A model generated the notes under the pieces. It saw only the letters and a program-made list of their open reading frames with translations, made no database searches and had not been told where the DNA came from. A stretch of 45,250 bases of DNA from Rhizaria sp. SCN 62-66 (taxonomy: Eukaryota): assembly GCA_001724265.1 (NCBI GenBank), contig MEDY01000072.1, positions 62,001-107,250 of the forward strand, read 5' to 3'. Of this stretch, positions 1 to 45,250 are shown piece by piece. A program made the position numbers and the translations under genes. Every line of letters starts with the position of its first letter. Positions within the stretch are counted from its first letter, which is position 1.

Positions 1-1467
1 CTTGCTCGGCGATGACAGCGCAGGTGAGAGCGCCGCGGGGTCCGCACCGGCCGCGCCAGCCGCGGCGGCGGAGGCGGCGGCGGCGGCGGCGGAGGCCTTG
101 GCACGAAGGGCCTTGACCTTGTCCTCGGCGCTGGGACCCTTCTGACTGGCCTTGGTCTTGGCGCTCGGGCTCTTGCCAAATGCGTCATCGTCATTGTCAT
201 CATCGCTACCATCGTCGTCGTCGCGAGCCCCGGCGGCGTCGGCGTCGTCGTCATCGTTGTCGTCGCCGGCGCGGGCGGCGTCCTCGGTGGGCGGAGCCGG
301 GTGGCGGCGCTCGGCGTCGAGGCACACGGCGACCTCCTGCTCCGTGAGCTGATAGCCGCAGGCCAAGCAGCGCCAGTCCTCGGTCTGCAGCCCCAGTCCG
401 CGCGGCGCCACGATGCCACCGTCGCACTTGCCCGCGCCAGCGCCGAGACCCAGCGGGGAACCCAGGCCGGCCGCGGGGGCGTTGGATCCGGCGGCGGGCT
501 CGGGCTCGGGGAGGCCGAGGTGCGCGCGGACGGAGCGCGGGCAGTGGAACGAGCGGCACCGGTCTGGCTGCGTGCCGGAACATGCGGGACACGCGCACTG
601 GAAACCCTGCGTGCGCTGCAGCGCAGCCTGGCGCTCCGCCGTGGGCGTGTAGAAAGCGGGCGAAAAGTCGATGGTGAGTGCGTCGCCGGCCGCGATAGGC
701 CGCATAGCGACGACGTAGATGCGGTCGCGCTCAGTGACGAAGTTGCAGTTGGGCAGACACGAGTGCGGCACGAGCGACGCGTAGAGGAACAGACCGGAGC
801 CGCCGACGTCCTCCAGCTCGTGCGAGCAGCGGTTCAGAATCGACAGCACGCGCGCGATCGCGGCGTCGTCCAGCGCGGCCGGGAACGCACCCGCGGCGCG
901 GACGACGGCGCGCCGCCGCAGCGCCTGCACCGCGGCCAAGCATTGGGCGAAGTTGGGGGCCTGGCGACCCTGGTCCAATGACAGCAGCAGCTGCAGCGGC
1001 TCCGTGACGGCCACGTCGGGGTCCGCGAACATGCGCAGCACGCGCAGCAGCGTGCGCGCGCGGTCGATTTCGCCGACGGCGCGCTCCTCGGTCATTGACT
1101 CCTCGAGCTGTGCCACGTTCGCCCAGAAGGCCTTGGGGTAGCGCGCGCGCACGCGCTCGCACTGGGACGCCTTGTGCGGCTCCATGCACTCGAAGCAGTG
1201 GAAGTCGTGCCAGGAAGCCGCCACGAAGGCCTTCTCCTTGAAGATGACGTCTCCGGGCTCGATGGCGGCCGTGGCGATGAGGTGCGCGCCATACTGCTCG
1301 TTGCGGGCGATCTTGCACGCGGGCGCGTCGGACTCATCGTGCACCGACGTGTCAAACTGCTGCTGCTCGAACGACGCGACATCGTCCATCATGTGCCGGC
1401 GCTGGTCCGCGGCAGACGCGCTGCCGTCGAAGGCGTCGGCGCCCATCGGCAGCGAAGACGAAGACAT
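1..1467 (-). CDS. SET-domain (SMYD-like) protein, 3'-partial (continues past window start)
   Basis: Absent from the ORF track because no stop falls inside the window. Manual translation from ATG at 1467: MSSSSLPMG...YGAHLIATAAIEPGDVIFKEKAF (SET-N)...CFECMEPH...GLFLYASLVPHSCLPNC...VAMRPIAAGDALTIDF (SET-C)...GFQCACPAC (post-SET)...FHCP...WRCLACG, then an acidic and Ala-rich tail. Confidence 0.85.
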   Translation of the reverse strand, partial: MSSSSLPMGADAFDGSASAADQRRHMMDDVASFEQQQFDTSVHDESDAPACKIARNEQYGAHLIATAAIEPGDVIFKEKAFVAASWHDFHCFECMEPHKASQCERVRARYPKAFWANVAQLEESMTEERAVGEIDRARTLLRVLRMFADPDVAVTEPLQLLLSLDQGRQAPNFAQCLAAVQALRRRAVVRAAGAFPAALDDAAIARVLSILNRCSHELEDVGGSGLFLYASLVPHSCLPNCNFVTERDRIYVVAMRPIAAGDALTIDFSPAFYTPTAERQAALQRTQGFQCACPACSGTQPDRCRSFHCPRSVRAHLGLPEPEPAAGSNAPAAGLGSPLGLGAGAGKCDGGIVAPRGLGLQTEDWRCLACGYQLTEQEVAVCLDAERRHPAPPTEDAARAGDDNDDDDADAAGARDDDDGSDDDNDDDAFGKSPSAKTKASQKGPSAEDKVKALRAKASAAAAAASAAAAGAAGADPAALSPALSSPSK

Positions 1468-1904
1468 CCTCTTGGTTCTCGTGGGGGAGAGCTTGCGGAC
1501 CTGTTTGCGGATAATAGAGAATACAACGTGTAGATTCAATTGTAAGAAATGTAAAAATGTGGACGTATTTAAATTCTTCTATATAATTCTGTGTCAAGTG
1601 GAAAGCAAAATCTGACGATGTCTTGGATGTAAATGACAAGCTCAAACACCTCGCAACCTCGTTTCATCGGAGCTCATCTCGGCTCAGACTCGACGTCTCT
1701 TGAAAAAGCAGCAACGAACGCATATTTCGCTCAAATTAAGATTCTAAGAGAAAATAACGGAGATAGCTATGTATTGCAGAGAGTTTAAGTATATCACAGT
1801 GGTATAAATCCACCACGGCCAGATTGTGACCACTTCAAGATCGAAACAAAGAGTCTGGACACATTGTGCACAGGAAACTGTTCAACTGTGGTTGGATGTC
1901 ATAC

Positions 1905-3146
1905 TCAGCGGTCGGCCCGGAGCGCCTTGGAGAACTCCTCCTCTGTGAACTGCAGCGTGCGCGCGGCCTCTAGGTGCAGAATCTGCTTCTTGAGCACGTC
2001 GATGAGCCGGAACTGTTTCTTGAACGCCAGCAGCAATTCGTTCCTCTGTTGCAGCAGCCGCTTCGCCTCGGCGCTCGCGCGCGCGGCCTCGGAGCGCCCC
2101 GCCGTGGCGGCTCCGCGCTCGCCGTCGCGCACCTGCGCCAGCTTCTCCTTGCTGCGCTCGGCGTCCTGCAGCGCGCGCCCCAGCCGCGCCTCCTTGGCCT
2201 TGCCGGCGGCCTCGAGCTCCGCGCGCGCGCGCTCGGCGCGCTCTGCCTCGCGCTTGAACGCGGCCACCGACCGCTCCAGCGCCGTCGCGCGCGCCACGGC
2301 GTCGGCGGCCACGGCGCGCTGCTTCTCCGCCAGCGCCTCGGCCACGGCGGCGCGTTTGGCCGCGGCGGCGACGTCGTCGGCGGCCGTCTTGGCCTTGGCG
2401 GCCGCGGCAGCAAGCGCGCGATCGCGATCGAGCAGCTGGCCGGACAGCTTGTCCAGCGCGTCCTGCAGCGCAGCCGCCTTAGCCTTGTGGAAACGCAGCG
2501 CCGCGGCCACGCCCATGCCCTCGGTCGCGGCGTCCTCAACCCCGCTCACGGTCACTTGGGGGCCAGCGCCGGAGCCAGAGGCTGCGCTGCTGCTGCCGTT
2601 GACGCCTGCGCCGGCAGAGCTCGTGCGGGGATTGCTAGAGCCGGCGGCGCTGTTGGCGCGAGCGATGAGGCTGGCGAGCGCGCCGCTGCCAGCGCTAGCG
2701 CCTGTGTTGTTCGTGTTGTTGTTGTTGCTGTTGTAGGCACTGTCAGCGTCGGCGTCGGCTTCAGCGAGCGCCTGCATAGCGCGCGCGTAGACGTCGTTGT
2801 CGTCGTCATCTTCGTCGCCAGCGCCGTAAAGGCCAACATCGTCGTCGCCGCCAGAAGCGCGGCTGCCGGGGGGCGGGAGACGAGAAGAGCCGGCGGCAGC
2901 GCGGCGGGCAGACTCGATGGCGGCCTGCGCAGAGGCAGAGACAGAAGGAGCTCCAGCGCCAGAGCTGGCGCCAGCGCGGGAGGGGTAGGAGAATGACTGG
3001 TCGAGACGCTGGCGGTTCTGTCGAGCGGCTTCTTCGGAGCGGCGCAGAGTATCCTGGCTCTGCGCGTTGAGCTGCTCGTCGCGGCGACGGAGCTCCTCTT
3101 CCATCGCGAGAAGGTCAGATAGACCGCTGCGAACGGAAGGGTTCAT
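1905..3146 (-). CDS. TEX9: TEX9-like coiled-coil protein
   Basis: C-terminus QRNELLLAFKKQFRLIDVLKKQILHLEAARTLQFTEEEFSKAL matches the conserved TEX9-family C-terminus as I recall it, preceded by a long coiled coil. Likely ATG at 3146 (MNPSVRSG); stop TGA. Confidence 0.75.
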   Translation of the reverse strand: MNPSVRSGLSDLLAMEEELRRRDEQLNAQSQDTLRRSEEAARQNRQRLDQSFSYPSRAGASSGAGAPSVSASAQAAIESARRAAAGSSRLPPPGSRASGGDDDVGLYGAGDEDDDDNDVYARAMQALAEADADADSAYNSNNNNTNNTGASAGSGALASLIARANSAAGSSNPRTSSAGAGVNGSSSAASGSGAGPQVTVSGVEDAATEGMGVAAALRFHKAKAAALQDALDKLSGQLLDRDRALAAAAAKAKTAADDVAAAAKRAAVAEALAEKQRAVAADAVARATALERSVAAFKREAERAERARAELEAAGKAKEARLGRALQDAERSKEKLAQVRDGERGAATAGRSEAARASAEAKRLLQQRNELLLAFKKQFRLIDVLKKQILHLEAARTLQFTEEEFSKALRADR

Positions 3147-3768
3147 TTGTGTCTGAAACAAGGGCGAATAGCAAAGCGACACAGAGCCAACGGTCAAATG
3201 AGACAGGGGAAACCCGAGTAGGATTTGGAATCAGAACAGTGCACGTAATGCATGTAAGGAAACCACATAGTAAATCCATCGCATATATATCGCATATATA
3301 GCTCTCCCATGTATGGTCGGTCGTTGTAAGGCAGGCGATGATGAGATAGAGAGTGTGCTTTGAACGTCCTCGAGCTTTTTTGCGAACCGAAACTACGAAC
3401 AGGAACTATTTATTTGTGGTCGGCCAAGGAAGGGTGATATGGTGGTCATCTTGCGACATGCCTCGTGCTAGAACCCAGCGAATTTCGTTGATCTAACAAT
3501 AGCATGAACGTACGTTTTTATCTTTTTTTCTTAATTCTAATTTCCATATCTCGCGAAAGCTCCTTTTTCATGACGTGCGCGCTCTGGCACATCGCATGAC
3601 TCATCTCTCTGCTTACTTGCTCCGCTCTGCTTCACAATCGTCCGCCCGTCTCCTCCACTTGCACAACGTCCCGGCACTTCATATCACTCATCATATTACC
3701 GTTTTGTTTGTCTTTTTTCTGCCAACCGCCCGTGCTCTGCCTCATTATTTCCACATCGCAATCGGTTC

Positions 3769-4305
3769 ATGGCCTCCCTCCTACAAACCGCATTTGCTTT
3801 GTCATCTGGCCACGTACAGAAGTTTGCTCTGCTCGCGATCCTCGTCGCCCTGATCGGCATGATCTCCTTCACGACAGCCGAGACCGACTACGCGAAGTAC
3901 AACACGCGTGTCGGCGCTCAGTTCCTCGAGGCCAAGGCCGCCGAGGCGGGCGTCGTGGCCACCGGCACGGGCCTGCTCTACAAGGTCCTCACCAAGGGCT
4001 CCGGCACCAAGTTCCCCTCCAAGAGCGACACCGTCAAGGTCCACTACCGCGGCACGCTCATCAACGGCAAGGAGTTTGACTCGTCGTACAAGCGCAACTC
4101 GCCCGCCTCGTTCGGCGTGACGCAGGTCATCGCGGGCTGGACCGAGGCGCTCCAGCTCATGACTGTCGGCACCAAGCTCGAGCTCTACATCCCCTCCGAA
4201 CTCGGCTATGGCGCGCGCGGCGCCGGCCGCGACATCGGCCCCAACGCCACGCTCGTCTTCGAGGTCGAGCTGCTCGAGATCGTCGGCTCCAAGGACGACC
4301 TCTAA
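3769..4305 (+). CDS. FKBP-type peptidyl-prolyl isomerase, Mip/FklB-like, with N-terminal hydrophobic segment and KDDL C-terminus
   Basis: GLLYKVLTKGSG...VKVHYRGTLINGKEFDSSYKR...F.VTQVIAGWTEALQLM..G.K.ELYIPSELGYG.RG....IGPNATLVFEVELL is the canonical FKBP domain; stop TAA. Confidence 0.95.
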   Translation: MASLLQTAFALSSGHVQKFALLAILVALIGMISFTTAETDYAKYNTRVGAQFLEAKAAEAGVVATGTGLLYKVLTKGSGTKFPSKSDTVKVHYRGTLINGKEFDSSYKRNSPASFGVTQVIAGWTEALQLMTVGTKLELYIPSELGYGARGAGRDIGPNATLVFEVELLEIVGSKDDL

Positions 4306-4690
4306 GCGAACCGGCGAACACAACACGCGAGTAATGTAACGCTACGCGGTGAACACCGTGAGCTCTCGAATTGAGAAAGCGTAACAACGCTTATGATTGA
4401 CAGACAGCTTGCTTTGTTTGATAGAAACAAGATGCGTTGGAGATTTCGTGTGATAATACAGCTGTGACGCGTTTTTGCTCTGACCTACGAGGATGCTCGA
4501 TAATCAACTCTTTGTATTCTCTCAACGTTACGATCACAGTATTCGTAACTACTAAAACTACATAACATGTTTACAGTTTAAAAAACTCTCAATATTGCCG
4601 TAGTAAGCCTCAACTATCTCTTCGTAAAGCTTTTAACTCGACAGATATCATACTCTTAATTGCACCTCACGCTTACGCTTACTTGATTGC

Positions 4691-5422
4691 TTACTTGTAC
4701 ATGACGCGGGCGTGCGCGACATAGAAGATCTTGTTGGCGTCTTCCGCAAAGGTAACGCCGAGGGGCCCCCACTCGCAGTCTGCGCAGGTGAGGTATCGGT
4801 AGTTGCACTGCCCCACGGGCTGCTTGACGCCGATGTTCTCAAAGCTCATCTTGCCAGTCACCTTGAAGAGGTCCCCGTAGATCTCGCCCTCGGTGGCCGA
4901 GGCGGCGCGCGGGTACGCCAAGAAGGCCTCGCGCGCCGACAGCTCAGCCGCGCCGGGCAGCAGGATGGTCGAGCGGCGGCAGTGCGCGCAGACGATCTTG
5001 CGCGTGTTCTTCTTGGTGACGGCGTGGGCGGCCACGGCGCCGTGGTTGCGCCACAGCCCGTCCTTGCCGTCGTCCACGCGCGCGGGCTCATCCGCCGCGG
5101 GCGCCGCGGGGGATGCCTCATCGTCCGCAAAGCGACCGCCCAACCCCGCGGCGATGGCGGCCAGGCCATCGTGCGGCGCGGGGGCAGCGCCCGCGCTCGA
5201 GTTGGAGTTCGAGCTGCTGTTGTTCCCGCCGCTGCCGAGCTGCATGAGGAGGCGCTGGAGGAGCTCGGGGGGAATCTGACTCGCAACGGGGTCGCCGTCC
5301 TCGTCAAGTTGGTCCGCGGGCAGCGGCGCGGGCGCGGTGGGGGGAGCGGCGGCCGTGCAAGTGATGATCTCGCCGTCGACGTGGTCTTCGACGGGCGTTT
5401 GTGGCTGGTTCGCGTCAGACAT
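4691..5422 (-). CDS. RABIF: Mss4/RABIF family Rab-interacting protein with long N-terminal extension
   Basis: KNTRKIVCAHC...ILLPG...FKVTGKMSFENIGV...YLTCADCEWGPLG...FYVAHARV: two CxxC Zn pairs plus FENxG and CADCExGPxG motifs of Mss4/Dss4. Likely ATG 5422; stop TAA. Confidence 0.9.
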   Translation of the reverse strand: MSDANQPQTPVEDHVDGEIITCTAAAPPTAPAPLPADQLDEDGDPVASQIPPELLQRLLMQLGSGGNNSSSNSNSSAGAAPAPHDGLAAIAAGLGGRFADDEASPAAPAADEPARVDDGKDGLWRNHGAVAAHAVTKKNTRKIVCAHCRRSTILLPGAAELSAREAFLAYPRAASATEGEIYGDLFKVTGKMSFENIGVKQPVGQCNYRYLTCADCEWGPLGVTFAEDANKIFYVAHARVMYK

Positions 5423-5864
5423 CGGAAAGTCTAGATAGACGGGAATGCAAAGTGAAATTGATTGACGAATGAGAAGATGTGACAATAATATACACGAAGA
5501 TGTGTGTCAAGTGCTATACAACGGATCATAACGCGAGTTAGACGAGTGTTTTGATGCGACCTCGATAGCCGACTGATGAACCGACCGCGAGTCCCACGGT
5601 CCTCGCCAAGAGACAAGATAGCCATTGCGGCCAGAAGATTTCAAGCTCTGGACCGATGCTATCCATCATTGCTTTTGACTGCTGGATAAACCCGTAATTG
5701 AAAATTGTGAGATCTTTCTGTCTATTTGATTAGAATGTGTGATATTTGTGTTTCCCTCTCATATCAGAAGATAACGATCCCCCTTGGTCCTCCCTTGCTG
5801 ACGCACAACCCATCCTTCTCCTTTCGCCCTCTCCCGCGTCCCTCCTGTGCAGTCCAGAACCCCC

Positions 5865-7396
5865 ATGCGGTCGGTATCCCTGAAATCGCTGGCGGTTGTC
5901 GCGCTATCGCTGCTGGGTCTTGTCTTGGCGTCGACGCGCACGTCCGCCGCCCCGCGCACGCTGGTGCTGCTCGACGACAACGCCATCCGCAGCACGCACT
6001 CCAACTTCTTCGACGACCTCGCCGCCAACGGCCACCAGCTGTCGTTCGTCAACGTCAAGGAGGAGATGGTCGACCTTAAGGAGCACGACAACTGGCTCGT
6101 CGACAACGTCGTCGTCTTTGCGCCGTCTGCCGAGGACCTGGGCACCCGCACCCGCGTGACGGACCTGGTCGACTTCGTCGACAACGGCGGCTCGCTGCTC
6201 CTCGCCTCGTCCTCCTCGCTCTCCGAGCCGCTGCGCGCGCTGGCGAACCACTTTGGCGTGGACTACGACGAGGACGACTCGCTGCTCTCGGACGCCGCGG
6301 CGACGCTGGCGGCCCCCGCGACTGTGGAGCTGCCCCTGTCCTCCCCCGTCGTCGCCGTGTCCGTCTCGGCCGCGCAGGGCAGCGGCGCCGTCACGGGCGT
6401 CGAGGTCTCCGCCACGGTCGCCTTTGCCGGGCTGGGCCAGATGGTGACCCCTAAGTCGCGCTTCGTCAAGCCCGTGATCGTGGGCAACCCCACGACGGTG
6501 GCGGGCGACCTCACTGGCAGCGACATCTCACTCGTCGCGGCTGTGCAGTCGCTCACCGGTGCGCGCGCTCTCTTCGCCGGCTCGCTCGCGCTCTTCTCCG
6601 ACGCCTTCTACGCTATTAAGGGCGCCGACAACGCCAAGGTCGGCCGCGCGCTCGCCGCCTGGGCTGTCCACGACGCCGCCTACCTCCGCGTCGCCTCCGC
6701 CACCCACCGCCAGGTGCGTCAAATCTCAATTTTGATCGGCATCTCATATTTAATAATCACCTGGCTAAAACTGATATTGTTACATGAAACACTGAGTTTT
6801 AGTTCTAATGTTTTATTTTTAATGCAAAAATCTCATCTCTTCTCCTAAATATGTCTGCTCTTGCTTCGTACCTTGCATAGATCCTTCCCGGCGGCGCACG
6901 CGGCCCCGCTAACCCCAAGAACCACCGCATCAGCGACGAGGTCGAGTTCGAGGCCGTATTGCAGGTCTGGGACGCCTCCGCGCGCGCGTGGGCGCCTTTC
7001 GCGTCCAAGGACAAGGTGCTCTTCGAGCTCACGCTTATCGACCCGTTCATTCGCGCGCCTTTCGCTCTCGCCGACGCCAAGACGGGGCTGTACCGCGCGC
7101 GCCACACCATGCCCGACTCGTTCGGCGTGTACAAGTGGCGCACCACAGTCGACCAGTTCCGCGGCGCCGCGGCCGGCCTGACGTTCATCCAGCATGACGT
7201 AACTGTGCCCGTGCGGCCCTTCGCGCACAACGAGTACCCGCGCTTCCTCCTCGCGGCGTACCCCTACTACGCCTCTGCCGGCGCCGTCATGGCCGCCTTT
7301 GTGCTCTTCTGCGCCGCGTTCCTCCTCACCAAGGACGCGCCTCTCCAGGCCGCCGCCGCCGTCGCCGGAGGCAAGGTCGTCAAGAAGGCCGACTAA
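5865..7396 (+). CDS. DDOST: Oligosaccharyltransferase 48 kDa subunit (OST48/Wbp1); exons 5865-6713 and 6881-7396, 454 aa
   Basis: Signal peptide, RTLVLLDD..IRSTHSNFFDDL, FVDNGGSLL, ARALFAGSLALFSD, IDPFIR, PDSFGVYK, VPVRPFAHNEYPRFL.AAYPYYAS, C-terminal TM and KKAD dilysine tail. Splicing joins the two ORF-track pieces in frame; stop TAA. Confidence 0.95.
6714..6880 (+). other. Spliceosomal intron (167 nt) in OST48
   Basis: GTGCGT...CATAG, AT-rich; removal restores the frame (HRQ|ILPGG). Confidence 0.9.
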
Positions 7397-8091
7397 GTAC
7401 GCTGTGATAACGTGCACTAAGGGAGAGTGGGCTAAGTCAGCCGCGTAATCGGCCACAGATCTGTCGATCACAGTCTGGGGCTTGGATCAATTATTGGCGA
7501 GTCTGTGGAGCAACTAGGAATTAAACCTAGGTGCTCTTATAGGGTCGTGCGTATGGAGCTGTGTTTTGTCACGCCGACAGACCATGGTGGAGCAATGCAC
7601 AATGCTTGTGTGAAGAGTTTAGTTTTTGTATGTTTCTATGTGTTTTTGCTTAAGTGCTGCAGCTGTGACAAACAGATTGGCTAACAGCTACAGCTTTGAC
7701 AACAGTGGCGAGTGCTGTTGTTGTCAATGTCGCAGCAGCAGCATGAGGAAAAGAATGTATTTACAATCAGTCTTATAGTCTTATAGTTGTTAAAATAGTG
7801 TTTAGTGAACCTGAAGCAGAGGTATCATGTTGAATACATTGTTGATTTATCAGGAACCTGTGTTGTTGTTTTTCCTCGTAACTTAAAAACAATCAACAAC
7901 ATCAGCGTCAAGTTTCATGTTCTGTGTGGACGATGAAGCTGAGGGGAAAGTAATATACATGTGCTAGTAATGTGATTTGAATGATTCAATCAAGAATAAA
8001 TGTATTTTTTAACCGTCTTTTGACGTAAACTATTGTAACAATCGATTATATGTAAGCTTAACTAAGAGATAATACAAGAATAGAAGTGTCT

Positions 8092-11000
8092 TCACATGAA
8101 CTCGTCGTCGCCCTGCTGCGTATCTGCCTCAGCTGCAGCAGTCGCTCTGGGAGAAACAGTCGGGTGCTGCTGTTGTAGCGGCGGCAGCTGCTGTTGCAGC
8201 CACTGCTTCACCACGTCCGGCACAACCAGCACCGTTGGCACCCCACCGGCTCTCTCCGCGGCCGCGCGAGCAAGCGCCAGGCGCTCCGCGACGGCCGTGG
8301 AGCCGCGCAGCGACGCGTCCGCGACGAGCTGCCGCCGCTCTGGCCGCGACGCCGCCGGCCGAGCCGCCGCCGCCACCATCGCGGCCGGCGCGCCCTTGCC
8401 GAGCGCGCCGCCGATCGTCGCGCCGGCCGCGGTCTGCTGCAGCGGCACGCCGCGCGCGTTGAGCGCGGTCCCACCCAGCGCCACGGCGGTGGCGTCGGCC
8501 GCAGCAGTCGCGGATCCCGCGGCGGCACGCGCGTTAACGCCCGGCGCAAGGGCGACCGGTGCGACACCGCTGGTCAATAACGCGGCCGCCTGGCCCAGCG
8601 TCGTAGGCGCGAGCACGCGGCCGTGGCGCAGGGACAGGTCCAGGCGCCGCGCGTCGCCCGCGCCGCGCCGCACGCGCGCGCCGGGCCCGGCGGCTGTGGC
8701 GGCGCGCGCCGAGGCGGAACCCATGGCAAGAAACATCGAGGGCGCGGCGGGGGCGGCGGCGTGAGGAGCCCAGTCCACGGCATCCTGTGAGCCCGCGTGT
8801 GCGTTGGGCACGGTTGAGAAGAGCAGCAGCGGCGGGGGCTGGCGAAACGGAAGCTGCTGCTGCGCAAGAGAAGACGCTGTCGCGCGGGAATGTCCTGCCG
8901 CGTGTGTTTGAGCCTGTGGGGGCATGTGTGCCTGCGAGAGTGCATGTGAACGCGCAGACTGAGAGCTCCAGCCACGCGCAGAGTCGTCGACGTTGTAGCC
9001 GCCGACACCGACGGCGGCGCCAGAGCCATAGTCCTGGGCGTGAGCATGCAACAGGCTCTGAGACTGCATCTGTGATGTGGTCTGGTAGGTGTTCTGTGGG
9101 GCGAAATACTGCGCGTTGCCGTCAGCGTCGCGCGGACTCAGTGGCAGCACGTGTGCGTTGTAAGCACCGTAAGCAGCGCCAGCAGTATAGGGCCGGGACT
9201 CGGCGCCGTCGGGCAGCTCGGGGCTCGCCGTCACACTGCCGCCGACGCTGGCCGGCATCACAGTCACCGCTGCCGCCACAGACTCAGGATCGGTGGTCTT
9301 GTTGACGGCCCCTTCCTGGTCGTAAGTGGGTGCAGAGCGCGTGAACACGCGCGGGGCGGCGCGGCCAGTCTGAGCTCGCGCAAACGACAGAGCGCGCGCA
9401 CGAGCGGCCGCAACGCCTGGAGCCGCGTTGCTGACAACACGAGCAGTCGAAGCACCTGTGGGCGCGGAGGCGTGGGTCGTCAAGAGCGCAGCAGTGGCGC
9501 GCGCGCTGTCGGGTGCGAACGCGGCACCAAGCGATGCCGCAACTGCCAACGGCGCTCGCTGCCGCTCTGTCGCAATATGGCCGGTTGATGCCGCCACTGC
9601 CGCACTCCTCGCACCGCCCGAGGCCGCGGATGAAGGCATGACGCGGCCCGAGGCCATCGCGGTCGAGTACGTCGAGCTGCGAGCTGTGCCGGCACTACTC
9701 GCGCTCGCACCGCCGGGCAAAGGGACTGGAAGACCGGTCAGTGCGGTGTACACATCGGGCCGCGGCAAGTTGCCCAGACCTTGGAAGTGGTGCTCAAACC
9801 GGCCGCGCGCGCGGGGCGTGATGGCGACACGGCTCCAGTCGCGCTTGGTCGCAGTTGCACTCGCGGCCGCCGATCGCGCCGACTCGGCCTCGACCGCCTC
9901 AGCGGCAGCCGCGGTGTCGGCCGGCGCCTGCGCAGAGTAGGCCGGCAGCTGCGGCAGCTCCGCAGGCGGCGGGCCGCGGCGGCGCGAGGGCCGGCCGCTG
10001 CCGTTGTTCTCAGTCAGCGCCGCCGCTGCTGCTGCCGCGGCCATGATCGCTGCAGAAGGCCCAGCGAGCTCATGGAGCGCTGCAAAGCTCTCACGCATGG
10101 TGGCTGCGGTCGTAGCGCCCGCGCCGGGGACAGGGGAAAGAACACGCGCGCCATCCGAACGGAGTGAGTGCACAAAGCGCCCGCCCTCGTCGCCACTCAC
10201 GTAGCCGCCGGCTGCGGTGCCGGGACGCGACGGGGATGCTGAGGCAGCGAGCGCGGCAGTTGCTGATGCGGGCGCGCGCGGGACAGCGGCGATGGACGGC
10301 GCAGTGATCGTGGCGCGCGCGGCGATAATCGCAGCCGCAGCGGCGTGCGCGGGCCGCGCGTGGCGGAGGCCAAGCACGCCGCCGAGGCCGCTGCCACCGC
10401 CGGCACTATTGCCGCCAAGCCACGACTTGAGGGCGCTGTCACCAGCGCCGTCGCCAGCGCGCGCGCCGAACGACACCGTCGCCAGATGCGCGCCGCCGGG
10501 GCCAGTGCCGGGACCAGCGCCCGGAGCACCGCTGGCCCCGACTGAATACGGACTGGAGCTCAAAGTGCCAGTGGGGCGCTGCGGAGGCTCAATGCGAGCG
10601 GCGAATGCCGTGGACACAATGAGCGCGTCAGCAGCGGCCTCAGCAGCAGCGGCGGCGGCACCGGCGGCGGCGGCGCGCGCGCACGCAGCGGGTGCTGTTG
10701 CGGCAAAGCGCGCGCGCGTTGGCTCGAGCGAGCCCAGCGAACGCGCGGGCGGCGGCGGCGGTGGCAGTGCGCCGACGGCGAGATACAGCAAATCGCTCTC
10801 AACAACGGCGGCATCAGAATCGCCAGCTCCCGTCGCCGCGGCCTCAGCGGCGCGGGCCACGCGCATAAGGCTGCGGTTCGCAGTCTTGAGCAGTGCCTGA
10901 GACGCTGTTGCGCCAGCACTTGCAGCGGTGGCCGGTGTCGCGATAACGCCGCCCTCAACGGGGCCGGTCGCGGAATCGGCCTCAGACGTCGCAGCGGCAG

Positions 11001-14000
11001 TCGCTTCAGCGTTCGCGGCATGCTCAGGCTCAGGCTGCTCCTCCTCTGCAAAGGCGCCCAGGCCGCCAAAGCCGCGCGGGCGGTTCTGCTGCTGGCGGGC
11101 GTAGAGGCTATTAAAGGCCGACTCGGCGTCTACGTGCGTACTGCCGCGCGGTGTGTCTCCGCGGGGTCCTTCGCCGCTCGAGAGACCGGGCGAGCGGGGC
11201 GCGCTGGGCGTCGGCGGCCGCGCCAGCGACTCCGCGCCGGGCGGCATCAGCTGCGCGGCAGCACTTCCGGCGGCGGTTCTGGACGCTCTATCGACCACGA
11301 GGCGCTGCGGCCGGCGGGCAGACTCCTCCGTCCACTCGAGCTTCGCGCGGCCCGCCGCAGCCGCAGCGACCGCGGCGGCGCCGCCTGAGCCCACGAGCGG
11401 GGTGCGCAGCACGCCCGCCGCGCGGCGGCCTCTCGGCGCTGGGCTGCCGACCGCCGCGGCGGCCGGGGGAGCGAGCGTGGTCACAGCCCAGCGGCGGAAG
11501 GCCTCGATGCGCTCGGCGACTGCGGGCGCACGCGCAGGCGGGCCCATGGCGCGCGCGGCCGCGGCGGACGACGGCAGCGGCGCGAGCGGCAGCGCGGCGG
11601 CGCGGATGACCTTGGTGAGCAGTGCGAGCGGCGAGAAAGCCGCCAGTGCGTCGGCCGCGATGAGCGTGTTGGCCACAGCGTTGGCGTTGGCAGTGTGCGC
11701 CGCCAGCAAGGGCAGCAACGCCTGCTGCGCCGCGCGGTGGCGTGCTGCCGTCCACAGCGGCGACCACTGCGAGCTCACGGAGCTCACGGTGGGGATCGGC
11801 GTGGCGCTGCCAGCGACCGGCGTCTGCGCAGCCGCCGGCGCAGGCAGCGGCGACGCGGGTGCGGACGGCGCGGCGGACGGCGGGGAAACGGTGTCGGGGC
11901 CCGAGGGCGGGGCGAAGAACCCCGCGGAGTCGGGCGCCGGCAGCGTCGGCGTCGCGGCCGACAAAAGCTGCGGTGACAAGCCTGGCGCAGCGGGCGCCGC
12001 ACCCGACGTCCCGTGAGTCGACAGCAGCAGCGGCCCCGCCCCTGGCGCTGTGGCAAAGACGGGCGTGGGGGAGCCGAACCCAGGGGTGCCCAGCGCGGGC
12101 GTGTGCGAGGGCGAGGGGATGCGCGACCCCGCGGCAGAGCCCGCCGCCGAGGGCGCAATCGAGGCGTGGGCGGCGCGGCGCGGGATGCGCGGCGCGGGGA
12201 ACGCGCGCGTGATGGCCGAGAAGAGCGCCCGCTGCAGAGCGCGGAAACGAAGGCGCGCGGCGGTGCGCGCGAGCAGCGCTGTGTTCTCAGCGGCGCGCAC
12301 GCGCATAACTGTGAGTACGCCCGCGCACAGCCCCACAGCGCGGCGCGCGGCGCGCACGGTGACCTTAACGGTATGCGCGAGCGCGGCCGACAGCGGCGCC
12401 GAGGTCGAGGGCGACGCAAGCACCACCAACGCGGCGCCGCCGGGCGTGTTGGCAGCGGCGACCTCGCGCGCGCGCAGGGCCAAGTGGATCGCGTGCAGAG
12501 CGGCGGCCAGTGGCGCGGCGAGGCGCACGTACACGGCCCAGGCCTGTGGCAGCACGGCGGCAGCGTTGAGCGCGGCGGGGCCCAACGGGTCCGAGCCGCA
12601 GAGCGCGTGCAACGTGAGCGCGTCGGGTGTGTCGAACAGTTCCGCGGCCGCCGACGTCGAGGACGCGTCGCGAGCCAGCAAGTCCAGGTGCGAGACCGTG
12701 AGCACGGACGGCAGCAGCGCGCGCAGCGCGGCGGCTTGGTGCGCGGCCGCGTCCCAGGACGGGTTCGCGCCGTTTTGCATCTGCTGCTGGAGCTGCACCG
12801 CCGCCGCAGCGACTGCCTCGGCAGCTGGCGTCGGGGTCGCAGCGGCGGTTGCAGACGTAGACGGGTAGCTACCAAGCAGTGCACCGTTGCTGTCACGGCG
12901 CGCAAGGCTCTCCCTGCGTGCCGCCGCGCGCGCATGCTGTGTCAGCATCGGCATCGCCGAAGAGCCGCGGCGCTCATTGCGGTCAACTAGCTGCGCCGCG
13001 AGCGACTGCTTGCGCTGCTCACGCGCCGCACGCGCCGCCGCAGCCCGCGCCGCCTCATACTCGTCGAGCAGCGCGCTGGGCGCGGGTGTCGGGGCCGCGG
13101 TCATCGCCGCGCTCAGCCCGAGCGGGGTGGCCGCCTCGGCCGTCGGCGTCGCGAGCGCGAGCGCATGCGCCGGGGTCAGCGCGGGCGTGGCCAGCATGCC
13201 GGTGTGCGACTGGCGCGTGTGGGGCTGCTGGTAGGGCTGCAGCGTGTGCGAGGCGGACGGCTGCTGCCGTTGTGACTGTAGCGGCGTAAGCAGCGAGCCC
13301 GAGGACGCCGTCAGCGTGATAGACAATGGAGGAAACCCGAGCTGGTTGTTCAGCGACAGCGCAGTGCCAGCCTGCGGGCTACTAGTGTTCGACTGATCAG
13401 GTGGCGCAGGCGCAGACGCGGAGTTTGTCGTATGCATCATAGACACGGCCTCAGGCGCGCGCAGGGTTGTGGCTACGTTAGCTGCATCCACGGCCTCATC
13501 CCCTTCAGAGCCAGCAGAGCCGAGCACAAAGGGCAGGCGGCGCGCGATGTGCCGCGTCGCGGGCGCGGCAACGTCGTTGGTGGCGGGCAGTGACGGCAGC
13601 GACACCGACCCGGGCACTGGCGACGCCGCGACGCTCAGCCCGCGCCGCAGCGGCGTGGGCGGCGATGACGGCGCCGCGGCCTGCGCCGCAGCGGCCGCGG
13701 CGGCCGCAGCGAGCACCGCGGGCGGCACGGGGTGCAGCGCCGCGCTGGCCGAGACGACCGTGCGCAGCGACTCCAGAATCAGCGGCTCGGCGCAGCCCAG
13801 CAGCGACTGCAGCGACGCGGCAAACACGCCGCTAGCAACCGCAGACGCGCTCGCCGTGCCCGCGGGCGCAGCGCCCTTGCTCTCGGCGCTCTTGCCCTCG
13901 ATGCCAGCCGTCGCAGCGGCGTGCGCAGCGCCGACGGTGATCACCGTGATGGGCGGGGGCGCGAAGCCGGGCACGAGCCGCGGCGGGACGCTCTCCAGGT

Positions 14001-17000
14001 CCGCGGTCGTCACGAACGCACGCGCCGCCGCGGCGGTCACACGCGCGTCCCACACGCAGAAAGTGAGCGCGAGCACAGTTGTGAGCCGCGCAACCTCGGG
14101 CGGCACGCGCACGCAGTGGCCAACGGCCCCGCGGCCGCGCGCGTGCGTCTCCGCGGCGGCCTGCGTCGTGGCCTGCTGCAGGCGCTCGCGCAGCGCGGCC
14201 ACCACGGGCGCGGGCGCAAGCGCGGTGATCGCGGTCGACATGGCGGCCGCGGCGGGCGAGGAGCCGGGCGGGCCGACGGCCGCAAACACGGGCTTGGTCA
14301 GCGAGGCAACAGAGAGCAGCAGCGACGGGTACAGCATCGGGTTCACACGCAGCGCGCGCGCACTGCCGCTCGCTGACGCGACGGGCGCGGACGGCGCGGC
14401 GGCGAGCGTCTTGGACACCGCCTCGGCGCCAAGGCCCTGGCCAACGCCTGGCGCGGCGGCAGCGGTCGCCAATAGACGCAGCGACGGGTGCAGCTGCGAC
14501 AGCGAAGGCGCGCGCACAAAACTGGGCATCGCGTCAATCGAGCCCACCCGCGACGCGCGCGGCCGCGTCACGCGCAGCGACGGGCTCCCGGTGTCGTGCT
14601 CGTGCGCGTCAGCAGCGTGGTGGTGGTAATGCGCAGTGTTGCCGCCGTTTACTGCCGCGACCAGCGCGTCCATGCCCGTCGCGGGCGACAGTAGCGCGTG
14701 GCCCGAGGCCGTGTCGACAACGAAGGGCGTCACCGAGGTCATCGCCAGCGGCTCGCGCGAACTGCGTAGCCGGTTCAGCCGCTCCAGGTGCAGCCGCGAG
14801 TGCTCTGGCAGCGAGCCCGCAAGCGCAGGGATGTCGAGCAGTCCCGCGGCAGCGCGCGCCAGGGCTTCACGACGTGCACGGCGGGCGGCGCGGCGGCGCT
14901 CACGGGCCTCGGCGCGCGCGGCGGCGGCAGCGGCAGCAGCGGCCTCTTTCTCGCGCCAGAAGTCGATGAAGCGCGCGGGGTCGTCGGCCATTGCGAGCGC
15001 GGTGGCGTCGTCCGCGTCGGCCTCAGTGGCCCACGCTTCCCACGCCGCCCAGTCCTGCGCGCGGCGCCCGCGAGGGATTGACGTCAGCAGAAAACGCGGC
15101 AGCGGCGGCGCGGTGTCCGGCCGCGCGAGCAAGCGCGCGACGTTGTCCTCCTCGTCCTCTTCCTCCTCTTCATCCTCTTGGTCCTCGTCCTCAGTGTCCT
15201 CGAGGAGCTTGGGCTCCGTCTTGCCGACTCTGCCGACTCTGTCGTCAGCCAGCTCCGGCGGGCGGGGCAACGCTGCGGCGGCGGAGCGCGGCGTCAATGC
15301 AGCGACTGCGGCCGCGTATGCGCGCGCGCGTGCGCGGGGCGTCGTGAGCGTCGGCGTACCTCTCCGGGCTGCCGCGACCGAGGCGGCGGCGAGCTCAGAC
15401 CGCGGGCGCAGCGAACCTGACACCGCGCCACTCGGCGTGGCGGCGGCTGACGGCGGCCTACGCGAGGCGGCGGTATGCGCGTCGGCGGTATCTTCCTCGT
15501 CGTCAGCCTCCGCCACGGCGCCCAGCACCAGCGGCGCGAGCGCGTGTGGCGCAAGCGAGGCCATCGCGGGCCGCAGTGTGAAGGCGAAGTCATCGGACGA
15601 CGCAGACACACCGCCGCTGCTGTTCGCGCTGAGGCTGGCGTTATTACTACTGCTGGTGGTGGTATCGTCGCGGACAGAGTTGCTGTTAGGGCGATTCTTG
15701 TTCGACTCGCTGTCGGAGTCGGAGCCTGAGTCGGAGTTAGAGCTTGTGTCCGAGTCTGACGGAGCGTCGTCCATGGCCCACCCAGCGCCCGCGAGGCCGC
15801 CGGTGTGCACCGTCTTGCCCTTGCCCTTACCCTTCTGCTTGGCGCTCTGTTGCGCGCGTGCAATCTCATCCGCAGCTTCGATGTCCTGGTCGGGCTCGCC
15901 CAGTCGGCGCCAGCGCTCGACGCGCGTCAGGTCCTCAGGCAGCAGCGCCGGGTCCGCCAGCGGGCCGAACCGCGGCGCGTCGCCCGCGCCGTTGCCGCTC
16001 GTGCTGGCGCCACTGCCGCTGAGGACGGAGGTGAGCGCAAGCAGTGAGTCGACGGCGTCGACGCAGCGGTCCTGCGACCACGCAGCGGTCTGTGCCAGCG
16101 CCGCGCGCAGCACCGCAAAGAAACGCAGCAGCCCGGCCACACCCGCGCCCTCGGGCAGCGCCAGCAGCGCCAGCGACGAGCTGGAGCCCAACAGCCCTGC
16201 GCCGGCACCGAAGCCGGCGGTTGGGGTCGCACCGCCGGCGGATAAGGCTGTGGAAGTGCGCTGCCGTGCAAGCAGCGGCGTGCCCATGGGCGTGGCCTCG
16301 GTCACCACGGGGCTCTGCAGGCCGCTAGCGCCGTCACCGAAGCTTCCAGTCTCAGAAACAAATGAGCCTGTAAAGGACGCCGCGGCATCGGCAACAGAGC
16401 CGAGCGTGGCAGCAAGCCCGTCGTCACTGATCCAGTCGCCACCGCCGCCGCGCTTCGCGCGGGGCACGTATCCAACGGCGTCTGTGTGCGCCAGCAGCGT
16501 GGCGTCGGCAGTCAGCGACGCCAATCCGCCTCCGCGCCGCGCCGCAACGGCGTCAGCCGCGCCGCCGCCACCATTATTCTCACTCGCGACATCTGACGCG
16601 GCCTCGGCGTCACGGATCGCGGTCTCTAGCAGCTCGAGCGCGTCTGCGTCGGCCTCGACGACGTGCTCGCTCGACAGCAGCCCCAGGCGCCGCAGCTGCA
16701 GCGTGATGCCCATCACGCGTCGCTCGCGCTCCGCCGCACGCTCCGCAGCCGCGCGCACGCGCTCCTGGCGCCGCTGCTGCGCCGCGCGCATCGCGGCCGC
16801 GCCGGATCCGCGCGCGCTTAGACCGGCGGTCGCGGCCGCAGCGACAGCCGCGGCCTCCGCGGCGTCGGCCTTGGCGTCCGCAGCAGCCTCTGCCTCCGCC
16901 GCCGCATTCGCCGCGTCGATGTCCGCGTCCGAGTCCGAGTCAAGCCCCCACAGGCCGAGGTCGCGCGCAGCGGCCTCGTATCGCGCGTCGACCGAAGACT

Positions 17001-20000
17001 TGCGCACAAGCGCGTTCTTGTCCTGGCCCTTGCCCTTGCCCTTGCCGCGGCCGCGCTTGCGGGGCGAGCCGTCGCTGTTGACGCCGTCGCTGAGGGGGTC
17101 ATGATCGCTATCCTCGTCGCTGAAGGAGTTCGAGCCCGAGTCCGAGTCGGAGCCTGCGGAGTCGGAGCCGGCGCCGCCGTTGCGCGAGCGCCGGGCGCGC
17201 CGCCGCGCCGCGCGCCGCCGCTGCGCCCACGACGAGGCCGACTCGCCGGGCTGCCGCGGCGTCACGCTCCCGTCAACGTCGCTGTCATCACCGTGGCCGC
17301 GCGCGCCGTCGCCCGCGCCAGCGGCGCCGACGGCGTCGAGCTCAGGCAGCGGCGCGCGCGGCAGCGGCGGGAGCCCCCGCAGCGCGCGGCGACGGTTCTC
17401 CTCGGCGACCTCCGCCTGCGCGGCGGCGACAACGTCGCGCAACGAAGGCACGGGCACGCCGCCGACACGTGTGACACCCGCGGCATCGACGGTGACGGCG
17501 GGCAGCGCCGCGACGGCGACCTTGCAGAGCAGCGTGTCGAGAAAGACGATGTAGTCCGTCAAGTCCACGGTCGCCGTCCACAGGTCGGAGATCTCGAACA
17601 GACCGCGCCGGAAGCCCTCGAGCGAGAGCGACAGCGCAGACACTGCAGAGTCGTCCATCGTCGCCGTCACGCCAGCCGTCACTGCCACCTTGGCCGTCGC
17701 GGGCGGCACGGCGGCTGTGGGCGCGGGCAGCGGCAATGCAGCGAACTTCTGCGTTCCGGAAGCGCGTGCATTGATAGTGGCGGTGGCGGCGGCGGCGCGG
17801 GTGCTGCCGCGTGACTCAACGCGCTTGAGAGAACTCGCAAACGACGGCACCGCGGCTGCAGCCGGCGCCGCAGCAGCAGCAGCAGCCGCGGTCGTGACGG
17901 CGGCTACCTTGGCGCGCGCGGCGAGCAGCCTGCGGCCGGGGCTGGGGTCGAGCTCCAGGTCGCGGCGCCAGTCGGCGAGGCAGAGCTGCGCGCCGAGGAC
18001 GGGGGACCAGGCGCGGCCATACAGCGCGCGGGCAATGCGCGCGTGCAGCCACGAGTACTGCGCAAACGACAGCCGCGCGCGGGAGGACGGCGCGGCGTCC
18101 TTGCGTGCGGCCGACACCGCAGACGCGGCCGCAGCGGACGCTGCTGCTGTAACAGCGGGGTCTGCATCAATACTAGAAACAGTCTTTGCAGGCGAGCCCT
18201 TTGCGTTCACGCCTCCGTTGCTCTTGGCCTCGCTGTCGTCGTCGTCGCTGTCTGTGCTGGCCGCCGCGGCAGCAGTGGGGCCCGAGGTCGGGTCAACGTG
18301 CACGCGCAGCAGCAGCCGCAGCGCCTCCGCCTCTGGGTCTTCCTCCTCCGCGCCCTGCGTTGCGCTCGCGGCGCGGCGCGCGGTCGTAGCGGGCAGCGGG
18401 CCGAAGAAGAAGCTCCAGAACCGGTCCAGGCGGCGCCGCAGCAGTGGGTTCTGGTAGAAGAGCCGCCGCAGCCGCACGACCTCGGCCGAGTCGAAGCTCG
18501 CGTCGCCCTGCACGGCGTAAACCGGTCCGCCCGTCAGAATCCCACCGTTGGCGGCCGCCTGCTCCGCGGCCACGGCGGCCGCCAGCGCGGCCACCTCGGT
18601 CGGCTGAGCAGGGCTCGCTGGCGCGGGCGTGGACGGCCTGTGGAGGCGGCACGAGTTCTTGCAGACGTCCGGGTGTGCGCACGCAGAGCCCTTGCCCTTA
18701 CGCGACGCCTTCGCGCCCACGGCGGCGCCGCGGGGCGCCTTGCCGCTGGCGCCGGGCGCGGCGGGCGCGGTGTCGCGACGCGCGCTGAGCCCGCGGCTGT
18801 GACCGTGGCGGTGGCCGACGGCGTGCAGCGGCACCACGGCCGTGAGCTCCTCATGCACAAACATCTCGCGCGCGCGGGCGCGGGCGCGGCGCGCGGCGCG
18901 CAGGCACCACGTCACGCGCGACACGTCGCCGCCCTCGGGCACCTCCGCACTCAGCGGCGGCAAAGAGCCGCGCGCATTCATGCGGGACGACCGCGTCGCG
19001 CTCGCAGCCCCCTCCGTCGCGGCCGCAGCAGATGCGGCGACTGCGGCATCGATCGGCGGCACCTTGGTCGAGATGGCGGAAGACTGCGCCCAGGCCCAGG
19101 CCTCATCCTCGTCCTCGTCGTCCGACAGCGCCAGCGCGGCGGCCTCGCCGTCCGCGCCGGAGAGGGCCGCGGTCGCCCGCAGGGCGCGGCGGCGCTGCGT
19201 CTCCCTGCGCCGACGGCGCTCGGCCGCGTCGCGCGTGCGCGCGCGCTGGCCGACCCACTCGGCGCCGCGCAGCGCCATCTTGGCCGCCTGCTGCCACTGC
19301 GCCTCGCGCGCGCGGGCCGCCGCCAGGTGCGCCGCCGCCTGTGCCGCCTCGGCGGCCGCGTGCTCCGCGGCAACCGCCGCTGCGGCCTCAGCGGCGGTCA
19401 TTGTCGACTCGGCGGGCGGCGACTGCGACGCGGCCGGCACTGCGGCCGTGTTGGCGGCGGCGGCAGCAGCGGCAATTGCGGCCTTGCGTTCGCGCGCAAG
19501 GGCGATCTTAGCCATAGCCTTCGCGAGTGTACGGCTGCCGTCGGCGTCGTCACCCATACTTCTGTTGCTCTTAGTATCGCCGGCGTTGGCTTTGCCGTCA
19601 AGAGCGTGGTCGTCATCGTCGTCGTAGTCGTCGGAGCTCAGCCCGCGGCGGCCGTCCCCATCTGGGTCGTCGGACCCCGGCGGCGCGGCCACAGCGCCCC
19701 CCGCGGCGCGCACTGCGGCGGCGGCGGCGACGGGCGGCAGCGTGCGCAGCTGCTGCGTGCGCATCGCCGCGGGGGACAGCAGCGACGCGCGCGCCAGCGC
19801 CCGCCGCTGTACCGTGGCCTGCTCCAGATCTTGCTCAGGCACGGGCATCGTGCTTCGCGCCGCAAGCTGCCGCGGCTGCTGCTCGCGCGACTGCGACTGC
19901 GTGAGAGAAAGCGCAGCCGCGGCGGCCGCAGGGGCCTGCGGCAGCGGGTGCGGGTCGTCACTGAAGGCCGCCGCCCGTGCCGCAACCAGCGCCGCGCCGT

Positions 20001-23000
20001 CGCGCAGCGCGGGGGCGGCGCGTGCCCCTGCTCCGGCGCCGGCGCCGCTGCCAGCGCCCGCGTCGGCGTCGGGGCCTGTGGAGCCCGACAGCGAGTCGCT
20101 GTCGTCCGCGTCGCTGTCGCCGGTCGCGTCGCCCACGCTCGAGCGGCCATGCTGCGACCGCGCGGCCCGCGAGCGCGCCCGCGCGCCGGGGCTGCTGAGC
20201 GCGCCGAGCCCGTGCTCGGGCCGGTCGCTCTCGGCCGCCACGGCAAAGTCGAGCTTGCGCAGCACGCCCGCCGCGCGGCCGTAGCGCGCGCTGTGGCTGT
20301 CAGCCGCAGCTGCAGCAGCCGCGGCGGCGGCCGCGACGGCTGCGGCAGCCGCGGACGTGGGCGACACGGGCTCATTTACAGGCTTCGCCCGGCGCAAGCG
20401 TGCATCAGTCAGGGCATCAATCGTGTCCGGAGCATCGTCGTCGCTGATGTCAACAGCATCATCCAGAATCGCGGTGCTATTGCCGTTGTTCGTAAGCGTG
20501 TTTGCAGAAGGCGGCACCGCCAGCGCCAGCCCGCCCGGCAGCCGCTGCGTGGCCGTCAGCGTCGCAGTGCCGCTGGGCGCAGCCGCGGTGGCGGCGGCAA
20601 CGGCGGCGGCGTCCGCGGCGTCTGAGGAGCCCGTGAGAAGCCATGGCGAGCTCCACCGCGCGGTGTCAACGAGCCGCGCGTGCGCGCCGGAGCCGTGGGC
20701 GAGAGCGCTGTGGTGGCCGGTCTTGGCGGTCACCGAGCCCGCGCCCGGGGCAGCCGAGGCGACGGCCGCCGCGGCGACGGCAGCAGCAGCCACAGCCGCC
20801 GCGGCGGGAGCGGTGGCCGGCAGCAGCGTGCGCAGCGTGGCACCCAACGCGGCGTGCACCGGCGGCGGACTCGTCGAGGCCAGGAAGGCCACCGCGCCTG
20901 GGGACAGCGCCTGCGCCGCGCCACGACCGTGGCCGTGGCCTTGAGCGAGGCTCTGGTCGTTCCGGCTGCTGCTGCGTCTCGCGCCCGCGCCCCAGCGGCC
21001 GGAGGTGCGCGGGGAGGAGAAGGCGCTGTCACTGTCGCTCTCGCCGCCGCGGAACGCGCCCGCGGCCGAGGCGGCGTCGGCGTGCGCGGCGGCAGCGGCG
21101 GCGGCAACTGCGGCGGCGACCTCTGCCGCTGCGCCGCTCTCCGCGAAGCCGTCGTAGGCGACCGAGAGGCTGCGGCGGCGCGTGAGGTCCCTGGCGCGCG
21201 CCACGATGACGGCCTCGCGGGACTTGTCTGCCTTGGGCGCCAGGAAGTCGCCCGCCTCGCCGCCGTCGTAGTCACCACCGTCGTAAGCGGCATCGCCGTC
21301 GTAGTCGTCGCCGACGCCGCCACCGGGGCTGCGCGGGTCCGGGAATCCCGCGGCCGGCAGCAGCAGCTGGCCGTCCAAGTCGTCCAACACACCTGGCGTC
21401 GACACAGACGGTCTCGCTGGCACTGCTGCTGCGGCGGCGGCGGCGGAGGCTGCGGCGGCCGTGGCGGCAGCGGCGGCGGCGGCCGAGGCGGGAAGCGTGC
21501 TAGGCCGGCGCGACGCGCGCGCCGAGGCGGCCAGCGACCGCGGGCGGCTGCCGACGCGCGGGCCCGCCGACAGCTGCGCGGCGCGCGCCGCCTCATCCTC
21601 GGTCGTGATGTCGCTGCGGTAGGCCGGAAACGCCGCCGCCTGCGCCGCGGCAGTGCGCGGCGTCGGCGCCACGCCGCCGCTGGCAGCGGCGCTCGCGATC
21701 GTAGTCACGTTGGCGGGGGTCGCGGCGGCGGTCTCGGCTCCTGTCGCGGCGCCAGTGTTGATTCTGAGGTTGGTAACGCGGCCGCCGGAAGTCGACGCGG
21801 ACACAGACGCGAGGGCGAACGCCGGCGACTGCGCGCGCGACTGCGACGCCGACTGCGACTGCGAGTCTGAGCCCGAGGAGGCGAATTCAACGTCTTCGTT
21901 GTACGCGCTCAGCGCAGCCTGGGCCGTGAGCCGAGCGCGCGAGCCGCCCGCGGGGCCGCCGCGGACGCCGCCTCTAACACCCGCGCCGTCGCCGTCGAGC
22001 GCGGCCGCAGCGCGCTCGCGGGCCGTGAGCGCCTCGAGCGCAGCCGACAGCAGCGCGGGCGTGGCCAGCACGCGCTCCGCAGCCGCCGCGGCGGAGACGG
22101 GAGTCGCCGCGGCGGCGGCCGTTGCTGGCGTGGACGGCGCTGCTGTCGCGCTCTTGCTACCACTTTCGCTCTCAGCCGCGGCGGCGTTTGCGGCGGCGAG
22201 CGCGCGGGCGGGCACGCGCGGGCGCAGCGGCCGGTGCCTCGCGCCAGTCGAGGGCAAACCGGCCGCAGTGGGCGCACTGGCGGTCCCCGCAGCAGCGCTG
22301 TTGTGCAGCATAAGCGCGGACGCGGCCGTCGACGCTCGGCGCGAGCCCTTGCCCGCGCCGCCGCGCACACCGCCGCGCGCAACGCCGTCGAAGAAAAAGT
22401 ACGAGTGCTCCGCGCCCTCGTCTTCGGCTTCGTCCTCGTCAGCCTCAGTGTCGTTGCCCTCAGAAGGCCCTGGCAGGGCGTTCGCGGGAACGAGGGGTGC
22501 GTTATGGCGCGCGTGAGAGTGCGAGAGCGAATGTGTGGGAATGAGGGGCGCAACGCCGGCGTAAGAGTGCGCCGCACGCATGGCGCGGCGGCCAGCAGAG
22601 CGCTCGCTCTTACTCAGCGCCGAGCCTAGCACATAGCCCCCAGTCAACGACGATGACGACAAGGACGCTCCTGAACGCGCCGCTCCGCCCTTAACACCGG
22701 CACCACGTTGCGCAGTAGCGCCGTCGCCGGCGCTGTCGGCATCGCTGCTGCTGCCGCTGCCGCTGCCGTGCTGCTGCTGCAACTGGAACTGCAGCTGTTG
22801 CAGCTGCAGCGGCGTCAAGGCGCCGCCCGCCGCGGCCTTAGCCTGTGCGAGCGCGCGCGCAATCACATCGTTGTTGCTGCTGCTGGCGTTGCTATTGTTC
22901 GCGATGTTCGAGTGCAGCGTGGCCATGGAGGCCGCGACGTGCGCCCGCAGCGTCCGCGCAAAGGCGCGCGTGCGGCGCGTGATGTCTCCGGCGTGCGCGC

Positions 23001-24237
23001 TCGACGGCAGCTCGGCCTCCGCCGCCGCCGGGTCCAGCGCCTGCAGCAGCGCGTCGGGCAGCGCGCCGCCGCTCGCCTGCTGCGCGCCCGCATGCGCGCT
23101 CGCGTATGCGCTCGCGCCGACGGCTGAGCCATACGACGAGCTGGATGGCGTGCGCGACAGCGCGGTCAGCGTCGAGGCGTGCGCGGACTGCGCAAGCGCC
23201 TGCGCCTGCAGCTGGAACGCGGGCACTGAGAGGCGCGTCACGGCCGCGGGCGCGGACACGCTTGCGCTCGCAGCAGCCGCGGCGGCCGTAGCAGCGGAGC
23301 CGTTTGACGCGCTTGAGGGGGTGCGCGAGAAGGACGGGGGGCCGCCGCTGCTGCGGCCACTGGCGCGGCCGCTCGCGGCGGCGTTATTGACCGGCGTTGC
23401 CGCCACTGAAACTTCTAAGGGACGCGCGTCGAAGTGCCGTCCGTCTAGGAGGGGCCGAATGACTGTGGGCTCCTCGCGCTGCGTCTCAAGCATCGCTGAG
23501 AACCTGCGCGGGGTGACTGGCATCGCAGCTCCACTGCCGCCGGCAACAGCGCCAACAGTAGCACCAGCACCAGCGCCAGCGCCAGTGCCAGAGACAGAGA
23601 GAGAGAGAACACCGCCAGGTGCGGTCGCCGCGGACGCGGGGCTCGCTGAGAAGGTAAACGCGACGCTTGTGCCGCTGCGGGGACTGGCGCGCGCGCTGGA
23701 ACCGCCGCTGCCGCCGCCGGGGCCGCCAAGGGCGACGACAGAGGCGGGGAAGGAAGAGCGTCGCGCGGGCGAGACGGGCTCCGTCACGCGCACGGCGCCC
23801 GCGGCAAGGGGGTGCTCCTCCGTAGCCAGCGCGGCGAGCGCCTCGGGCACGCGCGCGCCCGCCGCGCCCGCGGGTGGCAGCTGCAGGGACGCCGAGGGCG
23901 AGGGCGACGCTGAGAAGGCGGAGACGGCCGCGAGCGTCGCCGGTGGCAGCAGCGGGTCGACGAGTGAATGGTACAGCTGCAGGGAGTCCTTGCGCGCGTG
24001 TGAGGGCCGCAGCGTGGGGCGCGCGGAGACGGCAGGCCTGGGGCCGGCCTCGGGGGAGCCTGAAGCGGCAGCCGCCGGAGCAGCAGCAGGAGCAGCAGCA
24101 GTTGAAGACGACGAGGACGTCGGAGCTGCAGCGGCTGGAGCGGAGGCCGCAGGGGGCAGCAGAGGGCCCAGCGTCAGCGGGGGCACTGACAAAGACGGCG
24201 GGGGAGGCGCGCGCCCGCTGCCGTGCAGAGAAGACAT
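8092..24237 (-). CDS. Giant (~5,381 aa) Ala/Ser/Gly/Pro-rich protein of unknown function, apparently intronless, with a split EF-hand-like core
   Basis: 16.1 kb open frame with consistent composition, bounded by AT-rich DNA. First ATG 24237 (MSSLHGSG); stop TGA. Globular-looking blocks at ~17518-18522 (QGD..., RFW, Y..LH.RI.RAL, DW..D, F...LFEISDLW, Y..FL). Confidence 0.8.
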   Translation of the reverse strand: MSSLHGSGRAPPPPSLSVPPLTLGPLLPPAASAPAAAAPTSSSSSTAAAPAAAPAAAASGSPEAGPRPAVSARPTLRPSHARKDSLQLYHSLVDPLLPPATLAAVSAFSASPSPSASLQLPPAGAAGARVPEALAALATEEHPLAAGAVRVTEPVSPARRSSFPASVVALGGPGGGSGGSSARASPRSGTSVAFTFSASPASAATAPGGVLSLSVSGTGAGAGAGATVGAVAGGSGAAMPVTPRRFSAMLETQREEPTVIRPLLDGRHFDARPLEVSVAATPVNNAAASGRASGRSSGGPPSFSRTPSSASNGSAATAAAAAASASVSAPAAVTRLSVPAFQLQAQALAQSAHASTLTALSRTPSSSSYGSAVGASAYASAHAGAQQASGGALPDALLQALDPAAAEAELPSSAHAGDITRRTRAFARTLRAHVAASMATLHSNIANNSNASSSNNDVIARALAQAKAAAGGALTPLQLQQLQFQLQQQHGSGSGSSSDADSAGDGATAQRGAGVKGGAARSGASLSSSSLTGGYVLGSALSKSERSAGRRAMRAAHSYAGVAPLIPTHSLSHSHARHNAPLVPANALPGPSEGNDTEADEDEAEDEGAEHSYFFFDGVARGGVRGGAGKGSRRASTAASALMLHNSAAAGTASAPTAAGLPSTGARHRPLRPRVPARALAAANAAAAESESGSKSATAAPSTPATAAAAATPVSAAAAAERVLATPALLSAALEALTARERAAAALDGDGAGVRGGVRGGPAGGSRARLTAQAALSAYNEDVEFASSGSDSQSQSASQSRAQSPAFALASVSASTSGGRVTNLRINTGAATGAETAAATPANVTTIASAAASGGVAPTPRTAAAQAAAFPAYRSDITTEDEAARAAQLSAGPRVGSRPRSLAASARASRRPSTLPASAAAAAAATAAAASAAAAAAAVPARPSVSTPGVLDDLDGQLLLPAAGFPDPRSPGGGVGDDYDGDAAYDGGDYDGGEAGDFLAPKADKSREAVIVARARDLTRRRSLSVAYDGFAESGAAAEVAAAVAAAAAAAHADAASAAGAFRGGESDSDSAFSSPRTSGRWGAGARRSSSRNDQSLAQGHGHGRGAAQALSPGAVAFLASTSPPPVHAALGATLRTLLPATAPAAAAVAAAAVAAAAVASAAPGAGSVTAKTGHHSALAHGSGAHARLVDTARWSSPWLLTGSSDAADAAAVAAATAAAPSGTATLTATQRLPGGLALAVPPSANTLTNNGNSTAILDDAVDISDDDAPDTIDALTDARLRRAKPVNEPVSPTSAAAAAVAAAAAAAAAAADSHSARYGRAAGVLRKLDFAVAAESDRPEHGLGALSSPGARARSRAARSQHGRSSVGDATGDSDADDSDSLSGSTGPDADAGAGSGAGAGAGARAAPALRDGAALVAARAAAFSDDPHPLPQAPAAAAAALSLTQSQSREQQPRQLAARSTMPVPEQDLEQATVQRRALARASLLSPAAMRTQQLRTLPPVAAAAAVRAAGGAVAAPPGSDDPDGDGRRGLSSDDYDDDDDHALDGKANAGDTKSNRSMGDDADGSRTLAKAMAKIALARERKAAIAAAAAAANTAAVPAASQSPPAESTMTAAEAAAAVAAEHAAAEAAQAAAHLAAARAREAQWQQAAKMALRGAEWVGQRARTRDAAERRRRRETQRRRALRATAALSGADGEAAALALSDDEDEDEAWAWAQSSAISTKVPPIDAAVAASAAAATEGAASATRSSRMNARGSLPPLSAEVPEGGDVSRVTWCLRAARRARARAREMFVHEELTAVVPLHAVGHRHGHSRGLSARRDTAPAAPGASGKAPRGAAVGAKASRKGKGSACAHPDVCKNSCRLHRPSTPAPASPAQPTEVAALAAAVAAEQAAANGGILTGGPVYAVQGDASFDSAEVVRLRRLFYQNPLLRRRLDRFWSFFFGPLPATTARRAASATQGAEEEDPEAEALRLLLRVHVDPTSGPTAAAAASTDSDDDDSEAKSNGGVNAKGSPAKTVSSIDADPAVTAAASAAAASAVSAARKDAAPSSRARLSFAQYSWLHARIARALYGRAWSPVLGAQLCLADWRRDLELDPSPGRRLLAARAKVAAVTTAAAAAAAAPAAAAVPSFASSLKRVESRGSTRAAAATATINARASGTQKFAALPLPAPTAAVPPATAKVAVTAGVTATMDDSAVSALSLSLEGFRRGLFEISDLWTATVDLTDYIVFLDTLLCKVAVAALPAVTVDAAGVTRVGGVPVPSLRDVVAAAQAEVAEENRRRALRGLPPLPRAPLPELDAVGAAGAGDGARGHGDDSDVDGSVTPRQPGESASSWAQRRRAARRRARRSRNGGAGSDSAGSDSDSGSNSFSDEDSDHDPLSDGVNSDGSPRKRGRGKGKGKGQDKNALVRKSSVDARYEAAARDLGLWGLDSDSDADIDAANAAAEAEAAADAKADAAEAAAVAAAATAGLSARGSGAAAMRAAQQRRQERVRAAAERAAERERRVMGITLQLRRLGLLSSEHVVEADADALELLETAIRDAEAASDVASENNGGGGAADAVAARRGGGLASLTADATLLAHTDAVGYVPRAKRGGGGDWISDDGLAATLGSVADAAASFTGSFVSETGSFGDGASGLQSPVVTEATPMGTPLLARQRTSTALSAGGATPTAGFGAGAGLLGSSSSLALLALPEGAGVAGLLRFFAVLRAALAQTAAWSQDRCVDAVDSLLALTSVLSGSGASTSGNGAGDAPRFGPLADPALLPEDLTRVERWRRLGEPDQDIEAADEIARAQQSAKQKGKGKGKTVHTGGLAGAGWAMDDAPSDSDTSSNSDSGSDSDSESNKNRPNSNSVRDDTTTSSSNNASLSANSSGGVSASSDDFAFTLRPAMASLAPHALAPLVLGAVAEADDEEDTADAHTAASRRPPSAAATPSGAVSGSLRPRSELAAASVAAARRGTPTLTTPRARARAYAAAVAALTPRSAAAALPRPPELADDRVGRVGKTEPKLLEDTEDEDQEDEEEEEDEEDNVARLLARPDTAPPLPRFLLTSIPRGRRAQDWAAWEAWATEADADDATALAMADDPARFIDFWREKEAAAAAAAAARAEARERRRAARRARREALARAAAGLLDIPALAGSLPEHSRLHLERLNRLRSSREPLAMTSVTPFVVDTASGHALLSPATGMDALVAAVNGGNTAHYHHHAADAHEHDTGSPSLRVTRPRASRVGSIDAMPSFVRAPSLSQLHPSLRLLATAAAAPGVGQGLGAEAVSKTLAAAPSAPVASASGSARALRVNPMLYPSLLLSVASLTKPVFAAVGPPGSSPAAAAMSTAITALAPAPVVAALRERLQQATTQAAAETHARGRGAVGHCVRVPPEVARLTTVLALTFCVWDARVTAAAARAFVTTADLESVPPRLVPGFAPPPITVITVGAAHAAATAGIEGKSAESKGAAPAGTASASAVASGVFAASLQSLLGCAEPLILESLRTVVSASAALHPVPPAVLAAAAAAAAAQAAAPSSPPTPLRRGLSVAASPVPGSVSLPSLPATNDVAAPATRHIARRLPFVLGSAGSEGDEAVDAANVATTLRAPEAVSMMHTTNSASAPAPPDQSNTSSPQAGTALSLNNQLGFPPLSITLTASSGSLLTPLQSQRQQPSASHTLQPYQQPHTRQSHTGMLATPALTPAHALALATPTAEAATPLGLSAAMTAAPTPAPSALLDEYEAARAAAARAAREQRKQSLAAQLVDRNERRGSSAMPMLTQHARAAARRESLARRDSNGALLGSYPSTSATAAATPTPAAEAVAAAAVQLQQQMQNGANPSWDAAAHQAAALRALLPSVLTVSHLDLLARDASSTSAAAELFDTPDALTLHALCGSDPLGPAALNAAAVLPQAWAVYVRLAAPLAAALHAIHLALRAREVAAANTPGGAALVVLASPSTSAPLSAALAHTVKVTVRAARRAVGLCAGVLTVMRVRAAENTALLARTAARLRFRALQRALFSAITRAFPAPRIPRRAAHASIAPSAAGSAAGSRIPSPSHTPALGTPGFGSPTPVFATAPGAGPLLLSTHGTSGAAPAAPGLSPQLLSAATPTLPAPDSAGFFAPPSGPDTVSPPSAAPSAPASPLPAPAAAQTPVAGSATPIPTVSSVSSQWSPLWTAARHRAAQQALLPLLAAHTANANAVANTLIAADALAAFSPLALLTKVIRAAALPLAPLPSSAAAARAMGPPARAPAVAERIEAFRRWAVTTLAPPAAAAVGSPAPRGRRAAGVLRTPLVGSGGAAAVAAAAAGRAKLEWTEESARRPQRLVVDRASRTAAGSAAAQLMPPGAESLARPPTPSAPRSPGLSSGEGPRGDTPRGSTHVDAESAFNSLYARQQQNRPRGFGGLGAFAEEEQPEPEHAANAEATAAATSEADSATGPVEGGVIATPATAASAGATASQALLKTANRSLMRVARAAEAAATGAGDSDAAVVESDLLYLAVGALPPPPPPARSLGSLEPTRARFAATAPAACARAAAAGAAAAAAEAAADALIVSTAFAARIEPPQRPTGTLSSSPYSVGASGAPGAGPGTGPGGAHLATVSFGARAGDGAGDSALKSWLGGNSAGGGSGLGGVLGLRHARPAHAAAAAIIAARATITAPSIAAVPRAPASATAALAASASPSRPGTAAGGYVSGDEGGRFVHSLRSDGARVLSPVPGAGATTAATMRESFAALHELAGPSAAIMAAAAAAAALTENNGSGRPSRRRGPPPAELPQLPAYSAQAPADTAAAAEAVEAESARSAAASATATKRDWSRVAITPRARGRFEHHFQGLGNLPRPDVYTALTGLPVPLPGGASASSAGTARSSTYSTAMASGRVMPSSAASGGARSAAVAASTGHIATERQRAPLAVAASLGAAFAPDSARATAALLTTHASAPTGASTARVVSNAAPGVAAARARALSFARAQTGRAAPRVFTRSAPTYDQEGAVNKTTDPESVAAAVTVMPASVGGSVTASPELPDGAESRPYTAGAAYGAYNAHVLPLSPRDADGNAQYFAPQNTYQTTSQMQSQSLLHAHAQDYGSGAAVGVGGYNVDDSARGWSSQSARSHALSQAHMPPQAQTHAAGHSRATASSLAQQQLPFRQPPPLLLFSTVPNAHAGSQDAVDWAPHAAAPAAPSMFLAMGSASARAATAAGPGARVRRGAGDARRLDLSLRHGRVLAPTTLGQAAALLTSGVAPVALAPGVNARAAAGSATAAADATAVALGGTALNARGVPLQQTAAGATIGGALGKGAPAAMVAAAARPAASRPERRQLVADASLRGSTAVAERLALARAAAERAGGVPTVLVVPDVVKQWLQQQLPPLQQQHPTVSPRATAAAEADTQQGDDEFM

Positions 24238-24651
24238 CGGCGCGGGGTCGAGGGCGCGGGAACGAGGGGAGGCGAACGCCAACGACTGACTGTGTGTGGT
24301 TGCCAAAAGAGAGAGAGTGTTTTGCTGCGAAAAGGGAATTACGGGAAAAATAAATACAGATAAGTAAGCTCAATGTATTAATATTGTACATATCCAAAAA
24401 CTGACTTCATTGACGACCAGAGCATCGAAATCAGCAAGGTTTTTTTACACCAGTAACGTCTCGCCTTGCTCTCTGCAAAGTTTGGCTGGGCCACCGTTCC
24501 TAAAAATTCCGACCTACCGCCGAGCGAGGCAAAGCGAGGGGGGTGCGTGACGGCCTGCTCGGGAATCGAGGTGGTTTGTGTTACCCGGACAGGAAGTAGG
24601 TGGAATTAACTTTTCGCCCACGTGTGTTTGGTTATCTAAAAACAGTTAGAC

Positions 24652-27083
24652 ATGACTGCTAAGAAGGCGACGGCCAAGGCCGGCACTATGCTCAAAAAGG
24701 GCCAGGTCGCTCGCGCTGCCCAGTTCGTGACTCGTAACAAGGTTCGTCCATCCGCAAATCGTCTCGTTCATCCCACCGCCGCCACTATAATCGCATTCAG
24801 CGCTCACGCTTACGTTTGTCACCCTTTCTTCTACAGGCTCTTGACAAGCTTCAGATCAGCCTCAAGGATTTCCGCCGGCTGTGTATCCTCAAGGGCATCT
24901 TCCCCCGTAACCCCCCGAAGATTAAGAGTACGTCTTCCTCCCTTCTTCGCGCCTCGATTTCATTCCCTTTTGCATCCGTTTTCGCTCTCGGCTTGCTTTG
25001 ACCACATAGCTCATCTCTTTTTGCTTCTATTACTGCTTCGTTTTTCCCCCTCTCCCTTTCCTCGGCGAGCACAGACAAGGCGCAGACGTACTACCATGAG
25101 AAGGACATCAAGTTCCTCTTGCACGAGCCGCTGCTGCAGAAGTTCCGCGACCTCAAGGTGTACCTCAAGAAGCGCACCCGCTTCGAGGGCCGCTACGAGC
25201 AGAATCTTGCGGACCGTCTTAAGGCGCCCGTAATGAACCTGAACCACCTGATCAAGGAGCGCTACCCGACCTTCGTCGACGCGCTGCGCGACATGGACGA
25301 CGCCTACTCGACGCTCTTCCTCTTCCGCTCCGTCAAGGTGCGTCTCGCGCGCGCCCTCACGGCCGAGCGCATCGCTAACCTGGACCGCCTGTGCGAGGAG
25401 TGGCTCTACACGTGCGCGCAGACCAAGATTCTGCGCAAGGCGTTCATCTCGGTCAAGGGCTACTACTTCCAGGCCTACTACAAGAACTCGCAGATCACGT
25501 GGCTGGTGCCGCACAAGGTCGTCCAGAACACCCCTGGCGACATTGACTACAACATCATGGCGACCTTCGTGCAGTTCTACGAGACGATGGCCAAGTTCGT
25601 CACGTTCAAGGTCTGCAAGGACGAGAGCGTGCCTTACCCGCCCCTGCTCGGCGACGACTTCGAGCGCGCCCAGGTCAGCGCCGTCTTCGGCGCCAGCAGC
25701 GCCAACACCGCCGCCGCCGCCGCCACCAAGGGCGGCAAGGCCGGCAAGGGCGCCGCTGTGACTGCCTCTGCGTCGACCGCGCAGGTCAAGGCCTCGTCCG
25801 CCGCGGCCGCTGCGGCCGCGGCCGAGGACGCCGCCGACGCCGCTGAGGCCGGGGCGCAGGCCAAGTCCGCGGCGAGCGCCGACGGCGACACGACTGCGTT
25901 CCACGCGCTGGACCCGAACGCGCTGCCGCTGATGGACGCCAACGCGGCCAAGCAGGCCGTGCTCTTCGCCGACATGGTCGTTCTGGTCGCGCGCGAGGTG
26001 CCCTTCGAGCCCATCGCCTTCGTCATCCGCTCTGGCGGCGGCGTGGCCCTGGGTGAGTCGTTCCTCACGGTCGAGCAGGCCAAGAGCACCAAGTTCACGC
26101 ACCAAGTCGTGGACCGCCACGCGCTGTTGTCGTACTTGCCCTCGCGCACGTACGTTCAGCCGCAGTGGGTCGTCGACTCGTTCAACGAGCGCCACCTGCT
26201 GCCTACCGAGCCCTACGCCGCGGGCGCCAAGCTGCCGCCGCACCTGTCGCCGTTCGTCAACGACGAGCGCGTGGGCTACGTGCCCGAGCAGCGCAACGTG
26301 CTGCGCAAGTGGGTCGGTCTGGCGCCGATCCGCGAGGGCGCGCAGGTGAGCCTGAAGCGCGAGCCCACTGCCGAGGAGGCGGCCGAGGCGCAGGACCAGG
26401 AGGACGAGGCCGAGTACCGCAAGGGCATTCAGGCCGAGGTCCGCGCCGCGCGCAACGAGTCGCGGCTCATCGACGCCGCGGAGAAGAAGCAGCAGGCCGC
26501 CAAGGATCGCAAGAACGCCAAGAAGGAGCTGGCCAAGCCCGCCGACGCCGCCACCGCCACCAAGGCCAAGGCCCAGCAGGCCAAGCAGCAGGCCCAGGAC
26601 GACGACGACGACGACGACGAGGAGGAAGAGGAGGACGGCGAGGAGTTCGAGTTCCAGGCCTCCGACATGGAGTCGGGCGACGAGGGCGCGGGCTCTGACG
26701 ACGACGTCGAGATCGACGGCGACGTCGACGGCGTGGACAACGACGACGATGACGACTCCGAGGACGAGCTCGATGACGAGGAGGCCGAGACCACCGCCGC
26801 GGGCGCCAACGACGACGAGGACGATGACGACGAGGACGACGAGGACGGCACCGAGCACGCTAAGGCCCCGCGCCCCAACACCTTCAACCAGCGCAACTCT
26901 GAGCGTGAGCTGGCCAAGATGATGCTCAAGCGCCGCCACTCGTACATCATCAACGAGAAGGACCGCAAGAAGAAGCTCTCAGCGCAGAAGGCGCAAGTTC
27001 TGCAGGTCAAGCGCGACGCGCACGCCGCGGGCGTCGAGAACCCCGACCTGCCCAAGGTCCACCGCAAGCGCTTCCGCAAGTGA
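24652..27083 (+). CDS. PES1: Pescadillo (60S biogenesis; BRCT domain); exons 24652-24741, 24837-24927, 25075-27083, 729 aa
   Basis: [41 protein letters not shown]...[60 protein letters not shown]...THQVVDR...[27 protein letters not shown]; stop TGA. Confidence 0.97.
24742..24836 (+). other. Spliceosomal intron 1 of PES1 (95 nt)
   Basis: GTTCGT...CTACAG; removal gives the conserved TRNK|ALDKLQ. Confidence 0.9.
24928..25074 (+). other. Spliceosomal intron 2 of PES1 (147 nt)
   Basis: GTACGT...pyrimidine tract...CACAG; phase-1 join gives PKIK-N-KAQTYYH. Confidence 0.85.
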
Positions 27084-27497
27084 AGTGCGAGTGAAGCGAA
27101 GTGTGCATTGAGCGCGAAACGTGACACAAAGCGTCAAGAACAAATATGTGACTGTATGTCGCTGTTGTGCTGTGGATGTTGACTGATTGCTTTCAGTTGT
27201 TGTTGCTTTTTCATGACACTGCATTGGAAGTGCCAGTGTAGTGTTTGTTAGTTTAAGTCAATCAACTCTAGTTCAAAGTAAGTCTACTGCTTTGCAAGAA
27301 GCGACGCTTATCTTCTTTATATATGATCAAGTCTTTTTTCATTTACATCGTTCGTTGTATAAAACAATACAAACAAGAAAACTAATAACAAGCTGTATTA
27401 TATCATCTTGATCTGAGACTATGTAATGTTGAAAAAAGCTATCTACTCGGTGTTTTCAAAAATGTACAAAGTTGTTTGTGTGAGCTTGATATCACTC

Positions 27498-29991
27498 TCA
27501 CTTCTTCTTGCTGCCCCCGCTGGTTCTGTCTCCGCGGAGGATCGCGGTGGCGAGCTTGTACTGTGACTGGAACTTACGCCGCTGGTCGTCAACGGTGCGC
27601 CGCCGCGCCGCCTGCTGCTGCTCTCCGGACCGCACGGCGCGCAGCGTGTCGTACTCCTGCGCAAAACATGACAAAACACAATAAAACAAAACAAAATGTT
27701 AGCGTAACAAAAGGAATAGCTTGGTATTGAATATGAATTCAAGAATCTACAGATTTGCGTGTCACATAACAGCTTATGAATACGCACCCTACTTCGTGCG
27801 CCGGCAAGGAACTTGGCAAGCTTCTCCTGTCCCTTCGTCGCATCAAGTAGCAACGCGCCGTACTGCGTACTGCCGCCGGCCCCGCTGCCGCCGCCGCTGC
27901 CACCGCTGCCGCGGTTGGCGAAGCCGTGATTGGCGTAGCCCGCAGGCAGGCCGCCCGCGGTACCGTTGCCAATATCGTTGTTAAAGTCACTGTCGTCGTC
28001 GCCGTCGTCGTAAGCCGCGTTGTCATCATACGAAGGTTGCTGAGACTGCTGCTGCTGCTAGCTACGCTGCTGCTCCTGCGCCATCTCCTGCTCTTTGCGC
28101 GCGGCAGCCTGTACTGCGAGCGCCTGCGCCGATAGCGGCGGCGGCGCGCGGGGTGGCACCGGCAGACTCCCGCTCTGCGACTGCGAATGTGTCTGATGTG
28201 AGGGTGCCTGTGTAGACTGTGCGCGCGATTGCGAGCTGGGGTAGACCTGGTCATCGACGTCATCGACACCACCGTGAGGGTGACTGTGAGCAGAGTGACC
28301 GTGGGCAGAGTGACCGTGAGCGTGGTCGGCGGCGGACTGGGCCAGAGCGCGGCGACGCACTTCAGGACTCTTGTCGCGTTGCTGAGAGCGCTGCGACTGC
28401 TGCTGCGGCTCGCAGCCGCGGTCACGCTGGTCACGATCACGGTCACCGTCACGGCGCTCGCGGCCTCGAGGCTGCGACGTCTGAGACTGAGACTGAGACT
28501 GCGCATGCGGGGGAGGTGAGGCGCTGAGGCCCCTCAGGTCCGCCCCCGTCACGACCACCGGAACTGGCACCGACGCGGCCACCGCCGGGGCAGAGCTGGA
28601 GGCTGTGGCAGCAGTCGCCGAAGGAGCACTCTCATTTGCAAGCTCTTTCTGCTTCTCCTGGTGACGGCTGGCCTGCTGACGACCGGACTGAGGCCGCTCC
28701 CGGCGCTGCTCATGGTCACCCTGCTGCTCGCGGTCGTCCCGCGCTTGCGCGTGACTGTGACTGTGCTCCCGACTGCCACTGCCACTGCCACTGCCACTGC
28801 CACTGCCACTGCCACTGTGGCTGCGGCTGCGATGAGCGCCATCCGAGTCGCCATCGCTTTCGCTGTCGGGGATGTACACCGCAGAGGCCAGCAGCGCGGC
28901 CTCTTGCTTCGTCACGCCACCGGTAGCGCTTGCGCTGCGGTCGATAAAGCCAGCAGCGCGGCTGGCGGAGCCGGGGCGAGTGCTGTCTGCAGTCGCGGGC
29001 CGGCTGCCTGCGCCCCGGGCCATAGGGCTACGCTGAGCGTCGGTGGCGCCATTCATATCGCCCGCAGCGCCACTGCCAGCGCCAGTGCCAGGGCCGGTGC
29101 CGGTGTTGATGCGCGCCACGGCAGAGGACGGGCGACTGCGACCAGCGCCTGCGGTGGTGCCCGCGTTAGCGCCAGTACTCATCGCGGCCGACGGCGAGTT
29201 CGCAGTCGGCTGGCCGCCGGTGCTGCCGCTGTGGAAGAAGCCGCCGTTGCGGGCACTGGGAGACGGAATCGAGAGCGATGCAAACAGCTTTGCGTTGCCC
29301 GATCCCGCGCCCACCGCAGGTACCGCGCTGCTGTGTGCATTTGCGTGATTGGACCCGGCTTGCGCCGCATGAGAGTTTGCGCTCGCGACCGAGTTGCCGT
29401 GCGTCGAGTCAGCCGTGGCGGAGTCGAGGCTCTGCGCGCGCGGGTACTGCGGGCGCGCGCCGGGGGCCGCCGACCGCGGCCGCGCGCGCCCCCGCTGGCC
29501 GCGCTGCACGAACCGGCCCCCGCCAAAGCCCTGGCCCTGGCCCTGGCCGCCGCCGTGGCCGTGCGCAGGACTGCCGGGCCGGCGCACCGCGGGCGCGCGG
29601 GAGCCTGCTCCGCCGCTGCTGCGCGAGCTCAACGTAAACGCGGCGACGGCGGCGGCGGACGGAGAGGCGCCGTTACCTGCCAGCGCAGCCGCAAGGGCCG
29701 CCGAAAGCCAGTCACCGTTGCCTTTGCCGTTGCCGTTAGCGCCGCGACTAGAGCCGCTCGTGTCGGTGTTACCGTTCGCGGCGCCGTTACCGTTCGAAGT
29801 CGGGCCAAGTCCGTAGCGCGCGTGCATCGCGGCCACTTTACCGTCGTTGCTCGCGCCGTTGCTGCTGTTGTTGCTGCTCGCGTGGCCGGCGGCTGCTGAG
29901 GGCGACGGCGCGGGGCCGCGGACGGGCCCTGCGGATTGCGGCCGGCCGAACCGGGGCCGCGGCGACGAGTGCGGCTGCTGGGCCTGCTGCG

Positions 29992-30083
<92 letters not shown>

Positions 30084-33000
30084 GTGGCTGGTGGCGGCGT
30101 GCTGTCGGTTGAGGTAGTCCGCAAAGTAAGCGAACTGGCGCTGCAGACCGGCGTTGCCCGTGGCCACGGACTGCGGCGACTGCGCTGGCCGACGCGCCGC
30201 TGACTGCGGGCGCAGCGACGCAGATTGGGGCCGCTGCGCTGCTGATTGCGGTCTCATAGCAGCCGACTGCGGCCGCGGCTGCTGCTGAGCGTGTGAGTCG
30301 AAAGCCTGCTGTGCGTAGGGCGTTGCAGACTGGGGGCGCGAGCTTGCACGCGGCGACGCGCGCGGCGATGGCGACGAGACGCGCGCGGCGCTGCCGGGAC
30401 CGAAAAACTCAAACTGTGCACCGCCGCCAGCAGCGTTGTGACCGCCGTTGTTATTGTTGCGAGGAGAAGGTCGGCCGGCGGCGCGTGCTGCCGCGAGCGC
30501 TGCGGCGGCAGCAGCGGCGTACGCGTCGGGCGCTGTGCTGCGCATCACATCGGCGTACGACGACATGCCAAGAGACTGCTGCTGTTGTTGCTGCTGTTGG
30601 GAGCGCGGCGTGGTGCTGAACAGGCTTTTGCCGCCCGTGGCCGCAGGGGCGAGGTGGTCGGCCTGCGCGGGCCTGCGCGCACCGGGGATGAGACTCGGAC
30701 CCGCAGCGCTGGCCCCAGAGCCAGCGCCAGCGCCCGGGCCAGCGCCAGGGCCAGGGACTGACTTGGTGTCCGGGAAGTGGCTCGCCTCCTGCTGCAGAGT
30801 CACGGGTACTGGCATGGGTACCGGCGAGAGCGCAGGGCTGGCGGTGCTGGGGCTGCTGGGCGGCGTCGTGCGCAGCAGCGACACGCGCAGCGCCGCGATG
30901 CCGCCGCCGAAGCCGCCGCTGAAGCCGGGGTGAGCGCCGCCGTTGGCACTCGCAGCATTGCCGTTGGTGCTAAGACCGAGGCCCGCGACGCCACCGAGGC
31001 CGGGGGACGCGGAGCCCGTCGCCGAGCGCAGCGCGGAGCCCGAAGCGGAGGCCGCCGAGAACGGACGGGGACTGTCGCCGCCGCTGTTGCTGCCCCCGGC
31101 AACGGCGCCGCTCTGACCGGCGGCGGCGCGAGGACTGCCGTTGCCGCCCATCGAGCCGCCGGCGCCGAAGAAGGCCGCGGGGCCGACGCGGGGGCTGGCG
31201 CTAAAGCCGGCACGCGGGCTGGGGGTCGGGCACGGGCTACCAGCGCCACTATGGGTGGCGTTGTGGCCGCCGCCACTGTAGCCCGTGAAGCCCGACGCCG
31301 AGGGGCGACTGCTGCCGTGACCGCTGCTGTGGCCGCTGCCGCTGCGCAGGCCGAGGGCAATCGCGGCGGTCGCTGCGGCGGCGGCAGAGACCGAGGCCGT
31401 GGCCGTGGCCGAGGTCGTCGCGTGCGCCGTCGACGCCGTGACCGGCCGCACCGCCGCCGAGCCCGGTCGTGCTGAGCCCGGACGGTCCAGGCCAGGGCCG
31501 GAGCGCGGGCTGGGCAGCACGGTGGCGGCCGCAGCGCGGGGACTGTGTCCCGGGCCGAGGCGGGACGAGGCGGTGCCGGGACGCTGCGAGGCCGAACCCG
31601 GGCGCAGCAGCGGGCTGCGGCCGGAGTCGGAGCCGGGGCCAGAGCCGGGGCCAGAGCCGGGGCGGGAGTTGGCCCCGCTGCCGTAGCCGGTGCTACCGCG
31701 CTCGTTGTCCGAGTCCGAGTCAGAGAGGGTGTACACCGCGTCGCCGTACGCACCCCCACTGCCTCCGGTGCAGCCACCGCGCGCACTGGCGGCGCGCGCC
31801 GCAGCGAGCGTGGCGGCGAGCGCGGCGGCCTCGCGCTGCAGGCGGCGCTCGTGATCACGCTCGCGCTGCTGCTGCTGCTGGGCCTGCTCCAGCTGCAGCT
31901 GGCGCTGGCGCTCATGCTCCTGCTCTTGCTCCTGCTCCTGCTCTTGCTGCCGCTGGCGCTCGTGCTGCTGCTGCCGCTGCGGGTCTTGCTGCTGCTTTGC
32001 CTGCTGCTGCTGCTGCTGCGGCTGCTGCGCATTGCTACTGCTGGCGTTGCTGATGCTGCGAGCGCGTACGCGTGTGACAACCCAGTCCATGACCTCGTCC
32101 ACGGTCGTGCGGAGCGCCGCCGCCTCCGCCGCGCTCAGCCGCTCTCTCTCGCCCGCACCGACACCGGCAGCGGCACCAGCAGCACCGCCCGAGGCGCCAG
32201 AACCCGCGGAGTGGGCCGAGCTCCCTGCACCCGCTGTGCCACTGCTGCCGCTGCTGCTGTTAATGCGAGCGCGCGCGAGGGCCCAAACCGCGCCGGGCTC
32301 GAGCTCGAAGGGCGCAGCGACGTCGAGCGGTGCGAGCCCCGCGTCGTACTCGCGGCGGCGCGCGGGGTCCTTGAGCGCGGCGTGGGCGGCCACCAGCGCG
32401 TGAAAGGCGCGCTCCGCCCAGGGGTGCGCGAGCTTGTCGGGGTGGACGCGCAGCGCCAGCTTGCGGTACCGCGCTTCGATCTCGGCCTCGGACACGAGCG
32501 GGAGCAGCGACGACACCAACGACGCCGCCACCGCGGACTGCGGCACACCACCGCCGGCGCCGAAGCCGCCGTTGGAGTTAGCGCTGGCGCCGGAAGAGCA
32601 GGAGCGGAAGGCGCGAAAGCGCGAGGCTGAGGCGGCGGCAGCGGCCTAGCGCGCGGCGGCCGCAGCGGCGCGACGCTGCTGAGCCGCGCTGGCGCTGTCG
32701 CTGCCACCGGAGTGATGCGCAGCCTTGGCGGGGCCGCCGTCGGAGCCAGCGCCGAAGAGCGGCCGCGTCCCGGGCATGCGCGCCGCTGCCGCCGCGCCCG
32801 CCGTCGCCGCGGCCTCGGCGTCGGCCTCAGCGGCCTCTGCCGCGGCCTCCGCAGCAGCGGCCGCGGCGAGGCGCGTGTGGAGCGTGGCGCAGAGCGAATG
32901 AAGGAAGGTGAAGAGCAGGCGCGTGTCACCGTAGCCGAGCGCAGCATAGTGGTGGCGCGAGAAAAGCAGCGCGGCAGCTACCACAACCGGCGGGGCCGTC

Positions 33001-33746
33001 AGTAGCTCTTGCGACGACAGGTCCGACACCGTGACGGCGCCGCCCAGCGCATTGATGTTGCTGCCACCGCTATTACTCTTGCAATTGCTGTTGTTGTTGC
33101 GAGTGGCGCTGGGGTTCGTGCCGGTGCCGGTGCTGCTGCTGCCGCCGCTAGCGTTGACGCTAGGGCGCGGGGGATTGTAGGGCTTGTTGATGTGGGGCCG
33201 CGGGCGCGGGGGGCCAGACGCCGAGGCGTAACTAGGCTGATGCTGCTGATGCTGCTGCTGCTGCACCTGCTGCTGCTGATGCTGTGACTGGTTTTGCTGC
33301 ATATTCGCACCGCCAAACGCAAACCCGTACCCGGCGTTGCCGTAACTGCCCGTGGGCGTGCTACCGCTCGAGCCGCCCTGGCTAGCGCTGCTGCCGTGTC
33401 CGTGTGTATAGTAGAGGTCCGCGGTGTGCGCCCCGACAGAGGGCGCGACCGAGGCCGCCGAGGCGCGCTGCGGCGGCCGCGTGGGCACGTGGTGCGCCGG
33501 CAGCGCGGGCGCCGGCGCGCGTGGGATGTGGAACGTGCGCGCGTCGTCGCCCGGCGCGAATGCAGACGCAGGCGCGGCGGCTGTGGGCGCGGCTGCTGCA
33601 GGGGCCGAGCTGTGCTGCTGCTGGCGGCGGGCCGCGTTGGGCGACTTGATCATGTAGACTGCATCAGGCGCTGCTGCTGGCGGCGCTGGTGATGTTATGC
33701 CCTGTGCTGGTGGCCGCGGGCGTCGCGACGGAGTTCGTGAGTCCAT
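27498..33746 (-). CDS. Large (~2,040 aa) DnaJ/J-domain protein with low-complexity tail; contains two in-frame TAG codons (32646-48, 28058-60), one frame break at a (CAG)30 tract and an intron (27657-27787)
   Basis: ORF-track pieces 32646..33806 and 29838..32546 share a frame, separated only by a TAG. 28058..30124 continues in frame past a TAG into 27443..27853. J-domain: HHYAALGY...VSEAEIEARYRKLALRVHPDKLAHPWAERAFHALVAAHAALKDPARRREYD. Last exon EYDTLRAVR...GGSKKK-TGA. No AT-rich intergenic gap between the pieces. Confidence 0.75.
27657..27787 (-). other. Spliceosomal intron (131 nt) in the J-domain gene
   Basis: Minus strand GTGCGT...GCTAAC (branch-like)...GCGCAG, AT-rich; join ARSR|EYDTLR is in frame. 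Confidence 0.8.
28058..28060 (-). other. In-frame TAG codon, probably read as Gln
   Basis: Context EQQRS-TAG-QQQQSQQPSYDDNAAYDDGDDD; the frame stays open to the intron donor at 27787. Confidence 0.7.
28772..28816. repeat. (GCCACT)n hexamer repeat encoding (GS)n on the minus strand
   Basis: Tandem gccact units; translated SGSGSGSGSGSGSGS. Confidence 0.9.
29993..30082. repeat. Perfect (CTG)30 / (CAG)30 microsatellite (poly-Gln), site of reading-frame break
   Basis: Directly counted 90 nt uninterrupted repeat. Confidence 0.95.
32646..32648 (-). other. In-frame TAG codon inside the J-domain insertion
   Basis: QQRRAAAAAAR-TAG-AAAAASASRFRAF...GGVPQSAV...HPDK; 33 sense codons link it in frame to ORF 29838..32546. 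Confidence 0.7.
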
Positions 33747-34228
33747 GTTGCGCGCGCGAGCGCGGGTTGGGAACAAGCAAGAGAAGCTCGCCGCTCGAAT
33801 GCACACGCTACTTTAAAAGTACCTGAGGCGACTGCGCTAGTCGAGACACCTTGAGTTTTAATAACAAAATATAAGTTTTATGTCTTGTTAGATGTGATAT
33901 CTTTGGTAATATTGTAATGACGATCAAATGATAGCGCACTGACCTGTTTTCGAAGCACGATTGGTAACGTCTCGCTCAACGATCAAAAAAATCCGCTCAC
34001 TGCTTCGGGACGAAGCCCGAACTTCCGCAAGCCACTCCCAGCCAGTATATCTGTTGATGGAGTTAAAACAAGTTTTTTCTGTATTAAATACTATGTTTAT
34101 TTTTAAATCTATTATTATATTTCTTATAAACCTCATATATCCACCGATATCCTTCGTTTCTTCCGCAGCGCTTTCCAAGTCCCAACCCAATCGAGACCCA
34201 CACACGCAGCCCAGCACCCGCCCACACA

Positions 34229-34963
34229 ATGTCATCATCTTCTCAGCAGCCGGCGCCCGCCGCGCTGCCCGCGGCGCGCCTGTTCGCGACGTACGGCACG
34301 ATCCGCGATGACGACGACTCGGGCGCGGAGTGGACGCGCGCCTTTCTCCGCGGGCTGGTGCCGCCCGCGCGCACCGGCGCCGTCCGCGGCTTCGCCATGT
34401 GGCGCAATGCGCGCGACAACTGGCCATGGGCCGTCCCTGTTGACAGCGCCACCGACGGCGACACATCCGTGATCACGGTGCGCGCGCTGAACTTCGGCGA
34501 CAGCGCCGCGGCGTTCGCGGCGAAGCTGGCCGAGGCGGACGAGATCGAAGGGTACCGGCCCGACGGCAGCGGACAGTACGACCGCGTCGTTGTCGACATC
34601 CGCCTCGCGCCCTGTGCGGATGGCGGACACGCGCAGACTGGCCATGCGCGGACGGGCGACTGCGAGCATAGCAGGGCTGCCAAGAGTGACTGCGAGACTG
34701 ACAAGGCCGACTGTGAGACCGTCAAGGGCGTGTTTTACTACCTCCGCGCGCTGCCCGCCCCCGCAGCTCACTCGAACACGGCGAGCATCACTGACACCGC
34801 GACTGCTGCGGATAGCACCACGACCGCTGCCAATGCGACGTTGGCCTCCCGCGGCCGCTTCGTGGACGCCACGGGGCTGGTCTGGAAGCGCGACCGCGGC
34901 GGCGACTGGCTGCGGCGCGACCGGGACCCGACGTGGTTCACTTACGACGACGATGACGACTAA
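34229..34963 (+). CDS. Gamma-glutamylcyclotransferase / AIG2-like family protein
   Basis: LFATYGTIR (cf. xFxYGTL), G.VRGFAMW...WPWAV, LAEADEIEGY, YDRVVVDI, GVFYY and GGDWL follow the GGCT/AIG2 motif order, with low-complexity insertions; stop TAA. Confidence 0.75.
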   Translation: MSSSSQQPAPAALPAARLFATYGTIRDDDDSGAEWTRAFLRGLVPPARTGAVRGFAMWRNARDNWPWAVPVDSATDGDTSVITVRALNFGDSAAAFAAKLAEADEIEGYRPDGSGQYDRVVVDIRLAPCADGGHAQTGHARTGDCEHSRAAKSDCETDKADCETVKGVFYYLRALPAPAAHSNTASITDTATAADSTTTAANATLASRGRFVDATGLVWKRDRGGDWLRRDRDPTWFTYDDDDD

Positions 34964-35024
34964 GTAAGCTGTCACAGAGGGACTGCGATGGAGAGTGCAG
35001 CGGAGTGACTTTGCGAGAGCGCAC

Positions 35025-37406
35025 TCAGATGTCGTTGATTGCGCGCACAGCCTTCGCCTCATCACCGTCGTCGTCGTCGTCGTGATCAGTCATAGCGCGA
35101 ATGTTGATCTTGCTCTTGCGCTGAGCCGTCCCCCACTCTTGCTCTCGATCTTGCGCTTCAAGCTCCTGGAGCTCCTGCGCGAGCTGCAGCGCCCGCCAGG
35201 CCCTGACGCGCGGGAACGAGGGGAAGCGCCGCGCGAATCGCTCCTCCGGCGGCGCGTCGTCCTCCGCGGGCGCCAGCGAGGCCACCCCGCACACCCACGG
35301 GTCCGCCGTCCGGGCCGCCCGCGGCGCGCGCGCCTGCTTACCGGCCGCCGCCTTGCCGGCCGCCGCCTTGCCCGTCTGCGTCCCCCGTGGCGCCGTTTTC
35401 CGGCCCGTCTTGGCCGCCGCAGCGGCTGCGGCCTGTGCGGCGGCCTGTGCGGCTGCGGCGGCGGCGTGCGCTTTGACGTGCGCGTCGTCTGCGGCCACGG
35501 CGACGTCGGCGCGGGAGAGCGCGCGCCACGACACGCCCACGCGCAGGTCCACCGTCACCGGCGCTGGCGCTGGGACAGGCGCTAGCGCGGGCGCTGGTGC
35601 AAGGTTGGGCACTGTGCGAGTGTCAGCGCCAGTGTCAGTGGCCTGCGCGCCGTGAGTGCAGTAGTCGGCGGGGGTGTTGCGCGAGCGGAGAATGGAGCGG
35701 CCAGCGTCGGTGTGGCAGTCGTTCACCCTGACAGCGCTCCCGTGATTCGCGTAAGGATTTTTCGCGGCTGCGTTCGTGTTGTTGTTGTTGTTGACTAGGA
35801 TAGAGCTCGAGCTGGCGCTTTCGCTGTGCACGCGCGTCATCCCCTGCTGCGACAGCGACGCTGACTGTGACACCGATCGTGACACCGACTGTGACGACGC
35901 AGCCAGTGATGACACTGCCAAAGACGGCACTGCGCCAACACGGGCGGCAGCGCGGGAACGGACACTCGCGCTCGCGCTCGCATTCGCACCAGCGCCAGCG
36001 CCGGTGCCAGAGCCTGAGTGAGAGCCCATAGACTGCGACTATGACTGCGCTGTCCGTGACCGTGACCGGGCCTGCGCCCTCGCCTGAGCCCTCGCCTGCG
36101 CGCGCGCCGCCGCGGCCGTGGCCGCCGCGGGAGGCAGCGCAAGTTGCTCCATCTCGCCCACAGGCTCCGCGGGCGTGGCCACGGGCGACGACACTGTCGC
36201 AGTTGCAGTCTCTATTGCTGAGGCCGAGGCTGGGGCTGGGGCGGGCGACTGCGGCGTGGCGGGTGCCGCAGTGACCGGCGGGGTGGGGGCCGCGCCCGAG
36301 AGCAGCGCGCGCACAGAGTGCAGTGAGCGCCGCGGCAGCAGCGGCGGCGTCAGCAGCAGGGCCGAGTCCTGCTCGACTTGCTCACGGCCGCAGGCACTCT
36401 CACAGTCACTGATGTCCACATGATCGCCACCGCAGCCACCGACGCAGACGCAGACGCTTTTGGCCGTCGCCGCTGTCGCCTTTCGCTTGCCTGCTGTGCT
36501 TTTCCCTTTCGACGCGGCCGCTGCTGTTGCTGCTGAGGTGTTGGCGGTGGCGGCGGTGCGAGCGCGGCGCGGCGTCAGCGGCGGGGTTAGCAGGCAGCCG
36601 CTGTGATCGCGCGCGCTCTTTGCTGTCCTAGTCGCAGTCCCACTCGCTGTCGCAGTCGCTGTCCCAGTCCTCCCAGTGGTCGCCGAAGTAGCTGTCGCAG
36701 TCGCGCTGGCGCTCGCAGCCGTGGGCGCGGCGCGCGCGCGCTTGGCGCGGTGGTGCGGCGCCTGGCGCGGCGCCGACACGAGTGCGTGGTTGCTTTCGCC
36801 GATCGCGGACAGAAACGCCGCACGCCGCGTGTGCGGCGGCTCCTGGGCCGCCAGGCGCCGCAGCTCCTCCGCCTCCGCGGCCTCGGCCGCGGCGGCCGCG
36901 GCCGCGGCGGCGTCGAGCTCGCGCTGGCGCTTACGCGGGACGAGCGCGGTGCAAAAGCGCAGCGCACCGAGGTTCAGGGCGCCCATGCGGACCGGGGACG
37001 CGTCGCGGCCCACGGCGCGGGACTCGGCCCGCAGCAGGCCCGGCGCGGCGACGGGCGGCGCCGACGCCAGCGCGGTGCGCGTGTGCGCGGCCGCAAGCGC
37101 GAGGCGGACCTGCGATGCCGTGCGCGTGGGCTTTTGCGCAGACTGCTGCTGTTGAAGCTGAAGCTGCTCTTGTTGCTGGTGTTGTTGGTACGAAGACAGA
37201 GAGAGGGAAAGGGAGAGTAACTGCGTGCGGTGCGGGACTGGCGAGAGACGCGCGCGGAGAGGGCCAGTTTCTGCGCGCGCGTTCTCTTTGTCATCAGTGT
37301 TAGCCGGTGAGACAGGGGCTGCGGTCCGTGCGGCGACGATGGAAGGCTTGGGTTTCTCGCCGATGCCCTGTGGCGAGGTGAAGACGCTGATGAGGCGGCT
37401 CAGCAT
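35025..37406 (-). CDS. Low-complexity protein of unknown function, 793 codons, with one in-frame TAG (36039-41)
   Basis: ORF 36039..37406 ends in TAG and ORF 35025..36029 begins 3 codons later in the same frame (RTAQS-TAG-SQSMGSHSG). No intergenic sequence between them; final stop TGA. Confidence 0.65.
36039..36041 (-). other. In-frame TAG codon, probably read as Gln
   Basis: Reading Q gives AQSQSQSM, the (QS)n pattern seen elsewhere in this window (SQSQSASQS, TQSQS, AQSQSQSQT). Confidence 0.7.
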
Positions 37407-38101
37407 CGCAACGAGATGGCTCCCTACAGAAAGAGTGATGGAATTTATAGAAAGTAACGAATATATAGTCAGGAATAAAGTAAGAGCCGTGATTGGCGGT
37501 CTTTTGTCACACTACAGTTTCGTCTCAGTTGTCCTGGCTCGTATTCCATCGTTCTTGAGCTTGCAACTTGAAAAAGAATGAAAGAGTCAATACGGCATAT
37601 TGACAGGCATACAAGTCATTTGCCCGCGTGTTAATTTACCGCGATAACAGTTTAAAATAATACAATTTCATACTTAGCATTCACATCCTATGATGACTTT
37701 GTTTGAAAGCTGTATCGGTGAAATTGTGATAAAACTGTGAGCGGGCATGTCACAGCGACCACAAATCAAGTTTGCGTGGCCGAGTGATGAAAATATCATG
37801 AAAATCGTGCAAATATGAACTGTATACCACACGTTTGGTGTGAACAAAAGGTAAATAACGTTTTCTTTGTTATGGCAAAGTCTTAGTTTCACGCTTGATT
37901 CATTCAAACACGTTCTAGACTCCCGCACAACAACATCTCAGCCGGTCAGTCCAGTCAGTCGGTCAACCTCGATCGATTGATCGACAAACAAACAAAACAG
38001 CTCGCGCCCTCGCAACAGCAAACCTAAAGAGCGCCCCCTTCCAAATTCTAACTAAGGTAAATGATTGTTTTCTTTTTCTTATATCGTAATGTTGCGCCTG
38101 G

Positions 38102-38981
38102 TTAGACGCCGGAGCCGCGGTCGTCGGAGAACCACTTCTGGACGTGCTGCTGCGAGAAGAGCGAGAGTCCGATGAGGAGCACGGTGGAGAACATGACGAG
38201 CCACTGCAGCCGGGAGCTGGTAGAGCGCACCATAGCAAAGTGCTGGTGTTCCTTGGTGCGCATGGAGCGCTGCGACTTCTCGATCGCGTCCAGGTCCTCC
38301 GAGAGCTTGATGACCGAGTCGACCATGGGGCCCAGGTGCTCGAGCTTGGCCAGCTCGGCCTTGTTCGCGCGCTTCGACCGGACCTCGAATGAGACAACCT
38401 TGGCAGTCCACCGCGACATCGAGTTATCAAAGCAGAACTTGTAGGCGCCCGCCGTGGTGGCCTTGAAGTTGACGCGGCCCTCAGCCTCGTTCATGTCCTC
38501 GTCCTACAGTGAAACAACGCAAATGAAGACAAAGATAAAAATCCATGGTTGATATGTTAAGATATATGTGAGATATAGTGTTAACTTACGTCGTGTCGTA
38601 TCAAAAGATGATAGCCAGAGACACATATTATCCCCGCAAAAAGTGCATATGGGTCAACATGATAGGAGAGAGCTTCAACTGCCATAAGCAAGAGTAACAG
38701 AAGCAGTGACAACAGTGACATACGGGCTTGTTGAAGAACGCCATGCGCTCCTGCATCAGGTTCCTGTTGGGATCATAGAGCTGGAACTTGATATCGAGCA
38801 GCCCGCCGCGGGTGACCTCGAAGCTCATGTCGAACTGGGCGCCCGCGGCGAGGTCCTCGTTGAAGCACTGCACGGCCTTGGGCTCGACCTGAAACGTCAG
38901 GTACGACGCCGCGCCGAGCCCCGCCATCGCGGACAACGCCGCCAGGGCCAGCGACAACGCGTACAGGGCGGCCAGACGCAT
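38102..38981 (-). CDS. p24/emp24/gp25L (TMED) cargo receptor; exons 38981-38724 and 38503-38102, 219 aa
   Basis: Signal peptide, GOLD domain (LTFQVEPKAVQCFNE...FEVTRGGLLDIKFQLYDPN...FKATTAGAYKFCFDNSMSRWTAKVVSF), coiled coil, TM and QKWF tail; stop TAA. Confidence 0.95.
38504..38723 (-). other. Spliceosomal intron (220 nt) in p24 gene
   Basis: Minus strand GTATGT...CTGTAG; join FNKP|DEDMNE is in frame. Confidence 0.9.
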
Positions 38982-39766
38982 TGCGAGCTGCGGCCGGTGG
39001 TGGCAAGGGGGCAAAGGAGGCATGGGAAAGAGTAGAACAGGCAGGGGCAATGGGTCGTAAAGTGAGCATACGGTCGCAGTGATTATAGAATGTCCTGGAG
39101 AAAAAATGAAATGCAATAAAGCAAACTGAAGTGTAGTATCTATAAATGAACTCGGATTCTTTGACAACGGACTCCGCATGACGCTATCTGTCTTTGAAGC
39201 AAAGCCAGTCTTGATGATGAATCACGATCGATTGCCACAGCGGTGGGGTCGCGGTCAAAATTCCAGACTGGCCCGGTTCCTAAAAAATCGCTCGATTCTC
39301 TATCGCCTCCGAAGATACTCGAAACAGGGGTTCGCTTGGCAGCTAGAGGCTGTGTTATGCTTTCGTACGAATAATGTGAGAATGTGCACTCCTGAGAATG
39401 CTTAGTTTTTTAATTAGAATGTCCTCTCTCAACGCTGGAGAGTCCCTATCCGATGAATGTCGGGCGTTACCAGGGCTGAGGCTGAGGTCTTGCTAACCTC
39501 TCATCCGTGGTCTTCAGCGCCCTCTGGCATTCCTGTTATGATTTCCATGGCTGATTTTCTTGCTTGCATGGCTGTTTTCTCGCTTTAAATTGATCTCTCT
39601 TTTCTTTGAAACTCGTTTTCAGCTCCTGTAGCTTTAAGTAAGACCCCCCGGACCTCTCAGTCCTGACTCGTTCGACCTCAGCTCCCGCCGTTCTGGCTCC
39701 GCTCTCCCCCGCACTTCCTCCGCACTTCCCCACAGCCTTTTCGCTGTCTCCCGCGCCCCGTGCCCG

Positions 39767-39855
39767 ATGTCTCAGCAGCAGTACGCGCAGCCAGGCCAGC
39801 CCCAGGCGCAGCCAGGCCAGCCGCAGATGACCCCTGAGCAGCAGGCACTCCTTGC

Positions 39856-39887
<32 letters not shown>

Positions 39888-40798
39888 GCAAGGTCCGCGT
39901 CTCCAACCCAGAGAAGCAGCCTTCGGTGTACTCGCAGCTTGCTCCGCTCTGCCGCTTGCAGCACAGCAAGTCCAACTCCACCAGCTCCGTCTTCAGCGTC
40001 ACCAACATCACCTGCCCCAAGATCATCGAGTACGTGTTCAAACTTAACATTACTCAATATATCTCTAAAAACATTAGTATATATCTTTTTCGCCCACTTT
40101 CAACTCACAAATATATATTTACTGCGCTATATATTCCTTCACTATTCAGACTCGTTTCGTCGGTCTCAACGATGCTGCACTGCCAGATGATGCGCGACTG
40201 CGAGGCGGCCGAGAAGGGCCGCGGCCACATCGCGTGCTTCGCCGAGGAGAAGTACACGGGCCGCGTCAACACCGAGATCCCCACGGTGAACGTGATCTAC
40301 TCGTTCCTCAAGAACGTGTTCGAGGTGGGCCAGTTCCACCCCGAGTGCTGCGTCATCTCGCTCGTCTACGTCAACCGCCTCATCGGCGTCACCGGCGTCC
40401 CGCTTTCGCCCTCCAACTGGAAGCCCATCACCATCGCCGCGCTCGTTGTTGCGCAGAAGGTCTGGGACGACACGCCGCTCATTAATGCAGACTTTTCGAT
40501 TCTGTACCCGCCGTTGACCGTGCGCGACATTAACTACCTGGAACGCCAGCTGCTCGCACTGCTCGACTTCAAGCTCACGGTCTCGCCCTCGCTCTACGCG
40601 CAGTACTTCTTCGAGCTGCGGTCCATCTGCGAGGACGCGGGCTCCTACGCCGCGAGCCCCAGCCAGGGCATCAACCGGCACAGCGAGGCGCGCTCGCACT
40701 ACTCGGAGCAGTACCAGAAGCGCAAGAAGGAGTACAAGAAGATCACCATGCTGCCCGACACGCTGCTCGTGCACACGCGCAGGCAGGTCATCAACTAA
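39767..40798 (+). CDS. Cyclin Y-like protein; exons 39767-40029 and 40150-40798, 303 aa
   Basis: SNSTSS N-terminal motif, IYSFLKNVF...ECCVISLVYVNRLI...NWKPI...AQKVWDD...N.DF...INYLERQLL.LLDFKLTVSPSLYAQYFFELR is typical of cyclin Y/CCNY; stop TAA. Confidence 0.9.
40030..40149 (+). other. Spliceosomal intron (120 nt, 3n, stop-free) in cyclin Y-like gene
   Basis: GTACGT...TTCAG, very AT-rich; join gives KIIE-LVSSV. Confidence 0.85.
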
Positions 40799-41838
40799 GC
40801 GAAGCTCTTCCAACCGCCAGCGGAGGCAGGCAGTGGGTGCGGCTAACGGTCCGGAGAAGCTCGTTGTACTCTCTGTTATGTAGTAGAGCGGTATAGCTGT
40901 AGTTCCGATGCTCAGGCCTCGCACAATATGTATGCGTGTGAGGCGACTGACCGACCAACCGGCTGGCCTGGCTTGGCCTGCTTTGGCTTGATTGAATAAC
41001 TGTGTGACTGACTGACTTGACTGACTTTGTGTATGGTGTGATGTGATGCAATGTGACTACAAACACTGTCTTTACTTATCGGCGTGTTGTTGTTGTTGCT
41101 ACTGCTGCTGGTGCTAGTCTTGATACTTCTGCTATTGCTGCCGGTGTTGCCTCGCTTGTTTTTTTTTCTGTATGGTATACGTATTATCATCTAAAACAAA
41201 AGTTTAGCCACTGTTTGTGTGAACTCTAAGGATACTGATACGCTGTTGATGTTGCTTGCTGTGTTGCTGTTTTGAAGTCTGCAGTGTTTGTTTTTGTCAT
41301 TCTTGTTGTCTTGTTCTATTCTTTTTTATCTTCTTTTAAATTTGCTTTTTATATGGCAATCAAGCAATCAACGCCCTCCTAATGAAGGACTGTGGAGTGC
41401 TCTTTATCTCATACTTTGCATGATTAAACAAGGCCAACGTGGGCTGTCTGAGAAAATAAAGTCTGCAAAAGGTATGTTTTAATCTTTCCCTAGCAACCTG
41501 ACTGCTTTTTCCTGCCATTACTGTTCTTGTGGGTTCGCCCGTAACCGATTGTCGAGTGCAGCTTCCAGGAACATCATGACGTATCCCTCCTCTCTCGAAG
41601 AAAAGGCCTTTTAGAAATCGGAAGCTACCACGTTGAAAGACTGTGTGATGAAAATGTCACATTGACTTGGAAGAAAAAATGATGGTTTAAGACGCTTTTT
41701 TAAATGTATTCGTCTTTCACACGCGAATTTGCCCCTCAAATTGGAGAAAGAAAACTCATTCTCCACCTCCTTATTCTTACCCGTCCTAAGTTATTTTCCT
41801 CAGTAGCTCTGAGCCGCCCGTCCGTTCCCCACCTTATC

Positions 41839-43326
41839 ATGAGGCGCTCCGCGTGCTTGCCTTGCTTGTTTGTCGCTCTTCTTGCGCTTGTGAATGGCGC
41901 TCTCGCGTCCTCCGCTGCGCACAGTGCCTCCAAGTATGCTTCTAACCCTAGCATCGACGCTGCCTTCGAAGCCGCACCACTTTCCCTGTGCGAGAATGAC
42001 AACGTGCCCGTGGTTGAGGTGATGACTGAGCAGTACGTTGTTGGCTCCACCAAGCCCATCCGCTTCCGCGGTGCCAACCTGCTGTCGAACAACATCACCG
42101 CGCTGGTGCTCTTCCTGCCCTCTGGCAGCGAGGTTGTCGGCGGCTTCCCGCGCCGCCTCACGCTCACGGCCAACGTCCCAGACCCCTTCGCGGAGCCCGA
42201 GTTTGACCTCTTCGCCTCGCCTTGTGCCTCCTCAGCTGTGGCCTGCCCCATCGGGCTCTTCCCCGTCTTCCTGCAGCAGAACAACGTGGCCATCCCCAAC
42301 GGCATGGCCAGCTTCGTCCGCTTCGCCTTCCCCACCGTCGCACGCGCCGTCGCGCTTGTCTCGCTGGCCTACCCGCTCGCCTTCGTCGCAGACCTGCAGT
42401 CTGGCGTTTCGCGCCTCGCCGAGGAGGCGCTGGCGTACTCGGAGACGACGGAGCCGCTGCCGACGATCCACTTCTCGCGGCCCACCGCCGACGGCGACAA
42501 CGGCTCGCTGTGGCAGGTCGGCGCGCTCGCGCTCGACGGTGCCGACGCGCGCCTCGCGCTCAGCCGCTTCTTCGTGCTGGGCCAGCGCCCCGCGGCGCGG
42601 CTGCAGGCTGTGTTCTCCCGCTTTGGCATCCGCACGAGCCGCATCACCGACGTGTGGGACGAGCTGCCCTGCGACGTGGGCGTCTCGGCGCGCCAGTGTC
42701 CCGGCACAGGCCCCCACGACGACGAGCCCGGGGCGCCGCCGCTCGTCCCGCGCGTTGTCCGCGTGCTCTTCTACACGGCGGGCGCGCTGCTGCTCGTGCT
42801 GCTCACGCTCACTGCGCTCTTTTGCACGCGCTCGCTGTGCTTCGCGCCCAAACACGTCACCTTCGACATCGACACCGACACCGACGCCGAGTCCTCTTCC
42901 TCGTCCGCCGCCGCCACATCATCCTCGTCGGCGGCGGCGTCGAGTGCGGCCGGTGCGGTCGCCAGCGGGCCCGGCGGCTACCCGATGCCGCACGCACTCG
43001 GAGCCGCGCTTACCACTGGCCACAGCCTCAGCCACAGCAGCAGCCACAGCAGCAGCGGCAGCGGCAGCGGGCTCGGCATGGGGCCCTTCTCCCCGTCGGA
43101 CCTCGCGGTGCCGCAGCAGCACGGCGCCGCCGTCGCGGCCTGGGCCTCGGCCGGCTCGCCCGCCGTCAACAGCAGCAAGACCGCGGCTGTCGACGGCCAT
43201 AGTAGCAAGGCGGGGGCTAAAAAGCCTGCAGTGCCGTCGCCGCGCAGCGGGTACGAGCGGCTTGGCGGCGACGACGACGGCGCCGGGCTGCAGTGGCGCG
43301 ACCCGGGGCTGGGCGGCGCCGACTGA
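41839..43326 (+). CDS. Type-I membrane protein of unknown function (495 aa)
   Basis: Signal peptide MRRSACLPCLFVALLALVNGALA, globular ectodomain with several Cys, TM VLFYTAGALLLVLLTLTALF, Ser-rich tail with GYERL; stop TGA. Confidence 0.75.
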   Translation: MRRSACLPCLFVALLALVNGALASSAAHSASKYASNPSIDAAFEAAPLSLCENDNVPVVEVMTEQYVVGSTKPIRFRGANLLSNNITALVLFLPSGSEVVGGFPRRLTLTANVPDPFAEPEFDLFASPCASSAVACPIGLFPVFLQQNNVAIPNGMASFVRFAFPTVARAVALVSLAYPLAFVADLQSGVSRLAEEALAYSETTEPLPTIHFSRPTADGDNGSLWQVGALALDGADARLALSRFFVLGQRPAARLQAVFSRFGIRTSRITDVWDELPCDVGVSARQCPGTGPHDDEPGAPPLVPRVVRVLFYTAGALLLVLLTLTALFCTRSLCFAPKHVTFDIDTDTDAESSSSSAAATSSSSAAASSAAGAVASGPGGYPMPHALGAALTTGHSLSHSSSHSSSGSGSGLGMGPFSPSDLAVPQQHGAAVAAWASAGSPAVNSSKTAAVDGHSSKAGAKKPAVPSPRSGYERLGGDDDGAGLQWRDPGLGGAD

Positions 43327-43648
43327 GAGAAAGACTGAGAGGGATGGACTGGGAGATACTATGAGAGATTGAGAGTCGTTTGCGAATGAGTAGGGGCCGT
43401 GGACTAGTCTGGCTGTGAATTATGTTGTCTGTCGATTGAAACGTGTTGCACACTGTGTCTAGTTTGTATATGTGGGCCTTTTTTGTTGAGCTCTTTGTGA
43501 TTGCGGTGAGCAGGTCGCTTCTGCTTATCACTCAGTTCCGAAGGACACTTATTCAAACATTAGAGTCCGAGGCATGCACAGGTATCGCATCAGCGTCCAA
43601 CGTGCATAGGAAAGATGTGGGGAAAACACGTGCATAAGGTTCATGATT

Positions 43649-43666
43649 AAAAAAAAAAAAAAAAAA
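43649..43666 (+). repeat. Poly(A) tract (18 nt)
   Basis: Seen directly; lies near the shift to lower-GC sequence. Confidence 0.9.
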
Positions 43667-44385
43667 CGGCGAGCCAATAATTTTTTGGGGCATCTCGGTC
43701 ATTATTCTATTTATACCCCCCTATTTTACTATCTGCTGTAGATTCAAAAATAGATTTGGTAGTCCATGTACACACTATGTTTAACTGTTGATTATGACAA
43801 CATGTCTTCGATATTAATAGTCGCGAGTACAAATGCATGAGCTCCAACACGTCAATCGCGTGCTGATACTCAAATGTAGTTTTGTGCATTACTAAGCAGC
43901 CAAGGCAGAGTAATAATCAGCGACACAGGTAAGAAAAATATGATCGTATCTGCTCAAGATGAGCGCGTATTAATCAATAGAAAGTGTCGTCACTTGTGTT
44001 ACAAAGGTTAAATGAGTTAATACAGAAAAATACTGACAGAGAAAATTATCGCTCTGCTTCTCACCATGAATTACATCATGAATTGAGGGGACAAACTGCT
44101 GTACAGTAGTGCATGTTAGTGTGCTACTATGTCGTGGTCTTCGGGAAAACTTAAAAATCGTATTTGCTAGAATTTTCATATCTTGCCGTAGTTGTGTTTA
44201 ATGAGTCCGGTGACTGTTTAAAAGTTACATAAAGATACATGCCGAGGCAAACAGTGTTAATACTTTTGAGTACTGAGTGAGCTTTAGAAGCACGTTAAAT
44301 AGGAAGGACAAGACAAAAAAACAATAACACAAAATCTGATGATGAGTATACAAATGGCATCCAAAATAACAAGCTTGACTGGATG

Positions 44386-44839
44386 TCATGACCAGATCGA
44401 GGGACACGTAACGTCGTCATGATAACCGATAGCAGAAGCAGAATCAGTAACGACGGCATTAGCAAGATACGTTTCGATGCGTGCCATATAATGGAAACAG
44501 CAACAGTGCTCAAAATCAGGAAGCAATATGCAGAGCGGGGTACACGTGTATGGGTTCCATCGAGTACTTAAAACAATAACCGCCATCTCTACATCACCAC
44601 CCCTCGTCGTCGCCGGAGCGCCTTTGGCTGCATTTGTCTGGCTGTGAGCAGGGGCGTCGTTACCAGTGCTGCTTGCGGACGAGTCGACGGTCACCTTGTT
44701 TGAGCGAGCAAAACATAGACACCTCATGGCATAAGCGATATAGATGCAGAGTGCAATCAGAAAAGCGGCGCCAATCGGAACAACGATTGCAACAATCAAC
44801 GTGGTGTCATAATTACTGCCATTATTGCCACCGATTCCG
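44386..44839 (-). CDS. Probable 3' exon of a type-I membrane protein (TM plus cytoplasmic tail); 5' part outside the window, 3' end uncertain
   Basis: GIGGNNGSNYDTT-LIVAIVVPIGAAFLIALCIYIAYAM-RCLCFARSNKVTVD...DVEMA. A putative acceptor AG lies at 44841-44840. Codon usage is less GC-rich than in the other genes. Confidence 0.5.
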
Positions 44840-44845
44840 CTACGC

Positions 44846-45235
44846 GTTTATTGGGGATGGGGAGTGCCTCAGCACCTGGGGTGCAGCCCAACTCGCGACC
44901 GCCCTGCAATTTTTCTCACCACAATCGATAGGCCGCTGGGCCACTCTCTTCTGAACAGTCATCTTACGAAGTCACTATGTTGAGTCACGCCCACAATTAC
45001 ACCTGTTTTATTATTTCTCACATTTCATTTATTTAGACGTGGCATTACTGCGGTCAAAAGTGGTGTCCTTTTTATCGATCCTCACCAGTATATTATGTCA
45101 CCATGGTCATCTACTCGCCCTCTCGGCTCTCAATCCTTTGCCCCTTACTTTTTACACGGGGGTCGCGAATTGGGCCGTTTGCCTCTCCCACCCCACATGT
45201 TTGTGATGTTGAGGCACCCCCCATCCCCAATAAAC
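44846..45235. mobile_element. 390-bp MITE-like element with 26-bp terminal inverted repeats and a nested 15-bp inverted pair
   Basis: 44846-44871 GTTTATTGGGGATGGGGAGTGCCTCA vs reverse complement of 45210-45235: 25/26 identical. 44886-44900 vs 45161-45175: 14/15 identical. No coding capacity and no clear TSD. Confidence 0.55.
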
Positions 45236-45250
45236 ATCCCTAGATTACCA

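Follow-up and report, generated by a model that had tools for sequence, protein, structure and literature searches.

Three in-frame TAG codons lie within two adjacent genes of the DNA we analyzed, and UAG may be a sense codon in the organism that carries it. They occur on the minus strand of the window (the whole 45,250-nt stretch under study) at positions 28058-60, 32646-48, and 36039-41, where the plus strand reads CTA. TAG stands inside what appear to be working genes and is absent from the ends of 12 genes nearby, so an amino acid may be inserted wherever this cell meets TAG. The explanation we favor is that UAG is a sense codon throughout the organism, most likely for Gln, while UAA and UGA remain terminators. 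We hold this view tentatively, as plausible but short of probable. The three TAGs may reflect a property of the organism's code, for which 45 kb alone is no proof.

We found that two of the three TAGs lie in Gln repeats, as the preliminary description had claimed. Site 1 (28058..28060, minus strand) has the context CAG CAG CGT AGC TAG CAG CAG CAG CAG, or QQRS*QQQQSQQ in the protein, with four CAG codons directly after the TAG and a C at +4. Site 3 (36039..36041, minus strand; CAG TCA TAG TCG CAG TCT) is the central unit of a (CAG TCN)3 repeat, where TAG stands in place of CAG. Site 2 (32646..32648, minus strand; GCG CGC TAG GCC GCT) has a conserved N-terminal motif on one side and a J domain on the other. 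Set against a Q-stop-Q arrangement, site 1 shows Gln on one flank only (CAG at +1), site 3 shows Gln at the -2 and +2 positions, and site 2 has none. Judged by these contexts, sites 1 and 3 look as if they had once been CAG codons. The replacement of CAG in a Gln repeat tells us about the ancestry of a codon, not its decoding.

The TAGs were re-examined in other sequencing data. Runs X2/X3 supply contigs over each of the three sites (records 26646-28137, 31919-34901, and 34921-36762 for sites 1, 2, and 3, respectively), and X4 contigs also cover site 1 (27073-28215) and site 3 (35414-36143). Every contig that covers a site is unchanged at the TAG, and the DNA contigs come from runs of three studies. 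Site 2 is additionally crossed by an RNA-library contig, X5 record 29 (polyA metatranscriptome, 342 nt, 32402-32743), that is colinear with the genome, unspliced, and unchanged at the TAG, with 0 differences and 0 gaps, as in the X2/X3 contig over this site; this single contig would also be compatible with pre-mRNA or carried-over DNA. RNA-library contigs map to both TAG-bearing genes. Sequencing error is an unlikely source of the TAGs because they are unchanged in the contigs of other runs.

The coding signal continues across each TAG. We scanned reading frames with log-odds scores of codon usage, for which the confident genes of the window served as the training set. Before and after every TAG, the best-scoring frame over hundreds of codons was the TAG's own frame. 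The coding score peaks across site 1 at 0.57-0.61 bits per codon, and the ORF downstream of site 3 (35025-36038) scores +76 bits in an unchanged frame. GC content in the 150 nt 3' to the TAGs is 0.61, 0.75, and 0.67 for sites 1, 2, and 3, and the same interval after the 12 real terminators has a GC content of 0.28-0.57 in 11 cases. The remaining terminator, which a convergent gene abuts, is followed by a value of 0.65. These results support the conclusion that the TAGs are genuine and fall within CDS, and they bear out the earlier claim that in-frame, coding-like sequence extends beyond three TAGs in two genes. The curated CDS segments amount to 12,174 codons, and the in-frame stops in them comprise three TAGs, no TAA, and no TGA. 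That all three are TAG is weak evidence because, with this codon usage, 72% of the one-step routes to nonsense yield TAG (P = 0.37 for three TAGs).

Sites 1 and 2 belong to a J-domain protein gene (27498..33746, minus strand; ~2,040 codons) delimited by ORFs, the frame scan, and a Pfam DnaJ match. It runs from an ATG at 33746 to a TGA at 27498-500 and also contains a single frame break and an intron near its 3' end. The J domain (32343..32495, minus strand; Pfam DnaJ profile positions 12-63) has an intact HPD motif and begins ~50 codons 3' of the TAG at 32646. The first ATG past this TAG is at 32090, beyond the J domain. Upstream of the TAG is the conserved motif PPVVVAAALLFSRHHYAALGYGDTRLLFTF (32904..32993, minus strand), which in the homologue P0271 shares an ORF with the J domain; the upstream ORF alone matches P0271 at E=4e-5 with 14/30 identical residues. 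In both P0122 and P0271 a single ORF encodes the HYAALG motif together with the J domain, and BLASTP against P0122 returned a single HSP (E=2e-22) that crosses the site 2 position. These alignments support an orthologue-like protein that is continuous over the position of site 2. Site 2 is the sole alignable TAG, and the aligned position is a non-conserved linker, so no TAG falls opposite a conserved Gln at the one site where alignment is possible. Leu may also be the residue at site 2.

The 3' end of this gene is intact past site 1. Past the TAG at 28058, the frame continues for 90 codons up to a canonical intron of 131 nt and then through an in-phase terminal exon, giving 142 codons without an ATG. 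The intron (27657..27787, minus strand; GTGCGT...GCGCAG, phase 0) is pyrimidine- and AT-rich, and its donor hexamer is identical to that of the OST48 intron (6714-6880). The terminal exon (27498..27656, minus strand) encodes 52 codons (EYDTLRAV...GGSKKK) and a TGA, and its 3' flank has a GC content of 0.31. The frame break, which the preliminary description does not mention, is a +1 shift at a (CAG)33 tract (29984..30083, minus strand); the tract reads as GCA (Ala) in the frame of its upstream flank and as CAG (Gln) in that of its downstream flank. Frame scores are +9.2 vs -26.4 bits before the repeat and +8.2 vs -20.8 bits after it, and an RPQSA motif is present on either side. No other perfect tandem repeat in the window is as long as this tract, and Logan contigs end at it. 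A search for an intron that would restore the frame here gave no convincing candidate.

Site 3 lies in a second gene (35025..37406, minus strand), a low-complexity gene of 793 codons from an ATG at 37406 to a TGA at 35025-27, for which we found no Pfam family and no homologue. An ATG occurs 9 nt after the TAG at 36039. As an internal control we used a giant low-complexity ORF (8092..24369, minus strand; 5,425 codons stop to stop), which is free of frame breaks and of TAG, TAA, and TGA in frame. Gln accounts for 159/5,425 of its codons (2.9%). The preliminary description had claimed that the giant ORF and the conserved genes are free of TAG, and we likewise counted none in the 5,425 codons or in any conserved gene.

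We recounted the terminators of the window's genes and arrived at the split reported earlier: six TAA, six TGA, and no TAG among 12 callable ends. TAA ends the FKBP (4303-05), Mss4 (4691-93), OST48 (7394-96), p24 (38102-04), and cyclin (40796-98) genes and the 34130 gene (34961-63). TGA ends the giant ORF (8092-94), PES1 (27081-83), both TAG-bearing genes, and two further genes (1905-07 and 43324-26). Family profiles or homologue C-termini back five of the 12 ends. Two names in the preliminary description did not survive: Pfam gives no match for TEX9 and, for GGCT, only GGACT at E=0.017. For comparison, 27/73 PES1 genes from unrelated environmental eukaryotes end in TAG (37%), as do 7/13 of those with GC3 >= 0.7. 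The chance of finding no TAG among 12 ends is P ~0.004 at a 37% share and ~0.07 at a 20% share, values that pertain to a small sample of ends, with the 37% share taken from other eukaryotes.

TAG is rare in the window. Curated CDS contains 514 Gln-type codons, counting TAG as one: 454 CAG, 57 CAA, and 3 TAG (0.6%). Using the ratio TTG:CTG = 65:432, we would expect ~68 TAGs (~13%) if TAG were a neutral synonym of CAG, and it is ~20-fold scarcer than that. The two adjacent Gln-rich, low-complexity genes that bear the TAGs hold 197/514 Gln-type codons, and the probability that all three TAGs would fall there is ~0.056. Gln-type codons in these genes number 60/735, 88/1,221, and 43/794 (5.4-8.2%), plus the (CAG)33 tract; the remaining 9,372 curated codons contain no TAG. 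The variant code proposed in the preliminary description, with UAG read as Gln, stands in part: it agrees with TAGs inside CDS, with the lack of TAG ends, and with former CAG codons, but usage of 0.6% in only two genes counts against it. The window contains no tRNA gene, Rfam match, or eRF1 gene, and scans for further contigs found no close relative of the organism.

If UAG is a sense codon, the ribosome would pass all three TAGs and insert an amino acid, most likely Gln. UAG would have lost, or largely lost, its role as a terminator in this GC-rich eukaryote and would be decoded by a tRNA-Gln, either one with a CUA anticodon or one that reads UAG efficiently as a near-cognate. The code would then be of the Iotanema type (NCBI table 15), used very sparingly. 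Translation through the TAGs, the amino acid, the tRNA or release-factor mechanism, and the genome-wide scope are all things we infer. A more specific version of this model, which we consider rather unlikely, is that an early stage of stop-codon capture has been caught in a eukaryote lineage of wastewater reactors that is very GC-rich and had not been sampled before, where UAG has left the terminator set yet is still used ~20-fold too little as a Gln codon. In such a lineage, UAG would appear first in Gln-rich, weakly constrained proteins at sites pre-adapted by near-cognate tRNA-Gln reading, and context-dependent readthrough with Gln and full reassignment would be successive steps.

Three explanations retain the standard code. 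One, which we also regard as unlikely though worth serious attention, is that CAG>TAG nonsense codons in Gln-rich genes are buffered by near-cognate tRNA-Gln(CUG) readthrough at a few per cent, while UAG still terminates elsewhere. There is precedent in yeast, where premature stops in Gln-rich low-complexity domains are read with Gln according to PMC13192750, although this basis is one preprint (2026) on one species. Few parts of the window are as rich in Gln as the TAG-bearing genes (compare the giant ORF), and two of the TAGs replace CAG within a Gln repeat, one of them with the four CAGs and +4 C of site 1. Buffering would account for the rarity and clustering of TAG and for the intact downstream frames with no change of code. 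It leaves the lack of TAG terminators (P 0.004-0.07) unexplained, however. Gln is missing from both flanks of site 2 (CGC TAG GCC), and the complete Q-stop-Q motif is seen at no site. Buffering would also entail three separate fixations, each cutting output more than tenfold and all present in runs dated 2015-2025, which is many for two genes.

We consider it improbable that the genes are young pseudogenes or encode truncated proteins whose downstream sequence looks coding only through recency. The J-domain protein gene does contain three lesions, of which the +1 frame break fits gene decay and runs counter to a sense-codon reading. All lesions fall in two neighboring genes whose codon-usage scores are the lowest in the window (0.09-0.23 vs 0.33-0.76 bits per codon), TAG is the outcome of most one-step nonsense routes, and in-frame TAG is exactly as scarce as a stop codon should be. 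Slippage of a trinucleotide repeat leaves the reading frame unchanged, and the frame break falls exactly on the longest perfect repeat, where contigs break; two CAG tracts in different phases that were collapsed during assembly would be an equally good cause. This is the sole frame break across ~2,800 codons of the TAG-bearing genes, which otherwise have three nonsense codons and no TAA or TGA, a pattern that differs from the mixed lesions of neutral decay. The splice sites, terminal exon, and HPD motif are all intact, both genes carry RNA-library contigs, and decay would leave the 0/12 TAG terminators to chance. Even less credible is an annotation artefact in which the TAGs lie inside unrecognized introns or mark genuine gene ends, with separate genes after them. 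At 28360, 303 nt upstream of the TAG at 28058, a donor-like GTGCGT could open an intron ending in ...GCTAG and preserving the frame, and the ATG just past site 3 could start a new gene. The 303-nt candidate is GC-rich with a coding score, whereas the five identified introns measure 100-170 nt and are rich in AT or pyrimidines. Coding sequence contains 0.37 donor-like hexamers per kb, and sites 2 and 3 have none in the 400 nt upstream of them. Separate genes would lack an ATG downstream of site 1 and ahead of the J domain at site 2, spacers between the window's other genes are long and AT-rich, and the RNA-library contig at site 2 is colinear with the genome.

To our knowledge, codes that reassign only UAG and retain UAA as a stop have been found in a handful of eukaryote lineages, each after the codon had already become common. 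If UAG is indeed a sense codon here, a lineage in which it no longer terminates yet is nearly absent would display an intermediate state. Such a lineage would allow a direct test of the 'ambiguous intermediate' route, asking whether near-cognate Gln reading in Gln-rich mRNAs comes first, and in metagenome annotation, gene callers set to the standard code would break its genes apart or cut them short. Buffered nonsense or young pseudogenes would be ordinary, save as a natural example of the Gln-context readthrough described in yeast.

We compared the window to known systems. Those with UAG=Gln and UAA/UGA stops (the NCBI table 15 pattern) include Iotanema spirale (Fornicata) and, as reported in PMC11687900, two phyllopharyngean ciliates, Hartmannula sinica and Trochilia petrani. 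PMC5304391 gives Iotanema terminators as 104 UAA, 15 UGA, and no UAG; its in-frame UAGs number 204 and are spread over 126 genes (~8% of Gln codons), with Gln at 22/28 hyperconserved positions. Our window resembles these systems in that only UAG occurs in frame, at three sites where coding sequence continues, in that UAA and UGA but never UAG end its 12 callable genes, and in that Gln is plausible at the UAGs. It differs from Iotanema in having 3 UAGs in ~12,000 codons (0.6% of Gln-type codons), none at a conserved position, and within these 45 kb the use of UAG in frame is neither regular nor spread over many genes. In standard-code yeast, PMC13192750 reports that premature UAG/UAA in Gln-rich low-complexity domains yields full-length protein at 2-8%, Gln being inserted, that readthrough rises with mRNA Gln content (7-20% Q), and that snf5-Q225X cells grow like wild type. 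The yeast cases, in the Gln-rich domains of Snf5, Cyc8, and Whi3, resemble our genes as Gln-rich low-complexity proteins with CAG-derived UAGs; a near-cognate tRNA-Gln inserts Gln there and function survives the stop, as may be so here. Those are laboratory alleles, whereas our three sites are natural and fixed, one of them lacking Gln neighbors, in a region with no TAG terminators. Unitary pseudogenes and premature-stop alleles share in-frame stops and a possible frameshift in recognizable genes, but here the stops are all TAG, the frame break is on a repeat that is hard to assemble, and coding signature, splice sites, and RNA coverage are retained.

UAG=Leu codes are found in the rhizarian exLh (Sainouroidea), with 384 in-frame UAGs in 71 genes, mainly at conserved Leu positions, and in three TARA phyllopharyngean ciliates. 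Like our window, exLh and these ciliates have UAG alone in frame and UAA/UGA stops; unlike exLh, the window shows UAG in Gln-repeat contexts. The nearest named homologues of the window's PES1 are from Plasmodiophora and Bigelowiella (38%), which sets the organism apart from the lineages of Iotanema and the ciliates. This similarity weakly suggests an affinity to Rhizaria, and if that holds, exLh may belong to the same supergroup.

Three in-frame TAG codons lie on the - strand of the window at 28058-60 (site 1), 32646-48 (site 2) and 36039-41 (site 3), and we verified these positions from the preliminary description in the sequence. Sites 1 and 2 fall in a J-protein gene (27498-33746, -) and site 3 falls in the gene at 35025-37406 (-). 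We scored all frames with a codon-usage log-odds model trained on the window's confident genes. For each TAG, its own frame was the best-scoring one on both sides over hundreds of codons. GC content after the TAGs lacks the drop seen past true gene ends, confirming that no AT-rich gap follows them. These TAGs are the only in-frame stops among 12,174 curated codons. DNA contigs from two sequencing runs (X2 and X3, which are identical to each other and may be one data set) span all three TAGs and are identical to the window there, as are contigs from a run of a different study (X4, 2025) that span sites 1 and 3. A 342-nt polyA metatranscriptome contig crosses site 2 with no gaps or differences; a contig from an RNA library is no proof of mature mRNA. 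Such contigs were absent at sites 1 and 3 among the matches listed, which carries no weight. Because the TAGs are unchanged in contigs of other runs and the RNA-library contig is gapless, sequencing error at the TAGs, and RNA editing or splicing at site 2, are unlikely.

Site 2 separates an upstream ORF, which begins with an ATG at 33746, from a J domain with an intact HPD motif (Pfam DnaJ) that starts about 50 codons past the TAG. The first ATG after this TAG lies beyond the J domain. A HMMER scan of 1.84 billion representative proteins, carried out in full, yielded one orthologue-like protein, P0122, which has a longer cluster member, P0271. In these proteins a single ORF holds a J domain and a motif matching the window's upstream ORF (E=4e-5 when that ORF is compared alone). 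One BLASTP HSP (E=2e-22) crosses the position of the TAG. Because the homologue carries motif and J domain in a single ORF, the site 2 TAG interrupts a protein that is continuous in a relative. The residue aligned to the TAG lies in a non-conserved linker and is uninformative on the inserted amino acid. We rejected P0121, the best match of the representative search, as an orthologue because it is a multi-J-domain repeat protein. A word search with the J region gave no match and was probably swamped by low-complexity words. Within 32343-32993 (-), the J domain matched only positions 12-63 of the DnaJ profile, and within residues 144-317 of P0271 it matched positions 11-63. A HYAALG motif, conserved in the window protein and P0271, lies about 90-135 residues upstream of the J domain and resembles DYYxxLG, the usual start of a J domain. 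We conjecture that a long disordered insert divides the J domain and that the upstream motif is its helix I; a 56-aa piece containing this motif, searched alone against Pfam, gave no match.

The TAG at site 1 is followed by 90 codons, a phase-0 intron (GTGCGT...CAG, 27657-27787), a 52-codon terminal exon, a TGA and an AT-rich flank, with no ATG at all downstream of the TAG. The C-terminal portion encoded by the J-protein gene had no significant similarity to P0122, so the homologue is uninformative on site 1 and on whether this is one gene. At site 3, the TAG takes the place of the middle CAG in (CAG TCN)3, and the 337 codons after it score +76 bits in frame. No Pfam family or homologue was detectable for this gene, whose word search was probably also swamped by low-complexity words. 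An in-frame ATG lies 9 nt past TAG 36039 (at 36029, -), and another ATG (29827, -), in the other frame, lies 10 nt past TAA 29838, which ends the out-of-phase ORF of the J-protein gene. Both are probably coincidence.

Stop codon usage at gene ends agreed with the initial tally: the 12 callable ends comprise six TAA, six TGA and no TAG. Five of the 12 are anchored by homologue C-termini or family profiles. TAA terminates four of these five, and TGA terminates the low-complexity genes. Of the 12 true terminators, 11 are followed directly by a purine (G in nine cases), and C, G and T follow the three in-frame TAGs. The FKBP protein ends in KDDL (4291-4305, +) and the OST48 protein in KKAD after a transmembrane stretch (7382-7396, +); these endings resemble ER-retention and ER-retrieval signals and support those two gene ends. 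As a control, we read the PES1 terminator in 80 unrelated environmental eukaryote loci, where the C-terminus matched in 74 and a stop could be read in 73. These stops were 29 TAA, 27 TAG and 17 TGA; at GC3 of at least 0.7 and extensions of at most 15 codons they were seven TAG, five TAA and one TGA, a rough guide only because the control covers one gene and related taxa. The probability of finding no TAG among 12 terminators is 0.004 at a TAG share of 37% and 0.07 at 20%. The missing TAG terminators are the strongest discriminator in favour of a code change.

We consider it rather probable that ribosomes read on through these TAGs and that Gln is the likely insertion. That UAG has been lost as a terminator across the whole organism is a possibility we hold more tentatively. 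The preliminary description had proposed a nuclear code in which UAG is Gln while UAA and UGA remain stops. The in-frame TAGs and the TAG-free terminators fit this proposal, but the frequency and distribution of TAG count against a plain code change. The window's Gln-type codons are 454 CAG, 57 CAA and three TAG, and a neutral Gln synonym would be expected about 68 times, judging from first-position T:C in the Leu pair TTG:CTG (65:432). In Iotanema, by comparison, UAG makes up about 8% of Gln codons (PMC5304391), as against 3/514 here. The three TAGs are confined to two adjacent genes holding 197 of the 514 Gln-type codons (P ~0.056), and the giant ORF (8092-24369, -) is, as previously described, free of TAG throughout its 5,425 low-complexity codons. 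With the codon usage seen here, 72% of single-step changes to a nonsense codon lead to TAG, and the TAG-only pattern is therefore weak evidence (P = 0.37).

TAG rarity and clustering, Gln ancestry and intact downstream frames would all be accounted for under an unchanged standard code if these nonsense codons were passed by context-dependent readthrough, an explanation we regard as somewhat less likely than organism-wide loss of the UAG terminator. A 2026 preprint (PMC13192750) describes 2-8% readthrough with Gln at premature UAG/UAA codons in Gln-rich low-complexity domains of standard-code yeast, with an efficiency that scales with mRNA Gln content and a level that can suffice for normal growth. 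The TAG-bearing genes are likewise Gln-rich (8.2%, 7.2% and 5.4% Gln-type codons, plus a (CAG)33 tract), compared with 2.9% in the giant ORF. However, readthrough leaves the absence of TAG terminators unaccounted for and fails for site 2, which lacks Gln neighbours. We find it improbable that the genes are dead or truncated. Neutral decay should add frameshifts and TAA or TGA codons, yet outside the repeat none occur over some 2,800 codons; the HPD motif, splice sites and terminal exon are intact, and RNA-library contigs are present on both TAG-bearing genes. An annotation artefact is highly improbable. TAG 28058 is preceded at a distance of 303 nt by a donor-like GTGCGT (28058-28360, -), making a GC-rich in-frame intron ending in GCTAG formally possible, but this 303-nt candidate is unlike the five identified introns, and donor-like motifs occur at chance level (0.37 per kb of coding sequence). 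Codes with UAG as Gln and UAA/UGA as stops are already known from Iotanema (PMC5304391), Hartmannula and Trochilia (PMC11687900). Our literature search of full texts found no such code reported in a GC-rich non-ciliate or wastewater eukaryote. If the code change is true, its unusual point is how sparingly UAG is used.

The J-protein gene also contains a frame break that was absent from the preliminary description. Two long ORFs in different frames meet in a sharp switch at (CAG)33 (29984-30083, -), with frame scores of +9.2 versus -26.4 bits before the tract and +8.2 versus -20.8 bits after it. The break is +1: in the frame of the upstream flank the tract encodes poly-Ala (GCA), and in that of the downstream flank poly-Gln (CAG). 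The motif RPQSA is found on both sides. We rejected an intron that would mend the frame, since the sole right-phase GT donor with repeat acceptors (GTGGCC at 30167) is unlike known donors and would excise coding-like sequence. The break could be a real frameshift, which would suggest that the gene is decaying. It could also come from two tracts of different phase being collapsed in assembly, or from a chimeric join. No perfect tandem repeat in the window is longer than this tract, and Logan contigs break at it. Trinucleotide-repeat slippage cannot shift the frame, but two differently phased CAG tracts can collapse in de Bruijn assembly with a frame change. For these reasons we treat the break as nearly neutral between hypotheses.

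The window is eukaryote-like and gene-dense, with a GC content of 0.70-0.77 in coding regions and 0.45-0.55 in spacers and a GC3 of about 0.8-0.9. Its 31-mers are present in bioreactor, wastewater and activated-sludge runs from several studies dated 2015-2025. A word search with the PES1 protein found metagenomic relatives, the database proteins P0002 (67% identity) and P0003 (63%). The lineage is only possibly rhizarian, because the best named PES1 homologues, from Plasmodiophora and Bigelowiella, reach just 38%. Against metagenome contigs, the PES1 query found no relative, and a three-sequence PES1 alignment found the 80 loci used in the terminator control (top identity 40%), with no close relative. 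Genome contigs gave no match to the PES1 alignment or to a 4,999-aa stretch of the giant ORF, and viral contigs gave no match. Six ORFs of the window, looked up exactly, were absent from the protein collection. Scans of the window yielded no tRNA gene and no Rfam match. The giant ORF, the window's largest feature, is uninterrupted, comprises 5,381 codons when read from the first ATG and is Ala/Ser/Gly-rich; a Pfam family was absent in both halves. Introns in this genome are 100-170 nt long and AT- or pyrimidine-rich, with donors of the form GT[GAT]CGT. They include one in OST48 (6714-6880) and two short ones near the 5' end of PES1 (24650-25110, +; donors GTTCGT and GTACGT). The second PES1 intron is rich in pyrimidines but not in AT, which means that not every intron of this genome can be recognised by composition alone. 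We also observed a strain-level length polymorphism: compared with the window, run X4 has 9 nt inserted in frame at 41954, in the + strand gene at 41839-43326.

Follow-up and report, generated by a model that had tools for sequence, protein, structure and literature searches.

Nuclear genetic codes in which UAG and UAA differ in meaning are few; the available excerpts of PMC11687900 name an uncultured rhizarian, Iotanema, Scotinosphaera, Protocruzia, one uncultured ciliate and some phyllopharyngeans. A change of UAG alone from stop to glutamine, with UAA kept as a stop, is attributed in excerpts of two reports to Iotanema spirale (Fornicata), Protocruzia tuzeti and two phyllopharyngean ciliate lineages (PMC5304391, PMC11687900). 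The rhizarian exLh (Sainouroidea) is described as reading UAG as leucine, with 384 in-frame UAG codons in 71 genes at conserved leucine positions, and as using UAG less in highly expressed genes (PMC5304391, excerpt). For the green alga Scotinosphaera, UAG is given as serine and UAA as stop (PMC11687900, excerpt).

The DNA compared here with these systems is a stretch of 45,250 bp, referred to as the window, in which a preliminary description had singled out one in-frame TAG codon, the target TAG. The likeness to the Iotanema/Protocruzia/phyllopharyngean type, as excerpted, lies in a decoded UAG beside a UAA that stops: in the window, TAG stands in frame at two to three sites and 12 gene ends are TAA or TGA. 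In contrast to that type, the window is not ciliate-like, with exons of 65-80% GC, AT-rich introns of 100-170 nt and multiple genes on a 45-kb contig; moreover, TAG is far rarer (0.6% of presumed Gln codons) and Gln is suggested here by sequence context. With exLh the window would share the reassignment of UAG alone in a non-ciliate protist, but the 384 in-frame UAGs given in the excerpt on exLh (PMC5304391) compare with three in about 11,000 codons here, in Q-type contexts. Scotinosphaera is similar in that UAG and UAA differ in meaning, according to the excerpt of PMC11687900; however, serine is not favoured by context in the window, and in a quick tree the window's pescadillo protein falls outside the green algae and the plants. 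Programmed stop-codon readthrough likewise presents an in-frame stop followed by a conserved coding extension. Unlike in such cases, a TAG of the window lies 5′ of a gene's only recognised domain, the TAGs have no shared context, and an intron lies past the stop.

A UAG-only sense reassignment resembling NCBI table 15 (TAG=Gln) is the probable reading of the window. The fuller proposal, in which UAG is a sense codon, most likely for glutamine and served by a UAG-reading tRNA, whereas UAA and UGA are kept as stops in a code of the table-15 type, is the one we favour on balance, if with restrained confidence. The sense reading of the target TAG is moderately well supported. We infer that the code has changed genome-wide rather than that single sites are read through, two situations which the window alone cannot separate. 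At the target TAG, which heads a short poly-Q run, the ribosome would insert an amino acid and read on through 90 codons; with the 131-nt intron removed, it would then read the 52-codon last exon to the TGA. The features concerned are collected in Table 1.

Table 1. Positions within the window of the features discussed in the text.
Feature	Position	Strand	Basis or remark
Pescadillo	25002-27083	plus	Pfam
Terminal exon, 52 codons (EYDTLRAV...GGSKKK)	27656-27501	minus	TGA at 27500-27498
Predicted spliceosomal-type intron, 131 nt, GT-AG, phase 0, 34% GC	27787-27657	minus	sequence pattern
90 sense codons 3′ of target TAG, end of penultimate exon	28057-27788	minus	without stop, without ATG
In-frame TAG (target)	28060-28058	minus	context ...EQEMAQEQQRS-TAG-QQQQSQQPSYDD...
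Upstream part of TAG-bearing frame, 675 low-complexity codons	28061..30085	minus	includes (CAG)30 at 29993-30082
J-protein reading frame, first-base phase 2	30087..33746	minus	codon usage, Pfam
DnaJ (J) domain PF00226, E=1.8e-12	32343..32495	minus	residues 440-490 of P0002
Second in-frame TAG (AAAAAAR-TAG-AAAAASAS)	32646..32648	minus	50 codons 5′ of Pfam J-domain match, no ATG between
Third candidate in-frame TAG (TAQS-TAG-SQSMGS), SQ repeat	36039..36041	minus	orphan 793-codon gene

The window is eukaryotic DNA, from an uncultured organism of wastewater and bioreactors. Its coding stretches have 65-80% GC and a GC3 of up to 0.96, and introns and intergenic sequence have 30-45% GC. The Pfam families found in it are SET, FKBP, Mss4, OST48 (two exons), pescadillo, J-protein, p24 and cyclin. 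Nearly all of its sequence recurs in runs from bioreactors, wastewater and activated sludge that belong to several studies of 2015-2025.

The preliminary description had placed the TAG in register with a CAG run and, past it, about 90 sense codons, a canonical intron and a last exon ending in TGA. Each of these elements was borne out. The minus-strand codons read CAG CAG CGT AGC TAG CAG CAG CAG CAG TCT CAG CAA, the TAG (28060-28058) standing in frame between AGC and four CAG codons, and behind it follow 90 codons, a GT-AG intron of 131 nt and 52 codons plus TGA. The intron has the ends GTGCGTAT...TTGCGCAG (GTGCGT...GCGCAG) and, to judge by this pattern, is presumably spliced as drawn; the predicted splice-junction peptide LAKFLAGARSR/EYDTLR (joint 27788/27656) was reproduced as previously written. 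GC content falls to 0.31 directly past the terminal-exon TGA. The closest upstream ATG lies seven codons 5′ of the target TAG. As a separate possibility, the TAG was considered as the 3′ end (YAG) of an intron and rejected: the 150 nt upstream are coding-like with 70% GC, and introns here have 30-36% GC.

The coding signal does not end at the TAG. Codon usage was scored with a table trained on nine confident ORFs (3,094 codons), which are stop-free by definition, so that a TAG is penalised in the score. The TAG-bearing frame is the best of the three continuously from about 30150 to 27788, and the frame of the terminal exon becomes best-scoring once past the intron. Over the first 50 codons past the target TAG the same frame has a codon-usage LLR of +26.9, and past the TAG at 32648 the value is +16.8, compared with -28.5 to -70.1 past 10 true TAA/TGA stops; GC3 is 0.74 and 0.86, respectively, against 0.22-0.54 past true stops. 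The donor GTGCGT is also that of the OST48 intron, and in length and AT-richness the target intron resembles four others of the window, those in the OST48, p24, cyclin and pescadillo genes. No in-frame ATG occurs in the 142 codons past the target TAG. Thus, translation of the tail must pass the TAG and cannot begin at a separate AUG start.

In support of this, sequence divergence in the last exon follows the codon frame. A divergent contig of run X4 shows six listed differences over this exon, five of them synonymous third-position changes and one T>N (p about 0.018 for at least five of six in one named phase, by our own binomial arithmetic). As a control, pescadillo was compared with a divergent contig of library X5, and 23 of the 30 listed differences fell at third codon positions. 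The third-position bias in both comparisons indicates that a related lineage co-occurs and that the last exon evolves like coding sequence. Contigs of the related lineage, possibly a sister species, were seen in X5 and X4 at 26181-26510, 26845-27113 and 27564-27627, of which the first differs at 32 of 330 bases (about 10%). As regards RNA, no X5 contig over 27462-28315 was among those listed, and the joint 27788/27656 was not among the 15 joints listed, with 704 more outside the listing; this absence carries no evidential weight. Taken together, codon usage, a genome-typical intron, a TGA-ended exon, a downstream frame free of ATG and last-exon differences that are mostly synonymous support the earlier claim that the target TAG is not the terminator of its coding sequence.

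In-frame UAG inside bona fide coding sequence was found three times: the sites at 28060 and 32648 are robust, and that at 36041 is weaker. The TAG at 32648 lies 5′ of the J domain, and the next Met after it lies past that domain; with no ATG in between, the gene's only recognised domain needs decoding of the TAG. The TAG at 36041-36039 is the less certain case, the local frame being ambiguous: around it, another frame scores slightly better by codon usage. The three TAGs occur among 11,120 in-frame codons of approximate gene models, in which in-frame TAA and TGA are zero by construction, and the two other phases of the same models contain 12 and 40 TAG trinucleotides. In-frame TAG is more than chance. 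Glutamine is encoded in frame by 448 CAG and 45 CAA codons, which puts TAG at 0.6% of presumed Gln codons. All three TAGs fall within low-complexity sequence, and the segments bearing them are probably disordered. The giant gene, of 5,382 codons, has none, and neither do the conserved-domain segments of pescadillo, OST48, FKBP, Mss4, cyclin, p24 and SET.

Among the 12 gene ends definable in the window, six are TAA and six TGA. The sample is small: if TAG ended a fifth of genes, an assumed share, its absence from all 12 would have a probability of about 0.07. TAA is a real stop: that of Mss4 lies directly past the end of its Pfam domain; the TAA of OST48 lies 21 residues past its middle domain. 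Within this small sample of 12 ends, UAG is not a terminator, and UAA and UGA still stop. The two further in-frame TAGs and the lack of TAG among the 12 terminators fit a code change. Some other TAGs in the window were set aside. An apparent in-frame TAG of p24 at about 38500 turned out to be an intron acceptor, and the TAGs at 37514 and 1579-1581 went uncounted because each precedes the first Met, within a 5′ region rich in AT.

The preliminary description had further proposed that TAG means Gln. The sense reading in this proposal was upheld by the coding signal past the TAG, but the residue was not, as local context and a crude likelihood are what speaks for it. Two of the three TAGs fill a Q slot (RS?QQQQSQQ at 28060 and AQS?SQS at 36041), and the one at 32648, within an Ala run, shows no preference for Q. 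A neighbour-context likelihood with a flat prior, derived from the proteins of the window itself, puts Q on top at 0.96; H, R, L and W all fall below 0.01, and S is outside the top eight. It is a crude measure: there are three sites, the offsets are not independent of one another, and the (CAG)30 poly-Q tract inflates the counts. CAG, the main Gln codon, is one transition away from TAG. On this local context Gln is the most likely residue for UAG, a best guess that is not proven. The 45,250 bp contain no tRNA gene, including tRNA(CUA), and do not encode eRF1.

Homology is of little help for the TAG-bearing protein. Word-index searches returned no homologue, whether with residues 600-822 (target proteins of 523-1665 aa) or with the 90-codon tail (target proteins of 49-158 aa), and Pfam recognised no family in the frame. 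The 822-aa frame had six matches among 1.84 billion representatives (E 5e-5 to 6e-4), all within query residues 25-228, where the poly-Q run lies; we take them as low-complexity matches. The gene also carries a perfect (AGTGGC)n run at 28770-28830 on the minus strand, encoding (SG)n, and further short codon repeats (HGHSA, SQ, DR). Such repeat-driven low complexity may be the cause of the missing homologues.

Several other explanations of the target TAG have to be weighed. The window is a metagenome assembly and the site adjoins a CAG run, so an assembly or sequencing error hiding a true CAG, a possibility raised in the preliminary description, deserves a check; it has become practically negligible. 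Independent Logan contigs of runs X3 (26646-28137, no differences) and X4 (27073-28215, one difference, at 27457), from two studies other than the window's own, both cover the target and keep the TAG, with no differences at 28058-28060. The other two TAGs behave likewise: that at 32648-32646 is unchanged in the X3 DNA contig 31919-34901 and that at 36041-36039 in contigs X3 34921-36762 and X4 35414-36143. A genuine TAG could still be a true terminator created by a CAG>TAG nonsense mutation, with the downstream frame, intron and exon as a remnant that has not yet decayed. The 448 CAG codons offer many one-step routes to TAG, and an orphan protein without homologues could be dispensable. Nevertheless, we consider such a remnant quite improbable: samples from three studies, with dates of 2015-2025, all carry this TAG, codon bias is fully retained past it, the synonymous character of five of the six last-exon differences indicates purifying selection, and such a mutation would have had to strike twice more within 10 kb to account for the other in-frame TAGs. 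Moreover, a variant contig with AGC>CAG at 28061-28063, beside the TAG, has no change at the TAG among its listed differences. Independently of its bearing on the TAG, this X4 variant, with CAG in place of AGC before the target, amounts to one base out and one in. Editing of the stop in the mRNA, either A-to-I (UAG to UIG, Trp) or U-to-C (to CAG), is very improbable. In filamentous fungi, A-to-I conversion of UAG to UIG, read as Trp, is a known way to carry a premature UAG in genes. We found nothing in favour of editing here, and a contig of the polyA RNA library X5 (32402-32743) keeps the second TAG, at 32648-32646, with no differences, although DNA carry-over is possible in this library.

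A more serious competitor of UAG reassignment, still unlikely in our judgement, is a standard code with efficient UAG readthrough at a few tolerant sites by a near-cognate tRNA, often tRNA-Gln, yielding both truncated and full-length proteins. The rarity of TAG (3 of 11,120 codons) and its confinement to low-complexity segments would suit this explanation, as would the +4 base at the target, a C (TAG CAG), C at this position being the leakiest stop context. However, the three sites have no common downstream context (TAG-CAG, TAG-GCC, TAG-TCG), none of the 12 gene ends is TAG, and upstream of the J domain, the only recognised domain, readthrough would have to predominate. An intron 270 nt 3′ of a working stop normally marks an mRNA for nonsense-mediated decay, and by this general knowledge the intron past a functioning target stop would be expected to trigger it. 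There is also the question of whether the sense codon stands for another residue, with Leu, Ser, Glu, Tyr, Trp and Lys as candidates. Excerpts of PMC5304391 and PMC11687900 document a change of UAG alone to Leu, as in the rhizarian exLh, to Ser, as in Scotinosphaera, and to Glu; furthermore, the Ala-run site at 32648 shows no Q preference, and the clade of the window's pescadillo has no named member. Against such a residue stand the first rank of Q in the context likelihood, with H, R, L and W far behind and S outside the top eight, the two of three sites that are Q slots of Q-containing repeats, and the single transition separating TAG from the dominant Gln codon. A meaning other than Gln thus appears improbable.

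If a UAG-only reassignment is true, the window adds a further case, and with it an additional independent origin, in a GC-rich and widespread wastewater protist. A tentative extension, possible in our view, is that an undescribed eukaryotic lineage is at an early stage of UAG capture, in which terminator use has been lost and UAG, confined to disordered Q/S/A-rich segments, has so far returned to genes as about 0.6% of Gln codons. Such early capture, if true, would offer a natural snapshot of a stop-to-sense codon change in a GC-rich genome. The rarity of TAG could inform the debate between codon-capture and ambiguous-intermediate models. Gene callers using the standard code would truncate or split genes of this organism in metagenomes, including the J-protein with its domain behind a TAG.

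The lineage was approached through pescadillo. In a quick tree of 32 rows, hand-picked from 120 listed matches, the window's protein belongs to a clade, fully supported and on a long branch, of seven environmental sequences, none of them named. Its six clade mates are 48-67% identical to it, the nearest, among the matches listed, at 67% and 64%. The rows from Bigelowiella, alveolates, fungi, plants and green algae lie elsewhere in the tree. A first metagenome scan by pescadillo for sister-species DNA confirmed no relative and also missed the window itself. The second scan (alignment A1) gave 80 loci, the best 44% identical, and did not return the close relatives; the best locus (L001), at 53% GC, carries a 557-codon ORF that TAG terminates, and was left aside. 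A search of the ESM Atlas with pescadillo reached scores of at most 0.89, which are uninformative for taxonomy. A literature listing for such a wastewater eukaryote contained nothing relevant, from which we make no claim that it is unpublished.

The J-protein frame is probably the 5′ part of the TAG-bearing gene. Between the two frames lies a +1 change at about 30085-30170, just before the (CAG)30 tract. The J frame contains RPQSAA repeats (...FAYFADYLNRQ). Read in the downstream frame, the (CAG)30 tract gives poly-Q; carried on in the J frame it would become (GCA)30, a poly-Ala stretch of a disfavoured codon, with a TAA ending that frame at 29838. The interval 30085-30170 contains no AT-rich intron, and no independent contig across the change was among those listed. 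The +1 change could be an assembly indel, a sign of two overlapping genes or a real frameshift; it makes the gene model imperfect and leaves the TAG reading unaffected.

As a further observation, the window holds a giant stop-free frame at 8092-24369 on the minus strand. It spans 5,425 codons, has Ala, Ser and Gly as abundant residues and scores strongly by codon usage (LLR 964). Neither half matches a Pfam family and no TAG occurs in it. The frame is an orphan low-complexity gene; it ends in TGA, beyond which the sequence has 28% GC.
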